A DNA stretch of 64,000 bases from Candidatus Moraniibacteriota bacterium (GTDB lineage Bacteria; Patescibacteriota; Minisyncoccia; Moranbacterales; DUUL01). The stretch is taken from assembly GCA_041583775.1 (NCBI GenBank), contig JBFHFF010000001.1:94676-158675 (forward strand). The letters are read 5' to 3'. The notes below the pieces were generated by a model. That model was not told where the DNA came from, searched no databases, and worked only from the letters and a program-made list of their open reading frames with translations. This document shows, in pieces, positions 1 to 64,000 of this stretch (the stretch's first letter is position 1; every line of letters starts with the position of its first letter). The translations under genes were made by a program, and so were the position numbers.

Positions 1-12
1 GAAATCTCAACA

Positions 13-1410
13 CTATTTTTCAAAAACAAGTTTGGCATCTTTTTTCAAAACAAGTTCTTGGTCAAATTCACCATCCATAGTTTTTACATGCACTTTTACC
101 GGAATATCTCCTACTCCTGATTGCTTTTGGATATAAAGTTTATAATCATCTTTTACAAAATCTGGCAACTCATAGGTAATAACGGCTTTCGTTTGTCGAT
201 TGATTAGAGTGTGTGCAATAAAACCAAAATAAGTTTTTCCAAACTCTTCTTGGATATTTGGATAACTAACCATCTTTCTGTCAACCAAATTTGAGCCCTT
301 TGGTACATACATTCTTAAATATGAATGATAATCACTTGTTCTCCAGTCACCATAAGTAGCTGTGTGAGTATAGGTATATTCCAATGTTGCAGTTGGTTTC
401 TCAAGTGTTAAATCTACATTATAGCTAATGTCTCTTTTCATGAAATAATCCGATTTCAACGCACCAAGATTTGCGTCAACCAGCATCAAATAGTCTCCAT
501 CCCATGTTGTATCAACAATACCTCCCCATTCAACATCTTCAATCATTTTCTGAACTTCAGCGTCCTCAAAGCTAATCATAATGTCTTTGTTTTGCAATTC
601 TGCCAAAGCAAGGTCAGCTGTCTTTTTTAAATTTTCAGGACTAAGCAGTTTTTGAGCCACCGCTGGTGCTAATTTCTTCATTACAGCTTTTCTGTTTTGT
701 GTATCAAGAGTTTCATCCAAAAGATATCTCTTCTCCACATATTCCTCCAACTTCAACACCGCATCCTCACTTCGATATGTTCCATATCCCCCCAAATCTA
801 TTGGCCCTGTAATCTCCAAAGCCCTGTTAAGCACTGAGGAATTCACAGCAATTACTCCATCGAAATTACTATTCCCTCCCGACAAACGATAAAAATATTT
901 TGCCTTTTCTACATTGGTTGGAAAATCCGCAGAAAAATTAGAGTCTCTAAATTTCCATTTCTTGATTTGCATCATTTTTGTAAATGGATATGGCGGAGTT
1001 ATTTTTGCTGTGATTCTCTGATCAAGTAAGTTTGCATCTTCAATAAATAAATCTGTCATCTCGCCATTTTTAACCTTAACAACAGCATATTGCCCCAAGA
1101 ACCCTCCGCCTGGACGAAGTTCCATATTATTTTGCAACATCAACATATACCTTCGTTCAACATTGTCTTTTTTTAACATATATTCAACCAGTTTATCAAC
1201 TGTTTCTATTTCTTTTTTAGTGTCCTGTTCCACTGGAAGGAATTTAACAATTTTCTCAAAAGTTGAAATGGTATTGACAATCAAAGATGTTTTGTCAATG
1301 TCTCCAGACTTCCAACGATGAGCGAAAATACCAGCACTAATAATAAAACCAACTAAAATAAGTATAATTATAATCGTAACTACTTTAAACCCCCTTTTCT
1401 TTTTAAGCAT
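13..1410 (-). CDS. Membrane-anchored (N-terminal TM) extracytoplasmic protein of unknown function, 465 aa
   Basis: Long uninterrupted ORF. N-terminal hydrophobic helix (VVTIIIILILVGFIISAGIF) is followed by a large soluble region. No catalytic motif recognised. Resembles DUF-type envelope proteins, but I cannot confirm a family. Confidence 0.55.
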   Translation of the reverse strand: MLKKKRGFKVVTIIIILILVGFIISAGIFAHRWKSGDIDKTSLIVNTISTFEKIVKFLPVEQDTKKEIETVDKLVEYMLKKDNVERRYMLMLQNNMELRPGGGFLGQYAVVKVKNGEMTDLFIEDANLLDQRITAKITPPYPFTKMMQIKKWKFRDSNFSADFPTNVEKAKYFYRLSGGNSNFDGVIAVNSSVLNRALEITGPIDLGGYGTYRSEDAVLKLEEYVEKRYLLDETLDTQNRKAVMKKLAPAVAQKLLSPENLKKTADLALAELQNKDIMISFEDAEVQKMIEDVEWGGIVDTTWDGDYLMLVDANLGALKSDYFMKRDISYNVDLTLEKPTATLEYTYTHTATYGDWRTSDYHSYLRMYVPKGSNLVDRKMVSYPNIQEEFGKTYFGFIAHTLINRQTKAVITYELPDFVKDDYKLYIQKQSGVGDIPVKVHVKTMDGEFDQELVLKKDAKLVFEK

Positions 1411-1504
1411 TTTTTTAATTCCAAAATTTATATTTATTTACCAGAGCAATGTAGCAATATTAACAAAACTAATTAAATGTTGCAATGATCAAATTCTCGT
1501 TAAA

Positions 1505-1996
1505 TCAGCGCCTTAGATTTAAAATATAAATAACTGCAACTGGAGCAATCATCCAAGCTAACTGAGCCTCGTCTGAACGAAAAAGATTTAAAGCAAAGAC
1601 TGAAAAGGTTTCATTCAAAACACTCTTCGAATACCAGTGCATAACAATACTAGCAACAAAACCAACTGTTGTAACAGAAACAATTATTGTCTTTATCCAT
1701 TCGGAAATCAAACTACTTCCAACAGTAACTTCTCCAAAAAATTTCTTGAAAATAAAAAACAATATAACGGAAGCTAAAAGTAAAAAAACTAATCTAATTG
1801 TTGGCTCTCCCATCCAATCGAAAAACATCTTTGTTTGTATTGCATAAGCTCCATAAACAGCTGCAATTAAAGCTCCTAAATTTTGTTTTTTAACCAAAAG
1901 AACCAACAACACGCTAGCCCCTAAGAAAAGAAAGGTCACCCAAACATCACCAGCAAATTGTTTTGGCACCCCAAAACCAATCAATAAATCAAGCAT
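1505..1996 (-). CDS. Integral membrane protein, 4-5 predicted TM helices, function unknown
   Basis: 163-aa ORF made almost entirely of hydrophobic segments. It sits tightly between two other minus-strand genes. Confidence 0.5.
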   Translation of the reverse strand: MLDLLIGFGVPKQFAGDVWVTFLFLGASVLLVLLVKKQNLGALIAAVYGAYAIQTKMFFDWMGEPTIRLVFLLLASVILFFIFKKFFGEVTVGSSLISEWIKTIIVSVTTVGFVASIVMHWYSKSVLNETFSVFALNLFRSDEAQLAWMIAPVAVIYILNLRR

Positions 1997-2000
1997 TTTT

Positions 2001-3071
2001 TTATTTTATTTTAAACTCACTAATCTTTTCTTGTTTGTTATTATAACCAAAAAGTGTCATTTCTTTTTCATCAAAATCAATTTTCAAAAATGAAACACCT
2101 TTTTCATTCACAGACATATTTCCAAAATCTCCAACGGAAAAATATGAAACACCTCCTTCTTTTTGATTAGAAAAATTCCCTTGATCGCCAGAAACAACCA
2201 AATCAACATTGTACTTTATAAATAAATCTTTCACCTTATTTTTAACTTCAACAAAACATTCACCTTTACATTTTTTTTTGCTTTCAAAATCATTTATTGA
2301 AGTATATGAAACTACAATTGTATTTTCTTTTTTATTATTTAATAATTCATTATCAAGCCAACTCAAATTATTTTCCCAATCATCACCAAAAAACTTGGGA
2401 CCTAAGAGCAAAATTTTTGCACTTTCATACTCAAAAGAATGAAAGAAAAGTAACTCACCTTTTTTTATTTCCGTTTTCTTACCAAAAAAAATCTCATTCC
2501 AACTTTCTATACACTTTTCACCACAAGCAATATCAGGATTTCCAAAAGTGATACTAAATTCATTTTCAAAGTTCGAAGAAAGTAAATCTTTTATTCTCAA
2601 AATTCTCTCAGAAATAATTTCAGTTTTCCCATCTTCAAAATCAATAAGCCCTCCCGCAAAAATTACTGGGCCAAAATCTAATTTGGCTATATCTGCTAAC
2701 CTACTTTCTATAACATCGTCTTCGTTTTTCACTTCAACATCCAACGCACCCCCGATAAAAACCAGGGATTCTTTTTTAGAAATACTATCTTCGACATTAG
2801 AGATTTTCGTGATCGATTCCTCTTTATTTAATTCCTTCTCAGCCGCTTCTGCATTATCAATTATTTTCAAATTTATCTTCCCAGAAAAATTTTGCTTATA
2901 AGCAAATACATTTTCATCATTGATACCATCTTTTATTCGGCTAAATTTCTGATTATCTTGGCTTGTACAATAAAATATTCCACCAACAAAAAAAACTGAC
3001 AAAATAATCACTCCCAAAAATATCACATTCAATTTTTGAATTAATTTCATTTTTATTTTTTTAGAAAACAC
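2001..3071 (-). CDS. Calcineurin-like metallophosphoesterase-fold protein with degenerate active-site motifs (probable pseudo-phosphatase), N-terminal TM anchor
   Basis: The spacing matches MPE motifs I-III and V, but the ligand residues are substituted: LVFIGGALD for GDxHG, FAGGLIDFEDG for GDxxDRG, FGNPD for GNHD/E, and VVSGDQGN for GHxH. N-terminal TM helix IFLGVIILSVFFVGGIFY. Confidence 0.5.
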   Translation of the reverse strand: MFSKKIKMKLIQKLNVIFLGVIILSVFFVGGIFYCTSQDNQKFSRIKDGINDENVFAYKQNFSGKINLKIIDNAEAAEKELNKEESITKISNVEDSISKKESLVFIGGALDVEVKNEDDVIESRLADIAKLDFGPVIFAGGLIDFEDGKTEIISERILRIKDLLSSNFENEFSITFGNPDIACGEKCIESWNEIFFGKKTEIKKGELLFFHSFEYESAKILLLGPKFFGDDWENNLSWLDNELLNNKKENTIVVSYTSINDFESKKKCKGECFVEVKNKVKDLFIKYNVDLVVSGDQGNFSNQKEGGVSYFSVGDFGNMSVNEKGVSFLKIDFDEKEMTLFGYNNKQEKISEFKIK

Positions 3072-3224
3072 AAATGTGATTATATTATACAGCGTAACCA
3101 GTAAATTTAAAAGTCCCTAAAGGTTTCATTGGCAACAAAATAAATACCTTTTATTTTGAGATAAACTCAATTGAATTTATCCTTTTTTTACTATATACTT
3201 TAAAATATTTCGTAAACAAAATAA

Positions 3225-4079
3225 ATGTTTTCTTTTTGGCATACCCTTCCACAAAAAATCAATCCCGTAGCCTTCGAAATTGCAAATTTTAGTATTCTTT
3301 GGTATTCAATTTCTTATCTTTTTGCTTTTTTTACGGTCTACTTTTTCATTAAAATCAAAATAAAAAACAATAATCCCCTTGCTACAAAAATTTTCCGAAG
3401 CGAAAAACCTTTTGAAGTTTTTGAGACTCTCTTTTTTTATTCAATAGTTGGTTTAATCCTGGGAGCTAAGATTGGGTTTATTTTTTTCTATGATTTTTCT
3501 AATTTTATCTCCAATCCCTTGCAATCATTAAGTCCTTTTTACAACAACTCTTTTGTGGGCTTTTCCGGGCTATCTTTTCATGGCGCGGTTGTGGGAATTA
3601 TACTTGCGAGTTTTTGGTTTTGCAAAAAACATTCCTTGAACTTCTTACATATTGCAAATTTCACTATAATATCAATTCCTTTGGGTTATTTTTGGGGAAG
3701 AATTGGAAATTTTTTAAATGGTGAGCTATATGGCAGGATTACAGAAAGTCCAATTGGAATGTGTTTTCCAAGAGCTGGCGATTGCTTACTTGGGAAAAGA
3801 CATCCATCACAATTATATGAAGCTTTAGGAGAAGGATTTTTCCTATTTCTTATTCTTTTTTTACTCAATAAAACAAAGGCTGGTGCGAAAATGCTATTCC
3901 CTTCTTGGTTAATTTTCTATGGAATTATTAGATTTATAATTGAATTTTTCAGAGAACCAGATTTACAAATAGGATTTATTGCATTAGGCTTGACAATGGG
4001 TCAATTATTATGCTTTTGTATGATAATAATGGGTGTTGTTATTTTATTATTTAATTTCAGTCATCATTTTAAAAAATAA
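3225..4079 (+). CDS. lgt: Prolipoprotein diacylglyceryl transferase
   Basis: Multi-TM protein carrying the Lgt signature GRIGNFLNGELYGR. Size 284 aa is typical. Confidence 0.9.
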   Translation: MFSFWHTLPQKINPVAFEIANFSILWYSISYLFAFFTVYFFIKIKIKNNNPLATKIFRSEKPFEVFETLFFYSIVGLILGAKIGFIFFYDFSNFISNPLQSLSPFYNNSFVGFSGLSFHGAVVGIILASFWFCKKHSLNFLHIANFTIISIPLGYFWGRIGNFLNGELYGRITESPIGMCFPRAGDCLLGKRHPSQLYEALGEGFFLFLILFLLNKTKAGAKMLFPSWLIFYGIIRFIIEFFREPDLQIGFIALGLTMGQLLCFCMIIMGVVILLFNFSHHFKK

Positions 4080-4098
4080 ACTTCATAATTTCTTTATA

Positions 4099-5220
4099 AT
4101 GAAAATTCTAGCCATCGAAACCTCCTGTGATGAAACTGCCGCTGCAATTTTAGATTGCAACGAAAACAATAATCAAATTAAACTGATTTCAAATATTGTT
4201 TCCTCTCAAATTAAACTTCACGCTAAATGGGGAGGCGTAGTTCCTAATCTTGCCGCCCGAGAACACCTAAAAAACATTGTACCTGTAATAGAGGAGGCTC
4301 TTGAAAAAAGTGGCTACTCATTAGATATTATCGACCTAATTGCTGTTACAAAAGGTCCTGGTCTAATCCCAGCTCTACTCATAGGAACAAATGCTGCAAA
4401 AGCCTTGTCTTATTCTAAATCCATTCCGCTCCTTGGAATTCATCACATAGAAGGACATCTCTACGCTCACACAATTGGTGACGATCCAAATAATATCAAC
4501 TTCCCCTTATTAGCGCTAACAGTTTCTGGTGGCCACACACAAATTATCTTAATGAAAGATCATTTAAAATACGAAGTAATTGGGCAAACACAAGATGACG
4601 CCGCGGGCGAAGCTTTCGATAAGGTTGCAAAAATGCTCGAACTTGGATATCCGGGAGGCCCTATCGTCTCAGAATATGCAAGTAAATTTGAGGAAACGAA
4701 AAAAAAGATTGCCGACAAAAATCTATTAAAAGAACTTGAATCAATTATCTTTCCACGACCAATGCTTAATAGTGGTGATTTCAATTTTTCTTTTTCCGGA
4801 CTAAAAACATCTGTTTCATATTTTTTCCAAAAGATTCAAAAAATGAATCTTGACGACAAAACTTTGAAATTATACAAGATGGCAATCTGCAAATCTTTTC
4901 AAGATGCTACCGTTGATGTTTTGACGAAAAAAATGAGCAAAGCCACTAAAGAGCTATCACCAAAAACAGTTATTTTAGCTGGCGGTGTTTCAGCAAATCT
5001 ATTTTTGCAAGAAACTCTCGAAAAAGAAATATCAAAAAATTTCCCCGAGGTTAAATTTTTAAAACCAGCATTAGAATTTTGTGGCGACAATGCTGCAATG
5101 ATTGGCGCTGCTGCTTTTATAAGATATCAGAAATTAAAAGATCTCGGACAACTAGATAGACTCAAAACTGAATGGGAAAATTTAGAAGCAGATTCGAATT
5201 TTAAGCTTGAAAGTGTCTAA
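4099..5220 (+). CDS. tsaD: tRNA N6-adenosine threonylcarbamoyltransferase TsaD (Kae1/YgjD family)
   Basis: Starts MKILAIETSCDETAAAIL and contains GGVVPNLAAREH and the HHIEGH metal-binding motif. The tracked ORF starts at 4033. I prefer the internal ATG at 4099 because it gives the canonical N-terminus and avoids overlapping lgt. Confidence 0.9.
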   Translation: MKILAIETSCDETAAAILDCNENNNQIKLISNIVSSQIKLHAKWGGVVPNLAAREHLKNIVPVIEEALEKSGYSLDIIDLIAVTKGPGLIPALLIGTNAAKALSYSKSIPLLGIHHIEGHLYAHTIGDDPNNINFPLLALTVSGGHTQIILMKDHLKYEVIGQTQDDAAGEAFDKVAKMLELGYPGGPIVSEYASKFEETKKKIADKNLLKELESIIFPRPMLNSGDFNFSFSGLKTSVSYFFQKIQKMNLDDKTLKLYKMAICKSFQDATVDVLTKKMSKATKELSPKTVILAGGVSANLFLQETLEKEISKNFPEVKFLKPALEFCGDNAAMIGAAAFIRYQKLKDLGQLDRLKTEWENLEADSNFKLESV

Positions 5221-5303
5221 TTTGTGTTTAATATTATTACATTGAGATTTATTTTTACAAAATAGCAACTTCCAGCATTTTAAAAATCAAGGGAGGAAAT
5301 CCG

Positions 5304-5516
5304 ATGTTAAAAAACCTGAACATTCCGAGTCTAGAAAAAGTTTTTCCCATAATCGGAAAGGTATTGTACGCAGTAGCTCTATTATTAGCATTTGCGTTTC
5401 TTTTGTTTAGTGCTAACCAAAAAAATAACCACAGAAAAGTTGGACTCAGTCATTCAATGGCACTCGAAGATTTCATCATAAACATAAATGAGGAAAAGAG
5501 TTTAACGGAAGAGTGA
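5304..5516 (+). CDS. Small membrane protein (70 aa), unknown function
   Basis: Strong SD (AGGGAGGA) sits 6-7 nt upstream of the ATG. One TM helix (VLYAVALLLAFAFLLF). Followed by an intergenic region with hairpins. Confidence 0.4.
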   Translation: MLKNLNIPSLEKVFPIIGKVLYAVALLLAFAFLLFSANQKNNHRKVGLSHSMALEDFIININEEKSLTEE

Positions 5517-5850
5517 CATCTCGCAAGAATGCTTTTATTAAAGAATGCACTTCAAAGCTTTGATAATAAAGCTCTCGTGGATGATGGCTTTGTTTTATCC
5601 TGAGATATTCTCTTGGTGTCAGATTCTCCTGAAAATTACCGCATGAAAATATTACTAAATAATTTTACATATGAAATTACTGCGGATGTCAGAAACAGAT
5701 ATCTCAATGCCTTGAGGGAGTTTTACAAGGTATGTGATTTAGAAATTTCTTGGGTAGCTGGCATTGCTGGCTAACCCTACTCTGAACCATAAACTGTGGA
5801 AATAAGCCGAGTTCGAAAATTTTCAAACTCGACTTATTCATTTCAAAAAT

Positions 5851-5880
5851 AAAACAGGTCTTGCACCTGCTTTATTTTTT
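5851..5880. terminator. Bidirectional intrinsic terminator (stem caggt/acctg, U-runs on both sides)
   Basis: Hairpin 5855-5869 is flanked by an A-run upstream and a T-run downstream. It lies directly 3' of the minus-strand coupling-ATPase gene and 3' of the plus-strand small ORF. Confidence 0.55.
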
Positions 5881-5882
5881 AT

Positions 5883-8369
5883 TTATTTTGATAACTGTCT
5901 TAAATCTTTCAAACCAGCTCTTTTCCTAATTTCAGCTTCCACGATTTCTCTGTCTCTTCCATATTTATACCTTGACAACTCCTTAAGGGCATTTCGCATT
6001 TCGATACTACCTTTTGTTGGAGGATATGTTTTCATATCAAATGATGCTGAAGTTTTATTGTTCATTAGGAGCTTTGCAAAGCACTGATAGTTTGCCACAT
6101 TAATCAAGTCACTAGCATCAAACTCTGGGGCAAATTGCTTTTCAAGAAATTCTGCATCCTCTGAACCAACTCGAAATGCGCAAATAGAACCAACATTACC
6201 AAAAACGGCCTTGGAGATGTTTTCTGAAAGTTGTCCAATAAATTGATGTGCAACTATAAGTGCAAGTCTATACTTTCTTGCTTCTGCCAAAATCTGAGAA
6301 ATTGAATCAGTCGTGAAATTGTGAAACTCGTCTATATATAAATAAAAATCCTTTCTTTCATCTTCTTCCATATCAACACGAGAAAGTGCTGCCATTAACA
6401 ATTTACCAACAATAATCATTCCCAATAAATGACTGTTAATCTCTCCAATTTTCCCCTTGGAAAGGTTTACTAAGAGAATTTTTTGCTTATCCATAATATC
6501 CCTGAAATCAAAAGTACTCTTTTGTTGAGAAATTATAGGACGCATAATATCATTTGAAATAAATGTTGTAAGTTTTGATGTAATATATGGGGCAATGTTT
6601 TCCAAAGCAGCGTCTCCGCCTGCTTTTTCGGCCTCTTTTTCCCAAAAATCAACGACTGTTGCATCCTGACAACGCTTTAGTTTTTCTTTTCTAAATTCAA
6701 GATCACGAAAAACTCTCGGGACTTCCATTAATGTTGAACCAATATCTGGACTATCCATAACCAACAACATAGCATTACGCATATATTGCTCAAACATTGG
6801 ACCACCAGTTGATTTCAAATCATACAACTTGTCAAAAATAGCTAAGGTTTCATTTATAACAAATGTTTTTTGTTCTGGACGCTTCGGATCATATTCCATA
6901 ATATTCAAAGAAAATGGCCTTTCCATATCAGATGGATCAAAATAAATCACATCATCTGCTCTTTCTTTTGGAATATTTTCCAAGATATGATCAATCAAAT
7001 CGCCATGTGGATCAATAATGCACATTCCAGATTTCTTAGCATCCTGTTTTGCCATTTCTTCTATGAATGTTGATTTACCTGTTCCGGTTTGTCCTATGAT
7101 ATAAAGATGCCTTCTACGGTCATCCTCTGATAATCTCATTTCCGTTTTAGATCCTCTAAAGTCACTATATCCAACAGCGAGACCTTCTTTTGGTATATCT
7201 GCTGGAGGAGGAGCAATTTTAGATTTGAGCCAATTTATCTTTGGGGTTTCTGTGGTAGAAATTGGAAAATGAAAAATACTTGCCAATTCTTCAGTATCCA
7301 GTACCATCTTGTACCTGTCTGAAAAATTTCTAAAAATATAATCATAGGCGATTTTATGCGCATTTTTCGCCTTATTCCTAATTGCAATAAATTTATTCAA
7401 ACTTTCATCCTCAAACTGAACAAAGGCGTTTTCTATTGATGCCAAAATCATTTCGGCCCTCTCTTTTGTTGCAGCTGATGCAACTAATCGCACATTAGTT
7501 TCAAAATGCGCTTTTTTAACCTTAGATTCAAGCCTCGATATCACCTCTTGCTCTTCTGGTGTCAAGGAAATTGGTGTTTTTTCAGCAGCTTGTTCTTTTA
7601 CTGTCTTGCCCATAAGAACACCTGAAATATCTGAACCAAGATTCTTTGCAACAAGCCCCGTCTTTGACATTGAAGCTTCACCTAATCGTTGTCCTTGCTG
7701 CATTTGTTGAGCAGTCCTTATGCCTCTCTCTTTCCACTTCCTACTACTACGACGCAAAATAATTTGAATTGCCGCTCCTTCTTGCTCGTCTTCAAGTTTT
7801 GATAATGCATTTGCAATATTTTGCAAAGGATCTGATTCAAGATGTCTATATGTTCTTATCGGAAAAGAATCTTCCTTCTTAAGCTGTAAGCGACTTGCAA
7901 CAGTAACCCCATCTGGTCTAAATATTGTATATTCTGAAGCACTTTCAATGTGGGCAGCTGGATAGAAACTATGTATTTGTTTTTCAATAACCTCCTTAAA
8001 ACGAGCTGGCATAGCTACATAAAACACAATATTCTCACTATCAGAAGAGACTGCAATTTCAAGTGCAATATGCGGTTCTCCAAAAATAATTCTATGAAAA
8101 AAATCTCTATGTTGCGGTAAATCAGAAAGAGATGATAATAATTGTTCCATCTTGGAAATCTCTTCTTTTTCTCCAGCTCCTCTTGTTTCTGGGGATTGCC
8201 CATTTTGAGACTTTGGCTTTACCACCTTAATAACATCCAGTGTTTGGTTTAGGGATTGAGTTAAATCAGCCCTAAACCTAAGATATCTCCGCAGTAAAAG
8301 CCATCCACCAGAAATAAGCATCAACATTCCAGTGAAAAGCGAAAGCCCAAAAAACAAACTTTGCATCAT
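5883..8369 (-). CDS. TraD/TraG/VirD4-type type IV coupling protein-like ATPase (TrwB AAD-binding/DUF87-like P-loop), N-terminal TM anchor
   Basis: N-terminal TM helix, then a long linker, then Walker A HLYIIGQTGTGKST, the adjacent IIDPHGD motif, Walker B FYLYIDEFHNF and the C-terminal LALIVAHQFIGQL motif typical of the TraD/TraG C-terminal region. Confidence 0.7.
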   Translation of the reverse strand: MMQSLFFGLSLFTGMLMLISGGWLLLRRYLRFRADLTQSLNQTLDVIKVVKPKSQNGQSPETRGAGEKEEISKMEQLLSSLSDLPQHRDFFHRIIFGEPHIALEIAVSSDSENIVFYVAMPARFKEVIEKQIHSFYPAAHIESASEYTIFRPDGVTVASRLQLKKEDSFPIRTYRHLESDPLQNIANALSKLEDEQEGAAIQIILRRSSRKWKERGIRTAQQMQQGQRLGEASMSKTGLVAKNLGSDISGVLMGKTVKEQAAEKTPISLTPEEQEVISRLESKVKKAHFETNVRLVASAATKERAEMILASIENAFVQFEDESLNKFIAIRNKAKNAHKIAYDYIFRNFSDRYKMVLDTEELASIFHFPISTTETPKINWLKSKIAPPPADIPKEGLAVGYSDFRGSKTEMRLSEDDRRRHLYIIGQTGTGKSTFIEEMAKQDAKKSGMCIIDPHGDLIDHILENIPKERADDVIYFDPSDMERPFSLNIMEYDPKRPEQKTFVINETLAIFDKLYDLKSTGGPMFEQYMRNAMLLVMDSPDIGSTLMEVPRVFRDLEFRKEKLKRCQDATVVDFWEKEAEKAGGDAALENIAPYITSKLTTFISNDIMRPIISQQKSTFDFRDIMDKQKILLVNLSKGKIGEINSHLLGMIIVGKLLMAALSRVDMEEDERKDFYLYIDEFHNFTTDSISQILAEARKYRLALIVAHQFIGQLSENISKAVFGNVGSICAFRVGSEDAEFLEKQFAPEFDASDLINVANYQCFAKLLMNNKTSASFDMKTYPPTKGSIEMRNALKELSRYKYGRDREIVEAEIRKRAGLKDLRQLSK

Positions 8370-8395
8370 TTTTATTTTAAAAATTTATTTCTTTT

Positions 8396-8893
8396 TTATT
8401 TTATATCCTCCAATAAACCTTTTTTAATAAGAGCTTCCCTTGCCTGATCTACTGTTAAATTGTCGTGTACCTTGTCTAAGATATAATTATTGTTAATATG
8501 TTGTGCAACCTTTATTGCAAAATAAGGGTTTTTTTTGGAAGCTATTTCAACAATTTTAGCTATTTGATCGTCTGGATTTTGTAAAGAAGTTACATCCTTA
8601 GCATGGAATTTTACATGCTTTTCCTCATCTTCTTTTGTTTTTTGATTATCACTTTGTTGTGTTGTTTTGGCTGGAGATGGTGTATTTCCTATTTTTTCTT
8701 GAGCTTGCTCAATCGCAACTTCACTTTTGTGAACCATCTCTCGATTCCTTTCAATTAAATTTTCCAGTTTATTTTTTCCACTTCCCTGTTCTTTCTTAGC
8801 ATTTTCAGCATTTTCAGCATTTTTTAATTTTTCCACAAAGCTTTGGGCGCTATCTTCAACCTCTTGATTAATATCTAATTCCTGTTCTGGCAT
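8396..8893 (-). CDS. Acidic, low-complexity hypothetical protein (165 aa), co-operonic with the coupling ATPase
   Basis: ORF lies 26 bp upstream of the ATPase gene. E/K/Q-rich with an NAENAENA repeat. No TM. Confidence 0.5.
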   Translation of the reverse strand: MPEQELDINQEVEDSAQSFVEKLKNAENAENAKKEQGSGKNKLENLIERNREMVHKSEVAIEQAQEKIGNTPSPAKTTQQSDNQKTKEDEEKHVKFHAKDVTSLQNPDDQIAKIVEIASKKNPYFAIKVAQHINNNYILDKVHDNLTVDQAREALIKKGLLEDIK

Positions 8894-8932
8894 TTTTTTA
8901 CCTTATTAAATTATAAATCCTTTCTAAAAAAT

Positions 8933-9304
8933 TTATTCCTCACCAAATGATTCTGTCACATTTTCCACCTCTGACTCATTTCCTATAGCGTTATTCATAA
9001 ATTCATGCATCTCTTTTTTATATTTACCTATTTCGTCCAAAATAAGACTCTCCACATTAGGAAGATTTTCCTTCAAAAATAAATCAACCTCTTCCCCGCT
9101 TTCACTAGCAGAATTTATTACGCTGGCAAAATCTTCTTTTTTATTTTCAGGGAGTTCGGAAACTATTCTTAAAACTATTCTTTGTTGAATAATCTCTCCC
9201 ATTTGTATTAAAGTTTCCTCTCGTTGCTCTTTTGGCAGACTATCGATACCAAGTTCTTTTATTAAATCAACTTGAGCGGTTTTGATGTTTTCTTTTAAAG
9301 ACAT
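8933..9304 (-). CDS. Small acidic hypothetical protein (123 aa), co-operonic
   Basis: Separated by 11 bp from the upstream giant gene and 39 bp from the next gene. Acidic C-terminal tail. Confidence 0.5.
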   Translation of the reverse strand: MSLKENIKTAQVDLIKELGIDSLPKEQREETLIQMGEIIQQRIVLRIVSELPENKKEDFASVINSASESGEEVDLFLKENLPNVESLILDEIGKYKKEMHEFMNNAIGNESEVENVTESFGEE

Positions 9305-9315
9305 TTATTTTTTAA

Positions 9316-12300
9316 TTATTTTTTATCAAATTTTTCAATATATTCATTAAATTCACTTAATTCTTTAAGTAACTTCTTGTTTATAGTTTTACCCCCCTTG
9401 ATGTACGCAATAATTCTCTCACTAACGCTACAATCTTCCATACCTGGAATATTTTCGGTCTCCTTTCGAATTTCATTAGCAAGTAACATCGCTCTTGAAT
9501 GATCCAAATAAAATAATTTTTCTTCTACACTATCTGCCTTAAGTATCTCATTGTCATCAACTACAACCTTGATTTGTTTCGCAAAATCGCTCCACTTTTT
9601 GTCTTTAAAGGTGGTTGTGATTTCCTCTTCTGAAACTTTCATTAAACTTTCATCAATATCATCCCCTAATTGCTCAGGTACTTGAGGATTTGTTTTTTCA
9701 ACTTCAGACTCCACTCCAACTTCACCTAAACTCTCTCTATTGGTTTCAGCCGCCTTCTTTGGCTTTTCACCAACTTCCTCTTCTGGCTTTTCAGATTTAT
9801 TTTCTTCAGGAACTTCTTTTATTTTCGCTTCACGATGAACATTATCTCCACCTACTTCTTCTTTCTTGCTAACTGGAGCGCCTTCTTCAATAAATCTCTC
9901 ATCGTCTACATCAAAATTCACTGTGGGAGTTTTCTCTTTTGGCCAATGATCCATTCTTGCTTCAATCTTCCCATTCTCACCAATTGGTGCCAGTCTATCA
10001 ATTCCTTCTTCTTTTGCGATTACCCCTCCTTCTAGCGAATCACTGTTTTCTTGAAGAAATACTGGCTTTATTATCTTTGGTTTATAGTTCTCTTTTAAGG
10101 CATCTTCTAAAACAATTCTTCCCGGTTTTTTTATCGCCGTCTTATCTATTTCATCATAGACAATTCCAGCAACTCTGCCCATTCTTCCAGCCTCTCTGAC
10201 ATCAACAGTTCCTAGTACCTGCCTCACTTCTGGCGATAAACTTAAACTATTATTTTTCCAAGCAGCTACCGCCTCTGCTTCTGTTTTTGGGAAATCATCC
10301 AATTGTTTTAATGTCATCTTGCTCATCGCCCGCCAAGTAACATCTCCCTCCTTAATTTTTAATTCAACTAATCTTGAACTGAGCTCTTCCTTTGTTAAAA
10401 TTTTTGGACTGTTCTCTGCATCCGCTAGGACTTCTTTTTGATTTTCCAATTGAGAAGATTTTTGACCTTGTGATAAGCTATCGACACCCCCACCATCATC
10501 TGTCTGTTCATTTAATTTATTTCCGAAAAATTTCTCATGCTCTATTTGTGCACCAGGCAATGAATCAGTCTCTGTTTTTGCCCTAAGAATATATTCTCTT
10601 CCCCCAGCCTTTATGCGCTTAATCCAAAGACCTTCCGTTTCTTTAGAACTTCCTCCATGTTCTTCAATGAATTTATTATGAGCTTCTTCGCTATATTTTA
10701 ATTTAAATTCCTTATACGCATCAGTTTTCTTTAATCCCCCAGCCTCAAACTGTTCATCAATTTGTTCTAAACTAGCTTCTTTAAAATATTCATCTCTGTC
10801 ATTTCTGACATGCTCAATCCAAGCATTATTTGCTTCAATTTTAGTTCCATCATATCCTTCAACAAATTTGATATGAGCAGCCGCACTGTGCTCTGCTTGA
10901 AATTTCTTAAAAGCCTCAGTATCTTCAAATCCTGCCGTTTCAATTTTATTGTTCGTTTCTACAAATCGATTCTCCGGAGCTCTTTCTTTTGAATTATTTC
11001 CTTCTGGATATGAACCTCCACTCTTTGCATTAATAATCTGGGAATCACTCGATTCATTTACATCAAATGAACCAAATTCAGAAATTTTATTTTTTGCATC
11101 TATTACTCGATTTTCCCAAAAATTTTCTAATATTTCGTCATCTGCTCCGTTATGATCTTCGATAAATTTTGCATGCGCCTCTGGGCCAAATTTCCGTTCA
11201 AATTCCTCCAAAACCGGCTCTTTTACTCCACTTAATCTTAGTTTATTTATTGCATCCTCAAAAGATTCATTTTTAATATTAGCTAGACTTTCAATAGCAT
11301 CAGGTCTTTCTGTTGATGACTCAGGACTCGACACACTTGCTGCCTCAGCAACATTTCTTGTAGTTGTTGTATGATTCCCTGAATCGTTAGGAATTTCAGA
11401 AGTAAAATTGGGAATATCTGACCAATCCAAAAAAGCTCTGGCCCCACCCCCTACAACAAGCCCCGTAATTCCTGCCGCTGCCATAGCCTTAAGATTGTCA
11501 TTTCTCTCTATGTTCATTTTCTTTTGCACCATCGAAACCATATCAAGTTGACCACCCTTACTAAAATAATTGTCTATTGTTTTTTTCTCAATTTTAACCT
11601 TCCTTTCATCTCTTGTTGATTCAGTTCTATTTTTAACATCCCTAAAGGCTGCCGCACCAAGAGCTCCTCCAGGTAAACTTCTAACCACCTTCATTCCCAT
11701 TCTCGAAACTCCAACTCCTAATGCAGTACTAATTGCCCCACCTGCAACAAATGAACCAACTGTACCAACTACACCAGCCAATAATGTTCCATAAACGAGC
11801 TTCTCTTTTCTAGACAACTTTTTATATCCAGCCGATAAATTCTCAATAATACCCTTTTCACGCTCATTTAAAATCTCTTTCCTTGCATTATTTATCTCTA
11901 ACATTTTATTGATAAGGTCTTGCATTGGACTTATTTTCTCGACCATTTTCTCTCCTGAATCAGTTACAACCTCTGAATCAACAACTTTCTCCATAAATAT
12001 ATATTTTCTCATTAATTCATTTTTATCCTCACTATTCACCATTCCATGATCCAGGGCAATTTTTCTACTCTCAACTCTTGTTTGGATAAAATCGCTATGT
12101 GCTTGCTTAAAAGCACTCTCTGTCTCTTTTATTCTTTTCTTTGCTTCATACAATTCTTTCATCGCTTCAGCATCATTTCCAAGAAAAATTTTCATCCTCG
12201 CAAGACTTCTTTCAACAATCCCCAATCTATTTCCCTTTTTTTCATAATCTATTTGTGCGTTCTTCCAGTCTCGAAATGCCTCATTCATTTTCAAGTGTTT

Positions 12301-14343
12301 TTCTTTTTCGATATGATTTTCGTCTTTCTCTCCCACTTCAATTCCTGGTTCAGTCTCTATTTCATCTTCTGGTTTGTCTTTTGAAGTTTCTGTCTGTTCA
12401 GCATCCTTGACAATTTTCTCAAAATTTATTGATTCATTTAAGGTACCCGTTTCTTCTCCACGCCTTTCAAGTTCTTCTTTGTATTTTTTTATACTAACTT
12501 CAACTTCTTGAAACTGATTTTTTTTCTCTTTATTAGTTTTATTACTATCTAATAATAAATTGTTCCTGATTTCATTCAACTGCAAGAGTTCCTCCTGCAA
12601 AACAGAAGTTTCAACTTCTTCAAGATTTTCCTCAGATTTATTATTTTTTACCTCCTCTGTGTTCTCTTCTTGCTTGTATTTTTCTTCTTGACCACCCATA
12701 TTCTCCTCATCTTTTCTCCCAAAATCGTCTGTTCTGTCCATCCATTCTTGAAAATGAGTTCCTTGCTTCTTCAGTCTTTTTCCTCTTTCCTGATTATCAA
12801 TTATTTTTTCACCTTCTGTTTTATCCATCCATTCCCGAAAGTGAGTTCCTTGGGCCCTCAATGCCTTCTCCGTTGTTGTTTCTCCTGGACCTTCTTTTAT
12901 TTTCACCTCTTTTTTTAATTCGTTTTTTATCTCCGAACCTATAGCTGACTCTGTGCTAGGAGCTTCCTCGTTTATTCCCAATTTTTCCTTTGGCCAGTTA
13001 TTTTGAACTTTTTTTTCATTTCCAGAATCAAAAACTCCATCAACATTCGACTCTTTTCGATAACCTCCATTTAAAATCATCTGTCTCAATTCTTTAACTG
13101 AAACATACCTACCCTCTTTTTCTCCGGCAATTAAAATTCTAGCTTGATGTTGTTTACTTTGTTGTGAAAATTTATCTTTTTCAATTACAAAAGGCTTCAA
13201 TCCTCCCTGATTGCTTTTAAAAACAAATTCCTTACTTTTTCCAAACTCAGCAACAAAATCTTCTGCCCTCATTCCACCAGCTTCAACTTCGGGAATGACT
13301 TCTATTTCTGGATATTCTTCATTAATTAACTCTTCTAATTTATCTGGAGACATAATTTTTTCCCCACCAATATCCGTCCCTTCAACTTGAATTTCCCATC
13401 TATTCTGAGCTTTCTCATATAGATACTTCGTAATTTTAAGTTTTTTTATCCCATCCTTGCTTTTATGAACAGACCCAACCACACCAAAAATATTCATCAT
13501 ATCCTTAAGACTCAAAACCTCTCCGTTCTTTTTTTCTAGTGCACTTACCTCCATTGAGTCAATTTCTTTAAAAGATAATTCTTCTTTACTACCATCACCA
13601 CTACCTTCTTCCACTCTCTTAAAGTTCTTAAACAACTCTAAAAATTCTTTACCGTCCATTATTTCGTCATCAGAACCACTCTTCCAATCAGCGTCTAAAT
13701 TGATTACATTTACACCCTCCTCAACCATTGTTCCAGAGGGCAAAAAAGCAATATGAACTCTACCATTTTCATAACTAACAATTTTCATATGCTTCTTACC
13801 ATCCTCGCTAACATAAATCTCATTAGGATCTATTTTATGTAACTGAAAAAAATCCTCTCCAAAATTCTCTTCTTGGATTTCTACTTTTTTATTTTCAATA
13901 CCTTTCTTGTTATCTTTTTTTTGAACTTCAACCTTTTCTGTCTCCAACTCAACCTCTTCAATCTTTTTAATAAAACTTTCATCAACTAGACCCTCTACCT
14001 CACCCTTAACAATTCTCTCCAAACTAGAAAGTCTTTTACTTCTCAAAAATTCACAAATAACCGCATCTGTAGCTTGGGCATTTTCCAAATTCAAATCACC
14101 CGCCATTGCAGTTTCTTTTAACTTGGCAGCAAGCTCTGCAAGATCAATAATTAATTTTCCCTGAAGCTCCTTTCTTTCACCTGGAGAATGCTTCATCAGA
14201 TAATCGTTGATAACATCCTTAGAAAACTTCCTCTCAAGTACAGACACAACGCCATTTTTAATCTCCTTTCTTTGTTCTGTTTGCTCAAAATTTTCTACCT
14301 GCGAAGAACTTTCTCTTGATTCTTCTGTTGTTGTTTCTGACAT
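9316..14343 (-). CDS. Giant (1675 aa) charged protein with central glycine-rich TM segments and internal sequence repeats; unknown function
   Basis: Single uninterrupted ORF with no signal peptide. Central hydrophobic Gly-rich segments (LVYGTLLAGVVGTVGSFVAGGAISTALGVGV; AMAAAGITGLVVGGGARAF). Three repeats of the xFxxKxxxEAHxKFIE[DE]HxG motif and a duplicated GTHF[RQ]EWMD[KR]T unit. Confidence 0.7.
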   Translation of the reverse strand: MSETTTEESRESSSQVENFEQTEQRKEIKNGVVSVLERKFSKDVINDYLMKHSPGERKELQGKLIIDLAELAAKLKETAMAGDLNLENAQATDAVICEFLRSKRLSSLERIVKGEVEGLVDESFIKKIEEVELETEKVEVQKKDNKKGIENKKVEIQEENFGEDFFQLHKIDPNEIYVSEDGKKHMKIVSYENGRVHIAFLPSGTMVEEGVNVINLDADWKSGSDDEIMDGKEFLELFKNFKRVEEGSGDGSKEELSFKEIDSMEVSALEKKNGEVLSLKDMMNIFGVVGSVHKSKDGIKKLKITKYLYEKAQNRWEIQVEGTDIGGEKIMSPDKLEELINEEYPEIEVIPEVEAGGMRAEDFVAEFGKSKEFVFKSNQGGLKPFVIEKDKFSQQSKQHQARILIAGEKEGRYVSVKELRQMILNGGYRKESNVDGVFDSGNEKKVQNNWPKEKLGINEEAPSTESAIGSEIKNELKKEVKIKEGPGETTTEKALRAQGTHFREWMDKTEGEKIIDNQERGKRLKKQGTHFQEWMDRTDDFGRKDEENMGGQEEKYKQEENTEEVKNNKSEENLEEVETSVLQEELLQLNEIRNNLLLDSNKTNKEKKNQFQEVEVSIKKYKEELERRGEETGTLNESINFEKIVKDAEQTETSKDKPEDEIETEPGIEVGEKDENHIEKEKHLKMNEAFRDWKNAQIDYEKKGNRLGIVERSLARMKIFLGNDAEAMKELYEAKKRIKETESAFKQAHSDFIQTRVESRKIALDHGMVNSEDKNELMRKYIFMEKVVDSEVVTDSGEKMVEKISPMQDLINKMLEINNARKEILNEREKGIIENLSAGYKKLSRKEKLVYGTLLAGVVGTVGSFVAGGAISTALGVGVSRMGMKVVRSLPGGALGAAAFRDVKNRTESTRDERKVKIEKKTIDNYFSKGGQLDMVSMVQKKMNIERNDNLKAMAAAGITGLVVGGGARAFLDWSDIPNFTSEIPNDSGNHTTTTRNVAEAASVSSPESSTERPDAIESLANIKNESFEDAINKLRLSGVKEPVLEEFERKFGPEAHAKFIEDHNGADDEILENFWENRVIDAKNKISEFGSFDVNESSDSQIINAKSGGSYPEGNNSKERAPENRFVETNNKIETAGFEDTEAFKKFQAEHSAAAHIKFVEGYDGTKIEANNAWIEHVRNDRDEYFKEASLEQIDEQFEAGGLKKTDAYKEFKLKYSEEAHNKFIEEHGGSSKETEGLWIKRIKAGGREYILRAKTETDSLPGAQIEHEKFFGNKLNEQTDDGGGVDSLSQGQKSSQLENQKEVLADAENSPKILTKEELSSRLVELKIKEGDVTWRAMSKMTLKQLDDFPKTEAEAVAAWKNNSLSLSPEVRQVLGTVDVREAGRMGRVAGIVYDEIDKTAIKKPGRIVLEDALKENYKPKIIKPVFLQENSDSLEGGVIAKEEGIDRLAPIGENGKIEARMDHWPKEKTPTVNFDVDDERFIEEGAPVSKKEEVGGDNVHREAKIKEVPEENKSEKPEEEVGEKPKKAAETNRESLGEVGVESEVEKTNPQVPEQLGDDIDESLMKVSEEEITTTFKDKKWSDFAKQIKVVVDDNEILKADSVEEKLFYLDHSRAMLLANEIRKETENIPGMEDCSVSERIIAYIKGGKTINKKLLKELSEFNEYIEKFDKK

Positions 14344-14539
14344 AGATTTTTATAATAATCTTCAAGCAGCTTATTTTATGCTTTTTGTTTTTATTGATAC
14401 AAATTCAAATAAACAGTTTTGGTTTTAGATTCCAAACACTGAAATTATTATTAGTTTATTTAATGATATTATACCATACATTGTTTACAATACCAATCAA
14501 AACAAATATAATAAATAAAACTAACAACAAAAACGAAAA

Positions 14540-16189
14540 GTGAAAGAAAAAAGAAGAAAAAAATACACAGTAAACAACCTTACACCGACAATAAAAGTTT
14601 TTTTACTAAACAACAAAAGAGCTTTTTTCTCTATCTTTTTTTTGTTCATTTTAATACTGTCGCTTGCACTAAGAATATATCATCTGGACAAAGCACCTAC
14701 TGGAGTTTCCGAGAAAGAAGCAGACTTTGGTTTGCTTGCACTAAATTTAGAAAATGCTGGAATTATAAACTCCTTAGTCGAAAAAGATAGTGGCGTTTTC
14801 ACACTTTTACTTTTTCTTGGTTTTAAGGTTTTTGGAATCAATTTTTTCGGCTTAAGAATTGTGAGTGCTCTAATTGGCATATTAACAATTCTCGGCTTCT
14901 TCCTTCTTCTTGGGAAATTAAAATTTCCCCGCTCTCTGTCTTTACTGGGAACATTTCTCATATCATGCTCTTTTTGGCACATAAACCTTTCTCGCTTAGC
15001 CCTACCTGAAATCCTCATTCCTTTTTCCACTATTTGGTTTTCATTTTTTTTATTTTGCGGATTTTTTTCAAAAAAATATAAGTACTTCATCTTATCTGGA
15101 GCATTTTTTACATTGGGAGTTCTAGTTTACCCGCTAATGCTATTTTTAATTTTTATCCCGATCTTCTTTTTCTCTTTTTTTATTTTTCTAGACAAAAAAC
15201 TTTTATTAAGTTTACGACCTCAATTATTTCTTTTTATATTTTCAATATTATTTTTTTCGATTCCTTTATTTTTTCAAATCCAAAATAATCCTGGATTTTT
15301 TCGAAACAACTTCATTCAATTCGCAGACCCTTATGAATCAAGCACTTCCATCATAAAAAGCACCTTAGCATATCTGGGTTCTTTTTTTTACATAAACAAC
15401 ACCCTCCAACTCCAGAATAAGGATTTTTTACCAGCCTTTCCACTTGCATGGTTAATTCTATTTATTTTTGGTTTCTTTTTGTCAGCAAAAAATATTACCC
15501 TGACAATCTTAGGCTCGTTAAAAAATAAAAGTATCCCAAAAAATATTCATGCATCTATTCTTGCTCAATCCATCTTCTTTGTGGCAATTTTAACTGGTTT
15601 ATTAAATTCAAAACAAAGTCTCAGCTCTGAGCATTTCTCTTTAATAATGCCAGCAATTTTTATCTTCTGTATAATCCCACTTGAATACCTCTTGGAAGTA
15701 TATCAAAAACTAAGACTATCTATTAGAATTTCACTAAAAAAATGGCGTTGGAATGTTATGCAAATCTCAATGTTAATCTTATTACTAGCAATCATCCTGA
15801 CTGGTTTTTCACAGACATATTTATATTTTGGAATCTTCCAAAAAGAATTAAATGCGAGACACTTATTACAAAAAAAGGATACTGACTTTGGAAAAATAAT
15901 CAAAAGCATTAACAGGGAAAAAAACAACTTTATTATATTTTCCGGAGATATTGCTTCTACGGAAAATTTAAAAACTATCGAATTTTCTGGCTTTCCTGAA
16001 ATTGAAAACTATACTTTCGTTCACTCTCAAGAAGATTTCCCACAAATTAATTGTGAAGATTCCCTGGTGGTTTTTTATGACTCAAATGAGTTGCTACGAA
16101 AACAATTTCAAAAACAATGCCCTTTAAATAATTCTCAAAAACAATTTTATTCTAATGGCAAACAAACTTTTTGGACTATGAAGGAATAA
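14540..16189 (+). CDS. GT-C fold glycosyltransferase, ArnT/PMT-like (polytopic membrane protein)
   Basis: At least 10 TM segments. N-terminal RIYHLDKAP...EKEADFG loosely matches the first-loop DE motif of the GT39/GT83 family. The start appears to be GTG. Confidence 0.45.
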   Translation: MKEKRRKKYTVNNLTPTIKVFLLNNKRAFFSIFFLFILILSLALRIYHLDKAPTGVSEKEADFGLLALNLENAGIINSLVEKDSGVFTLLLFLGFKVFGINFFGLRIVSALIGILTILGFFLLLGKLKFPRSLSLLGTFLISCSFWHINLSRLALPEILIPFSTIWFSFFLFCGFFSKKYKYFILSGAFFTLGVLVYPLMLFLIFIPIFFFSFFIFLDKKLLLSLRPQLFLFIFSILFFSIPLFFQIQNNPGFFRNNFIQFADPYESSTSIIKSTLAYLGSFFYINNTLQLQNKDFLPAFPLAWLILFIFGFFLSAKNITLTILGSLKNKSIPKNIHASILAQSIFFVAILTGLLNSKQSLSSEHFSLIMPAIFIFCIIPLEYLLEVYQKLRLSIRISLKKWRWNVMQISMLILLLAIILTGFSQTYLYFGIFQKELNARHLLQKKDTDFGKIIKSINREKNNFIIFSGDIASTENLKTIEFSGFPEIENYTFVHSQEDFPQINCEDSLVVFYDSNELLRKQFQKQCPLNNSQKQFYSNGKQTFWTMKE

Positions 16190-16238
16190 TACTTTATAAT
16201 AATAAACAATAATTAAACAAATTTAACTTTTCATAAAA

Positions 16239-16640
16239 ATGACAACAATAGACCCTACACAATTTAAAATTTGTATCGTTGAAGATGAGGAAAGTATCAG
16301 AGAATTATATCGCGCAAAATTAGAAGGGGAACATTATCAGGTTTTTACAGCTAAAGATGGTTTGGAGGGGCTGAAGTTATTAAAGGAAAATCCACCTAAC
16401 ATTGCCTTAGTGGACTTAATGATGCCGAATATGACTGGCTATGAGTTGATGGAAAAAATGAAGAATGATCCTGATTTAAAAAACATTCCCATTATTATTC
16501 TCACAAACTTTGACGACACTGAATCCATAAATAAAACAAGCCATTTTAATGCTGACTTTTATTTAGTAAAAGCTCAATACTCTCCATCTGATGTAGCACA
16601 TATCATAAAAGAAGTTCTTGAAGCTCATCATGAATTTTAG
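16239..16640 (+). CDS. Single-domain response regulator (CheY-like receiver)
   Basis: ICIVEDEE acidic pocket, phospho-acceptor Asp in ALVDLMMP, conserved T (IIILTN) and K region. There is no output domain and no histidine kinase in the window. Confidence 0.85.
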   Translation: MTTIDPTQFKICIVEDEESIRELYRAKLEGEHYQVFTAKDGLEGLKLLKENPPNIALVDLMMPNMTGYELMEKMKNDPDLKNIPIIILTNFDDTESINKTSHFNADFYLVKAQYSPSDVAHIIKEVLEAHHEF

Positions 16641-16700
16641 TTACAGCGACTTGCCAAATTAAATAGAGATTTATTTTTTATTATTTCCAAAACAAAAAAA

Positions 16701-16727
16701 CACTACCATTAACTGGTAGTGTTTTTG
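16701..16727 (+). terminator. Intrinsic terminator after the response-regulator gene
   Basis: The 8-bp stem cactacca/tggtagtg is followed by TTTTTG. Confidence 0.6.
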
Positions 16728-17198
16728 AATCTAATGTGAAAACACCCTTATCACATCAAGTTCAACTATTCTGTTTTTCTATTTTGTTGAAAAATAAGAA
16801 AATCTTATAATCAATCTCCTGACTAAATTTTAATTTAGAATTACAGTCAAGGTATCCCGCCTTTAGACCGTTTTAGAGACTCATTTTTCAATCTTCGTTT
16901 TTTCAAACTCTAATCCGCCTTATAATTTCAGGGAAACTATAATTAGAATTTTTAAAATGCACACATCGCACTAAAATTTCTTTAATGCAACCCAAAACAA
17001 ATAGTTTATTTCATTGTAGCATAAAAAAATAAAATCGCAAAAAAAATTGACTCCTTAAAATTTAATTGTTATTATTGAAATGTAATTTATTTTAAATTAA
17101 AATGAAAATTATTTTTGAAAATAACAACAATTCAAACAATAATCAAAACCGCAAAAGACGGCTGTCATTTTAACTTAAAAAAGATTAAATAAATGCAG

Positions 17199-17226
17199 AC
17201 CGTCGATTGCGACGGTTTTTTTGTTT
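17199..17226 (+). terminator. Intrinsic terminator or attenuator hairpin immediately upstream of the zinc-ribbon ORF
   Basis: The 7-bp stem accgtcg/cgacggt with loop attg is followed by TTTTTTGTTT. It ends 10 nt before the SD AGGAGGG of the ORF starting at 17247. An upstream GACGG at 17157-17161 could pair with the left arm as an anti-terminator. Confidence 0.45.
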
Positions 17227-17246
17227 CAAAAAACCAGGAGGGTACC

Positions 17247-17423
17247 ATGACAAATTTAAATTCATCTCCAAGCAAAACAGTTCCTTTCAAAGAGACAAAA
17301 AAATGCTTATGTCAAAATTGTCAAAATGAGAAATTCGGAATCAAATTTCAAGAGACAATAGACGGGGCGATAATCTGCGAAGTATGTGGCAGAAAACTTG
17401 ATATTTCAAGTTACAGTAATTAA
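17247..17423 (+). CDS. Small zinc-ribbon protein (58 aa, CxCxxC...CxxC)
   Basis: SD AGGAGGG lies 5 nt upstream of ATG 17247. Cys pattern CLCQNC...CEVCG. The tracked ORF start at 17193 lies inside the upstream hairpin, so I prefer 17247. Terminator hairpin follows at 17446-17483. Confidence 0.45.
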   Translation: MTNLNSSPSKTVPFKETKKCLCQNCQNEKFGIKFQETIDGAIICEVCGRKLDISSYSN

Positions 17424-17445
17424 CAAATGCCAATAAAATTTTCAA

Positions 17446-17483
17446 GTGGGGGGATGATAAGATTATCTCCCCACCTTTTTATT
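17446..17483 (+). terminator. Intrinsic terminator after the zinc-ribbon ORF
   Basis: GC-rich stem of about 9-10 bp, gtggggggat/atctccccac, with one wobble. Followed by CTTTTTATTT. Confidence 0.55.
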
Positions 17484-17506
17484 TATCATTGCACTCAAAC
17501 ACCAAT

Positions 17507-18985
17507 TTATCTTTTCACTTGGCAAATTTTCATTCCCTGAAAATTACCTACTTCTTCCATTAACATTTCTTCACCCCAATCACAAGTCCAGTCAATGATA
17601 ATCATCCTGTTATCACTTTTAATTTCTGTTAGATTCGTTATCCTGTTATCATTTCCAACAACAACCCACTTACTAAAATCTTCCATTGGATTTGATCTGT
17701 GATAATATCTAACATTTTCTTCCCCGAAATAATATCTAGCAGATGTATAGCCGAATGGTCCATCCGCAACAACAATACTCTTATTAAAAACGGGATATTC
17801 TTTCATAAAATTTGAGACCTCTGTCCAACCTCCTTGAAATTGGATTGGCACCAATAGAAATATAGTTGCCACATAAATTCCAAGAGTTATTATCCAAGAC
17901 CACTTTGAACTAAAAACTAAAGTGATCATTCCTGCGAATAGGAGATAAATCAAAAGTGCAGATGGCATAAAATACCTTGACACATAGAGTTTTAAATTAA
18001 AGTGAGCAAGAATGATTAGAAACAAAAGAGTCCCCAATGAGATAACGGCCAATACAAAAACTTCTTTTTTTTGACGCCCTTTAAACCAAGTGTAACATAG
18101 CATTGCTATTATTAAAGTAAAAACCAATAAACCCATTGATGTTCCATCGAACAAGGGGATATCTTTATATAATTTAACAAATTCAACTGATTCAGGAACC
18201 CCCCCACTCCCTGGTTGATGACCGAAAAAGAAAATCTGCAAAGTTTTTGGTATATCACTAAGATTAGCTGGTGGAATCCAACCCAAATTGCCTTTCAGCA
18301 TATGTGGAATAAAATACCGAAGCCAACTGACAAAAAAAACTATTATGGTTCCCACTCCTATCCAGAAATTTTTATGTCCCAAAATTGCACTTATCCAGTT
18401 CTTTTTTTTAAAATTCTTTCCATAAAAAATATAACAAACATAAAAAATAATGAAAAAGAACAATGAAAGATAATGTGTCAGAAAAGACAAACCAGCAAAA
18501 ATTCCCCAAAAAATCCAGTCTCTTCTTTTGTCATTATCTAGCGCCCTCACGAAAAACCAAACAGACCAAAGAAAAAGAAAACCAAATAATGAATACATTC
18601 TAGCTTCTTGTGAATATTCAATTGCAAAAGGTGAAATAGCGGTTATAGCTGCAGCCAAAAGACCAGTTCTGGTATTAAACATTCTCTTTCCAATCCAATA
18701 GATTGAAATCACGGTTAAAATTCCAAAAAGAAATGAGAAAGAGCGAATTCCCTCTGGAGAATAACCAAATAAAGCGCTCCAGGGTTTAGCCAACCAATAA
18801 TATAATGGTGGATGAACATCTGCAAAAATCATCTGATTCATATCCCCCCAAGATGCTTTCAATAAAATTCCAGTAAAAGCTTCATCGTACCAAAAATCAC
18901 GCTGCCAAATAATTGGAGTGTACCTTAGAATCATCGCCAGAAATGTTAACAGTGTCAAAATAATGGCTGGAAAGAATTTTTTCAT
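17507..18985 (-). CDS. GT-C glycosyltransferase, family 39/83-like (PMT/ArnT-type)
   Basis: Polytopic membrane protein with the first-loop motif WYDEAFTG and the downstream DVHPPLYYWL typical of PMT/ArnT-type transferases. Confidence 0.65.
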   Translation of the reverse strand: MKKFFPAIILTLLTFLAMILRYTPIIWQRDFWYDEAFTGILLKASWGDMNQMIFADVHPPLYYWLAKPWSALFGYSPEGIRSFSFLFGILTVISIYWIGKRMFNTRTGLLAAAITAISPFAIEYSQEARMYSLFGFLFLWSVWFFVRALDNDKRRDWIFWGIFAGLSFLTHYLSLFFFIIFYVCYIFYGKNFKKKNWISAILGHKNFWIGVGTIIVFFVSWLRYFIPHMLKGNLGWIPPANLSDIPKTLQIFFFGHQPGSGGVPESVEFVKLYKDIPLFDGTSMGLLVFTLIIAMLCYTWFKGRQKKEVFVLAVISLGTLLFLIILAHFNLKLYVSRYFMPSALLIYLLFAGMITLVFSSKWSWIITLGIYVATIFLLVPIQFQGGWTEVSNFMKEYPVFNKSIVVADGPFGYTSARYYFGEENVRYYHRSNPMEDFSKWVVVGNDNRITNLTEIKSDNRMIIIDWTCDWGEEMLMEEVGNFQGMKICQVKR

Positions 18986-19079
18986 TTTATTTTAGTTTAT
19001 TTTTTTGTGAGAATATTTATCTTTATTATATAGCAAAAAAACTTTTTAGCATATCAATATCGAACTTAAAAAATCAAAA

Positions 19080-20042
19080 TTATTTATCTTTATTTTTTTT
19101 AACATCTTTTTTCTTATCCTCTCTTTCAGTTTCTGTTTTCGCTTCTTGTATTTTTTCATCAGAAACACCTTTGACTGCTACTTCTTCTAATTCTTTTTCC
19201 CTTTCTTTATAATCTCTAAATCTATAAACCACTTTTCCTTTTACTCTTAAATCGACATATTCAAGTTGTGCTAAATCAATTTCTGATATCTTAACAGTTA
19301 AAATTTTTTTTAAAATTTTAACCTGCTTTTCTAAAGATCTCTCTGTCGAAAAATATATTTCCCAACCAACTTTCGTTTTGACCCTTACTTCACCCGCGAC
19401 TAAAGAAGGGATGTATAATGATTTTATATCAATCTCTATGTCAGTATCTTCTTTCATTATTTTTGGCAGCTTGTTACATAGTTCAACAATTTCAATATGA
19501 GCAACTTTATCGCCTTTTTCAACGACCCTTCCACTTCTATCAGTAATTAAAACAATATCTTCCTTCAGTTCTTTCTCTTGATTCTTTATCTCATAAAAAG
19601 CTTCTGCAATCTCATCAATCAACCAACAGCTATTGTTACTACACCAAACGAAAGAATCTTTTCTTCTTTCCACTTCCAAAACTATTTTTGATGGAAATTT
19701 TTTCTCGACTCTGACATTCCTCGTCATAATAAATTCAGTCCTAATTCCCAATTGAATTTTTTCTAGGGGTGCTATCAATAAATTATTTCTAGGGAAAAAA
19801 TCAAAATATTTTCCAGACATTTCTTTTTCAACAATTTGTCTAATTCCTATTTCATCTTCAGCAGCTCCTACAATATCAATCTCTTCGATTTGCATTGCTG
19901 GCGAAAATATAACTGTCCAAACTACTACTGCACAAAAACCAAAAAAAATAAACCAAAAAACAACTTTCTTAAATATTTCCAAAAAGGTGTTTCTCTTCTT
20001 ATTTTTTGTTTTTTTATTTACAGCAGTCTCCCTTTGAATCAT
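19080..20042 (-). CDS. ftsQ: Cell division protein FtsQ/DivIB-like (TM + POTRA)
   Basis: N-terminal TM helix (VVFWFIFFGFCAVVVWTVIF) followed by a POTRA-like region (IEEIDIVG...). Sits at the end of a ddl/mur gene cluster, as in dcw operons. Has an extended K/E-rich C-terminus. Confidence 0.55.
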   Translation of the reverse strand: MIQRETAVNKKTKNKKRNTFLEIFKKVVFWFIFFGFCAVVVWTVIFSPAMQIEEIDIVGAAEDEIGIRQIVEKEMSGKYFDFFPRNNLLIAPLEKIQLGIRTEFIMTRNVRVEKKFPSKIVLEVERRKDSFVWCSNNSCWLIDEIAEAFYEIKNQEKELKEDIVLITDRSGRVVEKGDKVAHIEIVELCNKLPKIMKEDTDIEIDIKSLYIPSLVAGEVRVKTKVGWEIYFSTERSLEKQVKILKKILTVKISEIDLAQLEYVDLRVKGKVVYRFRDYKEREKELEEVAVKGVSDEKIQEAKTETEREDKKKDVKKNKDK

Positions 20043-20060
20043 TTAAATTTCTTTAAATCT

Positions 20061-20831
20061 TTAAGCCTTGCTCTCGTTTCTCCTGACATCTGTTTGTTCC
20101 AATTCATCTGCCACTATTTTTGCTATCACCAAAGAGTTGATATTATGTCTTCCTGGTCTTTCTATCTCAAAAAACTTTTTTTGCATCTTGTAATCAAAAG
20201 CAAAACTCTGACCGGCATCATTTTCTTTTATATTGGATATTACCGCGTCGCAAGATTTATCCTTACCAAAAATAATTGTTTTTGAGTTGGCAATACTTGC
20301 CAAATTTCTTGTTCTCACATCATCGCCATTTAAAATCAAAGTGCCATCCACTGGAATTGCTTTCGCCAATACAGCAAATTCCTTGGCAATATCATCAAGT
20401 GCTATCTCCAGTTCTGGGAAATTTCTATCAACATTTGTAACTATTGCAATCTTTGGCCTCACTAATGAAAGAAGATATTTCATATCCCCTGGACGGTCAA
20501 CTCCCATTTCCAGAACCAAAATTTTTGGAAATTTTCTAGAAAAAATCGAAATGCAAGTTCCTGTCAATAAAACATCCACCCACCTAAAAATTGAATCAAA
20601 ACCAGAAGGAAGAAATAATACTGCAAGTGGCAAACCAATTTCAGTATTGAAACTTTTCGGATTTCCACGAACATTCGTATCGCGCCCCAATTCATCCAGA
20701 ATAGATTCCTTAACAAAAGTTTTATTTGTAGTTCCAGCAACAGCTATCACAAAAGGCTTGTGTCGCAATAAAACAATTTTAGTTAACCATTTTAGATAAA
20801 ATTGAACTATCACCTTAAAAATTTTTTTCAT
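20061..20831 (-). CDS. Mur-ligase family protein (MurF-like central domain) lacking the C-terminal domain, 256 aa
   Basis: VIAVAGTTNKT P-loop, NTEIGLPLAVL, LILNGDD and GRHNINSLVIAKIV all match the MurF middle domain. The ORF stops right after the last motif. The ftsQ start is 19 bp downstream, leaving no room for a Mur_ligase_C domain. Confidence 0.6.
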   Translation of the reverse strand: MKKIFKVIVQFYLKWLTKIVLLRHKPFVIAVAGTTNKTFVKESILDELGRDTNVRGNPKSFNTEIGLPLAVLFLPSGFDSIFRWVDVLLTGTCISIFSRKFPKILVLEMGVDRPGDMKYLLSLVRPKIAIVTNVDRNFPELEIALDDIAKEFAVLAKAIPVDGTLILNGDDVRTRNLASIANSKTIIFGKDKSCDAVISNIKENDAGQSFAFDYKMQKKFFEIERPGRHNINSLVIAKIVADELEQTDVRRNESKA

Positions 20832-20847
20832 TTATTTTTCAAAAAAA

Positions 20848-22068
20848 TTATTTTATGGAATCAATAAATTTACCAATTCTTCTCATTGCTTTTTCAATAT
20901 TTTCTTTTCGACGCCCAAAACAAAACCTCAAGTGACCCTCTCCTTTTTTCCCAAAAGCTATGCCGGGAACAAGAGCAACTTTTGCGCTATTCAACAATTC
21001 AATTGCAAATCTCCAAGAAATTGAATTTTTCTGATAATCCTTTAAATCATTCTTGTTATTACTTTTTTTATTTTCATATTTCTCAAAAGCTGTAATTAAT
21101 TTATCAGTCATTTTAGGAAAAACAAAATAAGCCGAAGAAGGATCTTGGTATTCAAACCAATCACTTAATTTATCCAATTCCTCACAAAGAAAATCTCTTC
21201 TTTGTCTGAAAATTTCTTTATATTTAATAACAACACCGTCAGCCATCTCTAGCGCAGCTAAAGCACCCCACTGAGAAACAACTGGCGCACATGTCACCAA
21301 AGAATCATGGACTCCAAGAATTTTTTCAGCCAATTCTTTATCCGCAGCCAAATAAGCAACTCTCCACCCAGTCATTGCATATGACTTAGAAAAAGAAAAA
21401 ATATAAATGAACCTCTTTCGAAGAGCTGAAAATTGTGCTAACGAAAAAAAATCTTTATTAGAATAAATAAAATCTTTATATACTTCATCTGCTAGAATAT
21501 AAAGATTGTACATTTGTGCAAGCTCTGCAAGTTGCATTAATTGTTCTTGAGAAAAAACCGTACCAGTTGGATTGTTTGGATTACAATATAAGATTGCTTT
21601 TGTTTTTGAAGTGACTCTCTTTTTAAATTCTTCGATATCGAAATCCCAACTATTTTCTTCCTCAAGAGGCACAAAAACAGGAATCCCCCTAGCGGTCTTA
21701 ATGGCAGACTGATAAGAAGTGTAGGTTGGATCAGGAACCAAGACCTCATCTCCTGGTTCTAAAATTGTTAACAAACTGGCTGTAATAGCCTCAATTGAAC
21801 CAGCAGTAACAATTATTTCTTTCTCGAAATCATAGAAAATATTTCTTTTCGCCAAACTATATTCTATTGCTTCTCGCAATTCTAAGATTCCAGGAGCCAG
21901 AGAATATCTAGCTACTCTTCCATCCTCAATAGCCTCAATAGCCCTCTTTTTAACACAAAGCGGTGTATCGAAACTTGGTATTCCTTGAGCTAGCGAAACT
22001 ACACCTGGAATTCGTGAGCTAAGAATTTCTATCTCTTTTATTGGAGATATTCTATTTTCATCTTTCAC
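20848..22068 (-). CDS. PLP-dependent class I aminotransferase
   Basis: SFSKSYAMTGWRVAY carries the lysine of the SxSKxxxMxGxRxGY motif. 406 aa. Embedded between ddl and the mur-ligase gene. Confidence 0.8.
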   Translation of the reverse strand: MKDENRISPIKEIEILSSRIPGVVSLAQGIPSFDTPLCVKKRAIEAIEDGRVARYSLAPGILELREAIEYSLAKRNIFYDFEKEIIVTAGSIEAITASLLTILEPGDEVLVPDPTYTSYQSAIKTARGIPVFVPLEEENSWDFDIEEFKKRVTSKTKAILYCNPNNPTGTVFSQEQLMQLAELAQMYNLYILADEVYKDFIYSNKDFFSLAQFSALRKRFIYIFSFSKSYAMTGWRVAYLAADKELAEKILGVHDSLVTCAPVVSQWGALAALEMADGVVIKYKEIFRQRRDFLCEELDKLSDWFEYQDPSSAYFVFPKMTDKLITAFEKYENKKSNNKNDLKDYQKNSISWRFAIELLNSAKVALVPGIAFGKKGEGHLRFCFGRRKENIEKAMRRIGKFIDSIK

Positions 22069-22151
22069 CTGAAATTTTGTTTCATTTCTTATAATATAAA
22101 TTATAGCAAAAAATCACATTCTGTCTATTTCTTAGGCGAAAAAAGATATAT

Positions 22152-23090
22152 CTATTTATCAATTTCCATCTCAATAAGTTTATCTAATAACACTGGAAAT
22201 TCCATCCCAGCAGCTTTTGCAGATTTTGGTGCAAGTGAGGTTACTGTCATTCCTGGAATTGTATTTATTTCTAAAAAATAGATCTTGTCGCTTTTATTAT
22301 CCCAAATAAAATCAACTCTTGCTAAATTTTTACAACCAATGGCGCCAAAGACTTTAACAGCCATCTTTTGTAATTCATCACGAATTTCATCAATAATTTC
22401 AGCTGGGCAAATTTCATCACAAGCCCCTGCAACATATTTTGATTTATAATCAAACCACTGGGAATTTTTAGGCACAATCTCAATCACTGGAAAAGCTTTG
22501 GGGTTTTCCTTTCCCATAACCAAAACAGTTAGTTCTCTACCTTTAATATATTGCTCAAACATTACAACTTTATCATATTTAAAAGCAGTTGAAATTCCTT
22601 CTGCTAATTCTTCCTTGTTTTTAGCAATTGAAATTCCCACAGAAGAACCAAGCTCTACTGGTTTAATCACAACCGGAAAGCCCAAAAATTCTATTTCCTT
22701 TTTCCTATCTTCTATTTCATGCTTTTTAACAGTCACTGCCTTTGCCACTTTTAAACCTGCTTCTCTAGCAATTATTTTTGCTTTAGCTTTATTCATAGCA
22801 AGGGCGCTGGCAAGGCAACCAGAGAAAATATAAGGCACTCCGATCATATCCATCAATCCCTGTAATTTTCCATCTTCACCAAATGGACCATGAAGAGCAG
22901 GGAACACAAGATTAAATTTTTTCGAAAAAGCATCTAGGATAAATTTTTTCAATTCCATTTCTGGGTCATAACGAAAAATTTCATATTTATTCTTATCAAG
23001 CGCATCGAAAATCTGTTTACCTGTATCCAAAGAAATCTCCCTTTCACCAGAAATTCCACCAGCTAACAATGCTATTCTTATTTTCCCCAT
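22152..23090 (-). CDS. ddl: D-alanine--D-alanine ligase
   Basis: MGKIRIALLAGGISGEREISL N-terminus, ALHGPFGEDGKLQGLMDMIGVPY and ATP-grasp motifs. 312 aa. Confidence 0.85.
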   Translation of the reverse strand: MGKIRIALLAGGISGEREISLDTGKQIFDALDKNKYEIFRYDPEMELKKFILDAFSKKFNLVFPALHGPFGEDGKLQGLMDMIGVPYIFSGCLASALAMNKAKAKIIAREAGLKVAKAVTVKKHEIEDRKKEIEFLGFPVVIKPVELGSSVGISIAKNKEELAEGISTAFKYDKVVMFEQYIKGRELTVLVMGKENPKAFPVIEIVPKNSQWFDYKSKYVAGACDEICPAEIIDEIRDELQKMAVKVFGAIGCKNLARVDFIWDNKSDKIYFLEINTIPGMTVTSLAPKSAKAAGMEFPVLLDKLIEMEIDK

Positions 23091-23167
23091 TTTTTAGTAT
23101 TTATTTTTTAATATTAATCAAAGGATAATCTTTTAAAAAACTCACCTGGAGATGAGTTTTTTATTTT

Positions 23168-24487
23168 TTATTTTTTATTTTCAATTTTCTCGATGTTACC
23201 AGGCATATATTTCCGTAAAACATTGGGGATTACGACTGAACCATCGGCCTGCTGAAAATTTTCTAAGATTGCAATGATAAATCTTGGGGAAGGAATCGCT
23301 GTATTGTTCAACATAAATACATTTTTTCGATTACCCTCTTCGTCTTTATACTTTACATTTAATCTTCGTGATTGCCAGTCCAAAAAATTTGACGCACTTC
23401 CAGTCTCTCCATATCCATTCCTTGAAGGCATCCAAACTTCCATATCAAACATACGATACTTTCCTGCACTCATATCACCTGTACAAATTTCCAAAACTCG
23501 ATATGGTAAACCAATTTCCCTGTGAAGCTCCTTAGAAATATCCAACATTTCTCTATGTAATTTTTCAGCCTTTTCAATATCGGCTTCACAAATACAAACC
23601 TGCTCTACCTTCATAAATTCATGCACTCTATAAAGACCTTTAGTGTCTTTCCCATATGAACCAATCTCACTTCGATAGCATTGAGAAAATCCACACATTT
23701 TTAAAGGCAACCTATTTTTTTCCAAAACTTCATTTGAATAATACGCCAGGAGTGATGGCTCTGCTGTTCCGATTAAAAATTTATTTTCTTTATTTGATTT
23801 TCCATCTGCCTCAATTTCTTTATTTTCTATTTTATAAATTTCATCTTTTTTTTCATCGAATTTTTTTCCAGTAAAATATCCACTTCCAAAAAGTACACTT
23901 TCTTTTACAAGTGTCGGTGGGATCATTGGTATAAAACCTTTTTGCACCAACTTCTCCAAAGCATACATCATCAGTGCCAATTGCAATCCAGCACCTTCGT
24001 TTTTCATATAATATCCCCTATATCCAGACACTTTTACACCTCTTTCAAAATCAATAATGTCCAAATCCTTCCCAAGCTGAATGTGATTCTTAGGCTCAAA
24101 ATCAAATTTTTTTGATTCTCCCGCCTTTTCAATTTCCACATTTTCGGTTTCATCTTTTCCAACAGGAACATCTTTCGCGGTCACTGTTGGCACCTGCACC
24201 ATCAACTCTTCATATTCCACATCAACTATTCGTAGTTCTTCTTCAAATTTTGAGATTTCTATTTTTAATTTTTTACCCTTTTCAATTTGCTCCTCGGATG
24301 GGCGCATTCCTTTGGCAGAATTTGCAAGTTCATTTCTCTCTGCACGCAATTGATCCATTTTTGTCATAATTTCTCGCCTTTTTTCATCAAGCGCCAAAAG
24401 TTTTTCCAAATCAATTTTAATATTTTTATTTCTAGCAGCCTCAGCTACTGCTTCTTGATTTTCTCTTATATATTTTATGTCCAACAT
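23168..24487 (-). CDS. serS: Seryl-tRNA synthetase
   Basis: N-terminal coiled-coil arm and class II core with FRVHEFMKVEQ and GSASNF. 439 aa. Confidence 0.9.
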   Translation of the reverse strand: MLDIKYIRENQEAVAEAARNKNIKIDLEKLLALDEKRREIMTKMDQLRAERNELANSAKGMRPSEEQIEKGKKLKIEISKFEEELRIVDVEYEELMVQVPTVTAKDVPVGKDETENVEIEKAGESKKFDFEPKNHIQLGKDLDIIDFERGVKVSGYRGYYMKNEGAGLQLALMMYALEKLVQKGFIPMIPPTLVKESVLFGSGYFTGKKFDEKKDEIYKIENKEIEADGKSNKENKFLIGTAEPSLLAYYSNEVLEKNRLPLKMCGFSQCYRSEIGSYGKDTKGLYRVHEFMKVEQVCICEADIEKAEKLHREMLDISKELHREIGLPYRVLEICTGDMSAGKYRMFDMEVWMPSRNGYGETGSASNFLDWQSRRLNVKYKDEEGNRKNVFMLNNTAIPSPRFIIAILENFQQADGSVVIPNVLRKYMPGNIEKIENKK

Positions 24488-24774
24488 CTTTTTGATTTTA
24501 AATTTAAAATAATTTTACTCAACTTTTTATTTATGGGATTAAAACCATAAAAAATATTTCTAAATATTCCCTTTCAGGATGACATATGTAAAATGTTTTT
24601 TTCGATAAAACTAACTGTATTCATAATGTCTTTATTTTTACACATTTAAAAGGTAATTTCAAGTAATTAAAGTTCTCTTAAGCCAATATTTCTATTCAAA
24701 CAGTTTCTTTACCTCACCATTTTAATTAAATAGTGAATCTTTTTTAGTTTTATTAAGCGAATCAAATCAAACTA

Positions 24775-24805
24775 AACAAAAAACCGCGATCACGGTTTTT
24801 TGTTT
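24775..24805. terminator. Bidirectional intrinsic terminator (aaccg/cggtt stem), 3' of the minus-strand pilin-like gene
   Basis: Hairpin 24782-24797 flanked by A-run and T-run. Confidence 0.5.
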
Positions 24806-24837
24806 TTATTCTACTAACTTGACTAAAAATATCTTGC

Positions 24838-25863
24838 CTAATTACAATTATAACAAACATCCCAATGAGTATCCTCTCTTGCATAAATATTACCATCGCT
24901 ATCTTCATACATAACAGCGCCATCACCTCGAACGCCAGCAGGAGTAAAATTTGCCACAATATAATTATTAACTGCTAGTGTGTCTTCTATGTCCACTTTG
25001 TAACCATTCGCATGAGAAAATGTTGCCGTAGTATTATGCACAGTTGATGTCTCTGCTCCACCAGTTATGATAATTGGAGCTCCAACCTGACTTTGAAAAT
25101 CAATCACACCTTGAGTAGTAGCTGGCAAAAGATTTGACACATTGGTAGCACCAGGGCTTGATTCCCAAACGGTAATATCATATGGAATCAAAGCATCTCT
25201 CGCATTTTGTTCATTCAAATCACTTGACACACTGCCAGTTGTTCCTGTGGTCCCCGTTGTTCCTGTTGCTCCTGTTAATCCAGTTGTTGCCAATACAGCA
25301 GAGCTTGGAGCAGCAGTATCAAAAACACTATCACTAACGCATTGAAATTCATACCAGCGTCCGCCAGAACCAACTCCAAGAAAAGACTCATTAGCAGAAA
25401 TAAAAACCAAAATAGTATAAACAAGTAACCAAGAAAGAAGAAATCCCGCAAAACCCATCAGAGTTTTTGAAATAATTCCCTTAGCGATTGTTACTGTTCC
25501 TGGATTTCCAGCTGACACTAGATAGGTAACCCCTCCGATCGTAAGAGATAATAAAGCTAATATAATTATCCAGGCAAACATCAAATCAAAAATATTCTTT
25601 ACCATTATAAGCAAATGGCAAACCGTGCAACTTTTTTGTTCGTCATAAGGAGTCCTGCTGTCATCGCAACTTCTTCCGCAAGGCACAATAGCTCTGTCAA
25701 ATTGCAAAATACTCACACCAGCTATTCCTTCTGAAGGAGCCTTAGTTCCAGCACAATCAAGGGCTTTAGCTGTTAAAGGAGCGCCAAAAAAACATCCCGC
25801 AAAAAGAAAGATTGCCAATCCCGAGAAGAAAAAATTTCTGAGATTTTTAATTTTTATTTTCAT
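24838..25863 (-). CDS. Secreted Cys-rich two-helix membrane protein with VirB2/TrbC-like topology, (GTT)n linker and C-terminal possible M15-like zinc-peptidase motif
   Basis: Signal peptide with lipobox-like LFAGC. Six Cys in CGRSCDD...CTVC. Two hydrophobic helices separated by a short loop (IFDLMFAWIIILALLSLTIGGV / LMGFAGFLLSWLLVYTILVFI). Linker TGLTGATGTTGTTGTTG. C-terminal SHANGYKVDI fits HxxGxxxD, with a later DTHWD. Confidence 0.5.
   Translation of the reverse strand: MKIKIKNLRNFFFSGLAIFLFAGCFFGAPLTAKALDCAGTKAPSEGIAGVSILQFDRAIVPCGRSCDDSRTPYDEQKSCTVCHLLIMVKNIFDLMFAWIIILALLSLTIGGVTYLVSAGNPGTVTIAKGIISKTLMGFAGFLLSWLLVYTILVFISANESFLGVGSGGRWYEFQCVSDSVFDTAAPSSAVLATTGLTGATGTTGTTGTTGSVSSDLNEQNARDALIPYDITVWESSPGATNVSNLLPATTQGVIDFQSQVGAPIIITGGAETSTVHNTTATFSHANGYKVDIEDTLAVNNYIVANFTPAGVRGDGAVMYEDSDGNIYAREDTHWDVCYNCN
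25235..25288. repeat. Imperfect 9-bp tandem repeat (6 units, consensus ccNgttgtt) inside CDS 24838..25863
   Basis: Units are ccagttgtt, cctgtggtc, cccgttgtt, cctgttgct, cctgttaat and ccagttgtt. They encode the Gly-Thr-Thr linker on the minus strand. Confidence 0.7.
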
Positions 25864-25915
25864 CTTTTTTTATTTTTTATATATAATTTATAATGAAATA
25901 TTAACTAGTTTTGTT

Positions 25916-27385
25916 TTAGCCAAGTTTTTTTATTTTTTCAATAGAAAGATTTTTTGGTTTCATAAGTGGAAAAATTTGACACTCTCTTGATGAACGATCC
26001 ATTAAAAAAGAAAATACTCGTTCGCTCATTCCGAAACCACAAGTTGGTGGCATTCCATACTCCAAAGCTTCCACAAAGTCTTGATCGTGCATCTGGGCTT
26101 CAGCGTCACCCTCATCTCTCAATTTTTGTTGTTTAGCGAATCTTTCCGCTTGATCGACTGGATCATTCAACTCCGAATAACCGTTGCCGAGTTCACTCCC
26201 AGCAACAATTGGCTGAAAGCGTTGTGTAACGCTAGGATTTTCAACATCTTTTTTCGCAAGCGGAGAGACTGCTAACGGCACTCCCACCAAGAATCCAGGC
26301 CCTGCAATTGACTTTCTGCAATATTTCCAAAGATTATCAATTGCTCGAGTTATATTAAACCCTTTTTTGTCATATTCAACACCAAGCTCTTTCAACTTTT
26401 TTTCAATTTCATTAATAGTTGCAGAACTTACATCAATACCCGTCTTCTCTTTAATAGTTTCCGTATAATCATATCTCTCCCATTTCTTTGAAAAATCAAC
26501 ATCAAAGCCCTTAATTTTGAATTGCAAAGTTCCAAAAGTTTTTTCTGCAATATATTTATATAATTCTTCAACAAGCTCCATCCCTTTTTCATAATTTGCA
26601 TATGCCCAATAAAACTCCATCTGTGTATAGTCTTGTAAATGTTCTGCATCCATACCTTCATTTCTAAATTGCCTTCCAATTTCAAAAGTTTTTTCAAGCC
26701 CTCCAACCATAAGGCGCTTCTGCCAAAGCTCTCCCATTGAAATTCTTAAATACACATCCATATCCAGTGCATTGTGGTGTGTTTCAAACGGTTCAGCGTC
26801 TGCTCCGCCAGCCGAAGTTTCTAGTACTGGCGTTTCCACTTCAATAAAACCCTTTTCCATCAAAAATCCGCGCACCGCATTCCAAAAAATACTTCTTTTA
26901 TAAATTATATCTTTAGTTTCTTCATTAAATAATATGTCTAAATATCTTTTTCGAAAAAGTTCATCTCCATCTTGCAATGCCTTATGTTTATCAGGCATCG
27001 GCAAAATTGATTTCGTTAATAAAGTCAACTTACTTGCCAAAACAGATTTTTCTCCTTTATGAGTATCAAATCTTTTCCCTTTAACGGCAATAAAATCACC
27101 AATATCAAGATTCTTAACCCATAATTTATAGTCTCCTTCAAATTCTTTTTTATTCAAAACAACCTGCATTCTACCACTCTCATCTTGCAAATGCATAAAA
27201 GTTAAATTTCCCATATTTCGAAAGAGCATTATTCTCCCAGCGATGGACACTCCTTCTTCTACTTTTTTCTCAAAAACATCTTTTAAATTTTCTTTTTCAA
27301 AAGGACCCGCAGGATATGGATCAATTCCTGCCTCCTTAAAGTTATTCAACTTTCTAATCTTGTCTTGCTTAATGTTCTCTAGCAT
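25916..27385 (-). CDS. lysS: Lysyl-tRNA synthetase (class II)
   Basis: OB-fold N-domain, then a class II core with FRNEGMD, ELGNGYSELNDP and PTCGFGMSERV. 489 aa. Confidence 0.9.
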   Translation of the reverse strand: MLENIKQDKIRKLNNFKEAGIDPYPAGPFEKENLKDVFEKKVEEGVSIAGRIMLFRNMGNLTFMHLQDESGRMQVVLNKKEFEGDYKLWVKNLDIGDFIAVKGKRFDTHKGEKSVLASKLTLLTKSILPMPDKHKALQDGDELFRKRYLDILFNEETKDIIYKRSIFWNAVRGFLMEKGFIEVETPVLETSAGGADAEPFETHHNALDMDVYLRISMGELWQKRLMVGGLEKTFEIGRQFRNEGMDAEHLQDYTQMEFYWAYANYEKGMELVEELYKYIAEKTFGTLQFKIKGFDVDFSKKWERYDYTETIKEKTGIDVSSATINEIEKKLKELGVEYDKKGFNITRAIDNLWKYCRKSIAGPGFLVGVPLAVSPLAKKDVENPSVTQRFQPIVAGSELGNGYSELNDPVDQAERFAKQQKLRDEGDAEAQMHDQDFVEALEYGMPPTCGFGMSERVFSFLMDRSSRECQIFPLMKPKNLSIEKIKKLG

Positions 27386-27527
27386 TGGAAACTGCTTTAA
27401 AGGATTTTAATCTTCTCCCCTTTAAATAAAGGAAAAATACAACTTAACTTTAACAAGAAAATCAATTGCTGTCCAGCCTATTTACAAGCAAAGACTCTTA
27501 TCTTAATATTGATATCTACTGAACTGC

Positions 27528-28757
27528 TCAGCTGTGAATAACTATCAACATCCCAACCGTCGCAAAGTCATAAACTGTTTTTGCGGTACCAATCCCCAAT
27601 CTTACGCATCCATGAGAAACAGGAATTCCTAAATGATTTGTACCTTCTTTGTATCCACTTGGCCATTCTGGCAACTCATGAATTCCATGCCCTTGATTTG
27701 TAAATTGAATAAACCAGGGCATATAAAGGCCATATTTTTTCGACCAAGGTCTTTTTGCTTTTGCCATAACTTTAAAAGTTCCTTTTGGCGTATCCATTCC
27801 CCATTTACCAGACGAGACCTTGAAGGCGCCCTCTTCTTTTCCATTATTAAAAATAAACATTGTTTGAGAAGAAAGATCAATGTCAATATATTTTCCTTCT
27901 AATATTTGAGGTTCTACTTCTTCCAATCTTTCTTCTGTCTTTACCGGTTCATTATTTTTCGCATAGTTATAAAAAACAGGCGGTGGAAATTTGGTCGTAA
28001 AACTTCCTTGATATATTTCCCTGGAGAAATCAAGATAATTATGTTTTAACTGCAGGTTTATTGTATATTGAGTTTTTTTATCCATCTTTTCCTCTGGTGT
28101 AATTATCAATTGTGTACCAGAATCATTAAATTTATGATTAAATTTTGTTGTCATTGGAACAATTTTCACCTCCATATTAAAAGGATCTTTGATTGCCCTA
28201 TCAAAATCAATAGTAATGTGATCCGAGACATCAATATCCTCTTGTCCATCAGAAGGATACACTTCTCTTAATTCAGGAATAAAAGTTGATGTTATCTTCT
28301 TCGTAAATTTTTGTTGTGGCACATAGAACTGTGTCTTTGCTCCATCAATGGTCAATTCGTAAGTTGTTTCTGGAAAGGGAGGCTCTAGGAGTGTAATGGA
28401 AAAAATATTTGAATTTTCCCAACTTGTTTTTATTTTCAACGCCGGTTCGATTTTCATCGACTCTTCAACGCTTCGTTCCAACATTTTAGTTGAAAAATTT
28501 AAAATAATTGTATCTCCCAATTTCACATTTCCAGCATTACTAATCAAAACATCAACATCTTTCTCTTGCTTGTATAACTTAAGCCCCATTATTATGCCTG
28601 CAATAATAACTACAATAAGGATATAAAATGCCATGCCTTGAAAAATGACACTAAAATAAGAAAACTTCTCCTGCTTTTTATTTTTTTTACCCACTAAATT
28701 CATTTCTTGTTTTTTATTTTTCTCCCTATCCAAAAAGGAATTTGTTATTATTACCAA
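27528..28757 (-). CDS. L,D-transpeptidase (YkuD domain) with N-terminal TM anchor
   Basis: C-terminal GHGIHE...IPVSHGCVRL catalytic motif (H...SHGC[VI]R). Confidence 0.8.
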   Translation of the reverse strand: MVIITNSFLDREKNKKQEMNLVGKKNKKQEKFSYFSVIFQGMAFYILIVVIIAGIIMGLKLYKQEKDVDVLISNAGNVKLGDTIILNFSTKMLERSVEESMKIEPALKIKTSWENSNIFSITLLEPPFPETTYELTIDGAKTQFYVPQQKFTKKITSTFIPELREVYPSDGQEDIDVSDHITIDFDRAIKDPFNMEVKIVPMTTKFNHKFNDSGTQLIITPEEKMDKKTQYTINLQLKHNYLDFSREIYQGSFTTKFPPPVFYNYAKNNEPVKTEERLEEVEPQILEGKYIDIDLSSQTMFIFNNGKEEGAFKVSSGKWGMDTPKGTFKVMAKAKRPWSKKYGLYMPWFIQFTNQGHGIHELPEWPSGYKEGTNHLGIPVSHGCVRLGIGTAKTVYDFATVGMLIVIHS

Positions 28758-28813
28758 TCATAACATTTTGAGAAATGCTTTTCCAAGTGCAAAAGATATT
28801 CACATTTAAAAAA

Positions 28814-29728
28814 TCAGAGTTGCACAAAAAAATTCTCTAATTGCAATCTCTGATTCACATTGCTATTTGAAATTTCACTTCGCAATTGAATCACTTTTTC
28901 AATTATTTTAGAAATTTTATTTATAACTCTTGTATCCGCATTAATTTCCACTTGTTGCTTCACAAGACTCCTCAGATACCAAGTAATTTCATCTAAAGAT
29001 TCTCTAAGTTTTTCCTTGTCAGTTGATAGCTCCTCTGTCAGTTTCAATCCTTCAATAACACCTTTTTTGAGAGCATCTCTAAAAAGTTCCAGGTTGTTTT
29101 TTACTAATTTAAATTTTTCTGGATTCGCCAACAATTCACGCGCCTTACTAATTTTTCCCTGTGAAAAATCAGCCACTTCCAATAACTCTTCTTTTCCAAA
29201 CTCAATATTTTCATCTTGAAGTTGTGCTATAATATCCTCCTTTTCCGCAAGTCCAAACCTAAGGATTTGACACCTAGAACGAACAGTTGAAAGTAATTGC
29301 CATTCATTGTCACTTATCAAAATAATAATTGTATCAGAAGTCGGTTCTTCAATAATTTTCAATAAACTATTGGCGGCCGAGGTAGTCATTCTATCCGCTT
29401 CCTTAATAATCAAAAATTTATACTTTGCTTTATATGCGTAATAACTAATACTTTTAATGGCATTCTTTATTTGTTCAATTGAAATGTCTTTTTTTCTTTT
29501 TTTCTTTGCTTTTTCCTCAACAATTGGCTCGATAATGATTACATCTGGATTAGCACCACCTTCAACACTATGACAATCCTTCAACTCATTAACATCGCAA
29601 ACAAAATCAAAAACCATATTGCATTTTCCAACATTTGCTGGTCCACAAAAAAGATATGTCCCTACAAGAGAATTATTTTTCTTTGCCTTTTTTAAAAAAT
29701 TCCATTGATTTTTATTGATTTTCTTCAT
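28814..29728 (-). CDS. holB: DNA polymerase III subunit delta'
   Basis: YLFCGPANVGK P-loop-like, DEAD-like LIIKEADRM and sensor SRCQ. 304 aa. Confidence 0.7.
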   Translation of the reverse strand: MKKINKNQWNFLKKAKKNNSLVGTYLFCGPANVGKCNMVFDFVCDVNELKDCHSVEGGANPDVIIIEPIVEEKAKKKRKKDISIEQIKNAIKSISYYAYKAKYKFLIIKEADRMTTSAANSLLKIIEEPTSDTIIILISDNEWQLLSTVRSRCQILRFGLAEKEDIIAQLQDENIEFGKEELLEVADFSQGKISKARELLANPEKFKLVKNNLELFRDALKKGVIEGLKLTEELSTDKEKLRESLDEITWYLRSLVKQQVEINADTRVINKISKIIEKVIQLRSEISNSNVNQRLQLENFFVQL

Positions 29729-29742
29729 TCACTATTTTTAGT

Positions 29743-30843
29743 CTAGGTATTCTGCTTAATAAATTCTACTATTTTTTCTTCAAAAACTTTCTTGGAAAAA
29801 TTTTCAGCATGCTTACGAATTTCAATATGGTTATAATTATTTTCATTTGCAATAAACCTTCTAATTCCGTCTGCTAAAATCTCCAATTGTGGTACATCAA
29901 AAAACTCCCCTGTCTTACCTTCAATTACAGTCTCCATTGTTCCGCCTTCTCTCAAAACAATTGCTGGTTTTCCTGCAGCCATTGCTTCCACTACTGTAAT
30001 ATTAAAGTCATCTTCAGAAGCACAAACAAATGCTCGTGTATTTTCATATAACTTTATTAGTTTTTTGTCATCGACGAATCCTAAAACTTTGATATTTTTA
30101 TTGTCCTTTGCAATTTTTTCAAGAGCTTTTTTTTCCTCACCCTCCCCAACAATAACAAGTGGTAGTTTGAGTTTTACAAACACCTCTGCAATTAATTTTG
30201 TTCTTTTATATGGAGACAACCTTCCTACTGTCAAAAAATAATCATCATGCTCTTTTTGTGGATAAAATTTTTCCACATCAACTGGAGGATAAATTACTTC
30301 GGATTTTTTGCGATAATATTTATCGATTCTTCTCGCTGTGTATTTCGAATTAGCAATAAATTTATCCACTCGCTCAGCACTCGCTCTATCCCACATTCGT
30401 AAATAACTCAAGAAAAATCTAACAAATAATTTTGTTCTCCCTTTAAGCTTTTGTTCTTCAAGATATTCATGGCTCCAGTCCCAAGCATACCTCATTGGCG
30501 TATGCATATAACAAAAATGTTTTGTTTTTGGTTTCACGACAATACCTTTTGCAAAAGCCGATGATGAAGAGATAACGACATCAAAATCTCGCAAATCAAA
30601 AGTCTCAATTGCTGTTGGCATTAAAGGAAATAAGAATTTATGTTTTTTTATGAGAAATTTTGGCATCTTTTGCAAAAAAGAACTCTCCACTTTTTGGCTA
30701 GAAAATATCTCTTTTTTATACTCCTCATCTTGAAGCAAGGTAAAAATAGATGCTTCTGGAAAAATTTCACTCATTACTTTTAGAGTTTTTTCAGCCCCTC
30801 CTTGATATAAAAGAAAATCGTGTACAAATGCAATATTTTTCAT
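29743..30843 (-). CDS. Glycosyltransferase family 4
   Basis: GT4 C-terminal motif ASEDDFNITVVEAMAAGKPAIV (E-x7-E). Confidence 0.8.
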   Translation of the reverse strand: MKNIAFVHDFLLYQGGAEKTLKVMSEIFPEASIFTLLQDEEYKKEIFSSQKVESSFLQKMPKFLIKKHKFLFPLMPTAIETFDLRDFDVVISSSSAFAKGIVVKPKTKHFCYMHTPMRYAWDWSHEYLEEQKLKGRTKLFVRFFLSYLRMWDRASAERVDKFIANSKYTARRIDKYYRKKSEVIYPPVDVEKFYPQKEHDDYFLTVGRLSPYKRTKLIAEVFVKLKLPLVIVGEGEEKKALEKIAKDNKNIKVLGFVDDKKLIKLYENTRAFVCASEDDFNITVVEAMAAGKPAIVLREGGTMETVIEGKTGEFFDVPQLEILADGIRRFIANENNYNHIEIRKHAENFSKKVFEEKIVEFIKQNT

Positions 30844-30895
30844 CTCTAATTTTGAATTTTATTTATAAGTAAACACGGTCAAATCATTTAACTTG

Positions 30896-31981
30896 TTAGG
30901 ATTGCGAAAGTAAAACCTTCGCAATACCTTCCCCGCATTTTTCCCAAGAAAACCTTTTTGTATTCTCAAATCCTTTTCTTACAACATCATCATATTTCTT
31001 TTTGTCTATCAAAATATTTTGAGCGACTCTAGCAATATGCTTTGGGTGCGTAGGAACTGCTAAAATTTCTTCATTCCCAGCGACTTCATCCATTGGCCCA
31101 AAATTTGATGTAATAACAGGAACACCAACGCTTTGCGCTTCTAAAATAGGAATACCAAAACCTTCGCACAATGAAGGAAACATAAAAATCTCTGCCTTAG
31201 CTAATAAATTAGTCTTTTCTTCTTCAGAAATAAATCCCAGCATTTTAATGTCTTCTTTATATTCGCTTCCATTAATTTTTTTTTCAATCTCTTCATACCC
31301 ATAGCCAAATTTTCCAGCTAATAATAACTGTCCTTTATAATTATATTCTCTTTTCAGAATTTCAAAAGCAGCAATTATGTTCTTGATATTTTTTCGTTCT
31401 TCTATCCTACCAATATAAAGGATATACTTATCACTCTCAATTTTTTTTGATAATTTGAGATATTCCTTTTTAATTTCAAAACCATTATAAACAACTATTA
31501 TCTTGCTTTTCTGAATTTTATACATCTTCACAAGATCTTTTTTCGTGTTTTGCGAAACTGAAACAATTTTTTTTGCCCAGCGACAACTTCTGGTGACAAA
31601 AAAGTGATGAAACCATCTTGAATATAAAGAATACCCTTTTGGACAATGTTCGTATTCGAGCCCATGCACTGTTACAATTGTTTTTCTAGGATGCACGAAA
31701 GGAACTGTATGCGCTGGAATAAAAAGAACATCAATTGGTCTTGTTAACATTTCCCAGGAAAGACCAGTTTGTGTCCAAAAATAGTTGAAAGGTACTACTT
31801 TTATTTTCCAATTTTTTGGCAAATCAAAATCAAGATTCTTTTTTCCTTTTTCTTTTACATATAGAAAAACTTCGTGGTCACCTAGGTGCTCCCGAAGATT
31901 TTTAATCGCTTGATATGCATATTCCTCAATTCCAGTTCTTTGCTTTATCAGTGCCCTTGATGCATCAATTCCAATTTTCAT
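30896..31981 (-). CDS. Glycosyltransferase family 4
   Basis: PSLCEGFGIPILEAQSVGVPVITSN (E-x7-E). Confidence 0.8.
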   Translation of the reverse strand: MKIGIDASRALIKQRTGIEEYAYQAIKNLREHLGDHEVFLYVKEKGKKNLDFDLPKNWKIKVVPFNYFWTQTGLSWEMLTRPIDVLFIPAHTVPFVHPRKTIVTVHGLEYEHCPKGYSLYSRWFHHFFVTRSCRWAKKIVSVSQNTKKDLVKMYKIQKSKIIVVYNGFEIKKEYLKLSKKIESDKYILYIGRIEERKNIKNIIAAFEILKREYNYKGQLLLAGKFGYGYEEIEKKINGSEYKEDIKMLGFISEEEKTNLLAKAEIFMFPSLCEGFGIPILEAQSVGVPVITSNFGPMDEVAGNEEILAVPTHPKHIARVAQNILIDKKKYDDVVRKGFENTKRFSWEKCGEGIAKVLLSQS

Positions 31982-32098
31982 TTATTTTTCTTTGTTTATA
32001 GGCTGACCTTATTGTATTAAAACTAGGTCATTTTGGCAAGAAAAAATTAAACTAAAAACAGACTAGCATCTATTTTTAATTTTATTATAAAAAATAAT

Positions 32099-33103
32099 TT
32101 AACGCCTTGAAATTGTTCTTTTATAAATCTCTAGATTATCTAAAGCCACTCCTGTTCCTTTTGCAACACAAAGTAACGGCTCATCCGCAACATAACAAGG
32201 AACACCGGTCACCTTCGTGATAAGCTTATCCAAATTTCTCAACAAAGCACCTCCCCCTGAAAGCACAATTCCTTTATCCATAACATCTGCTGCTAGCTCT
32301 GGTGGTGTCTCTTGCATCACTTTTTTTGCAGCATTAATAATTTCTCGCAATTCTTCTTGGATAGCTTCCGTAATTTCATTAGTAGAAATTCGAATAGTCT
32401 TTGGCAAACCTCCCATGAGATCTCTTCCGCGAACTTCTACATATTCTTCTTTAACTTGTGGCAAAGCGCTTCCAATTTCAATCTTAACCTCTTCAGCAGT
32501 TCGCTCGCCAATTGCAAGACCATGTTTCTTTTTTATATATTGAGCAATTGCTGTATCAATTCTATCACCTCCCACTCTCGCACTATAAGCAGAAACGATC
32601 CCTCCTAAAGAAATGACTGCTACTTCTGAAGTACCACCTCCTATATCAATAATCATATTCCCACTTGCACTGTTTATTGGAATTCCGGCCCCAATTGCTG
32701 CAAGCACTGGCTCTTTCACAATATAAGCATTTTTTGCACCAGCTTTGATTGTCGCTTCTATCACAGCTCTTCTTTCTGTTGAAGTTACACCTGCCGGAAT
32801 TGAAACCATAACATCTGGTTTTGAAAATCTAATCTTGGGACTAACTTTTCCGATAAAATATCTAAGCATAGCCTCCGTCACACGATAATCAGCGATAACA
32901 CCATTTTTCAATGGACGATACGCAGTTATTACATCAGGAGTTCTTCCGATCATTTCTTTCGCTTCATTTCCAACAGCAATAACCCTGTTATCATCCATCG
33001 TAACAGCAACAACTGAGGGCTCATTTACCACTATCCCCTTTTTTGGAACAAACACTAGAGTATTTGCCGTTCCAAGATCGATTCCAATTCTTTTTGAAAA
33101 CAT
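32099..33103 (-). CDS. mreB: Rod shape-determining protein MreB
   Basis: IGIDLGTANTLVF phosphate-1 and DIGGGTSEVAV phosphate-2 motifs. 334 aa. Confidence 0.9.
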   Translation of the reverse strand: MFSKRIGIDLGTANTLVFVPKKGIVVNEPSVVAVTMDDNRVIAVGNEAKEMIGRTPDVITAYRPLKNGVIADYRVTEAMLRYFIGKVSPKIRFSKPDVMVSIPAGVTSTERRAVIEATIKAGAKNAYIVKEPVLAAIGAGIPINSASGNMIIDIGGGTSEVAVISLGGIVSAYSARVGGDRIDTAIAQYIKKKHGLAIGERTAEEVKIEIGSALPQVKEEYVEVRGRDLMGGLPKTIRISTNEITEAIQEELREIINAAKKVMQETPPELAADVMDKGIVLSGGGALLRNLDKLITKVTGVPCYVADEPLLCVAKGTGVALDNLEIYKRTISRR

Positions 33104-33148
33104 ATACTATAAAAATAATCGCGCAAGTTAAAGTTTCTTGAACATTTT

Positions 33149-33622
33149 TTAAGGTTGTATCTTAATATAACCTCCTTTGAGGAAATTTTCAACTGACTCT
33201 TTTGTGGTTTGAACAATTTTTTTAGGCAACTTATCTATATCAAACCATTTCATCTTTTCACATTTATGAGGCTCTAGAATTTTAAGATCACCACTTTTTA
33301 GATTAGCTAAATAATTAATCGCAATCCAGTGCTGATTTTCTTTTTTAATAATATGGTCTGTATGAGGGAGATACCCCCAGATTTCAATTTCCAAATTTGT
33401 CTCTTCTCGCACCTCTCTTTTCATCGCTTCAATTGCAGTCTCTCCAAAATCAATTTTTCCCCCTGGCTTTGACCATTTTCCAGTTTCATTTCTACTATCC
33501 GCCCCTCTTTTTTGAAGTAAAATTTGACCCAGTTTATTAAAAATCAAAACCCCACCACCAATTCCTATATAATCTACTCCTATTTTCTTTTCTTTCATTT
33601 TGATTTTTAAATTAAATACCAC
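33149..33622 (-). CDS. NUDIX hydrolase
   Basis: Nudix box GGKIDFGETAIEAMKREVREETNLE (GX5EX7REUXEEXGU). Confidence 0.8.
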   Translation of the reverse strand: MVFNLKIKMKEKKIGVDYIGIGGGVLIFNKLGQILLQKRGADSRNETGKWSKPGGKIDFGETAIEAMKREVREETNLEIEIWGYLPHTDHIIKKENQHWIAINYLANLKSGDLKILEPHKCEKMKWFDIDKLPKKIVQTTKESVENFLKGGYIKIQP

Positions 33623-33630
33623 ACAAAGAA

Positions 33631-33987
33631 TTATTTAAATTCTGAAACACGAAAATTTTTCTCATCAATTTTCTTAATATCCCTCCTCATAATCTTCTCA
33701 TACTTTTTCCAAAAAGCCTCATCAACTTCTTCTATTGAAATTCCCAGACTTATAAAATTACCAATTAAAAGATTTAGCAAATCAATATTCTCCTCAATAA
33801 TTGCTTGCCTTCCTTTGCCCTTAGTAACTGCCTGAGCAAGTTCCCCCAATTCCTCTGTCATTAAATTTAAACGAAAATTCATATCTTCATTATTAGTTCC
33901 TTTCATTTTAAATTTTTTATGAAATTGAGAAATAGCCTTATAATATTTTTTCATTGCAAGAATCCATTTTTTTAATTTCAGCCCCAA
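33631..33987 (-). CDS. MazG-like nucleotide pyrophosphohydrolase (small all-alpha NTP-PPase)
   Basis: LMTEELGELAQAV matches the MazG EExxE metal-binding helix. 118 aa. The annotated start overlaps the murA 3' end by about 50 nt, so an internal ATG may be the true start. Confidence 0.55.
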   Translation of the reverse strand: MGLKLKKWILAMKKYYKAISQFHKKFKMKGTNNEDMNFRLNLMTEELGELAQAVTKGKGRQAIIEENIDLLNLLIGNFISLGISIEEVDEAFWKKYEKIMRRDIKKIDEKNFRVSEFK

Positions 33988-35281
33988 TATTCTTCAACCT
34001 TCCTTCTAAATCTTCATATCCACGATTTATTGAATATACATCACGCAAAATTGATTTACCTTTAGCAGCAAGCATTGCTACCAAAATAATTGCCGCCGGT
34101 CTTAGCGCTGGCGGAGACATCATTTCAGCGTTTTTTATTATGGTTGGACCTTCTACATAAACTCTGTGTGGATCCAAAAGTGTAATATTTGCACCAAGAC
34201 GATTTAATTCCGTAAAATAGATTGCTCGATTCTCAAAAACCCAATCGTGAATTAATGTTTTTCCTTTTGCCACCATTGCGATTGGCACGAAAAATGGTAG
34301 ATTGTCCATATTGAGCCCTGGGAACGGCAAACCGTGTAGTTTTTCCTCTAAAGCCACCAATTTCGATGGAATAATTTCAATATCAACTAAATCCGTCCTC
34401 CCATTTCTCGCTTTATATTCTTTTTTAATTAAATATCTCTGCCCCATTTTTTCAAGCTTCAAAAGCTCCAACTCCAAAAACTCAATTGGACATCTCATGA
34501 TAAGCAATTTGCTTTTTGTTGTAATTGCCAAGGAAATAAAAAACATTGCTTCGATAGGATCTTCGCTAATTTCGTAGATAATGTCTTTATTAATTTTTTT
34601 TAGCCCTTCAATTTCCAAAGTTGTTCCCCCAATACCTTTTATTTTTACGCCCAACTCTTCCAAGAAAAAACACAAGTCCTGTACCATATAATTAGAAGTT
34701 GCCATTTTAATAACAGTTTTTTCTGAAACTTGTGATGCTGCCATAAGTGCTGCCTCTGTCACAGTATCCCCCGACTCATACAAAACAACTTTATCAGCTT
34801 TCTTGAACTTTCCAGCGTCAACTTCGAAAGAATCTTCTTTTACTTTTATTTTAACTCCAAAATTTTCCAACACAAAAAGATGTGGCTTTACCGTTCGAGA
34901 GCCAAGCTTGCAACCACCAGCTTGTGGGATTGAATATTTTTTAAATTTTCCAGCCAAAGAACTCATCAACATTATTGCGCTTCTGGTTTTTTGAGCAGCT
35001 ATTTTATCAATTTTTTTAATTTCAATATTTTTTGGCGCCTTTAGTATTAGTGTCTTTCCGTTTTTTATAATTTTCATTCCAATACTTTCCAACACCTCAA
35101 TCCAACGATTCACTTCTTCTATCTGTGGAACATTTTTTAAAGTTGTCGTTCCTTCGTTTAAAACCGAAGCAGCTAAAATAGCGACTGCTGCATTCTTTGA
35201 GCCATTTACAGCTATTTTTCCGTGAAGTTTATTACCACCATTTATTTCAAAATTTTGCATTTTTTGTCTTCTGTTTAGCAT
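33938..35281 (-). CDS. murA: UDP-N-acetylglucosamine 1-carboxyvinyltransferase
   Basis: FEINGGNKLHGKIAVNGSKNAAVAILAASVL N-terminus and EPSP-synthase fold motifs. 447 aa. The true start may be the 8th-codon ATG (MQNFEI). Confidence 0.9.
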   Translation of the reverse strand: MLNRRQKMQNFEINGGNKLHGKIAVNGSKNAAVAILAASVLNEGTTTLKNVPQIEEVNRWIEVLESIGMKIIKNGKTLILKAPKNIEIKKIDKIAAQKTRSAIMLMSSLAGKFKKYSIPQAGGCKLGSRTVKPHLFVLENFGVKIKVKEDSFEVDAGKFKKADKVVLYESGDTVTEAALMAASQVSEKTVIKMATSNYMVQDLCFFLEELGVKIKGIGGTTLEIEGLKKINKDIIYEISEDPIEAMFFISLAITTKSKLLIMRCPIEFLELELLKLEKMGQRYLIKKEYKARNGRTDLVDIEIIPSKLVALEEKLHGLPFPGLNMDNLPFFVPIAMVAKGKTLIHDWVFENRAIYFTELNRLGANITLLDPHRVYVEGPTIIKNAEMMSPPALRPAAIILVAMLAAKGKSILRDVYSINRGYEDLEGRLKNIGAEIKKMDSCNEKIL

Positions 35282-35385
35282 TTATAAGACTATTCTTATT
35301 GTATTAGAGGGTGGTTGTTTTTGCAAGAGAAAAAATATTTACACTTCGATGTGGTTTTTTTATAATTAAATCTCTCTTTTAAATT

Positions 35386-35415
35386 AAAAATGACACCAAA
35401 CAGTGTCATTTTTAA
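35386..35415. terminator. Bidirectional intrinsic terminator 3' of dnaJ
   Basis: Stem atgacac/gtgtcat flanked by A and T runs. Confidence 0.5.
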
Positions 35416-35438
35416 TAAATAACCATTTAATCAAATAC

Positions 35439-36542
35439 TTACAGGCCAAATTCTTGTAATTTCTTCACCAGCCTCTTTTGATCACGAGAAAGATTTTCTG
35501 GAGTTTTTATTCTAATTTCCACCAAATGGCTACCTCTTCCAAATCTATCCTCTCTATTAATGCCTTTATTTCTAATCTTAAAAACATCTCCCGATTGAGT
35601 TCCTGGAGTAACTTTCATACTCATCTCACCTTCAATTGTTTCAATATCAATTTTATCACCAAGCACTGCTTGTGAAAATGAAATCTCAGCAACAGAAACG
35701 ATGTCATCATCACTTCTTTTAAATCTCGCATCTGGTTTAATATGGATTGTGATAAATAGACTACCAGGTTTCCCGCCTCCGGTTGGCATTTCTCCGTGAC
35801 CAGTAGCACGAATTGTTTGTCCATTTTCAATTCCTGCCGGAATTTTTATATTAACTTTTTGATAATCTCTAACAACACCATCTCCTCCGCACTTCTCACA
35901 CTTCTCTTTTGGAATTTGACCCTTTCCATTACACCTTTCACAAACTACAACCTGTTGAATATTACCAAACATACTTCTTACCATCTTGTGAACCTTCCCT
36001 GCACCTCCACATACATCGCATGTTTTGGTATCCTTATTTTTTGCTCCTGTACCATCACATCCATCACATAGGACTTTTTTGTATAACTCAATTTCCTTTT
36101 CAGTACCAAGCGCCATCTCTTTAAATGTGATTTCTATATCTACGGCTATATCAGAACCAACCTTCTCCCTTGAACCAGTGGAACCCCCAAACCCTGCTTG
36201 TGAAAATAAATCCGAGAATAAATCTTCAAACCCCCCATTGTTTCCAGAACCCGTTTGTCCAAAATCAAAATTAAAACCGCCGCCACTAAAACCACCAAAA
36301 CCGCCGCCACCATTACCACTTCGCCCGGCATCTTCAAATGTCTGACCAAACTGATCATATTGTTGTCTTTTTTGCTTGTCAGAAAGGGTTTGGTAAGCTC
36401 CATTTATTTCCTTAAATTTCGCCTCATCCCCACCTTTCTTGTCTGGATGATGCTTATGCGCAAGTTTTCTATATGCTTTTTTAATTTCATCATCTGAAGC
36501 GTTTTTATCAACGCCTAAAATAGAATAAAGATCCTTACTCAT
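35439..36542 (-). CDS. dnaJ: Chaperone DnaJ
   Basis: J-domain with HPD (KHHPDKK), G/F-rich region and four CxxCxGxG zinc-finger repeats. Confidence 0.9.
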
Positions 36543-36585
36543 TTTATTATAAATCGCTAACTTTTTATTAATTTATCCGGAGAAA

Positions 36586-37638
36586 TTAAATTTCAATGTT
36601 TTCTATTTCTCTCACCTCTTTAACAACTTTAATTTTCCCCAGTTTAACAAGTATAGAAAAAATTCCTGAAATTGTCCAGAAAAGAATTACATTGGAAATC
36701 CAAACAATTGACCTGATTGATACAAATAAAGCTACGGCACTACCTATTGGCAACATTTCTGATACAATTACTTGTCCATTAATCAAATCATTTGCCCTTT
36801 TGTTTATTAAATTATTTAGAACATCATCAATTCTTTCGTTTCCATCAAGTTCTATTTGCAGTTTATCCGCTAGCATCGCCCTATTTTTTTCAACAATCAT
36901 CCTCTCTCTTTCCCACACCTCTCTTTCAATTCCAGCCTCTCTTTGCGCTCTTATTTCGTCATCAACCTCATTCCTAATTTCTTCTAAGACGGTGCCCTCA
37001 AGAGAGATATCTTGGGAGCGTAAAATTTTCCGAAAATACTCATCCACAGTCACCCCCTCCAAAACCCAAGAAATCTCATCGTTGGGCATTACAATATCCA
37101 CAATTTTAAAAGCAATTCTTGTTGTTTCTGTTGATATTTTAATATTGATTCTTGGCACATGCCCAACTTTTTGCAAATTTGCAACTGAAAAATAAAAACC
37201 AGCAGCAACTAAAAGGGTGAATGCAGTTCCAATTACCGGGACACCTCTTTTTAAAATTCGATAAATATCTATATTGATTCGATTATACTGCTCCGTCTTA
37301 ATCCTTTCTATTGCAACTACACAGCTGGCCATAATAACCGCCCAGACCAAAAAAGAAGGCATTAGGTGGTCTTTTCCTAAAAAAACAGCGCCCATCATTC
37401 CAAATGAGCATACTAAATGTAAGATTCTACGATTGTGCTCCAAAACAACTAAAAAGTAAAAAAATCCAAAAGCACACAAATAAAGAAATGCTGCGAAAAA
37501 CAGCCCTTCATAATTATTTACAAAAAAAGCACGATACAACAACAACCATCCCAGTGAAAACAAAATCACGGTTCCTATTGCTAATGTGTACAATAATTTT
37601 TTGTTTTTCATTTTCTTTTTGTTTATTCTTTGAATCAC
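36586..37638 (-). CDS. Membrane protein (N-terminal 4 TM, coiled-coil cytoplasmic segment, C-terminal TM pair), unknown function
   Basis: 350-aa ORF whose start overlaps the stop of the bPH gene by 4 bp, implying translational coupling. Confidence 0.5.
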   Translation of the reverse strand: MIQRINKKKMKNKKLLYTLAIGTVILFSLGWLLLYRAFFVNNYEGLFFAAFLYLCAFGFFYFLVVLEHNRRILHLVCSFGMMGAVFLGKDHLMPSFLVWAVIMASCVVAIERIKTEQYNRINIDIYRILKRGVPVIGTAFTLLVAAGFYFSVANLQKVGHVPRINIKISTETTRIAFKIVDIVMPNDEISWVLEGVTVDEYFRKILRSQDISLEGTVLEEIRNEVDDEIRAQREAGIEREVWERERMIVEKNRAMLADKLQIELDGNERIDDVLNNLINKRANDLINGQVIVSEMLPIGSAVALFVSIRSIVWISNVILFWTISGIFSILVKLGKIKVVKEVREIENIEI

Positions 37639-38249
37639 TCCTTTCCTCGCATTATTACACCTTCCTCTCTTTTTTGCTCTCTAATTGCATTTTTTTGCAA
37701 TGTCATCACAACAGTTCTAATCATTACTGGATCTTTAACTTGCTTGAAAGTAAAACGCGCTTTCTCTCCAGCGGTTTGAATATAAACTTGTCCAAATTTC
37801 AATAAGGTAGGGATAATACCCTGAACTTCAGTAGTAACATCCTGAATTTTTCCGTGCTCCAATTCGCTTATCTCGCGCCTGAATAATCCCAACTGTTCTA
37901 TGCTAATTATTCTTTGATCTGTAACAATCCAAACATCATAATAAAAATCAATCCACATTATAAAAAGTCCTAGCCAAAAAGCCATCAAAGAAAAACTCAT
38001 AACCACATTAAACAAATGATTGTCAACTTCTATTGGAAGGTTATTTACTAAAATTGGAGCTAGAATAAAAATGAAAATAATTACAAATAAAAAAATCGCA
38101 AACGGAATTGTTTTTACTACCAAAATTAACCAATGTCTTCTTAGGATTAAGATAATTTCTTCATCCTCCCTTTTCCCTTTAAACTTATAATCCAAAAATT
38201 GGTGCTGATAATTTTTTTTGTTTTTATTCATAATTGGAAAAATCTTCAA
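37635..38249 (-). CDS. Bacterial PH-domain (bPH_2/DUF304, YdbS-like) membrane protein
   Basis: Two TM helices followed by a PH-like region (YDVWIVTDQRIISIEQLGLFRREISELEHGKIQDV). Confidence 0.55.
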   Translation of the reverse strand: MKIFPIMNKNKKNYQHQFLDYKFKGKREDEEIILILRRHWLILVVKTIPFAIFLFVIIFIFILAPILVNNLPIEVDNHLFNVVMSFSLMAFWLGLFIMWIDFYYDVWIVTDQRIISIEQLGLFRREISELEHGKIQDVTTEVQGIIPTLLKFGQVYIQTAGEKARFTFKQVKDPVMIRTVVMTLQKNAIREQKREEGVIMRGKE

Positions 38250-38487
38250 AATCCAAGCCAGCAGGAATTACAACAAACTCAAAAGAGAGTGCACTCCAAT
38301 CAATTTGAATTGCATTTGAAACATTAAAAGTTAGTATCAACAAACAACCAACAATAAAAAGCATCGTTGTTACTGTAGAGATTTTTTCATTTAATTTACT
38401 TGCTCGAAGATGGTAAATAACCGCTAAAAAACCTCCAAGGAAAAATGTCAAAAGAAGAAAATATACAATCAATGGTAAGTTTATCAT
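38224..38487 (-). CDS. Small two-TM membrane protein (87 aa)
   Basis: Hydrophobic ORF overlapping the start of the bPH gene. Weak support. Confidence 0.3.
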   Translation of the reverse strand: MINLPLIVYFLLLTFFLGGFLAVIYHLRASKLNEKISTVTTMLFIVGCLLILTFNVSNAIQIDWSALSFEFVVIPAGLDFEDFSNYE

Positions 38488-38513
38488 TTTATTTTTTAGA
38501 TTCTTTTATTCAG

Positions 38514-39521
38514 CTAATCTACTTGTTTTCTATTTTCAGGAATTTCAATTCCCAAATGTTTATATGCTGCATCTGTCACTCGTCTTCCTCTTGGCGTTCT
38601 CTCAATAAATCCAAGTTGCATTAAAAATGGCTCATAAACTTCTTCAATTGTCTGAACATCTTCAGAAAAAGCTGCGGCAATTGTTTGAACTCCAACTGGT
38701 CCACCAGAAAATTTTTCTATCATAACTCTCAGGACCTCCCTATCGGCTGTTTCCAGTCCAAGATTATCAACATCTAAAATTTCAAAAGTTGCAAGGACTG
38801 TTTCGTTTGAAATTATTGAATGATTGTTCATTTGTGCATAATCCCGCACTCTTTTTAAAAGCCTATTAACAATTCTAGGCGTTTTTCGTGAACATCTTGC
38901 AATGGTAGTCCTACCTGCCAAATCAGTTTCAACCCCCAAAATTTTACTATTTCTTTCAATTATTTGACACATTTCATCATCAGAATAAAACTCCAATTTG
39001 TTGATTATCCCAAATCTATTACGAAGTGGCGCCGACAACATTCCCAATCTTGTCGTTGCGCCAATAAGTGTAAATTTTGGCAATTCTAATTGGATCGTCC
39101 TAGCTGATGGACCTTTCCCAACAATAATATCCAATTTACCATCTTCCATCGCTGGATACAAAACTTCTTCTACAACTTTACTCAATCTATGAATTTCATC
39201 GACAAAAAGCACATCCCCGTCATTCAAATTCGTTAAAATTGAACCAAGATCACCAACCCTTTCAATTGCAGGTCCAGATGTTGTTTTTATCCCCGCTCCC
39301 ATTTCCCTAGAAATAATATGAGCCAAAGTAGTCTTTCCTAAACCAGGAGGACCAAAGAGCAAAATATGATCAAGTGACTCCTTTCTTTGTTTTGCAGCTC
39401 CCATTAGAATATGCAAATTCTTTTTTACAATTTTTTGCCCTACATAATCACTCAAAACCTGTGGTCGCAAAGTAATCTCCAGCTGTTCATCTATTTCTTC
39501 TTGTTTATTTGTTTCAATCAT
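38514..39521 (-). CDS. ruvB: Holliday junction branch migration helicase RuvB
   Basis: [17 protein letters not shown] Walker A, DEIHRL Walker B and a winged-helix C-terminus. 335 aa. Confidence 0.9.
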
Positions 39522-39629
39522 CCTTCTTTAATTACTTTCTTTAATCCTCTACTCTTTTCTTTTCACCTTAATATTCTATCATTTTTTTATACTTTTCAAC
39601 ATAAGTTGATTCAAAAAATAAAAGTAACA

Positions 39630-39896
39630 GCAACTCTTGACAATTTTTTTGCTTTATGCTAGGATGTATTAACATAGATTGAAAATTATGTTAATGTTTC
39701 TTTACATTTTTGATATCAACCTGTAGACAAGGGTGCTCTGAACTCCCAAGGAATTTTTCTTAGTATAGGTTAGTGTGGTTCCGGCTGTGCTATCCTCGGA
39801 TCTATTCCTGCCTTATGCCTTGTGCGTAAGCTTTTATTGTCTACAGATTGATGTTATAAATGCGCTTTGAAACTGCCTTCATAGGCAGTTTTTTGT
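39630..39896 (+). ncRNA. Candidate small structured RNA (about 180-220 nt) of unknown class, with its own promoter-like site and terminator
   Basis: Plus-strand element sits between two minus-strand genes. TTGACA at 39636 with a -10-like TAGGAT 17 nt downstream. Near-perfect 15/16-bp closing stem 39715-39730 / 39837-39852 encloses about 106 nt. Additional 9-bp hairpin 39668-39695. Intrinsic terminator 39871-39896 (ctgcct/aggcag + T6), oriented for the plus strand. Confidence 0.35.
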
Positions 39897-39911
39897 TATC
39901 TGTTGCCAATA

Positions 39912-42900
39912 TTACTCTGTTAATTTATCAGGATCCTCATCTAATCTTCGTCCGATTTGTTTGATTTTGTCAACATAATCAATTTCCGTAATTACATGCG
40001 CAACTTCATCAAGTGTAGTTTCACCTCTTAGAATGTGCAATATTCCGTCTTGTCCCATTGTCAGCATTCCCTCTTCAATGGCTTTTTCTCTAATTTCAAT
40101 TGTAATTGGGTTTGTTGTTAAAAATTTCTGCATATTCCTACCGACTTCCAATACCTCCGTAATCGCAACTCTTCCTTTAAAGCCAAGATTGTGACATTTA
40201 TCACAGCCAATTGGCTCAAAAACTTTATTCGCCGTTTTAGGGATATCAACTTCTATTTTTGAAGAGATACTATCCAAAACCTCCTCTATAATTCTTTTCT
40301 CCTCAGGTTTCATATCTCGCTCCCTCTTACAATGAGGACAAAGCGTTCTAACTAATCTTTGCGCAACAAAACAATTAGTTCCCGAGGAAAGATCTGACAT
40401 AGAAACACCCATATTCAACAACCTTTGCACCGAACCAGCAGCACTATTAGTGTGTAATGTTGTTAAAATCAAGTGACCTGTTAAAGCAACTTTGTAAGCG
40501 GCGTTGGCACTTTCAGAATCTCTTATCTCTCCTACCATTATAATATCAGGATCCTGTCTTAAGATAACCCTCATAGCGCTCGAAAAAGTATATCCGTCAT
40601 CTTCTTTCACTTGTGTCTGTAAAATTCCTTCCATTTGATATTCAATTGGATCTTCTATTGTTATAACTTTGAGCTTTGGATCTTTAAGATAATTCAAAAG
40701 ACTATACAAAGTGGTTGTTTTACCACTGCCGGTTGGTCCTGTGTCCATAATAATCCCATTTGGCTTTGCAACATTTCTAAGTATCTTCTCAAGATTATAA
40801 GGATTCATATTTAACTCGGCTAATTCTGTCACCTGAACACTTTGACTCAAGAGCCTCATAACAATAACATCCCCAAAACCACCTAAGATTACAGATACTC
40901 TAACATCTATTGATTCCTCCCCTGACTCCCTTTCTTTATTTGAATAAACAATTTTAAACCTTCCATCTATCACCCCTTCTCTCTTGCCTGTCTTTACTCC
41001 CATTAGATTTTTAATCTCATTTAAAACAGTAAGATAATCATTCATTGATAGAAGAGCAACATCATGCAAAACTCCATCAATTCGATATCTGATTTTAAAT
41101 TTTTTCAATCCAGGCTCTACATGAATATCACCAGCACCTGTATACACAGCTCCAATCAAAACATATCTCACCAATTCCTTCGGGGGGAGGGTAGAAAATA
41201 ATTCTTCAAATTCTTCGTAATTGTCTTTCACTTTCAACATTTCCTCCAAGACATCATCTTTGATGAAAATTCCACGCGCCAAAGATTGAACAACTATTTT
41301 TTCATATAAATCAATTAGATATTCTCCTTTTCCAACAACGCGTTGCAATTCTTCAATCGAAGTGACTCCGGAAACTGACTTCAAAATTCCATCCTGTTCC
41401 AGAGTAATCATTCCGTTCTCTAGCGCTGCACTCCTAATTTCATCCTCTGGAGCCATTTTTTCAATCGCTTCCTTAATTTCATCTGTAATAACAAGTATCT
41501 CAAAAATACCAACGCGCCCTTTATAGCCAAGTCCATGACATTTAGCACAACCCTTTGGCTTCCAAAGTTTATCAATGTGCTTAGGAATCGAAATATCTGC
41601 CTTAGGAGAAATAAGCGCAAGCATTTTTTTTATCATATCAATAGTTTCGCTTGCTGGTACATATTCTTCCTTACAATGTGGACATAGACGCCTCAAAAGA
41701 CGCTGGGCAACAAAAGCATTTACTGCGGGCGCAATCAGGTTGGGCTTAACTCCAAGATCAACAAATCGTCCAATTACACCACTAGCACTATTTGCATGTG
41801 TTGTTGAAAGCACTAAATGTCCAGTCAAAGATGCGTGAATAGCAATCTCTGCAGTAGATTCATCTCTAATTTCTCCAACCAAAATTATATCTGGATCTTG
41901 ACGCATAATCGCTCTTAATCCATTTTCAAAAGTATACCCTTTTGAATCTTCAACTTGTGTCTGACTTACGCCAGGAACTTGATACTCAATTGGGTTTTCA
42001 ATACTAATAATTTTTTTATCAACAGAATTTAAACGGTTTATTAGAGCATAAAGAGTTGTAGTCTTTCCACTTCCCGTCGGTCCTGAGTTAATTATTGCAC
42101 CTTGTTTTTTCTCTGACTCATTTACAAGCCATTCATAGTTTAAACCTTCTAGTCCCATCTTACTTAAAGACAAATCGTTGATACTTTGACTAAGTAAACG
42201 GACTACAATGTTTTCACCAAAATTTCCTGGCAAAACTGAAACACGAAGATCCATCGCTGACTGACCCTCTCTTTCAACAGAAAAACGACCGTCTTGAGCA
42301 ATGTCACGCACATTTATCATCATTTTCGAAAGAACCTTTACCCTCGAAACAATCGTTGGATATATATGTATCGGAAATGATGCAACTGTCTGAAGAACGC
42401 CATCAATACGAAACCTTAAACGAACTTTTCCTGTCTGTTGAGGTTCGAAATGGATATCCGAAGATTGCAATTTAATTGCACCAGCAAGAATCATATTCAA
42501 AACCTTGGTTACTGGAAGATCTCGAATTTTTCTATCCATATCCAAAACTCCTTTTGTTTCATCCTCAAAAGCTGCTAATTCCTCCCCTGTCAAACCAGCT
42601 CTTAGTGTATCAAGAATTACACTCAGATTCTCCTTTTCATATTCTTGCCAAGCTCTTTCTATTGAAGACTGTGACACCACAAAAAGCTCAACCCTCATCC
42701 CATCATCCTCTAAATCAGTAATAAAATCTCTAACTTTTCCACTTTCAGGATTAGTGGTAACTATCTTAATTGATCTTTCTAATTTATGAACGACTGCAAT
42801 TCCCAAATTTTTTGCTGTTTCCTTATCAATAAATTTAACATTTTCTTGATCAATTGGAAAAATGTTTAAATCTAAGTAAGGAAGATGCATATCCTTTGCA

Positions 42901-43220
42901 AGTTTCGAAGCCTCTTCTTCCTCAGAATCCCTCCTTAAGTGGGTTAATGTTTTCTGAACTCCTCCTCTTCTAGCAAAATTAATAGCCTCTTTGTTCTTTT
43001 TCTTCAACTCAAGCAATCTAGCTCTTTCTTTTTCATTCTCTAATTCTCTTTCTATTCGTCTTTTTTCACGAGCCTCTAAATAGCGCTGTTCCCTTTCTTC
43101 TGGAGATTCGTCTTCTTCATAAACAACTCTTTCCACATCTTTATCTGCATTTGTTTTAACAGTTTGCGAGCTATCATCCACAACAGCATCTCCTTGATTT
43201 TGTTTTTCTTCTTCACTCAT
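39912..43220 (-). CDS. Tandem-fused double PilB/GspE-type (type II/IV secretion/pilus assembly) ATPase, 1102 aa
   Basis: Contains two complete units. Each unit has a T2SSE N-domain, Walker A (SGPTGSGKTTTLYAL / TGPTGSGKTTTLYSL), Asp box, Walker B (DPDIILVGEIRD / DPDIIMVGEIRD), His box (GHLVLSTTHANSA / GHLILTTLHTNSA) and a tetracysteine motif (CPHCKEEY...CAKCHGLGYKGR / CPHCKRERD...CDKCHNLGFKGR). Acidic N-terminal extension. Confidence 0.85.
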   Translation of the reverse strand: MSEEEKQNQGDAVVDDSSQTVKTNADKDVERVVYEEDESPEEREQRYLEAREKRRIERELENEKERARLLELKKKNKEAINFARRGGVQKTLTHLRRDSEEEEASKLAKDMHLPYLDLNIFPIDQENVKFIDKETAKNLGIAVVHKLERSIKIVTTNPESGKVRDFITDLEDDGMRVELFVVSQSSIERAWQEYEKENLSVILDTLRAGLTGEELAAFEDETKGVLDMDRKIRDLPVTKVLNMILAGAIKLQSSDIHFEPQQTGKVRLRFRIDGVLQTVASFPIHIYPTIVSRVKVLSKMMINVRDIAQDGRFSVEREGQSAMDLRVSVLPGNFGENIVVRLLSQSINDLSLSKMGLEGLNYEWLVNESEKKQGAIINSGPTGSGKTTTLYALINRLNSVDKKIISIENPIEYQVPGVSQTQVEDSKGYTFENGLRAIMRQDPDIILVGEIRDESTAEIAIHASLTGHLVLSTTHANSASGVIGRFVDLGVKPNLIAPAVNAFVAQRLLRRLCPHCKEEYVPASETIDMIKKMLALISPKADISIPKHIDKLWKPKGCAKCHGLGYKGRVGIFEILVITDEIKEAIEKMAPEDEIRSAALENGMITLEQDGILKSVSGVTSIEELQRVVGKGEYLIDLYEKIVVQSLARGIFIKDDVLEEMLKVKDNYEEFEELFSTLPPKELVRYVLIGAVYTGAGDIHVEPGLKKFKIRYRIDGVLHDVALLSMNDYLTVLNEIKNLMGVKTGKREGVIDGRFKIVYSNKERESGEESIDVRVSVILGGFGDVIVMRLLSQSVQVTELAELNMNPYNLEKILRNVAKPNGIIMDTGPTGSGKTTTLYSLLNYLKDPKLKVITIEDPIEYQMEGILQTQVKEDDGYTFSSAMRVILRQDPDIIMVGEIRDSESANAAYKVALTGHLILTTLHTNSAAGSVQRLLNMGVSMSDLSSGTNCFVAQRLVRTLCPHCKRERDMKPEEKRIIEEVLDSISSKIEVDIPKTANKVFEPIGCDKCHNLGFKGRVAITEVLEVGRNMQKFLTTNPITIEIREKAIEEGMLTMGQDGILHILRGETTLDEVAHVITEIDYVDKIKQIGRRLDEDPDKLTE

Positions 43221-43334
43221 AGCTATATAATTTTTGTTTTAAGTATTTCTAATTGTTTTTATTATAGCACACACAGGAAAGCTTGCATAAACAAACTATT
43301 CAAAACTTGGTCTCTTTCCTTTAAAAATAACGAC

Positions 43335-44234
43335 CTATTTCTCAAAGATTCTATCTCTTAAATTTCTCCACTCTTGAATTGATAAATTTTGCGCCCTGAC
43401 ATTTTCATTCCAACCAAAATCATTGAAAATATCGATTATTTCATTCTTATCTTTCTTTAAACCAATGACAAGATTGTTGAGCAACTTTTTTCGTGGACTC
43501 GAAAAACCACTTTTCACAACTTGAAAAAATTCTTTTTCTAATTTTTTTGACTCTCTTTTTTTTGAACCAAAAGGCTTTGCAAAAATAATAGCTGAATCAA
43601 CTTTTGGCGATGGATAAAAAGCGGTCTTTGGAACAATATCAACCAATTCAACTTTACAATAATATTGAACTGAAACAGCAAGTATATTCATTGCCCCAAT
43701 TTCACAAGTAACCCTCTTGGCAACTTCTTTTTGGATTAAAAGCACAATCAGTTTAGGTTGAATTTCCGTCTCCAAAAGTAAACGAAAAATCTTACCTGTT
43801 ATATAATAAGGGATATTTGCAACCACCTTATAATCACAAAAATTGTTCTCTTTTAAAAATTCTGGCAAATTAATTTCCAGAAAATCTCTCTCCACAATTT
43901 TGAGACTTTCCCTTTTTTTATTTCCGCCATTTGAAAAATATTTTTCATTCAAAAATTTGACCATTCTTTGGTCTTTTTCAATGCAAATTACTTTTTTTGG
44001 TATTTTAATAAGCTGGTCGGTCAACAACCCAGTTCCTGGTCCAATCTCTAAAACATTATCTTGTATTTCTAGGTTTGCTGCGTTGACAATCATATCAAGA
44101 AATTTCTCATCATTTAAAAAATTTTGTCCTAGAGATTTCTTAGCACAAGGTGAGTTTTTGAAATTATTATTCACCCCACTTTCGCTTCTAAATTGCCTTC
44201 TTTTTTCTTTCCTAGTTATCATTTTTAAAGCCAT
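43335..44234 (-). CDS. rsmA: 16S rRNA (adenine1518/1519-N6)-dimethyltransferase
   Basis: LGQNFL and EIGPGTGLLT SAM-binding motifs. Confidence 0.85.
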   Translation of the reverse strand: MALKMITRKEKRRQFRSESGVNNNFKNSPCAKKSLGQNFLNDEKFLDMIVNAANLEIQDNVLEIGPGTGLLTDQLIKIPKKVICIEKDQRMVKFLNEKYFSNGGNKKRESLKIVERDFLEINLPEFLKENNFCDYKVVANIPYYITGKIFRLLLETEIQPKLIVLLIQKEVAKRVTCEIGAMNILAVSVQYYCKVELVDIVPKTAFYPSPKVDSAIIFAKPFGSKKRESKKLEKEFFQVVKSGFSSPRKKLLNNLVIGLKKDKNEIIDIFNDFGWNENVRAQNLSIQEWRNLRDRIFEK

Positions 44235-44248
44235 TAGATTTTTAATTT

Positions 44249-45202
44249 CTATTGCAAAATTTCCTCTACTTTCACATTTACAAGTCCTTTCCCTAGTGAA
44301 GCTATTTTTTCAAAAGCCACCGCTTCCAAGTCAATTCTTCTTCCAGTTGATAGTGCTGGCCCAAAATCCTTCACTTCTACAATTACTTGTTTTCCGTTTT
44401 CATTATTAGTCACACGAAGCCAAGTTCCTCTCGGAAAAATTCTAGAGGCACAGGTCAATTTCCCAGTATAACGATACCAACTTGCAACACCAGTTTTTAC
44501 CTTCCCTACACTGATTTTACTTCCAATTGTAACAATTTTTGCAATTGGCTTCTTTATCGTTTCTGAAGAAATAACTTCTTTAGAAATTTCCTTTCCATTT
44601 TTATAGGTAATCTTATACTCAATTATTTTCTCCCCTTTTTCGCCTTCTTGCTCAATCTCCTGTTTTCTCCATTGTAATTTTGGATCATCTTTTTCAATTA
44701 CCTCAAAATCAATCTCCTTTTTAACAGCAACATTTTCCACATTAATTCGTGTCACCACAATCTTATCTCCTCCATTAATAATCCCTTTTCTAGTTGGCTC
44801 AACTTTATCTAAATGACCAAGCTCAACGCCAGCATCGGCAAGTGCTTGCTCAACCGTCTTTCTAAATGTATTATGCTCTATTACTTTTCCGTCAACATCA
44901 ATCTCAAACCTTTTGTTTCGCCAAATCTCTATCGTCATTCCTGGTAAAAGTTTTTCTTGTTTTTCAGGATAAACCAAATCCTCTTCACCTAGATTGATTT
45001 GATGTTTTTCAATAAACTCTCCTACACTTTTAGCGTCGGAATTTATTTGATAAACCAAACTCTCATCTTGTAAGATTATTGCATTTTTATCCTCAAAAAC
45101 CAATTGTCTCTTTTCACTGAATAAAGCCTCCGATCCTTTCCAAATCAGCAACCCCGCTAGAACCAAAACAACAACTATTATTGATCTTTTGTTTTTCATC
45201 AA
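44249..45202 (-). CDS. RlpA-like double-psi beta-barrel (3D/DPBB) protein with DUF348/G5-like N-terminal region, signal anchor
   Basis: C-terminal VASWYRYTGKLTCASRIFPRGTWLRVTNNENGKQVIVEVKDFGP...RRIDLE matches the RlpA/3D-domain consensus (ASWYG...TA.GE...N..NG.sv.V.i.DrGP...R.iDLS). Confidence 0.7.
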   Translation of the reverse strand: MMKNKRSIIVVVLVLAGLLIWKGSEALFSEKRQLVFEDKNAIILQDESLVYQINSDAKSVGEFIEKHQINLGEEDLVYPEKQEKLLPGMTIEIWRNKRFEIDVDGKVIEHNTFRKTVEQALADAGVELGHLDKVEPTRKGIINGGDKIVVTRINVENVAVKKEIDFEVIEKDDPKLQWRKQEIEQEGEKGEKIIEYKITYKNGKEISKEVISSETIKKPIAKIVTIGSKISVGKVKTGVASWYRYTGKLTCASRIFPRGTWLRVTNNENGKQVIVEVKDFGPALSTGRRIDLEAVAFEKIASLGKGLVNVKVEEILQ

Positions 45203-45324
45203 TAAGAGTATATCATATCTAAAAACTAAAAAACAATGGTTTTGAGGTTATTTTCAGAACATTTTTGAACATCTTTTTTGACAATAAAAAGCTTTTTATT
45301 GGAGCACTTTTATTACGAAAATGC

Positions 45325-45353
45325 TTGACAAACTGATTAAAATATGCTATATT
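45325..45353 (+). promoter_or_regulatory. Sigma70-type promoter (TTGACA-17-TATATT, extended TGc) for GGDEF gene 1
   Basis: ttgaca 45325-45330, 17-nt spacer ending in tgc, tatatt 45348-45353. Almost identical to the promoter at 46235-46263. Confidence 0.55.
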
Positions 45354-45432
45354 AGAAAGTATATCAGTACCTATCATTGTCCCTATGTAAAGTCAATAAC
45401 CCATCTTATACAATAGACGAAAGGAGTTACAC

Positions 45433-46119
45433 ATGACAAATCCCAAAGATAAAGATTTAGAAAAAAAGATTTTAAAACAAGAATTAGCCGAGACAAACAA
45501 AAGACTATTGGCAACACTTGATTATGTTGTAACACTGGAGGAGAGGTGCGCCAGCTGGAAAAAAATAGCAAGAAAATTCCAGGAGATGGCGTTGATAGAC
45601 GGATTAACAGAGGTGCCAAATCGAAGATTCTTCGATATAACATTCGATGAAATCTTCCAGAAAAGGCTTGCTGGGACAGAAAAAATTGCAAGAAAAAGAA
45701 GCAGTGACAAAAATCAAGGACCACTAACATTACTGTTAGTAGATATAGATTTCTTCAAGCCGTATAATGATGTCTCTGGTCATCCAGCTGGAGACAAGGC
45801 TCTTCGTCAGGTAGCCTCAGCAATGAAGAGTTCTTTACGAAGCAATGACTTCTTAGCTAGATACGGCGGAGAAGAATTTGTCGTAATTCTTCCCAATACA
45901 AGCCATACTGAAGCTCAACTTGTGGCAGAGAGAGCAAGGAAAGCTGTCGAAAATCTTGGAATCCCACACCCGGGCTCTGGGACAAGCGAAGTTGTAACTG
46001 TCAGCATTGGGTTGGCCGCTCTCTCGGGAGAACTCTCCCCAGAAGAATTTCTGGAGGCGGCCGACAAAGCCTTATACAATGCCAAGAGGAAAGGGAGGAA
46101 TTGCGTTTATTACGATTAA
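45433..46119 (+). CDS. Diguanylate cyclase (GGDEF domain, intact GGEEF site) with N-terminal coiled coil
   Basis: SD AAGGAG lies 7 nt upstream. LLLVDIDFFKPYNDVSGHPAGDKALR and RYGGEEFVVILP (active-site GGEEF). Strong terminator at 46128-46170. Confidence 0.85.
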   Translation: MTNPKDKDLEKKILKQELAETNKRLLATLDYVVTLEERCASWKKIARKFQEMALIDGLTEVPNRRFFDITFDEIFQKRLAGTEKIARKRSSDKNQGPLTLLLVDIDFFKPYNDVSGHPAGDKALRQVASAMKSSLRSNDFLARYGGEEFVVILPNTSHTEAQLVAERARKAVENLGIPHPGSGTSEVVTVSIGLAALSGELSPEEFLEAADKALYNAKRKGRNCVYYD

Positions 46120-46127
46120 ACCAGGAA

Positions 46128-46170
46128 GGCACTGGACTCAAAAATGAGTCCAGTGCCTCTTTATTTTTAT
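46128..46170 (+). terminator. Intrinsic terminator (12-bp stem ggcactggactc/gagtccagtgcc + T-run)
   Basis: Perfect 12-bp stem with a 6-nt loop, followed by tctttattttta. Confidence 0.7.
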
Positions 46171-46234
46171 TTATCTTTTTTTATAAAATAAAAATAAATT
46201 AAATTCATCATTATAAACCAGAGCCCTTAAATCA

Positions 46235-46263
46235 TTGACAAACACAATAAAATATGCCATATT
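46235..46263 (+). promoter_or_regulatory. Sigma70-type promoter (TTGACA-17-CATATT, extended TGc) for GGDEF gene 2; paralogous to 45325-45353
   Basis: ttgacaaacacaataaaatatgccatatt versus ttgacaaactgattaaaatatgctatatt upstream of gene 1. Confidence 0.5.
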
Positions 46264-46338
46264 CTCAAACATACTAGTACTTTATTACAAGTAAATGATT
46301 TTATAAATCACATATAAATACGCACTCGGAGGTAGCTT

Positions 46339-46995
46339 ATGCAAGAATTAGAGCAATTGAAAGAAATTTTTTACCAAAAAAAAGTTTCTGACGAAACAGT
46401 ATCATATGTAAAAGCGCTTGAAAAAGCATTGCAGATGGCTGTTGCTAGAACAAAAAGATTGGAAGAAGACAAAAAAAAATTACTAACAAGTTTTAGTTCT
46501 TTCAGAGTAACAACCCCTTTTGATTTAATATCTGGGGCTCACACTGCTACTTTCTTTGAAGATGAAATAAAGAAAAGAGTATTGGAAAGCAAGGAGAGTA
46601 AAAGCCCCTTATCTCTAATCATCATTGAAGTGAATCGCTTCAGGGACTACTGGAATACTTCCAAATTTTCAGAGGGAGATTCACTGTTATACGAAGTTGC
46701 TTCTAATCTACAAGGCTTCTTAGGGCCCACAAGCTCACTCTCAAAAACAGATAATGGGCAGTTCTCTGTTTTGATTCCCAAAACAAAAAAGGAAGCTATA
46801 AACTTAGCATTAGGGCTTCAAAAAAGCCTTACATCTCTCAAGATTCCACACTGCGGCAACACAGAGACAATTTTTACTTTCGGTGTTGCCACATTGGGAA
46901 CACAAGAATCTGTAAAAGCTTTTTTGATCCGGAGCAAAAGGTATTTGCGATTGTCTAAAAAAGAAAACTGTTATATGTATTGTGGTGGCGATTAA
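46339..46995 (+). CDS. Degenerate GGDEF-domain protein (GGDEF replaced by DNGQF), probably non-catalytic
   Basis: SD GGAGG lies 6 nt upstream. SLIIIEVNRFRDYWNTSKFSEGDSLLYEVA aligns with the GGDEF N-terminal half. The active-site position reads DNGQFSVLIP. N-terminal coiled coil as in its neighbour. Two terminators follow (47003-47044, 47061-47092). Confidence 0.6.
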   Translation: MQELEQLKEIFYQKKVSDETVSYVKALEKALQMAVARTKRLEEDKKKLLTSFSSFRVTTPFDLISGAHTATFFEDEIKKRVLESKESKSPLSLIIIEVNRFRDYWNTSKFSEGDSLLYEVASNLQGFLGPTSSLSKTDNGQFSVLIPKTKKEAINLALGLQKSLTSLKIPHCGNTETIFTFGVATLGTQESVKAFLIRSKRYLRLSKKENCYMYCGGD

Positions 46996-47002
46996 TGCCA
47001 CT

Positions 47003-47092
47003 AGACCACCGAACTCAAAACTAGAATTCGGTGGTCTTTTTTGTTTCTACAAATTCAAAAGGACCAGTGAAATTCTACTCTGGTCCTTTTTT
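47003..47092. terminator. Two consecutive intrinsic terminator hairpins (agaccaccgaa/ttcggtggtct + T7; ggaccag/ctggtcc + T6)
   Basis: The first serves plus-strand GGDEF gene 2. The second is flanked by A/T runs on both sides and can also terminate the minus-strand gene ending at 47116. Confidence 0.6.
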
Positions 47093-47115
47093 AAGATTTA
47101 AGAGATGGATATCTC

Positions 47116-47886
47116 TTATTTTTTTTCCTCCATTACTAATTGAGGTTGAGGCTTTCTATTTCTGGTAAATTTAGACACCAAGGACAAAACAGCCAATCCT
47201 GCAACAATAAAAAGTATATAATTTGCGATATTTGGAATGTTGACTTTTTGTTTCAGTAAGAAACAATATATCACCAAAACAGATAAAAGAAATGTTTTAA
47301 TCTTCCCAAAACTATTTGCGGCAGTTGCGAAGCTCAATCCAATTTTACGAACAAAATTAACTGTACTTCGTAGATACTGACCTAAAAAATCTGTTATTAC
47401 ACAAACCAAAACAAGTTGCCAAAGCAAATCACCCTCAAAACCAAAATAAACCAAAGGGATTAACAGCTTAATCTTGTCAAAGAGAGGATCCAGTTTTTTG
47501 CCAAAATCCGTAACTAGTCCAGTTCCTCGAGCCACAATTCCATCTAGTAAATCAGCAAAAATGCCGAAAATAAAGAGGGAAATCCCTATATTTGGATAAT
47601 TATAAAAATACAAAACTATCCCAATAGTAGCAGTTATCCCACCCCAAATAGTGATTGCATTGGGATGTAAAAAAAACTTAAAACGCAAGATTATTTTCTT
47701 AGCTTCCTTCTTATCTTTTTCTATGGCTTTTTTAACCAAAAAAACTAACAACAAAGAAAAACTAACAACAAAAACCACTAATGCAATTTTGTTCATCACT
47801 ACCCTCCTCAAGGCTTTTTTGTTGAAATCAGTTTTTAATAAAAAGAAATAATAAAGTACCCACAATAAGGCTATACCAAAAAACAA
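47116..47886 (-). CDS. CDP-alcohol phosphatidyltransferase family protein (PgsA-like)
   Basis: Motif DLLDGIVARGTGLVTDFGKKLDPLFDK matches D-G-x2-A-R-x8-G-x3-D-x3-D. Multi-TM. The true start may be the internal MNKIALVV. Confidence 0.75.
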   Translation of the reverse strand: MFFGIALLWVLYYFFLLKTDFNKKALRRVVMNKIALVVFVVSFSLLLVFLVKKAIEKDKKEAKKIILRFKFFLHPNAITIWGGITATIGIVLYFYNYPNIGISLFIFGIFADLLDGIVARGTGLVTDFGKKLDPLFDKIKLLIPLVYFGFEGDLLWQLVLVCVITDFLGQYLRSTVNFVRKIGLSFATAANSFGKIKTFLLSVLVIYCFLLKQKVNIPNIANYILFIVAGLAVLSLVSKFTRNRKPQPQLVMEEKK

Positions 47887-47931
47887 GAAACTTCAATAGT
47901 CTCTTGTTTTAATGTCTTATTTTTCAGAAAA

Positions 47932-50184
47932 TTAAACTTTTTCCAATGGGGCGAATCCTTTTGCCAATTTCTTCAAACCTGACTTCGGAAAAACAACACA
48001 AAAAGTTTTTTCATCTTGTGAAACAATAATTCCTTGACCAAATTCTTTATGTCTCACACTTTCTCCATCGCGAAAATCTGATCTATTTTTTTTCTCATTT
48101 TTCTTTTTGGGTTTCAAATCAAAACTTGTTGGCCTTTTTATAAATCCCTTTCTATCTCCAAAATAGTCATCCAATCCTTGTTCTATAACAGATTCACTCC
48201 TAAAAAAATCATCGTCCGCCAAAGCCTCGTCATATCTTTGTTCAAACAATTTGGGTTCAATTTCATCAATAAATCGTGATTTAATTGAAATTTGTGTTGA
48301 CCCATAAATATTTCTTGTCATTGTATACAACAAGTGAGCCTTTTGTTTTGCTCTAGTAATTCCCACATAACAAAGCCTTCTTTCTTCTTCCATTTCGCTC
48401 TCATTCATTGTTGCCCGAGAATGTGGCAGAAGACCTTCTTCCATCCCGACAATAAAAACTGACTCGTATTCAAGACCTTTAGCACTGTGCAATGTCATAA
48501 AAGGAACAACCTCAGTCACACCTAAATCATTGTCTGTTTGAGAAACCAGAGTAACCTCTTCCAAAAAAGCCTCCAATCCATCTTCGTTTTTATCAAATTT
48601 TCTCGCAACAGTTAAAAGTTCCTGCACATTCTCATGACGAACCTGCCCCTCTTCACCTTCTTTCGCTAACATTTTTTCATATCCGCTATCTCGATATATT
48701 TTCTCGATCAGCTGGGTCACTGTTTTGGTTTGCGAATCGATAAGTGACTCTCCCATTAGATTATAAAATTTTTGCAATTCCTTTGCTTTTGAGGGAGGGA
48801 TTCCAAATTCACGAGAATCCTTTGCTTTTACAATTTTCTCAATAGCCAACAATAAATCTCCTCCTAAATCATCGGCAATTTTAATAATTTTTTCAATTGT
48901 CTTGTCACCAATTCCCCTAGCAGGAACATTTATAATTCTTTCGAAGCCGATTTTATTACTTGTATTATGTACAAAAAAAAGATAGGCCAAAATATCTTTA
49001 ACCTCTTTTCTCTGATAGAATTTCATTCCTCCAATTATTTTATAGGGGATTCCAGCTTTCATAAAAGCTTCCTCCATTGCTCTTGATTGAGCATTTGTTC
49101 GGTATAAAACCGCAAAATCGTCAAATTTAAATTTCATTTCTTTTTTGAGTTTTGTAATTTCTTCTGTTACAAAAATAGCTTCCGTCTTCTCATTTCGAGC
49201 CTCAAAAAGTGTAAGTAAATTTCCACTATCATTTTCCGTCCACATATTTTTTTCCTTTCGGTTAACATTTCTGGAAATCACTTGATGGGCAGCATCTAAA
49301 ATGTTTTGAGTGCTTCGATAGTTTTGTTCCAACAAAACGACTTTTGCGTCTGGATAATCTTTTTCAAAATCCAGAATGTTTTGTACATCAGCACCTCGCC
49401 AACCATAAATTGACTGCCAATCATCTCCTACTACACAAAGGTTTTTATGTTTATCAGCCAACATTCTAAGTAATGTATATTGTGCATGATTAGTATCCTG
49501 ATATTCATCTACCATTATATATCGAAACATTGTTTGATATTTCTCCAAAATGTCTGGATTTTCCTGCATCAATTTTACTGTGAAAAGAATAATATCATCG
49601 AAATCAAGAGCACTTGATTGTTTCAATTCTTTTGCATATTTCAAATAACATTTCGCCACAAGCTCCTCAAAATAGCTTCCCGTTTGCTCTTCAAAACTTT
49701 GCGCATCAATTAATTTATTTTTTGCATTTGAAATAGCACCCAAAACTGCTTTTGGTTTTATTTGATCCTGAGAAATCTGCAATTCTCTCATCACTCTTTT
49801 CATCAATGCCAATTGATCCTGGTCGTCATATATCACAAACTTAGACTCAAATCCAAGCCTTTCAATTTCACGACGCAAAATCCTAACACAAATCGAATGG
49901 AAAGTTCCTACATGCGGAACATCCGAAGAAAAAATTGTAGTCTCAGGAGGTAGTCTCAAGAGCTCTTTAACTCTCTCTAGCATTTCACCTGCTGCTTTAT
50001 TAGTAAAAGTAACGGCTAAAACATTTTTGGGGTGTATTCCTTTTTCCAAAATTAGATATGCTACCCTGAATGTTAGTGCTCGTGTTTTTCCTGAGCCTGC
50101 ACCAGCGAGAATCAAAACAGGACCTTCTGTCTGAAGAACTGCTTCTTTTTGTCTATCATTTAAACTATCAATTAATTTTGACAT
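47932..50184 (-). CDS. pcrA: ATP-dependent DNA helicase PcrA/UvrD
   Basis: LNDRQKEAV, Walker A AGAGSGKT, DEYQDTN Walker B and UvrD motifs III-VI. 750 aa. Confidence 0.9.
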   Translation of the reverse strand: MSKLIDSLNDRQKEAVLQTEGPVLILAGAGSGKTRALTFRVAYLILEKGIHPKNVLAVTFTNKAAGEMLERVKELLRLPPETTIFSSDVPHVGTFHSICVRILRREIERLGFESKFVIYDDQDQLALMKRVMRELQISQDQIKPKAVLGAISNAKNKLIDAQSFEEQTGSYFEELVAKCYLKYAKELKQSSALDFDDIILFTVKLMQENPDILEKYQTMFRYIMVDEYQDTNHAQYTLLRMLADKHKNLCVVGDDWQSIYGWRGADVQNILDFEKDYPDAKVVLLEQNYRSTQNILDAAHQVISRNVNRKEKNMWTENDSGNLLTLFEARNEKTEAIFVTEEITKLKKEMKFKFDDFAVLYRTNAQSRAMEEAFMKAGIPYKIIGGMKFYQRKEVKDILAYLFFVHNTSNKIGFERIINVPARGIGDKTIEKIIKIADDLGGDLLLAIEKIVKAKDSREFGIPPSKAKELQKFYNLMGESLIDSQTKTVTQLIEKIYRDSGYEKMLAKEGEEGQVRHENVQELLTVARKFDKNEDGLEAFLEEVTLVSQTDNDLGVTEVVPFMTLHSAKGLEYESVFIVGMEEGLLPHSRATMNESEMEEERRLCYVGITRAKQKAHLLYTMTRNIYGSTQISIKSRFIDEIEPKLFEQRYDEALADDDFFRSESVIEQGLDDYFGDRKGFIKRPTSFDLKPKKKNEKKNRSDFRDGESVRHKEFGQGIIVSQDEKTFCVVFPKSGLKKLAKGFAPLEKV

Positions 50185-50331
50185 TTATCTTTATTTTTAA
50201 TTTCAACTTATTTTTTTCACTATACCATAGTAACTCAATCTCTTATTTTTGTCACAAAGAAAAAAACTTTCAATTCTGTTTGCTTTTTTGTATAATAAAC
50301 ACGCAGCAATTAATTTATTTAAAAATAAAAA

Positions 50332-50517
50332 ATGAAAATTATAGTAGACCAAGATTTATGTATTGGTTGCCAAACTTGTGTTGCGATCTGTCCTGAATCT
50401 TTCCAAATAAATGACGATGAAAAATCTTCTCCAATTTCAGAAGAAGAATTTCCTTGCACAATGAAGGCTGTGGCTGATTGTCCTGTTGGAGCAATTTCAG
50501 TTGTACAAGACAAATAA
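50332..50517 (+). CDS. Small single-cluster ferredoxin (4Fe-4S/3Fe-4S type)
   Basis: CIGCQTCVAICP cluster motif plus the distal CP (ADCPVGAI). 61 aa. Confidence 0.75.
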   Translation: MKIIVDQDLCIGCQTCVAICPESFQINDDEKSSPISEEEFPCTMKAVADCPVGAISVVQDK

Positions 50518-50649
50518 TAGTTTTTAGCAAAAATAAAAAGTGCCCAAATTTTTCGAAAAATGGTCACTTTTTTGATTTTAAAGTTTTAATCTTGTTAAAT
50601 AAATATATTATGTTATAAAAGAAGGGTTATTAAAATGTAATTTTTTGTT

Positions 50650-50850
50650 ATGCAAAAAGAAGCCGAACTTTTAGAAATAATAAACAAGTCAGATTTATCC
50701 CAGGAACAAAAAAATCTTTGGGGCAATGCAGTTAGTGAAGTTGATGATGAAACTGCAACACTTCTAATCGAAGCTATTAATGCAGATGAAAAGGCTTTGG
50801 AGGTTTTAACTTTCAATCTAGAAGGAAAATACGAGGAACTTTCTGAGTAG
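50650..50850 (+). CDS. Small acidic hypothetical protein (66 aa)
   Basis: ORF followed by a strong terminator at 50884-50919 (11-bp stem ccccccatacc/ggtatgggggg + T5). No motif. Confidence 0.35.
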   Translation: MQKEAELLEIINKSDLSQEQKNLWGNAVSEVDDETATLLIEAINADEKALEVLTFNLEGKYEELSE

Positions 50851-50944
50851 ACTTTTACAATCTCTGTCATTTTTCAAACTTAACCCCCCATACCTTAGAT
50901 TCAGGTATGGGGGGTTTTTCTTTTTATGTTATGTGTGTTTTTTC

Positions 50945-52000
50945 CTAAAAAACATCGCTCTTTCCTTCAAAATACACTTTCGGATCCCCTTTTTTTCTTA
51001 TTATCTCCCCAATCTTAATTACACCGGGCTGTTTAATTTCATCTCCAGAAATAAGCAAGAAGCCAATCCCATAATTCGTTGCTTTAAGCATCTCCATTGT
51101 TGAGACACCCCCTAACTTTTGAACAAGTTCGAAAATTGAATGAGGATCCCATGTCCGCATATCAATTTTCATAGCAGTGTTTTTCGGCAAGACGCGGATT
51201 GGATTTTCAACTAATCCGCCCCCGGTGATATTTACCATTCCGGTGATATTGAATTTAGACATCAGCGTCTTGACCTCCTTCACATATATTTCTGTGGGAG
51301 TGAGGAGTTCTTCACCAAGTGTACATCCCAACTCTGAGTAATATTCCTCAAGTGCTTTTTTAGAAAATTTAGGAGTTTCCAAGAAAACTTTAAAAATTTT
51401 TCTTACCAAACTGAAACCATTCGAATGTAGTCCCGAAGACGGAAGACCATATACATTCATTCCCTCTACAATTCCATTGCCCATAACTAATTGTCTTCGG
51501 GATTCAGCAAACCCAACAGCAAAACCAGCAAGGTCATAGCAGTCAATTTCGTACAAACTTGGGCACTCTGCCATTTCACCACCGACGAGAGCATAGCCAC
51601 CAGATAATTTACAGCCTTCAATTATCCCTTTAACAATTTCTTCACTTTTTTTAGGCGTTTGTTTCCCTTGAACAATATAGTCAAGGAAGACCCCCGTTGT
51701 TATGCCACCAGTCAACAAGTCGTTAACACACATGGCTACCAAATCTATTCCGACCGTTTCATGCTTATTTAAAAGAATGGCAAGGACTAATTTAGTCCCA
51801 ACGCCATCGGTTGTTGTTGCCACGATTTGTCCACTTGGTAATTCCACCAAGGAACTAAAACCACCCAAGGTGCTTATTACCTCACCAGTTGAAAGTAAAG
51901 GATATGTTTTTTTAACTTCAGCTGCAATAAGTTCAACTGCCTTATTTCCGGCATCAGTATCGACACCGGCCCCTTTGTAAGTCTCTTTTGCTTTTTTCAT
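50945..52000 (-). CDS. purM: Phosphoribosylformylglycinamidine cyclo-ligase (AIR synthetase)
   Basis: YKGAGVDTDAGN, TTDGVGTKL and GIDLVAMCVNDLLTGG PurM motifs. 351 aa. Confidence 0.8.
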   Translation of the reverse strand: MKKAKETYKGAGVDTDAGNKAVELIAAEVKKTYPLLSTGEVISTLGGFSSLVELPSGQIVATTTDGVGTKLVLAILLNKHETVGIDLVAMCVNDLLTGGITTGVFLDYIVQGKQTPKKSEEIVKGIIEGCKLSGGYALVGGEMAECPSLYEIDCYDLAGFAVGFAESRRQLVMGNGIVEGMNVYGLPSSGLHSNGFSLVRKIFKVFLETPKFSKKALEEYYSELGCTLGEELLTPTEIYVKEVKTLMSKFNITGMVNITGGGLVENPIRVLPKNTAMKIDMRTWDPHSIFELVQKLGGVSTMEMLKATNYGIGFLLISGDEIKQPGVIKIGEIIRKKGDPKVYFEGKSDVF

Positions 52001-52304
52001 TGTTTCTTCCCTTGTTTTTTACACTTCAAAATGAAATGTATTTTGATTTAGGAGTCTTTAAAAAAATACTCCTGAATGGAAACTACCAACTACTTTTTGC
52101 TGCCTTTTGAAAGTACTAAAGACTTAAAAGTCTTCCAATTAATATCCCATATTTGATTTTTAAAAGCAAGTTTTTTAAAATTTTTTTCTTTCTCGTGAAA
52201 AAAAAGTAATTGTGTTATTATTAATACATTCATAAAAAAATAATAAAAAAACTTACGCCTCTTAATATAATTTTTTCATTTAAACGGCGTAACTATTCCT
52301 GCCT

Positions 52305-53957
52305 ATGGAAAAAACACAAACTACTGCCTATTTTTCAATGGAAATCGCTCTTCAAGATGAAATACCTAACTATGCTGGTGGTCTTGGCATTCTTGCTGGT
52401 GATACTCTACACTCCTGTGCCGACCTTGGCAGTGATGTTGTGGGCGTTTCATTGATTTATCACCAAGGTGATACCGAAGAAAACAGATTTAAAGCTGAGC
52501 AATTTTTAACCTTGCACGATGAAACTATTGAGATAGAAATCGAGGGCAGAAATATCAAAATTATGATCTGGGAGTTTGATCTAAAAGGTAAAAATGACAA
52601 ATCTATTCCAATCATCTTCCTTAGTAGTGACCATCCCGATAACAAGCGCTGGGATAGAGACCTCACAAAATATCTTTATGCTGCTGATCGCTACACACGA
52701 CTCGGCCAAGAAATGATTTTGGGAATTGCAGGAGTTCGTGCTTTGGAAATTTTGGGTTACAATAACCTCAACACCTACCATATGAATGAGGGTCATTCAG
52801 CTTTTTTAACATTAGAGCTTTTAAGGAAATACGAATTCGATGCAGAGAAAGTCAAATCACTTTGCACTTTTACAACTCACACTCCCGTCCCTGCAGGCCA
52901 TGACCACTTTGAGTATAATTTGGCCTATAGCACAATGAACAAAATGATGCCTCTTGATATAAAAGAATACGCAACATATGAAGATTTAAGCACAACAGAC
53001 CTGGCTCTTAATTTAAGTAGAGTCTCTAACAGTGTTTCTGCAAAACATCGTGAAGTCTGTGAAGGGATGTTCCCTCGACATAATTTTGAAAATGTAACTA
53101 ACGGCATATACCATCCTCGTTGGGTTGGAAAAGAAATTAAAGAATTACTCGACGAAACATTCCCTGGCTGGGAAGAACAACCGGAATTGCTAAAAAATGC
53201 TGTAACAAAAATTAATTCAGAAAAATTAGTCGAGGCAAACAAAAAACAAAAACGCGAATTAGTAGATTGGCTTAATAGCAGAAAAGAACTTTTCCCATTT
53301 GAAACAATCCAAGATGATGATTACTTCGGTGTCAAAACATTAACAATTGGTTTCGCTCGGCGTTATGTTCCTTATAAAAGACATACTTTAATTTTCAAAG
53401 ACATGGAGCGTCTTCGAAATATGGGTTATCGAAAAATTCAACTTATTTTTGCTGGAAATTGTCACGAAGGCGATTCATTTTGCAACCAAATAAAACAAGA
53501 AGTTGAAAGGTATAGTAATATGCTTCGTGGGCAAATTAGAGTAGCTATTTTAACAGAATACAATATTGAGGTTGCCAAAAAATTAATCTCTGGTTGTGAT
53601 GTTTGGTTAAACAACCCTATCCCCCCGAGAGAAGCGAGTGGCACCAGTGGAATGAAAGCAGCTCTAAATGGTGGCATAAACCTTTCAATTCTAGATGGAT
53701 GGTGGATTGAAGGCTTTAATATGAACAACAATGCTGGTTGGGCTTTTGGAAATGAAGCGTTTGAAGAAGGAGAAAATCAAGACACTCATGATTCAAAAGT
53801 ACTTCTTGAACAATTAACAAATTTGGTTGATTGTTATTACAACCGAAAAGACGAATGGTCCGAAAGAATGAAAAGTGCAATTTCACTTGTTGGATATTTC
53901 AACACTCACCGACTCGTAAACGAATATCAAGAAAAGATCTGGACACCTAAGAGTTAA
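52305..53957 (+). CDS. Alpha-glucan (glycogen/maltodextrin) phosphorylase, GT35 short form
   Basis: N-terminal YFSMEIAL...PNYAGGLGILAGD and the PLP-lysine motif EASGTSGMKAALNGGINLSILDGWW. Terminator at 53974-54003. Confidence 0.85.
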   Translation: MEKTQTTAYFSMEIALQDEIPNYAGGLGILAGDTLHSCADLGSDVVGVSLIYHQGDTEENRFKAEQFLTLHDETIEIEIEGRNIKIMIWEFDLKGKNDKSIPIIFLSSDHPDNKRWDRDLTKYLYAADRYTRLGQEMILGIAGVRALEILGYNNLNTYHMNEGHSAFLTLELLRKYEFDAEKVKSLCTFTTHTPVPAGHDHFEYNLAYSTMNKMMPLDIKEYATYEDLSTTDLALNLSRVSNSVSAKHREVCEGMFPRHNFENVTNGIYHPRWVGKEIKELLDETFPGWEEQPELLKNAVTKINSEKLVEANKKQKRELVDWLNSRKELFPFETIQDDDYFGVKTLTIGFARRYVPYKRHTLIFKDMERLRNMGYRKIQLIFAGNCHEGDSFCNQIKQEVERYSNMLRGQIRVAILTEYNIEVAKKLISGCDVWLNNPIPPREASGTSGMKAALNGGINLSILDGWWIEGFNMNNNAGWAFGNEAFEEGENQDTHDSKVLLEQLTNLVDCYYNRKDEWSERMKSAISLVGYFNTHRLVNEYQEKIWTPKS

Positions 53958-53973
53958 TATTTTTCTTTCAAAA

Positions 53974-54003
53974 AACCACCATTTATTTTGGTGGTTTTTT
54001 TAT
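53974..54003. terminator. Bidirectional intrinsic terminator (aaccacc/ggtggtt)
   Basis: Hairpin flanked by A6 and T8 between convergent genes. Confidence 0.55.
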
Positions 54004-54022
54004 TTAACTTGAAAAATAATTT

Positions 54023-55264
54023 TTACTCATACCTAAGCGCATCAAGAGCATGAATTTTTGCTGCTCGTTGAGCTGGCATAATTCCAGTAACTAGACCAAG
54101 AAAAAGAATAAAAGAAACAATAGCGGCAACAAAATAATAAGGTATATAAACAAAATTGGAAAGCTCAACTCCGTTTTTATGTGCTAAATATACGAGGGCC
54201 TTATTTACTACCATCGCCAACCCATACCCCCCAAACAATCCCAACATTCCGCCTGCCACACTAATTAAAATAGCCTCAAAAATAAACATTTTAAAGATAT
54301 CTTCTCGTTTAGTTCCCAACGCTTTTAGAATACCGACCTCCTTCGTTCTTTGCAAAAGAGAAATACTTAAAGTATTCAACATTCCCATGGCAGAGATAGA
54401 CATTATGATTGTGCCTAACACTATCATAATAACTCTAATTACCACAAAAAAACTATTAATATCTTCGATGATTTCATTGACACTTTCCGTTAAAAATCCA
54501 AGCTGTTGAACTGCGAGTTCAATATTTGCCATTTCATCTACATTTTCAACTAAAATTTTCCCTTTTTGCGCAGAATCAACTCCAAACTCTGAGCTCAGAT
54601 AAGTAAAGGGCACAATAACAATTGAGGCGGATGATTCAGTAATTCCAATAATTTCAACTTCATTACCAGTAACTGTTGTTTCTTCGCTTACCGAAGAAGA
54701 AACCTCTTTTGAAAGAACCACTCCGAGTTTAACTTTTTTGCCTATCAATTCTTTGGGACTTTTAAAACCAAGGATGTTCGCTATTTGCATTGAAGCGATT
54801 ATGCCGTTTTCATTATCAGTGAATTTCCTGTCACCTTCTTCAAAAGATGTTTTTGCTAACTCTAAATAATCCTTATTTTCTCCATATATAACAGCATCAA
54901 TCTGAGAATCATTATATTCGAGTTTACCACCCGTGCTAACCTGTCTTGCCACACCCTTCACTCCTGCTATGTTTTCAATTTTAGTAACAAAATCACTATT
55001 TAGTGTAACAAAATTATCCAAGTTACCGTTATTTATATCCATCACATCGCGCGGGTTGTTTTTTGTCACCTCATCGATTATCATCCCTTGAACACCGAAT
55101 CCTATGCATAACAAAAATGTTATTATACCAATTCCCAAAGAAACTCCTCCTACTGTAAGAAAGGATCTAGTTTTATTTGCACGAAGATTTCTCCATCCAA
55201 GAAAAATAATCATATGCATTTTGATCTTTGAATATTTTTCTTTTTTCCAAAAAGCTAATTTCAT
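54023..55264 (-). CDS. ABC transporter permease, MacB/FtsX-like (N-terminal TM, large periplasmic domain, C-terminal FtsX 3-TM bundle)
   Basis: Topology is TM1, then a periplasmic domain of about 220 aa, then three C-terminal TMs. The start overlaps the stop of the ATPase gene by 4 bp (ATGA). Confidence 0.8.
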   Translation of the reverse strand: MKLAFWKKEKYSKIKMHMIIFLGWRNLRANKTRSFLTVGGVSLGIGIITFLLCIGFGVQGMIIDEVTKNNPRDVMDINNGNLDNFVTLNSDFVTKIENIAGVKGVARQVSTGGKLEYNDSQIDAVIYGENKDYLELAKTSFEEGDRKFTDNENGIIASMQIANILGFKSPKELIGKKVKLGVVLSKEVSSSVSEETTVTGNEVEIIGITESSASIVIVPFTYLSSEFGVDSAQKGKILVENVDEMANIELAVQQLGFLTESVNEIIEDINSFFVVIRVIMIVLGTIIMSISAMGMLNTLSISLLQRTKEVGILKALGTKREDIFKMFIFEAILISVAGGMLGLFGGYGLAMVVNKALVYLAHKNGVELSNFVYIPYYFVAAIVSFILFLGLVTGIMPAQRAAKIHALDALRYE

Positions 55265-56097
55265 TTTTTATTGAGTTTTTTATTTTCCTGCGTAATTATT
55301 TCCGCTACACGACCATCCAACATCTTAAAAACCTTACTTGCATAATGATATTGATCAGGATTGTGTGTAACCATTAGTATTGTTATTTCAAATTTTTTAT
55401 TCAACTGAGAAATAAGATCCATTAATTCAACTCCTGATTTTTGATCAAGATTTCCAGTCGGCTCATCTGCAATAATAAACCAGGGATTGAGGAGAAGTGA
55501 TCTCGCTAAAGCAACTCTCTGTTGTTGACCTCCAGAAAGATCAAAGGGTCTATGTTTTGACCATTCACTCATACCAACAAGCTCCAGCATTTGTGCTGCC
55601 TTTTCAAGCCCTTCATGAAATTTTAAACCACCTATAATTGAAGGAACTGCAACATTCTCCAAAACACTCAATGACTTAAGCCAAAAAGCTTGCTGTGGAA
55701 TAAATCCCACACTTTTATTTCGAAAATCAGCTCTCCAATTTTTCGTATGTTTCCAAATATCGGTACCTTTAATATAAACACTTCCTTGAGATGGTGCCTC
55801 CAAACCATAAACAATGTGTAATAAAGTTGATTTTCCGCACCCAGAAGGACCAACTAGCATCGCAAAATCACCCTGCTTGATTTTAAGGTCTACCCCATTA
55901 AGAACAGAAATTTCATTCTCTCCAATAACAAACTCTTTTTTGATATCACTAACAACAACAACACCTTCTTTTTCAGCGTACAATTCAACTGTTGCTTTAT
56001 CGTTATTACGATGACTTAAGCTTTTCAATATGTCGGCTTCTTCCCTTAAGTCACTTTCTTTTTTTTCTTTAATTATTGCCATAGTTTTGATATCCAA
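55261..56097 (-). CDS. ABC transporter ATP-binding protein (MacB/LolD-type)
   Basis: Walker A VGPSGCGKSTLL, signature LSGGQQQRVALARSL, Walker B FIIADEPTGNLD and H-loop. The start region overlaps the 3' end of the upstream giant gene. Confidence 0.9.
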   Translation of the reverse strand: MDIKTMAIIKEKKESDLREEADILKSLSHRNNDKATVELYAEKEGVVVVSDIKKEFVIGENEISVLNGVDLKIKQGDFAMLVGPSGCGKSTLLHIVYGLEAPSQGSVYIKGTDIWKHTKNWRADFRNKSVGFIPQQAFWLKSLSVLENVAVPSIIGGLKFHEGLEKAAQMLELVGMSEWSKHRPFDLSGGQQQRVALARSLLLNPWFIIADEPTGNLDQKSGVELMDLISQLNKKFEITILMVTHNPDQYHYASKVFKMLDGRVAEIITQENKKLNKK

Positions 56098-59000
56098 CTA
56101 AATTTATCAGCAAAAGTTCCTACAACTATTTCCGTTGCATTTTCTTTTGAATCTTCAACAATGACCGTCACAGCTTTTGTTGAAGTTTCATTTCCTGATT
56201 CATCGAATGTTTTAACGATATAACTATAAACCTGTCCTGGATCAACAGGAATAGTTACTAGATGATATGTATTTAAAGGGTCTTCTGCCGAACTCTGTTC
56301 AAAATTAGCCAACACTATTCCAGGGCTATAAAAAACTTTTGCAGTTGTAATTTCATCTGTTTCGACTTTGATATACAAATTTGCACGAGCATCCTTTCCT
56401 CTTCCAATCACCCTACCAACTGCACGATTAGAAAGAATCCCTGGAGGCCTACTATCAGCCTTGGTAATGATTTTTGTATCTAAAGTTGTTGCAGAAACTC
56501 CATCTTCAGCTGTTCCTCCAACATTGATTTCATATTCAACTGATGGCGCTAACCCCTCTAGTTCAATTGAATGTTCAGTTACATATTCGTTATCCAAAAA
56601 ATTATGAAGGGAAGCCTCACTTGTCATTTTAAAATTAATTAAAGTATTTGTCGGTAAAGTTGTGTTATATTTTACTATCACAGTCGGGATATCAACATTC
56701 TCCTTATTTTCAACAATAAGATCAGAAGAAATTGGTTGCTCTAAAGTTCTGAAATTATATCTATCCGAACTAAACTCATTCAAATCATCATCTATGGCAT
56801 CAATTTGAAAACTATAATCTGTTGTACTATCAAGCCCTGTTAATTTTATCATATGGCTGCTTCCCGAGGAAGTTTCCTCTATTAGCTCAGATAAGCTACC
56901 GCCCTTACCATAATGCAAAGTACATTTCGCACTGGTATTAGTTGTCCAAAAAATTGTTGCTACATCAAGACCTACATCAGACGCCTCGACTTCTGAAATT
57001 GTTGGAGGTGGCAATGTTTCAAAAGTTAAAATGTCACTCATTCCTATATTTCCATCTGGGTCTATGTATTTTGCTCTGTAATAATATTTTGAGCCAGCAT
57101 CCAAACCAGTGAGTTCAACAATATGATCTGTTAGAGAATCAACTTGTCCATTCGTTTTTCCAAGACTCATTGATTTTCCATATTCCACAAAAGAGCTGGC
57201 AAAACGATTAGTTCCCCATTTTATTGTAGCTTCATAAGCCTGAACTGTGTGAGTTGGTTCTGTTACTAATGTAGGAGGAGTTGTGTATCTTCCTGTAGGA
57301 ATTATATTCACTGTAGTTGATGCAATGGAAATATTATTAGTACTATCCTTTGATTTTACATAATAATAATAAGTTCTACTTTCAAGTTCCGTGTCAACAT
57401 AAGCACTTCCAGATGTTGATGCCACTTCTTTAAATGTTTCGTCGTCATCACTTCTGTAGATAATATAACCATCAAAATTGTCTTCATTGATTGAGACGGG
57501 AGGGGACCATTTAAGTGCTATTGAATATTCTTGATTTTCTCTATCAGAAGTATCAAAAATTTGAATATTAACTGGCGCTCCAGGGGCTGATGTGTCAGCT
57601 TCGAAATCTACATAAGCATATAAGTCATAATCAATATTTTCAGCCTCATCCATTGCGCATACATAAAAACGATTCAATCCTTTCTGTGTTGCAAAAGGTC
57701 CAGGACCAGCAGCTCTAACGGCTGTATTTATTATATTATATGCATTTGGTAAAGCGTTAACTGAATATACATATTTTATTTTATTAGCATCTCCCATATA
57801 AGACTCTGGTTGATCCCATTGAAAAGCAAAAGAATTTATTGTTGATGTTTCCGGAGTTACAGTCAAATTCCTCGGCGGAGAAGGAGCACTTGAACTGAAA
57901 TAATATTCCTGATTTATAGCTGCCGAAACATTTCCAGCCGCATCAACAACTCGTAAATGAAACCAATTTTTTCCAGATTGATAAGCAGCAACGGTATGTT
58001 CGTCATTTGGAAGAGTAAGTGTTGTTGCCATCGGATCATCGATGTCATACCAGACATCTTTCTCGTCTCCATCAGTTTGATATTGAAACTTAGCCACGCC
58101 AGAATGTGCATCGGTTACATCTGACTCCCAAGTAAAAGTATAATTGTCACTAGCTGTATAACCAGCTGGGTTAACTAATATATTTGTTGGATTTGTTGGA
58201 GAGGTATTATCGAAACGATAAGTGAAGGCCGCATATGTTGAAGCGGGTACCATTTCAGCATCATCAATCGCCTTAATCCTTAAATAATAATCCTCGCCTG
58301 AACTTAAATTTTCAGCCGTAAATGTATTTTCACTTTGTAAATTTCCTTCCAAATATGGATCTGCCGAACTATCAGTTCCAAAATAAACATAATACCCAAC
58401 AACACCAGAACCACCTGAGCCATCACTTGCACCATTAACCTCTTCGGCAGCCGGCCAAACAAAGTACGGTGCAATATTTCCATACCAAGCATTGCTTGTT
58501 AATATTACCCCCGAAGAACTATTGTTATAACCAACAACTGAAGTAGGATTTGTTGGAGCAATAGAATCTTGATAATAATTAATTTCGATATCTTCTAATA
58601 AAGGAGATTTTATTCTATCAGAAGATGTAAATTCTATCCTAATTTGAATATATCTATTTTCACCAGAAAGAATATTAAAACGATGCTCATTTGGACTAGG
58701 AATTTGTTCGTTTGTAACTCGCTCCCAACTTGACCATTCAACTTCATCACTTGATGTTCTGGTATAAATAACAGCACTTGTATTGTTTGGAAGTATGTAT
58801 CTCGCAGTTAAATTAGCCCACTTATATACATCAATGAGATCAATTGATTCAGAAGTATAGTTTCCTGTTTTTTTAAAACCAGTATCATTTTCGGCTGAGC
58901 CAACCACATAACTATATAAACCATTTCTATATGAATCAGATTCACCTCTTGCCGTCAACCAAATTCTATCATTTGAGAAAACGGCATCTCCTTCTCGATA

Positions 59001-62000
59001 AACTCTTGATGGGACATCTTCAAGCTCTTCCCAAGAATCAGCAGTAATGTTATATCTAAAATTTTCTCTAGTATTATTTCCCCTCATTGCATGCAAGTAT
59101 CCATCTCTTGTATCAACCAATGAACCACCATAGTTTATAGCAGCTGGAGCACTAGTTCTTGTCTCCCAAGAGCCAGAATTCACATCATATCTCCACATAG
59201 TAGAATAATTACCACCTCTGGTCCAATAAATATATGGCACATCACCAACTTCTTTATAAAGAATTTTTCCCCCATAATTATTTGTGAGTCCAGAAGTTGT
59301 CGGAAGTGCCGAAGACCAGCGGCTGCCAGCCGTAGCCTGCGTATCATATCTCCACCAATTAGAGCTTGCTCCTCTAGTAAGGTATATATATCTAGCGCCA
59401 TCGTATGTCATAGAGGACCCAGAGCTTGTCTGTAGAGGAATCGGATCTGTAGTAATTGTCTCCCAGGTATTCGTAGCAACTTCATATCTCATAAAATAGT
59501 TGTTGCTTCCGTCAATAGCTCTTGATCTTGTTCCGGTACCAGTTGAAAGATATATCGCGTTCTCATCTTCGTTGTATGCCATTGCTGTACCAGACCAAAG
59601 ACCAACAGGGGTATCTGCTAATTTCAGAAACTCACCAGAATTAGTATCATATTTTCCGAAATCACTACTGTAATAACCTCTTGTTATATATAAACTACCC
59701 GCACCATCTTCAACAAGTTCGGAGCCATAATAATAGTCAAAATATGAATTAGTACTATCCAAAATGGATGGTCCAAAAAAACCTCTTTGTGGAATTTCCC
59801 AAGAATTTTCTTCGATATTAAAACGATAAAACAAAGTTGAACCATTAGCTCTAAGAACATAAACATATCCATCAACAACTTTCATAGTAGTTCCGTAGGC
59901 AATACTATTTGGAATTTTAGGAAGTTGCATCCAAGAATCAGTTGTTACATCATACTTCATAAAGTTATCTCTCCAATTTCCACTTAACATGAAAATTGAA
60001 TTTGTTTCATCATCATAAGAAACGCAACCACCGTAATAAACACCGATTGGAGCTTTAGCTAAAGGAACCCAAGAATTTCCATCTTCTCCAGTTTCAATAT
60101 CATCGTCGATAATGTATTTTGAAAAATAAGGATAGTAATTACCCTGTAAGGCATATATGTAATTCTCTCCGTCGAAAACTGCATCAGCTCCTGCATAAAC
60201 CCTTTGTCCATCAGACTCATTTGGATTTCCAAATTCCGCATTAGATAAAGTTGTCCAACGATTGTCTTGAGTGTCATAACGATAAAAAACATCATCATTC
60301 CCTGGAAACGCATAAATATACCTTCCTCCGTCCGAAGAAAGTGAGCTACCATAAGTAAAATTCTTTGGTGCACTTGAAACTGATTCCCAATTATCATTTA
60401 CGATATCATACCTCCAAAAAGTTGAGGTATTTGTGCCACGAGATGCAAATAAATAACCCTCTGGTCCTTCTGCTAAAGTTCCTCCATAATAAACGGCCTC
60501 TGGTGCATCCTTAAGCGAAGACCAAGTATCAGTTTCTATGTCATAAACATAAAAACTTTTTTGATTATAACCTCTCAATGAATATAATTTACCATCGACA
60601 TGAACTAACTCAGCTCCTCGCTGAATTGTTCCTGGGGCATTTGACAAAAGTGTCTGTTGCCAAAAGCCATCGACTGCTTCCAGTTGTAATTCATCAGGCT
60701 CTGCTGAAGTTGAAATGTTCTCCACTTCACCCTCTTCAAAATCTGCCTGACTTGTTTGTATCTCAGTTTGAAAAGGAGAAACTCCATCATAGCTATAAAC
60801 AAAAGCCTCCCAAACTTCATCAGTTATATTCCCGTCGTTATCTTTCGTCTTCAAAAGTAAATAATAATCTCCTGTTGTCATCGCAATATTAGCAGAATAA
60901 CTAGTTGCTGTTTGAAAAACACCCTCAGTTTCTGGATCAGCAGAACTATCAGGTCCAAAATATACAAAATACCCTTCTATTTGAGATCCCGCATCTGATG
61001 CCTCTGTCCAAGAGAAAAAAGGGTGTGTATGTTTATACTCAGTGCTACTGACAAGAGATTCTCCTCCTATTCTTGCTGATGATGCTGAAATTGTTGTGGG
61101 ATTGATAGGGTCAACATCCTCACTATTATATGAAATTGTGATGTCATCAATAGTTGGAGTTTTTTCTCCATCAGAACTTACAAGGGTTACTTTCACTTGT
61201 AAATATCTTTTTTTAGGAGATTGGATATCAGTTCCTGAAATAGCCGTCCAAACAGACCAAGTAATGGCATCATCAGAACTTCTAGTTTGATATACAACAG
61301 AAGTATTAATTGGTATATCCTCGCTTGCTGTTAACGATATCCAGGAGTCAACATATCCAAGGTCCAATACTTCACTTGTGAAAGTTCCATTTAGAGTAAA
61401 GTTTGTTGTTCCTGCGGTATAACTCCAAAAATCAGTAATATCAGTTCCTGGTGAAGCATAAAAAGAATTGTTTCCAGTATAAGCAATTGATGCTCCTGCC
61501 CAAGTTCCTCGACCATAAGAATATTTTTGATTAAATGGCAATTCCCTCCAAGAGTCAGTTGCTATTGTATATTCCCAGGTACTGTTTTGATAATTTCCTG
61601 CAAGCGCTAAAATCTTTCCATTTTCATCAAATGTTAAATCTGTACCATAATATTGAGCAAAAGGTGTTTTTTCCAATTTACTCCAAGAATTAGTAGCTGT
61701 ATCATATTTCAAAAACGCAGTCTCTCCATCACCCACAGTGGTATAAAGATTAGTACCATCAGAAATTAAACGAGCACCAACATACGGATAATAATAAAAA
61801 TCATCAGTAGCAACATCAGCCATTTGAGTCCACGAATCGCCAGCAATATCATACCGATAAAAACTTCTCTGGGCATTACCCCTCAAAACATAAATAAAAC
61901 CATCAGAGGCATTATAAACAGCATTTGCACCTTGCCCCAAAGTTCCTGGCGCTGCCGACATTGAACTCCAAGAATCACTAGCTATGTCGTAACGGTAAAA

Positions 62001-63545
62001 ATTACCAGTGGTATTATCGCCTCTTGGAATATAAATATAACCATTATGATAAGTACCTTTTGTATCATAATTCATATTAAGCGGCAAAGAGCTCATCACG
62101 CTCCAACTATTAGCTGAGACATCGTATCGATAAAAAGCGTTATTATTGTCACCTTTAATACCATACAAATAATTACCAGCACCAACAATTCCATTCCAAA
62201 TCAAGCCACCACCCGTATTGAAACTACTTGGGGCATCTGCTGGCCCAACCCAATCACCACTAGATCCCTCTGCTGGGTCAAACTTCCAAAAAGTGTATGA
62301 TCCATTCCCTCTAATTACAAAAAATTTATCGTTATCAGTATCATATGCTATAGAAGAATAATTCGTGGTTAAGGGAGTATCTTCTAATGTGTCCCAAGAA
62401 TCAGTATCAATACAATATCTATAAAATGTATTTGTATTACCAGAGCGCAAAAAATAAACATATCCATCTCGATAAACACCTTTCTTTTCACCATTAAAAG
62501 AAAGGGGCGAATCTGCCAAAGCATTCCATGAATTATTATCAATGTCATATTCCCAAAGAGTTTTTTGATTATAACCCCGAAGAACATACATTTTCCTGTT
62601 ATCCCCATAGACTAATCCACCTCCTGTGTAAATATTGGCAGGCGCTGGGGCAAGATTATACCAACTATTTTCAGAAATATCAAACTTCCAAAAATCTGTA
62701 GAATTTTGTCCGCGTGTTATAAAAAAATCTGCTCCATCAAATTCGATTCCAGCACCCTGATAAACAGAGTCTAAAAGGTTTGGAAGTTTTTCCCATTCAT
62801 CAGTTTCAATATCATAAGAATAAAACTCCTTTGAATAACCCCCAAAAATAAAATATAACTTATCAACTCCATTATATGCAACATCGGCACCATAAAAAGC
62901 TGGCTGTGGCATATCGATAGTTTTAACCCACTCATTAAGATCAATGTTGTAGACATATAAATCTTTGTCGCTATAACCTCTCACTAAATATAAATAATTT
63001 CCTACGACAACAGAAGTAGATCCATATGCAATAGTGTCATATGCCGGAGCCCAAGAACGAGCAGTCCAAGTACCACTTGATGATAATTGAATTGAGTCAG
63101 TTTTGCTTGTAGTTGAAATATTAAAAATTTCTCCACTCTCCCATTCCATTTGAGATGAAATCGTTTTTGATTGTGGTGCTGCAGAAATAAGCGGACTAAC
63201 CAAAAAAATAACAGCTATAAGCAAGGAGGCTAATGTTGAATTATAGATAACAACTTTAATTGTGCGAAAAATAAATACAAAAATACCCCCAATAATATCT
63301 TTAAATTTTGAAGCAACCTTCAAAACGCTAAATTGCCAACCCAAGACACTTCTATTTCTTTTCTTATTCTCAGTTTGTTCCAAAAATTCATCTAGCTTAT
63401 TGATTGAATATTGCTTGTTAATTTGGTTTTTTTTAACTCTTTTTTTCCCAAGCAAAAAACCAAGAATATTCACCTTCTTGTTTCTTTTAAAAATACCTCC
63501 ACTTATTATTTTATTTTTTTTATTATTTATATTTTTTTGTTTCAT
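56073..63545 (-). CDS. Giant (2490 aa) cell-surface protein: N-terminal TM anchor, two blocks of Kelch/beta-propeller repeats, FN3-like modules, C-terminal FN3/PAP-N-like repeat pair
   Basis: Single ORF. Dozens of repeats of the form Y.YDI..D.W..L / Y.GG (for example YSYDIETDEWEKL and YRYDIASDSWSSM). PTNPT-containing FN3-like linkers. C-terminal paired domains of about 90 aa (…KYYYRAKYIDPDGNIG… / …DYSFQIDAIDDDLNEF…). Confidence 0.8.
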   Translation of the reverse strand: MKQKNINNKKNKIISGGIFKRNKKVNILGFLLGKKRVKKNQINKQYSINKLDEFLEQTENKKRNRSVLGWQFSVLKVASKFKDIIGGIFVFIFRTIKVVIYNSTLASLLIAVIFLVSPLISAAPQSKTISSQMEWESGEIFNISTTSKTDSIQLSSSGTWTARSWAPAYDTIAYGSTSVVVGNYLYLVRGYSDKDLYVYNIDLNEWVKTIDMPQPAFYGADVAYNGVDKLYFIFGGYSKEFYSYDIETDEWEKLPNLLDSVYQGAGIEFDGADFFITRGQNSTDFWKFDISENSWYNLAPAPANIYTGGGLVYGDNRKMYVLRGYNQKTLWEYDIDNNSWNALADSPLSFNGEKKGVYRDGYVYFLRSGNTNTFYRYCIDTDSWDTLEDTPLTTNYSSIAYDTDNDKFFVIRGNGSYTFWKFDPAEGSSGDWVGPADAPSSFNTGGGLIWNGIVGAGNYLYGIKGDNNNAFYRYDVSANSWSVMSSLPLNMNYDTKGTYHNGYIYIPRGDNTTGNFYRYDIASDSWSSMSAAPGTLGQGANAVYNASDGFIYVLRGNAQRSFYRYDIAGDSWTQMADVATDDFYYYPYVGARLISDGTNLYTTVGDGETAFLKYDTATNSWSKLEKTPFAQYYGTDLTFDENGKILALAGNYQNSTWEYTIATDSWRELPFNQKYSYGRGTWAGASIAYTGNNSFYASPGTDITDFWSYTAGTTNFTLNGTFTSEVLDLGYVDSWISLTASEDIPINTSVVYQTRSSDDAITWSVWTAISGTDIQSPKKRYLQVKVTLVSSDGEKTPTIDDITISYNSEDVDPINPTTISASSARIGGESLVSSTEYKHTHPFFSWTEASDAGSQIEGYFVYFGPDSSADPETEGVFQTATSYSANIAMTTGDYYLLLKTKDNDGNITDEVWEAFVYSYDGVSPFQTEIQTSQADFEEGEVENISTSAEPDELQLEAVDGFWQQTLLSNAPGTIQRGAELVHVDGKLYSLRGYNQKSFYVYDIETDTWSSLKDAPEAVYYGGTLAEGPEGYLFASRGTNTSTFWRYDIVNDNWESVSSAPKNFTYGSSLSSDGGRYIYAFPGNDDVFYRYDTQDNRWTTLSNAEFGNPNESDGQRVYAGADAVFDGENYIYALQGNYYPYFSKYIIDDDIETGEDGNSWVPLAKAPIGVYYGGCVSYDDETNSIFMLSGNWRDNFMKYDVTTDSWMQLPKIPNSIAYGTTMKVVDGYVYVLRANGSTLFYRFNIEENSWEIPQRGFFGPSILDSTNSYFDYYYGSELVEDGAGSLYITRGYYSSDFGKYDTNSGEFLKLADTPVGLWSGTAMAYNEDENAIYLSTGTGTRSRAIDGSNNYFMRYEVATNTWETITTDPIPLQTSSGSSMTYDGARYIYLTRGASSNWWRYDTQATAGSRWSSALPTTSGLTNNYGGKILYKEVGDVPYIYWTRGGNYSTMWRYDVNSGSWETRTSAPAAINYGGSLVDTRDGYLHAMRGNNTRENFRYNITADSWEELEDVPSRVYREGDAVFSNDRIWLTARGESDSYRNGLYSYVVGSAENDTGFKKTGNYTSESIDLIDVYKWANLTARYILPNNTSAVIYTRTSSDEVEWSSWERVTNEQIPSPNEHRFNILSGENRYIQIRIEFTSSDRIKSPLLEDIEINYYQDSIAPTNPTSVVGYNNSSSGVILTSNAWYGNIAPYFVWPAAEEVNGASDGSGGSGVVGYYVYFGTDSSADPYLEGNLQSENTFTAENLSSGEDYYLRIKAIDDAEMVPASTYAAFTYRFDNTSPTNPTNILVNPAGYTASDNYTFTWESDVTDAHSGVAKFQYQTDGDEKDVWYDIDDPMATTLTLPNDEHTVAAYQSGKNWFHLRVVDAAGNVSAAINQEYYFSSSAPSPPRNLTVTPETSTINSFAFQWDQPESYMGDANKIKYVYSVNALPNAYNIINTAVRAAGPGPFATQKGLNRFYVCAMDEAENIDYDLYAYVDFEADTSAPGAPVNIQIFDTSDRENQEYSIALKWSPPVSINEDNFDGYIIYRSDDDETFKEVASTSGSAYVDTELESRTYYYYVKSKDSTNNISIASTTVNIIPTGRYTTPPTLVTEPTHTVQAYEATIKWGTNRFASSFVEYGKSMSLGKTNGQVDSLTDHIVELTGLDAGSKYYYRAKYIDPDGNIGMSDILTFETLPPPTISEVEASDVGLDVATIFWTTNTSAKCTLHYGKGGSLSELIEETSSGSSHMIKLTGLDSTTDYSFQIDAIDDDLNEFSSDRYNFRTLEQPISSDLIVENKENVDIPTVIVKYNTTLPTNTLINFKMTSEASLHNFLDNEYVTEHSIELEGLAPSVEYEINVGGTAEDGVSATTLDTKIITKADSRPPGILSNRAVGRVIGRGKDARANLYIKVETDEITTAKVFYSPGIVLANFEQSSAEDPLNTYHLVTIPVDPGQVYSYIVKTFDESGNETSTKAVTVIVEDSKENATEIVVGTFADKFSWISKLWQ

Positions 63546-63686
63546 TCTTGTTGAGGTCGCCCTTGCAAAAACAAAATTTTTAACACTTTAAACGGGATTA
63601 GTTCAACTAAGCGCTAGTCTCGTTATGCTGTTTTTCTGAAAATAAACTTTTCAGGTTGACTATCAGAAAAAATTTTATTTTTTATT

Positions 63687-63968
63687 TCAAAACTCACCTA
63701 TCACCTCTTTATTCGCAAAATCAATCTTTGATATATCAGTCTCCTCAATAGACTCACTTTTTAAATAAATTTTCCTGCCTTTTTTAAGCCTTCCTTTTTT
63801 CTCCTCTCCTAGAAATATATCCGTACTTTCTTCAAAAACCAATAGTTCTGGATCAGTCTGAAATCCTTTTTCCACACAAAAAACAGAAGATGGTGTTTCG
63901 ATTCGATAGTTTTCCACCTCAACATTGTATTTCCTGGAACTTAAAAATCCCACTTTATTATAAATCAA
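63687..63968 (-). CDS. Hypothetical protein (93 aa)
   Basis: ORF lies upstream of the giant gene. No motif. Weak support. Confidence 0.3.
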   Translation of the reverse strand: MIYNKVGFLSSRKYNVEVENYRIETPSSVFCVEKGFQTDPELLVFEESTDIFLGEEKKGRLKKGRKIYLKSESIEETDISKIDFANKEVIGEF

Positions 63969-64000
63969 ACCATTTAAAAGTGATATATTGATTTGATAGA

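Follow-up and report, generated by a model that had tools for sequence, protein, structure and literature searches.

Two neighbouring plus-strand genes in the 64-kb window (the whole stretch of 64,000 nucleotides that was analysed) encode small proteins that consist of an N-terminal helix and a GGDEF domain. The first, G1, is of the active diguanylate cyclase type and the second, G2, is catalytically degenerate. Each gene has its own promoter copy and its own terminator, related lineages have a single gene, and the two proteins share an insertion of seven residues in the stalk, which agrees with the first-pass annotation in its view of the locus as a duplicated enzyme/pseudo-enzyme pair. The explanation that is favoured, with somewhat more confidence than doubt, is a tandem duplication after which G1 remained an active cyclase and G2 became a non-catalytic partner, or poison subunit, that acts on G1 through the stalk.

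G1 matches the Pfam GGDEF family (PF00990) with an E-value of 6e-46 and 156.6 bits (cut-off 23.8) and TIGR00254 with 157.3 bits (cut-off 37.4). The inhibitory site (I-site) R136-S-N-D139 is followed by R143-Y-G-G-E-E-F149, the ligand residues D104 and D106 (in DID 104-106), N112, D121, K218 and R222 are present, and 41 of the 43 family-conserved residues, defined as alignment columns conserved to at least 90%, are kept. When aligned to WspR, RSND falls on RSSD, the RxxD inhibitory site five residues ahead of GG(D/E)EF, and the earlier description of the first gene as active-type, with an RxxD context like that of an I-site, is upheld. The best sequence matches in PDB are WspR and the GCN4-WspR fusion (E 3.5e-35), the AlphaFold model has a pLDDT of 93.5, and a lineage-specific insert of 13 amino acids is found at about residues 78-92. 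G1 retains all residues for binding of GTP and Mg2+, for catalysis and for product inhibition at the I-site, and is predicted to synthesise c-di-GMP.

G2 matches PF00990 with an E-value of 1e-13 and 51.6 bits, above the gathering score, and TIGR00254 with 30.9 bits, which is under the cut-off. Its corresponding motifs are G129-P-T-S132 and K136-T-D-N-G-Q-F142. Where G1 has DID, N, GH, RxxD and RYGGEEF, G2 has EVN, W (W105), KF, GPTS and KTDNGQF, and its DxLT motif is degenerate (DLIS). Only 12 of the 43 family-conserved residues are kept; GGEEF, the metal and guanine ligands and RxxD are gone. The protein still has a GGDEF fold according to Pfam, AlphaFold (pLDDT 91.4) and Foldseek, in which the top PDB matches were 6ttr, 3bre and 3i5c and the best 50 listed were all GGDEF-domain proteins. 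Identity between G1 and G2 is 29% over 137 residues (BLASTP, E 1e-15). An exhaustive phmmer search of 1.84 billion representative proteins found no close relative of G2, the best single-domain matches being clusters that hold the syntenic GGDEF orthologs, and G2 itself was the sole match in a word-index homolog search. The reading frame is open over 218 codons in DNA of 36% G+C, for which base-composition arithmetic gives a chance of about 1e-7 of a stop-free random ORF of this length. Fold, stalk, ribosome-binding site, promoter and terminator are all kept in G2, but the residues for catalysis, for substrate binding and of the I-site are gone. From these replacements it is predicted to be unable to make c-di-GMP or to bind it at the I-site.

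The N-terminal helices predicted by AlphaFold comprise residues 4-53 in G1 (50 residues) and 18-58 in G2. Both are heptad-patterned, with hydrophobic phases at -7 and -3 relative to DxLT, and this a/e phase is found in G1, G2 and five of six orthologs but is absent from the partial L100 sequence. The distance from 'LEE' to the D of DxLT is 18 residues in both G1 and G2 compared with 11 in L014, L100 and L017; this shared one-heptad insertion is derived. The stalk indels of 7 and 14 residues fit the rule that the linkers of GGDEF proteins vary in length by steps of seven (PMC8041772), and GCN4-WspR in the active register is reported to be highly active. Judging from the model, G1 would dimerise through its helix as a parallel coiled coil, and by analogy its hydrophobic phase would correspond to the 'activated' register described for DgcR, an argument carried over from Rec-GGDEF enzymes. 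As a point against a partnership, G1 and G2 differ greatly in the sequence of their stalks, and this divergence may serve to avoid pairing.

Table 1. Features of the GGDEF locus, with positions in the 64-kb window
Feature	Position	Strand	Remarks
yabE-like gene (DUF348-G5-DPBB)	44249..45202	-	Divergent neighbour of G1; synteny anchor
Upstream half of the yabE/G1 divergent intergenic region	45203..45324		Within the segment 45200-45353 conserved in L014 (87.5% identity)
Promoter/leader block, copy 1 (52 nt)	45319..45370	+	Duplicated; orthologous position kept in L014, L100, L016 and L017
G1 leader	45354..45432	+	Mid-leader block TGTAAAGTCAA; Shine-Dalgarno AAAGGAG 45420-45426
G1, stalk-GGDEF diguanylate cyclase (predicted), 228 aa	45433..46119	+	Pfam, TIGR00254, conserved residues, AlphaFold
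G1 intrinsic terminator	46127..46168	+	G+C-rich 14-bp hairpin and T-run
Promoter/leader block, copy 2 (52 nt)	46229..46280	+	75% identity to copy 1
G2 leader	46264..46338	+	Mid-leader block TATAAATCA; Shine-Dalgarno GGAGG 46328-46332
G2, catalytically degenerate stalk-GGDEF paralog, 218 aa	46339..46995	+	Pfam, conserved residues, AlphaFold, Foldseek
G2 intrinsic terminator	47003..47045	+	Hairpin 47003-47037 (inverted repeat) and T-run
Hairpin with A-runs and T-runs on both strands	47057..47090		dG -16 kcal/mol on either strand
CDP-alcohol phosphatidyltransferase gene	47116..47886	-	Convergent neighbour of G2

The genes are preceded by 230 bp (G1) and 219 bp (G2) of non-coding DNA, close to the 220 bp first estimated, and share the promoter TTGACAAAC-N5-AAAATATGCYATATT at 45325-45353 and 46235-46263. 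The first-pass annotation had reported a near-identical promoter with a spacing of N8, a version that has zero matches in the window and was replaced by N5. The block is indeed duplicated; the spacing needed correction, and the motif is largely generic sigma-70 consensus. With up to 3 mismatches allowed, the N5 motif has only two copies in 64 kb (chance expectation 0.00), each within a 52-nt direct repeat whose copies are 910 bp apart. In copy 1, the -35 element TTGACA (45325-45330) is followed by a 17-nt spacer containing TG (45345-45346), the -10 element TATATT (45348-45353) and the leader block A AAGTATATCAGTAC; copy 2 has TTGACA (46235-46240), a 17-nt spacer, TG, the -10 element CATATT (46258-46263) and the leader block A AAACATACTAGTAC. 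The promoter is of the near-consensus extended -10 sigma-70 type (TTGACA-17-TGnTATATT), with a geometry match of 11/12 and 10/12 for the two copies and TG in both, and much of the motif is generic. A scan of one genome per species in 185,579 species found the exact 29-mer as a single occurrence in each of nine unrelated genomes, which also points to a generic strong promoter. By eye, some of these nine sites are situated upstream of apparent tRNA and RNase P RNA genes.

The lineage-specific signal is found in the block directly after the -10 element, AAA(C/G)(A/T)ATAyyAGTAC, and in the mid-leader block, both of which are common to the orthologs. The 14-nt leader block A of copy 2 is identical to the corresponding block of the ortholog in L100. 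The predicted 5' UTRs, reckoned from transcription starts 7-9 nt past the -10 element, are about 72 nt for G1 and 68 nt for G2, in line with the 70 nt proposed earlier. Rfam covariance models gave no relevant match in 45000-47300, even with E-values up to 10, and no match that reached the gathering score anywhere in the window; no c-di-GMP riboswitch (GEMM-I/II) was found in the leaders with Rfam, and RNAalifold gave no consensus RNA structure across seven leaders. A palindromic operator over the -10 element, ATGyT-N9-ArCAT, was seen by eye and rejected as probably a chance pattern, having 5-bp arms that are imperfect in most orthologs.

Each gene ends in a strong hairpin terminator with a T-run, as originally described: dG is -27.9 kcal/mol (z -7.65) for the G1 hairpin at 46127-46158 and -19.3 kcal/mol (z -5.26) for that of G2. 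The two-way hairpin further downstream is probably the terminator of the convergent CDP-alcohol phosphatidyltransferase gene and a backup for that of G2, and the minus-strand promoter for yabE-rsmA-pilB probably lies in the upstream half of the intergenic region in front of G1. PADLOC profiles for anti-phage defence matched neither G1, G2 nor their neighbours.

Six related Patescibacteria-type lineages have a single active-type GGDEF gene at this site, flanked by pcrA/CDP-alcohol transferase and yabE and situated on the opposite strand (one gene in L014, L015/16/65, L017/18/19 and L098; a partial gene in L100). The taxonomic assignment is based on named YabE homologs with 40-50% identity. The pair therefore goes back to a tandem duplication specific to this lineage, in which a unit of about 910 bp with promoter, leader, gene and terminator was copied. 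The GGDEF gene together with the CDP-alcohol phosphatidyltransferase gene constitutes a clade-specific insert between pcrA and yabE. G1 stands where the ancestral gene stood and follows the ancestral intergenic region. The identity to L014 over 45200-45353 exceeds that of third codon positions in the flanking genes (60-67%) and of other intergenic regions (70-78%), which speaks for constraint on the promoter, and the G1 leader is collinear with the L014 leader up to the start codon (73% identity). Compared with L014, the closest relative, dN is 0.04 for PcrA, 0.05 for PilB, 0.11 for YabE and 0.16 for RsmA, versus 0.56 for G1 and 0.75 for G2. The GGDEF orthologs of L014 and L100 differ by a dN of 0.29, which is normal. 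By these distances, both copies appear to have diverged very fast after the duplication.

Since G1 has no sensor domain it is most likely constitutively active; transcription from its strong promoter, which has a conserved leader, and feedback inhibition at RSND would then determine how much c-di-GMP it makes. The stalk of G2, which has the heptad phase of G1 and the same derived length, makes a non-catalytic partner of G1 its most likely role. A GGDEF dimer needs two GTP-loaded subunits; a G1:G2 heterodimer would have only one active half-site and would therefore be inactive, so that G2, if expressed together with G1, would reduce or buffer the synthesis of c-di-GMP. Such a poison subunit corresponds to a model of paralog interference, which would explain the fast divergence of both copies after duplication. 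Against this it can be said that a poison subunit co-expressed 1:1 has no obvious benefit. A more elaborate version is put forward only tentatively and is rather doubtful. In it, dead G2, the product of a recent tandem duplication, would be a built-in antagonist that titrates G1 through the stalk, the divergence of both copies would reflect interference being resolved, and the leader block, conserved in the two copies and in all orthologs, would bind a regulator through which c-di-GMP synthesis is tied to the divergent yabE-rsmA-pilB (type IV pilus ATPase) operon.

A different role for G2 would be that of a receptor or effector that senses c-di-GMP, the product of G1, or GTP, and relays the signal to a target. 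Degenerate GGDEF domains are often receptors, the well-known ones (PelD, PopA and SgmT) binding c-di-GMP through the RxxD I-site, and G2 adjoins a predicted cyclase under the same type of promoter and has a fold that is intact in the model. However, G2 has GPTS in place of the RxxD needed for this mode and lacks an arginine equivalent to that in AERAR of G1; GTP sensing is unlikely with N112, D104/D106, K109 and GGEEF all replaced; and no additional output domain is present. The early suggestion that the loop is typical of non-catalytic receptors or effectors therefore holds for the loss of catalysis, but an I-site receptor mode is unsupported, RxxD being lost as well as the active site, and a receptor role is considered unlikely. 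It is less probable still that G2 is a decaying pseudogene without function. All its catalytic residues are lost, its dN of 0.75 is the highest and it has no homolog elsewhere, but the frame has stayed open despite massive divergence, a confident fold is predicted, the stalk has preserved its heptad phase and differs in length only by multiples of seven, and the gene retains a Shine-Dalgarno sequence, -35 and -10 elements and a strong terminator.

The origin of the pair can also be read differently. G1 could have been replaced by a divergent allele from the clade through recombination in the conserved promoter and leader, with G2 as the displaced native gene, or the duplication could be old, with one copy lost in all sampled relatives. 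G1 is no nearer to L014 (46% identity) than to L017 (50%) or L016 (48%), with 41-50% across all orthologs, and G2 is closest to L014 (35%) and has the leader block of L100. The pS between G1 and L014 is 0.79, compared with 0.50-0.64 for four housekeeping neighbours and 0.70 for the CDP-alcohol transferase gene. Synonymous sites gave no date for the duplication: the Nei-Gojobori pS is saturated in GGDEF comparisons, and codon identity at conserved residues, compared over only 90 sites, exceeds expectation by 9 points for G1 and L014, by 8 to 20 points for the four housekeeping neighbours and by 4 points for the CDP-alcohol transferase gene. G1 also has the highest GC3 of the 36 genes in the window (38 versus 26.7 +/- 3.4), and the upstream likeness of the two copies is confined to the promoter core. 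Allele replacement, and not acceleration, could account for the equidistance and the GC3 value. On the other hand, identities of 45-50% are the minimum between any pair of consensus-like GGDEF domains (those of unrelated phyla score 48-51% against G1), so equidistance is expected after saturation. The GGDEF genes of most relatives also have a higher GC3 than their flanks, and GC3 is thus no decider on a foreign origin. The derived stalk insertion is common to G1 and G2, the G1 leader is collinear with that of L014 and one gene is present in six of six sampled relatives. Replacement or an old duplication is accordingly judged improbable, to about the same degree as the receptor role. The idea that the block common to both upstream regions is a mobile element or dispersed repeat and not a promoter can hardly be entertained. 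Nothing speaks for it except the two copies themselves. There are no others in 64 kb, the block is in the orthologous position in relatives, the matches in other species are single and resemble ordinary strong promoters, and the sigma-70 geometry is that of a promoter.

Other components of c-di-GMP signalling were searched for in the window. Pfam gave no match to EAL, HD-GYP or PilZ among ORFs of at least 120 aa or called genes, as anticipated by the first-pass annotation, and motif scans for MshEN and PilZ were negative. Neither a receptor for c-di-GMP nor a phosphodiesterase turned up in the 64 kb, a point against the favoured explanation. As described, the 133-aa protein at 16239-16640 consists of a receiver domain only and is an orphan. 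The PilB-like protein at 39912-43220 matches the Pfam MshEN profile at residues 111-196 (28.6 bits), after a charged low-complexity segment in the first 100 residues. An MshEN-like c-di-GMP site had been suggested for this neighbouring ATPase, but a six-frame regular expression search with 3 substitutions allowed did not find in this protein the 24-residue c-di-GMP motif, reportedly RLGxx(L/V/I)(L/V/I)xxG(L/V/I)(L/V/I)xxxxLxxxLxxQ after Wang et al. 2016. The GGDEF locus may be the sole source of a c-di-GMP cyclase gene in this reduced genome.

Pairs of an active and a degenerate GGDEF protein are well known, as are stalk-GGDEF cyclases, and the locus is no new kind of system. WspR and its GCN4 fusion (PDB 3i5c, 3bre) have a parallel coiled-coil helix that runs directly into GGDEF, an architecture predicted for G1 and G2 too, WspR shares the RxxD I-site with G1, and both are among the best structural matches of G2 (Foldseek TM 0.74/0.81). 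In WspR, however, a receiver domain controls the stalk, while nothing is found N-terminal to the helix in G1 and G2, and the GCN4 fusion is an engineered protein. SiaD of Pseudomonas aeruginosa (PDB 7e6g) is similarly small, with only a long stalk and GGDEF, and it is also a Foldseek match of G2. Both proteins align along stalk and domain with the NCBIfam SiaD profile, at scores far below the equivalog cut-off, which indicates likeness in architecture only and no orthology. SiaD is controlled by a partner that attaches to the stalk and favours the active dimer (PMC8457831). That partner, SiaC, is small and unrelated, and SiaABC genes are absent from the surroundings of G1 and G2. Caulobacter DgcB (PDB 6ttr), the top Foldseek match of G2 (E 3.5e-15), also combines a coiled coil with GGDEF, but is 17% identical to G2, catalytically active and able to bind c-di-GMP.

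G2 resembles other degenerate GGDEF pseudo-enzymes in having the fold but a destroyed GG(D/E)EF motif, these proteins being retained under selection. Among them, PelD, PopA and SgmT are I-site receptors, and GdpS and CsrD are c-di-GMP-independent proteins. The receptor class keeps RxxD, which G2 lacks, and GdpS, CsrD and LapD, to which NCBIfam shows weak similarity, carry membrane or EAL modules that are absent from G2. An analogy can be drawn to class III nucleotidyl cyclases (soluble guanylyl cyclase alpha/beta and adenylyl cyclase C1/C2), in which a dimeric cyclase has been duplicated, one half-site has decayed and the subunits pair through a coiled coil. The class III heterodimers still form one complete active site, whereas pairing of G1 with G2 would leave no working enzyme.

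There is essentially no description of second-messenger signalling in Patescibacteria (CPR), and a full-text search of the literature found no paper that ties them to c-di-GMP beyond passing mention. Here one aquatic Patescibacteria-type clade keeps a minimal, sensor-less stalk-GGDEF cyclase in a fixed position beside a pilus-ATPase operon, and in one lineage the gene has been duplicated and one copy turned into a pseudo-enzyme within a short evolutionary time. The locus offers a compact natural case of how an enzyme that works as a dimer may evade, or make use of, interference by its dead paralog, and of the targets that a c-di-GMP network with one cyclase has in an ultra-small cell.

The adjacent genes G1 and G2 form a plus-strand pair within a long run of minus-strand genes (see table), and their GGDEF domains are 29% identical. 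The first-pass annotation had described them as a duplicated enzyme/pseudo-enzyme pair, one copy of the active type and one degenerate; this finding is real and the reading of it largely right. G1 has the I-site R136-S-N-D139 followed by R143-Y-G-G-E-E-F149, where the matching sites in G2 read G129-P-T-S132 and K136-T-D-N-G-Q-F142. Across 46 database homologs, 43 alignment columns reach 90% conservation or more; 41 of these are retained in G1 and 12 in G2. The losses in G2 include both DxD aspartates, the guanine-binding asparagine, GH, RxxD, RYGGEE and the C-terminal D/Y/GR residues. G1 passes the curated NCBI cyclase domain model TIGR00254 with 157 bits (cut-off 37.4), and G2 falls below it with 30.9 bits. 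Every residue expected of an active, product-inhibited cyclase is present in G1, and none of these is present in G2. G1 also carries a 13-residue insert that is lineage-specific, absent from G2 and from every ortholog, and modelled by AlphaFold with low confidence.

Features in the window, with coordinates and strand
Feature	Position	Strand	Description
G1	45433-46119	+	228-aa ORF; Pfam GGDEF PF00990, E 6e-46
G1 insert	45664-45702		basic insert of 13 residues, RLAGTEKIARKRS (residues about 78-92), between first GGDEF helix and strand 1
G2	46339-46995	+	218-aa ORF; Pfam GGDEF PF00990, E 1e-13
Intergenic stretch ahead of G1	45200-45353		87.5% identical to related locus L014
Promoter motif, copy 1	45325-45353		
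Promoter motif, copy 2	46235-46263		
CDP-alcohol phosphatidyltransferase gene	47116-47886	-	
PilB-like fusion	39912-43220	-	1102 aa; two complete T2SSE/PilB (GspE-type) ATPase modules in one chain
Coupling-protein-like gene	5883-8369	-	828 aa; similar to TrwB/VirD4-type coupling proteins and HerA (DUF87)
Giant ORF	9316-14343	-	1675 aa; no Pfam match at E <= 1e-5
Giant ORF	56073-63545	-	2490 aa; Kelch/beta-propeller repeats; adjoins MacB-type ABC transporter; conserved in L014

The degenerate copy has a GGDEF fold by Pfam match, AlphaFold model and Foldseek search. In its model (mean pLDDT 91.4) a helix spanning residues 18-58 precedes the GGDEF beta-alpha pattern, and its top Foldseek matches in the PDB are coiled-coil GGDEF cyclases, namely Caulobacter DgcB (6ttr), WspR (3bre) and the GCN4-WspR fusion (3i5c; TM 0.74/0.81). 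WspR and the GCN4-WspR fusion are also the closest solved structures to G1 by sequence; the G1 model (pLDDT 93.5) has a single unbroken helix at residues 4-53 ahead of the domain.

Hydrophobic residues occupy stalk positions -7 and -3 (a and e), counted from the DxLT motif at the stalk end, in G1, G2 and the related loci L014, L016, L017 and L098. From a conserved LEE to the D of DxLT there are 18 residues in both G1 and G2 and 11 in L014, L100 and L017, and L098 has 14 extra. The changes in stalk-helix length come in units of 7 (G1 and G2 each have +7, G2 also a separate -7, and L098 +14), so that the heptad phase relative to DxLT is kept. According to Teixeira et al. (PMC8041772), GGDEF linker lengths vary by multiples of 7, the DgcR linker adopts the a/e register when activated, and a GCN4-WspR fusion in this register is highly active.

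Homologs of YabE, encoded by the divergent neighbour of G1, mark the organism as Patescibacteria-like; those with names, at 40-50% identity, belong to the Patescibacteria group, the Parcubacteria group and Moranbacteria. On the contigs of the closest YabE homologs the gene order is pcrA, the CDP-alcohol phosphatidyltransferase gene where present, one GGDEF gene on the opposite strand, yabE, rsmA and the fused double PilB-like ATPase. A single GGDEF gene accompanies YabE proteins that are 81% (L014), 74% (L100, where a contig end truncates the gene), 61% (L098), 58% (L015, L016 and L065) and 54% (L017, L018 and L019) identical to that of the window, and these single-copy genes all encode RYGGEE(F/L) preceded by RxxD. 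A YabE profile retrieved 79 metagenome loci, and among these a GGDEF gene lies within 4 kb of yabE in members of this close clade only; in the more distant L020, L056 and L063, pcrA directly adjoins yabE with nothing between. By this distribution the cyclase gene is fixed within a narrow clade, and only the lineage of the window has a second copy. Together, the GGDEF and CDP-alcohol phosphatidyltransferase genes are an insertion specific to the clade, placed between pcrA and yabE; in L098 the former is present without the latter, and more distant relatives lack both.

The one-heptad stalk insertion common to G1 and G2 argues that they are sister copies made in the lineage of the window. Replacement of the G1 allele, or descent of the two genes from old paralogs, is less likely, although G1 is roughly equidistant from all orthologs (41-50% identity) and has the highest GC3 of 36 window genes (38% against a mean of 26.7%, sd 3.4). 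Proteins from unrelated phyla also score 45-50% against G1, which makes this range a saturation floor, and the GGDEF genes of most relatives are likewise richer in G+C than their flanks (L098, L100 and L017 exceed their neighbours). The GC3 of G2 is 32%, third highest of the 36. The best single-domain matches of G2 among 1.84 billion representative proteins are clusters to which the orthologs of L014 and L017 belong (about 31% identity), and a word-index homolog search returned only G2 itself. Duplication followed by decay of one copy into a pseudo-enzyme is a description in which we have high confidence.

The ancestral intergenic region stands immediately ahead of G1, whose leader is 73% identical to that of L014. 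At third codon positions of the flanking genes the two loci are 60-67% identical, and in other intergenic regions 70-78%. The 87.5% identity of the stretch ahead of G1 exceeds both and indicates that the regulatory region is under constraint, which seems to cover the whole 150 bp, beyond the promoter hexamers. The divergent yabE/GGDEF intergenic region also tops the flanking coding sequences at the DNA level (77-85%). The GGDEF coding sequences are not so constrained: values of dN against L014 are 0.04 for PcrA, 0.05 for the PilB-like protein, 0.11 for YabE, 0.16 for RsmA, 0.31 for the CDP-alcohol transferase, 0.56 for G1 and 0.75 for G2. In the comparison of L014 with L100, evolution of the GGDEF gene is normal (67% identity, dN 0.29; YabE 75%, dN 0.155).

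Both genes share the promoter motif TTGACAAAC-N5-AAAATATGCYATATT, which has these two matches only in the window at up to three mismatches (0.00 expected). The duplicated motif had been noticed in the first-pass annotation with an N8 spacing, a form with zero matches in the window. The promoter is a near-consensus sigma-70 type, with TTGACA, a 17-nt spacer, an extended -10 TG and then TATATT or CATATT; the two copies agree with the consensus at 11/12 and 10/12 positions. They lie in a direct repeat of 52 nt (75% identity, 910 bp apart), upstream of which there is a second, weaker A+T-rich match of 30 nt. A scan of one genome per species (185,579 species) found the exact 29-mer once in each of 9 unrelated genomes, in some of them upstream of genes that by eye resemble tRNA or RNase P RNA. 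On these counts a repeat family was rejected; the motif core is a generic strong promoter that by itself carries no lineage signal. One exact match, at 1575-1603 (+) of L007 in an Omnitrophota MAG, stands just 5' of small ORFs with N-termini that look PilZ-like by eye (RxxxR-type start), and is probably a coincidence.

Both leaders are about 70 nt long, and each gene is closed by a strong terminator made of a hairpin and a T-run (dG -27.9 kcal/mol, z -7.7 for G1; -19.3, z -5.3 for G2), as had been proposed. An alignment of seven promoters and leaders has in common the -35 and extended -10, a block A, AAA(C/G)(A/T)ATAyyAGTAC, beginning about 4 nt past the -10, a mid-leader block T(A/G)yAAATCA, and an AAAGGAG-type ribosome-binding site. 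Block A does not recur elsewhere in the window and may be an operator or an initial-transcribed-region element. The leaders matched no Rfam family, and no consensus RNA structure was found across the seven.

No EAL, HD-GYP or PilZ domain was detected in the window, in line with the earlier annotation. The suggested MshEN-type c-di-GMP site in the PilB-like fusion was not borne out. Its N-terminus is charged and of low complexity, followed by one MshEN/T2SSE_N domain ahead of the ATPase modules (Pfam MshEN, residues 111-196, 28.6 bits), and a motif scan found the 24-residue binding motif absent. The fusion is 91% identical in L014, 83-91% across the clade and 56-58% in the farther L021, L023 and L030. 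A defence-system profile search gave no matches. After the coupling-protein-like gene come small ORFs that match no family and then the 1675-aa ORF, an arrangement that may represent a secretion or DNA-transfer module.

With no sensor domain and a stalk in a/e register, G1 would most likely be a constitutively dimeric and constitutively competent cyclase, its output limited by transcription and I-site feedback. G2 is predicted to be incapable of catalysis and to lack the I-site receptor mode. It is clearly maintained, as it has an open 218-codon frame in 36% G+C DNA despite a dN of 0.75, a confident predicted fold with preserved heptad phase, and a ribosome-binding site, promoter and terminator of its own. 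Most economically, G2 would act as a stalk-mediated partner of G1. Synthesis of c-di-GMP requires two GTP-loaded subunits, so a G1:G2 dimer would be inactive and G2 would damp or buffer synthesis; heterodimerisation specifically is a tentative proposal, and a somewhat doubtful one. Control of stalk-GGDEF cyclases via stalk-binding proteins has a precedent in SiaD, which is regulated in this way by SiaC (PMC8457831).

Searching the literature for c-di-GMP in Patescibacteria or the CPR turned up nothing of substance. G1 and G2 are not a new kind of system. They are of moderate interest, as a clean and datable case of something already known, the GGDEF enzyme/pseudo-enzyme pair, in a lineage where c-di-GMP signalling had not previously been described in the literature searched.

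Follow-up and report, generated by a model that had tools for sequence, protein, structure and literature searches.

A conserved operon in Moranbacteria and relatives that combines a giant predicted Kelch/FN3 surface protein with a MacB-type ABC transporter pair

The window, the whole 64,000-nucleotide stretch of DNA that was analysed, comes from a Candidatus Moraniibacteriota genome (Moranbacteria, candidate phyla radiation). Three genes lie end to end on its minus strand, coding for a giant protein of 2490 amino acids, an ABC ATPase and a permease with MacB_PCD and FtsX domains (Table 1). The giant reading frame (stop codon TAA at 56075-56073) overlaps the ATPase gene by 10 nt, and the ATPase stop and permease start share 4 nt in the ATGA at 55264-55261. 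All three are packed tightly into a single unit. The initial annotation had described both overlaps, and both were found again when the junctions were read from the sequence, but its ATPase start at 56097 was not retained. The open reading frame list gives 278 aa from a TTG at this position (55261..56097), which would extend the overlap with the giant gene to 25 nt, whereas public gene calls use the in-frame ATG at 56082. The objection that the overlap might reflect a mis-called start, with a promoter and terminator hidden between the genes, fails, because the overlap persists from this ATG and overlaps of 10 and 4 nt leave no space for such elements.

A terminator had been placed at 53974-54003, beyond the permease gene; scanning located the hairpin at slightly shifted positions (Table 1), where the permease gene and a phosphorylase-like gene converge. 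It has the features of an intrinsic-terminator-like site common to the operon and the phosphorylase-like gene. The intergenic region 5' of the giant gene is the probable promoter region of the operon.

Table 1. Positions of the operon features in the window
Feature	Positions	Strand	Basis
Giant surface protein gene, stop codon included	56073..63545	-	ORF list, translation, Pfam Kelch and fn3; identical gene call in public contigs
ABC ATPase gene, 273 aa from ATG 56082	55261..56082	-	Sequence, Pfam ABC_tran, public gene call
MacB-type (type VII ABC) permease gene, coding for 413 aa	54023..55264	-	Pfam; matches to YtrF and MacB
12-bp hairpin with flanking A-run and T-run	53970..54000	.	Terminator scan, sequence
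Intergenic region (141 nt) 5' of the giant gene, downstream of a FecR-domain gene	63546..63686	-	Sequence; gene calls on longer contig L001
N-terminal region, aa 1-123: K/R-rich tail, then one hydrophobic segment	63177..63545	-	Hydropathy scan, 31 orthologues
Module 1, aa 125-935: Kelch blades within beta-sandwich strands, then FN3-like domain	60741..63173	-	AlphaFold2 model, Foldseek, Pfam Kelch
Module 2, aa 936-1775: second propeller block, beta-sandwich, FN3	58221..60740	-	Pfam; comparison with module 1
Stalk, aa 1776-2465: about seven FN3-like beta-sandwich domains	56151..58220	-	AlphaFold2 model, Foldseek, Pfam
Conserved C-terminal module, aa 2270-2490: two beta-sandwiches and terminal helix	56076..56738	-	phmmer
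C-terminal amphipathic helix, aa ~2466-2490 (NATEIVVGTFADKFSWISKLWQ)	56076..56150	-	AlphaFold2 prediction; conservation in 31 orthologues

Pfam searches with the giant protein matched Kelch_6 (3e-41), Kelch_1 (8e-32) and fn3 (5e-15), as its earlier description as a Kelch/FN3 protein had predicted; a hydrolase domain was not found in the domain searches. Its N-terminal tail carries 25 K+R against 5 D+E and precedes a single hydrophobic segment (aa ~101-123), a layout common to all orthologues in a hydropathy scan (n=31). By its sequence this N-terminus would be a signal-anchor or a signal peptide with a long n-region, the tail being predicted to stay in the cytoplasm. Among the 31 orthologues the tail differs in length and shows little conservation; where the N-terminus is intact, the end of the TM segment is in most cases 42-52 aa away from the conserved ectodomain.

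Two propeller blocks had been recognised before and both were recovered, but each has about 12 blades and is, judged from the model, probably a tandem of propellers rather than a single one. Module 1 was modelled with AlphaFold2 (mafe374d0c272, mean pLDDT 90.5), and its best Foldseek matches in the PDB were the double-propeller proteins BT4663 sensor, LRP6 and PorZ, with low TM-scores (0.15-0.35). The claimed dozens of Y.YD...D.W motifs shrank to 15 matches of the strict pattern Y.YD...W, and behind each block come a beta-sandwich and an FN3 domain. Module 2 matched Kelch_1, Kelch_6 and Beta-prop_ATRN-LZTR1 at aa 977-1382. It is a diverged copy of module 1, with 35% identity (E = 4e-38) between their beta-sandwich and FN3 portions. 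Instead of the C-terminal FN3 pair described earlier, about seven beta-sandwich domains (aa ~1780-2465) are followed by a C-terminal helix. The model of this stalk (AlphaFold2 m8e6bd63b4832, mean pLDDT 88.1) matched FN3/Ig arrays in Foldseek, and its Pfam matches were fn3 and Pur_ac_phosph_N. In the 31-species alignment the ectodomain has ~0% gaps and majority-residue frequencies of 0.5-0.83, with the highest conservation in the stalk.

The ATPase (Pfam ABC_tran, 1.4e-32) has all its motifs intact: Walker A GPSGCGKST, signature LSGGQQQR, Walker B IIADEPT and an H-loop TH. Its top NCBIfam models were LolD, YbbA, DarD and FtsE, every one of them scoring under its cut-off. In the permease, TM1 is followed by a MacB_PCD domain outside the cytoplasm (~220 aa; Pfam match aa 34-255, 3e-15) and by a three-TM FtsX domain (aa 282-405, 7e-19). 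Near full-length sequence matches to solved structures were obtained with Bacillus subtilis YtrF (9o9x, 8.5e-27; residues 24-413, low identity) and MacB (5nik, 1.1e-22), and further matches with MacB 5gko, Spr0695 5xu1 and the YknZ ectodomain 5f9q. The permease is thus of the MacB type (type VII ABC), as first proposed. More specific identities were rejected: the scores for lolCE (71 against a cut-off of 362 bits), LolD (219 against 308) and the MacB equivalog (84 against 966), as well as for FtsX/FtsE, were all far under the NCBIfam cut-offs. With this, the objection that the pair might be Lol transporters that merely happen to be adjacent lost its ground.

Conservation of the linkage, which had been suggested as a check, was followed in related species-level loci having upstream DNA. 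In all 45 a full-length orthologue of the giant (42-82% identity) lies directly 5' of the ATPase and permease genes. The giant and ATPase frames overlap by 10-31 nt in 25 of these loci and are 6-103 nt apart in the remainder. The flanking genes differ, none being conserved past the two closest relatives, which are also the only ones to retain the FecR-domain neighbour. A sister clade has the identical gene order with giants of 38-40% identity, the permeases being just ~31% identical. Beside the cassette no membrane-fusion protein (MacA/HlyD-type adaptor) or regulator gene is conserved in the 45 loci. The three genes are a conserved cassette of Moranbacteria and relatives, and they are very probably functionally linked.

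The last ~220 residues of the giant form a module of two FN3-like sandwiches and an amphipathic helix, the motif F-G/S-W closing the helix a few residues ahead of the stop. The module is not covered by any Pfam or NCBIfam model. A phmmer search of 1.84 billion representatives detected it in 492 clusters (E<=1e-10) of proteins of 277-5134 aa, mostly at the extreme C-terminus of large proteins and attached to differing heads (FN3 arrays, DUF2341/LamG, Kelch). It has neither a TM segment nor a basic tail. The helix was predicted at aa 2470-2488 with moderate confidence (pLDDT ~62-65); it is kept up to the last residues in 31 orthologues, and the F-G/S-W helix is the terminus in 87 of 148 distant relatives. 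We propose that it is a docking or recognition element. Such a modular C-terminal element, common to many other large Patescibacteria proteins, is newly recognised here.

Metagenomes were surveyed with a DNA pattern for the helix motif. All 120 matching loci, mostly without taxonomic assignment, carried the match at the C-terminus of an open reading frame. Where at least 2 kb of downstream DNA was available (64 loci), an ABC ATPase gene within 600 nt and then a gene for a ~400-aa MacB/FtsX permease followed in 40, and both genes lay slightly farther away in 5 more. Locus L056 likewise has this gene order. Adjacency is frequent, not obligatory, since ~14 of the 64 genes lacked a neighbouring pair and none is on record beside the gene in L057. 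It is likely that the part travelling with the transporter is the C-terminal FN3-plus-helix module and not the Kelch head. The occurrence of this module beside like transporters across Patescibacteria points to an undescribed way of handling large surface proteins.

These observations can be accommodated in the following scheme. The signal-anchor would insert the giant through the single membrane, beyond which two heads, both of tandem Kelch propellers, would be displayed on an FN3-like rod ending in the two sandwiches and the F-G/S-W helix. The ATPase and permease would assemble into a type VII ABC machine, whose large extracytoplasmic permease domain may bind the C-terminal module. The permease would pass the effect of cytoplasmic ATP hydrolysis on to the docked giant, which might be held, repositioned or conformationally switched. 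In this role the pair would pump no small molecule; most likely it acts from outside the membrane on the C-terminal module. The collinearity and strong constraint of the ectodomain are as expected of a machine part. In the literature, type VII ABC proteins are described as mechanotransmitters, and FtsEX acts via extracytoplasmic protein partners (PMC5985334, PMC7668044, PMC6355983, PMC10694151, PMC6705773). FtsX partners, on the other hand, dock by N-terminal coiled coils and not by a C-terminal helix, which counts against the proposal. So do the moderate confidence of the helix prediction, the module genes that have no neighbouring pair, and the fact that for YtrF, the closest solved relative, neither a function nor a partner is established (PMC12772383). 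We give a cassette whose ABC machine docks the C-terminal module of a displayed giant a little less than an even chance of being right; docking with mechanotransmission as its mechanism, argued by analogy, is somewhat more tentative still.

Sorting, extraction or release would be a different use of the same parts: the module would be a sorting signal recognised by the MacB-type machine after Sec-dependent insertion, and ATP would serve to extract the membrane anchor or to pass the protein on to the cell wall or a surface layer. One transporter could then serve several module-bearing proteins, and the 'orphan' genes far from ABC pairs are the expected extra substrates. The position of the module at the extreme C-terminus of many ectodomains resembles known sorting signals, and the poorly conserved N-terminal anchor with a small-residue motif after the TM segment makes cleavage or release conceivable. 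Both ABC proteins also have a distant similarity to Lol. Their scores, however, fall far short of the Lol cut-offs, the related loci share no carrier or receptor gene within the cassette, and cleavage of the module found no support. Across the general family the helix has an acidic polar face, hardly what would be expected of a membrane-inserted anchor requiring extraction. We consider both the sorting signal and the ATP-driven extraction or hand-over rather unlikely.

Host attachment, with the giant as an adhesin and the FtsX-type pair as a motor powering or retracting an appendage on a host cell, was the function originally suggested. Patescibacteria are widely inferred to be episymbionts, with largest proteins predicted to be surface-exposed and to carry adhesion-type domains (PMC13059738, PMC11809585). 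The propellers are related to sugar-binding mutarotases (TIGR03548, 2.7e-19, under cut-off), the glycan binders BT4663 and PorZ are among the fold matches, and the ATPase linkage is conserved. Against this, those fold matches have low TM-scores and the ABC-associated element is the module rather than the propeller head. The ectodomain, nearly indel-free and 45-58% identical across the lineage, does not look, from its sequence, like a fast-evolving, host-tracking adhesin, because it is collinear and well conserved. This function thus seems improbable.

Coincidental or regulatory co-location with a pump for efflux or peptide resistance, or with a housekeeping transporter of the envelope, is very improbable: homologues are annotated 'ABC-type antimicrobial peptide transport system permease', the MacB family includes efflux pumps (PMC5985334) and some module genes lack an adjacent pair, but the adjacency outlasts all other synteny in 45 species, in the sister clade and at dozens of unrelated loci from metagenomes, reading-frame overlaps are frequent, and the membrane-fusion protein or regulator gene typical of MacAB/BceAB is not conserved alongside.

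The docking scheme is closest to FtsEX (partners EnvC, PcsB, CwlO, RipC), likewise a type VII ABC system with a separate ATPase and an FtsX-fold permease bearing an extracytoplasmic domain, which acts by mechanotransmission on a partner docked by a helical element and transports no solute. Unlike FtsX, the permease described here has a MacB_PCD (Porter/Sabre-type) ectodomain instead of the FtsX ECD, and in place of a coiled-coil hydrolase activator the partner would be a giant FN3/Kelch protein, anchored at its N-terminus and ending in a helix. B. subtilis YtrEF (9o9x/9o9y) is likewise a MacB-type pair from a monoderm that lacks a membrane-fusion protein, but it is encoded in ytrGABCDEF alongside another ABC system and a GntR repressor and has no neighbouring surface protein. 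MacAB-TolC and the Gram-positive Spr0693-0695 and YknXYZ share the MacB fold, in which TM1 and a periplasmic core domain precede the three-TM bundle of FtsX; the cassette differs from them in lacking a MacA/HlyD-type adaptor gene and in having the ATPase as a separate polypeptide.

LolCDE/LolDF resemble the sorting alternative in that a type VII ABC machine reads a terminal feature of many membrane-anchored envelope proteins and moves them with ATP. Lol, however, reads an N-terminal lipid anchor and requires LolA/LolB and an outer membrane, whereas here the feature would be a C-terminal helix module and partner genes are not conserved. In type I secretion of LapA and SiiE a giant repetitive surface protein is likewise encoded beside an ABC transporter and recognised by a C-terminal element, but the exporter is HlyB-type, with a transmembrane channel, adaptor and outer-membrane duct, and the substrates have no N-terminal signal, whereas the putative signal-anchor of the giant implies Sec-dependent export. 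Finally, T9SS CTD, LPXTG/sortase and PEP-CTERM/exosortase systems also use a short conserved C-terminal element on many unrelated large surface proteins, encoded partly beside its processing machine and partly dispersed; the present element differs from these in motif, in fold (FN3-like pair plus amphipathic helix) and in its machine, an ABC ATPase with a permease.

The giant gene is followed on the same strand by the genes of the ABC ATPase and the permease (see the table). The giant reading frame ends with a TAA codon at 56075-56073. Counted from the TTG codon chosen in the initial annotation, the ATPase ORF overlaps the giant gene by 25 nt. In the public gene calls for the same contig the ATPase starts at an in-frame ATG at 56082, which gives a product of 273 aa and shortens the overlap to 10 nt. 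The sequence ATGA at 55264-55261 contains the ATPase stop and the permease start (4-nt overlap), and the space between the three genes is too small for an internal promoter or terminator. A 12-bp hairpin with A- and T-runs on its flanks separates the permease gene from a convergent phosphorylase-like gene. The claim that three minus-strand genes lie end to end with overlapping junctions was thus borne out by the ORF list and the sequence. A promoter scan found 41 sites versus 45 expected from shuffled sequence, therefore no promoter is claimed. Rfam and tRNA scans over the window gave no match.

Features of the window and of related loci (positions refer to the sequence named in the second column)
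Feature	Sequence	Position	Strand	Remarks
Giant gene	window	56073-63545	minus	2490 aa, ORF list
ABC ATPase ORF	window	55261-56097	minus	278 aa when counted from TTG, ORF list
Permease gene	window	54023-55264	minus	413 aa, ORF list
Hairpin	window	53970-54000		12 bp
FecR-domain protein	window, into L001	63687-64000, L001 922-1578	minus	218 aa
T2SSE/MshEN protein	window	39912-43220	minus	1102 aa
Large ORF	window	9316-14343	minus	1675 aa
First GGDEF gene	window	45433-46119	plus	
Second GGDEF gene	window	46339-46995	plus	
Inserted membrane-anchored ORF	L016	8777-9826		349 aa
Sister-clade permease	L054	15963-18107		714 aa
Operon with module protein of about 500 aa	L116	1-14723		
Weak Cohesin match, Dockerin_1 match	L056	2022-2570 and 16969-17667		

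The G+C content of the window is 29-38%. Elsewhere it carries type IV pilus-type ATPase, GGDEF and glycosyltransferase genes. One protein combines two regions of T2SSE (PilB-type secretion ATPase) with an MshEN domain and resembles a pilus-assembly ATPase in tandem or fused form. Two GGDEF (diguanylate cyclase) genes stand side by side, and the genome is of the reduced kind seen in Patescibacteria. The large ORF of 1675 aa had no Pfam match at E<=0.001 and is devoid of the C-terminal FGW-helix module described below. The gene of a FecR-domain protein lies directly upstream of the giant gene on the same strand and continues in L001, a longer contig.

To survey related genomes, the permease alignment was scanned against one genome per species, and the ORFs of the 48 Moranbacteria-type loci obtained were compared with the window proteins. 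A giant orthologue directly preceded the ATPase and permease genes in all 45 loci having DNA upstream of the ABC genes. The orthologues were 42-82% identical to the giant, in alignments extending from residue ~1-130 to residue 2488-2490. Thirty loci encoded the giant in a single ORF (2444-2698 aa). In five others (L010, L019, L025, L006 and L041) it was split into two or more ORFs, probably owing to assembly errors or frameshifts; pseudogenisation is a further candidate cause. With start codons of the ATPase and permease genes that are approximate in these loci, the end of the giant overlapped the ATPase reading frame by 10-31 nt in 25 of the 45, and a gap of 6-103 nt was found in the other 20. 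The phosphorylase, AIR-synthase-related, UvrD, FecR and SPOUT neighbours were present in the two closest relatives only, and the FecR gene was for this reason rejected as a fourth component of the cassette; its match to the LapA retention module was weak and not significant (E = 0.005). In one Moranbacteria relative (L016) a membrane-anchored ORF with serine-hydrolase/beta-lactamase-like motifs (SLFK, SDN) is inserted between the ATPase and permease genes.

A sister clade of giants (38-40% identity, ~2370-2400 aa) was also detected, and two long contigs of this clade, L054 and L055, were inspected. In both, the giant gene was followed by ABC_tran and MacB_PCD/FtsX genes, and the rest of the neighbourhood was unrelated. 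The sister-clade ATPases were 39-44% and the permeases ~31% identical to those of the window. The L054 permease has an extracytoplasmic part about 300 residues larger than that of the window's permease. Conservation of the giant/ABC linkage in related genomes, which the initial annotation had suggested as a check, was confirmed by the 45 loci and the two sister-clade contigs.

The ATPase matched ABC_tran in Pfam (1.4e-32) and has intact Walker A (GPSGCGKST), signature (LSGGQQQR), Walker B (IIADEPT) and H-loop (TH) motifs. The permease contains the FtsX three-helix domain (PF02687; residues 282-405, 7.2e-19, 68.5 bits versus a cut-off of 25.5) and, between TM1 and TM2, the extracytoplasmic MacB_PCD domain (residues 34-255, 3e-15, 57.5 bits versus 27). 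When it was compared with solved structures over nearly its full length, Bacillus subtilis YtrF came first (9o9x, 8.5e-27), followed by MacB (5nik, 5gko) and Spr0695; LolF, LolC and LolE were much weaker matches. The alignments covered residues 11-435 of YtrF and 258-646 of MacB. Every named NCBIfam family scored far below its cut-off. This was true for LolCDE (lolCE 71.3 bits versus 362.45, LolD 218.7 versus 307.75), for FtsEX (Gneg, Gpos and actino FtsX models 23-29 bits versus 225-255, FtsE 170 versus 264.85) and for the MacB equivalog of MacAB (NF007826, 83.7 bits versus 966). FtsEX membership was rejected also on the ectodomain, which is MacB_PCD and not FtsX_ECD. No gene for a MacA/HlyD-type adaptor was found among the called genes of L001, L054 and L055 or among the conserved neighbours. 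A type I secretion system with an HlyB-type exporter was rejected as well: the permease is of the FtsX/MacB_PCD kind, there was no RTX or ABC_membrane match in Pfam, and the giant has an N-terminal hydrophobic anchor, a kind of signal that substrates of that class lack. Because of the family scores the pair is, as judged from sequence, a MacB-type (type VII) system distinct from Lol, FtsEX and MacB proper. The initial annotation had named three weak points of its proposal, namely that the linkage might be lost elsewhere, that the ATPase start might be mis-called, or that the pair might be of Lol type; none of the three held. The organisms given in annotations of permease and giant homologues are Candidatus Moranbacteria/Moraniibacteriota, Parcubacteria group or Patescibacteria group.

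The anatomy of the giant was analysed in an alignment of 31 full-length orthologues. Residues ~125-2490 are collinear and essentially gap-free; conservation is low over the first ~120 residues. Per stretch of 30 residues, the majority residue has a frequency of 0.5-0.83, with the highest values in the C-terminal third. All orthologues begin with a K/R-rich tail of variable length and one hydrophobic segment. Where the N-terminus is intact, 42-52 residues in most cases separate the end of this segment from the conserved part. The arrangement is compatible with either an N-in signal-anchor or a long signal peptide. Several Kelch models scored above their gathering thresholds (Kelch_6 138.5 bits versus 25.3, 3e-41; Kelch_1 108.9 versus 20.1); matches to more of the Kelch propeller models, to fn3 and to the FN3-like Pur_ac_phosph_N were obtained as well. 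The name 'N-acetylneuraminic acid mutarotase' given by JGI stems from nothing more than the shared Kelch repeats, and identity with a NanM-type sialic acid mutarotase was rejected (TIGR03548, 69.5 bits versus 243.2).

An AlphaFold2 model of residues 125-935, built with 43 homologues (pLDDT 90.5), has about 12 four-stranded blades, probably forming two propellers in tandem, together with a beta-sandwich made of strands before and after the blades and, following these, an FN3-like domain. In the PDB, the folds that matched best were those of the double-propeller proteins BT4663 sensor domain, LRP6 and PorZ; the TM-scores were just 0.15-0.35, therefore no function was assigned from them. Block two, at aa ~936-1775, is a duplicate that has diverged; its sandwich and FN3 part is 35% identical to that of the first (E = 4e-38). 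The duplication emerged from a targeted comparison; self-BLAST of the entire giant revealed no repeats. For residues 1780-2490 the model contains about seven FN3-like sandwiches and a helix at aa 2470-2488 (pLDDT 88 overall; ~62-65, a moderate confidence, in the helix). The C-terminal FN3 pair of the initial annotation should accordingly be replaced by an FN3 rod plus a helix. A fold search with this region returned generic FN3/Ig rods with low TM-scores, to which no function could be assigned.

In all orthologues the conservation of the giant's last 25 residues runs right up to the C-terminus (NATE[IV][IV]..TF...F[GS]W[IM]S.L..). When the last 221 residues were searched with phmmer against 1.84 billion representative proteins, 1561 clusters were found at E<=1e-3, of which 492 reached E<=1e-10. 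The strong matches mostly fall at the extreme C-terminus of large proteins, and among the best 148 matches 87, in proteins of 277-5134 aa, have an F-x-W/F motif within the last 30 residues. The relatives share a common ending, a sandwich (PG.VY.F.V.S.D..GN...S...T.LTP) and then an amphipathic helix with the consensus S[IV][IFL][QD][IL]I[IL].N[FL]E.TFGW[VL].K, whose hydrophobic moment is ~0.45 versus 0.30 in the window's version. We define this proposed family of Patescibacteria proteins here, as an uncurated one, by two FN3-like sandwiches and a helix ending with F-G/S-W about 15 residues or less from the stop. The giant has this architecture at aa 2270-2490, is matched by the HMM of the module at aa ~2258-2488 (2.4e-61) and has the ABC ATPase and MacB/FtsX permease genes 3' of its own. 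No Pfam or NCBIfam model covers the module. The heads preceding it vary and can be long FN3/Pur_ac_phosph_N arrays, DUF2341 with Laminin_G_3, or Kelch. Three distant members carry the organism names Parcubacteria, Kerfeldbacteria and 'Patescibacteria group'.

A profile search with the alignment of the module yielded only short fragments, two of which were looked up. The module gene of L056 was followed by ABC_tran, MacB_PCD and FtsX in order, and that of L057 had no ABC pair. Metagenome contigs were also scanned with a hand-made degenerate DNA pattern of the helix motif, which samples only modules with N[FL][EQ]..FGW and matched at least 120 loci. Each of the 120 matches listed lies in the reading frame of an ORF and close to its end, with 3-14 codons left before the stop and the sandwich motif upstream; none of them is a chance match. 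The ORFs of these loci were searched with ATPase and permease profiles. Among the matches listed, 64 had at least 2 kb of downstream DNA, and 40 of these 64 had an ABC ATPase gene starting within 600 nt of the stop, followed by a gene for a MacB/FtsX permease of ~400 aa. In nine more, one or both ABC genes were just beyond the distance limits (clearly both in L074, L089, L101, L141 and L177). The downstream genes were unrelated, with no ABC gene in the flanking DNA examined, in 14 of the 64 (L064, L079, L080, L086, L093, L097, L104, L106, L111, L114, L137, L164, L170 and L171); further large secreted proteins are encoded downstream of some of these modules.

MacB-type pairs are, by our estimate, rare in genomes of this small size, and on this basis the association would be far above chance. 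Because it holds at permease identities of only 24-33% to the window's and with differing proteins before the module, the element linked to the transporter is likely to be the C-terminal module and not the Kelch head. The 'orphan' module genes fit one machine serving several module-bearing proteins; equally, they warn that ABC adjacency is not obligatory.

Module proteins of about 500 aa, an abundant family (L116; also L063, L087, L089 and L069), belong to a larger operon. In L116-type operons a DUF2341 protein of at least 2000 aa is followed by the FN3 and module protein of ~510 aa. Next come an ABC ATPase of 440 aa, extended at its C-terminus by ~200 aa, and a MacB/FtsX permease of 402 aa. 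The last three are a secreted protein of ~615 aa that is rich in Ser, Thr and Cys and has no Pfam match, a protein of ~320 aa and a Big_6/DUF4215/Dockerin_1 protein of ~370 aa. The ~615-aa family was present in 48 of the 120 loci listed. It has no similarity to the giant, and an origin of the giant by fusion of these separate genes is therefore not supported. A weak Cohesin match and a Dockerin_1 match near the module gene and ABC pair of L056 hint at a cohesin-dockerin type assembly of surface proteins around such cassettes.

In LolCDE, ATP hydrolysis coupled to movement of extracytoplasmic parts serves to extract membrane-anchored proteins. Mechanotransmission without a transmembrane substrate channel is described as a property of the type VII ABC family, to which MacB belongs (PMC5985334). 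In type VII systems ATP hydrolysis in the cytoplasm is coupled to movement of extracytoplasmic domains (PMC5985334, PMC7668044, PMC6355983, PMC10694151, PMC6705773), and in FtsEX this coupling controls a docked protein partner (PMC7668044, PMC6355983, PMC10694151, PMC6705773). The predicted topology of the giant places its N-terminus inside and all else outside, so the C-terminal module and MacB_PCD would be on the same, outer side of the membrane. The helix module could then dock on the permease ectodomain, and the ATPase cycle would hold or switch the docked giant. We infer the contact, its direction and its purpose, and propose this reading tentatively, as the best explanation, though slightly less likely than not. 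In the main rival the module would act as a sorting signal, and the machine would, in the manner of LolCDE, extract or release the protein; this appears rather unlikely. A special case is the proposal of the initial annotation, a host-attachment adhesin driven by an FtsX-type motor. So strongly constrained a length and sequence throughout the lineage is less typical of a host-tracking adhesin than of a structural or mechanical part or of a conserved-ligand recogniser; we regard the adhesin motor as improbable. That an unrelated pump merely shares the operon is very unlikely given the conservation of the linkage.

Beyond docking of the giant, the FN3 pair and FGW-helix could possibly be a Patescibacteria-wide sorting or docking signal read by a dedicated MacB-type machine, and hence a new pathway for mounting, release or actuation of large surface proteins in these ultrasmall bacteria with a single membrane, although here our confidence is low. 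If so, the four-propeller giant of Moranbacteria would be one cargo, and the DUF2341 and cohesin-dockerin clusters of other lineages another.

A large part of bacterial diversity belongs to the Patescibacteria, most of which live in attachment to other cells. To our knowledge almost nothing is known about how their surface is built and operated, and their giant surface proteins are usually just listed as 'possible adhesins'. The locus offers a recognisable module and a dedicated ATP-driven MacB-type partner, recurring from 500-residue FN3 proteins to 5000-residue giants. General statements in the literature describe the largest patescibacterial proteins as surface-exposed, with FN3 or DUF2341 domains (PMC13059738, PMC11809585); no mention of the C-terminal module or of its MacB-type ABC linkage was found in the limited collection searched. 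Should the link be physical, mechanotransmission as in FtsEX, MacB and Lol would extend to a new class of partners, the module would be a sequence signature by which the surface proteome of Patescibacteria can be found, and the ATPase Walker B motif and truncation of the helix would be simple genetic targets in the few cultivable members.

By sequence, the known system closest to the cassette is YtrEF, the function of which is still open (PMC12772383). In its proposed working the cassette is most like FtsEX and its partners, but differs from them in the type of ectodomain, in the kind of partner and in the C-terminal docking element that the partner carries.
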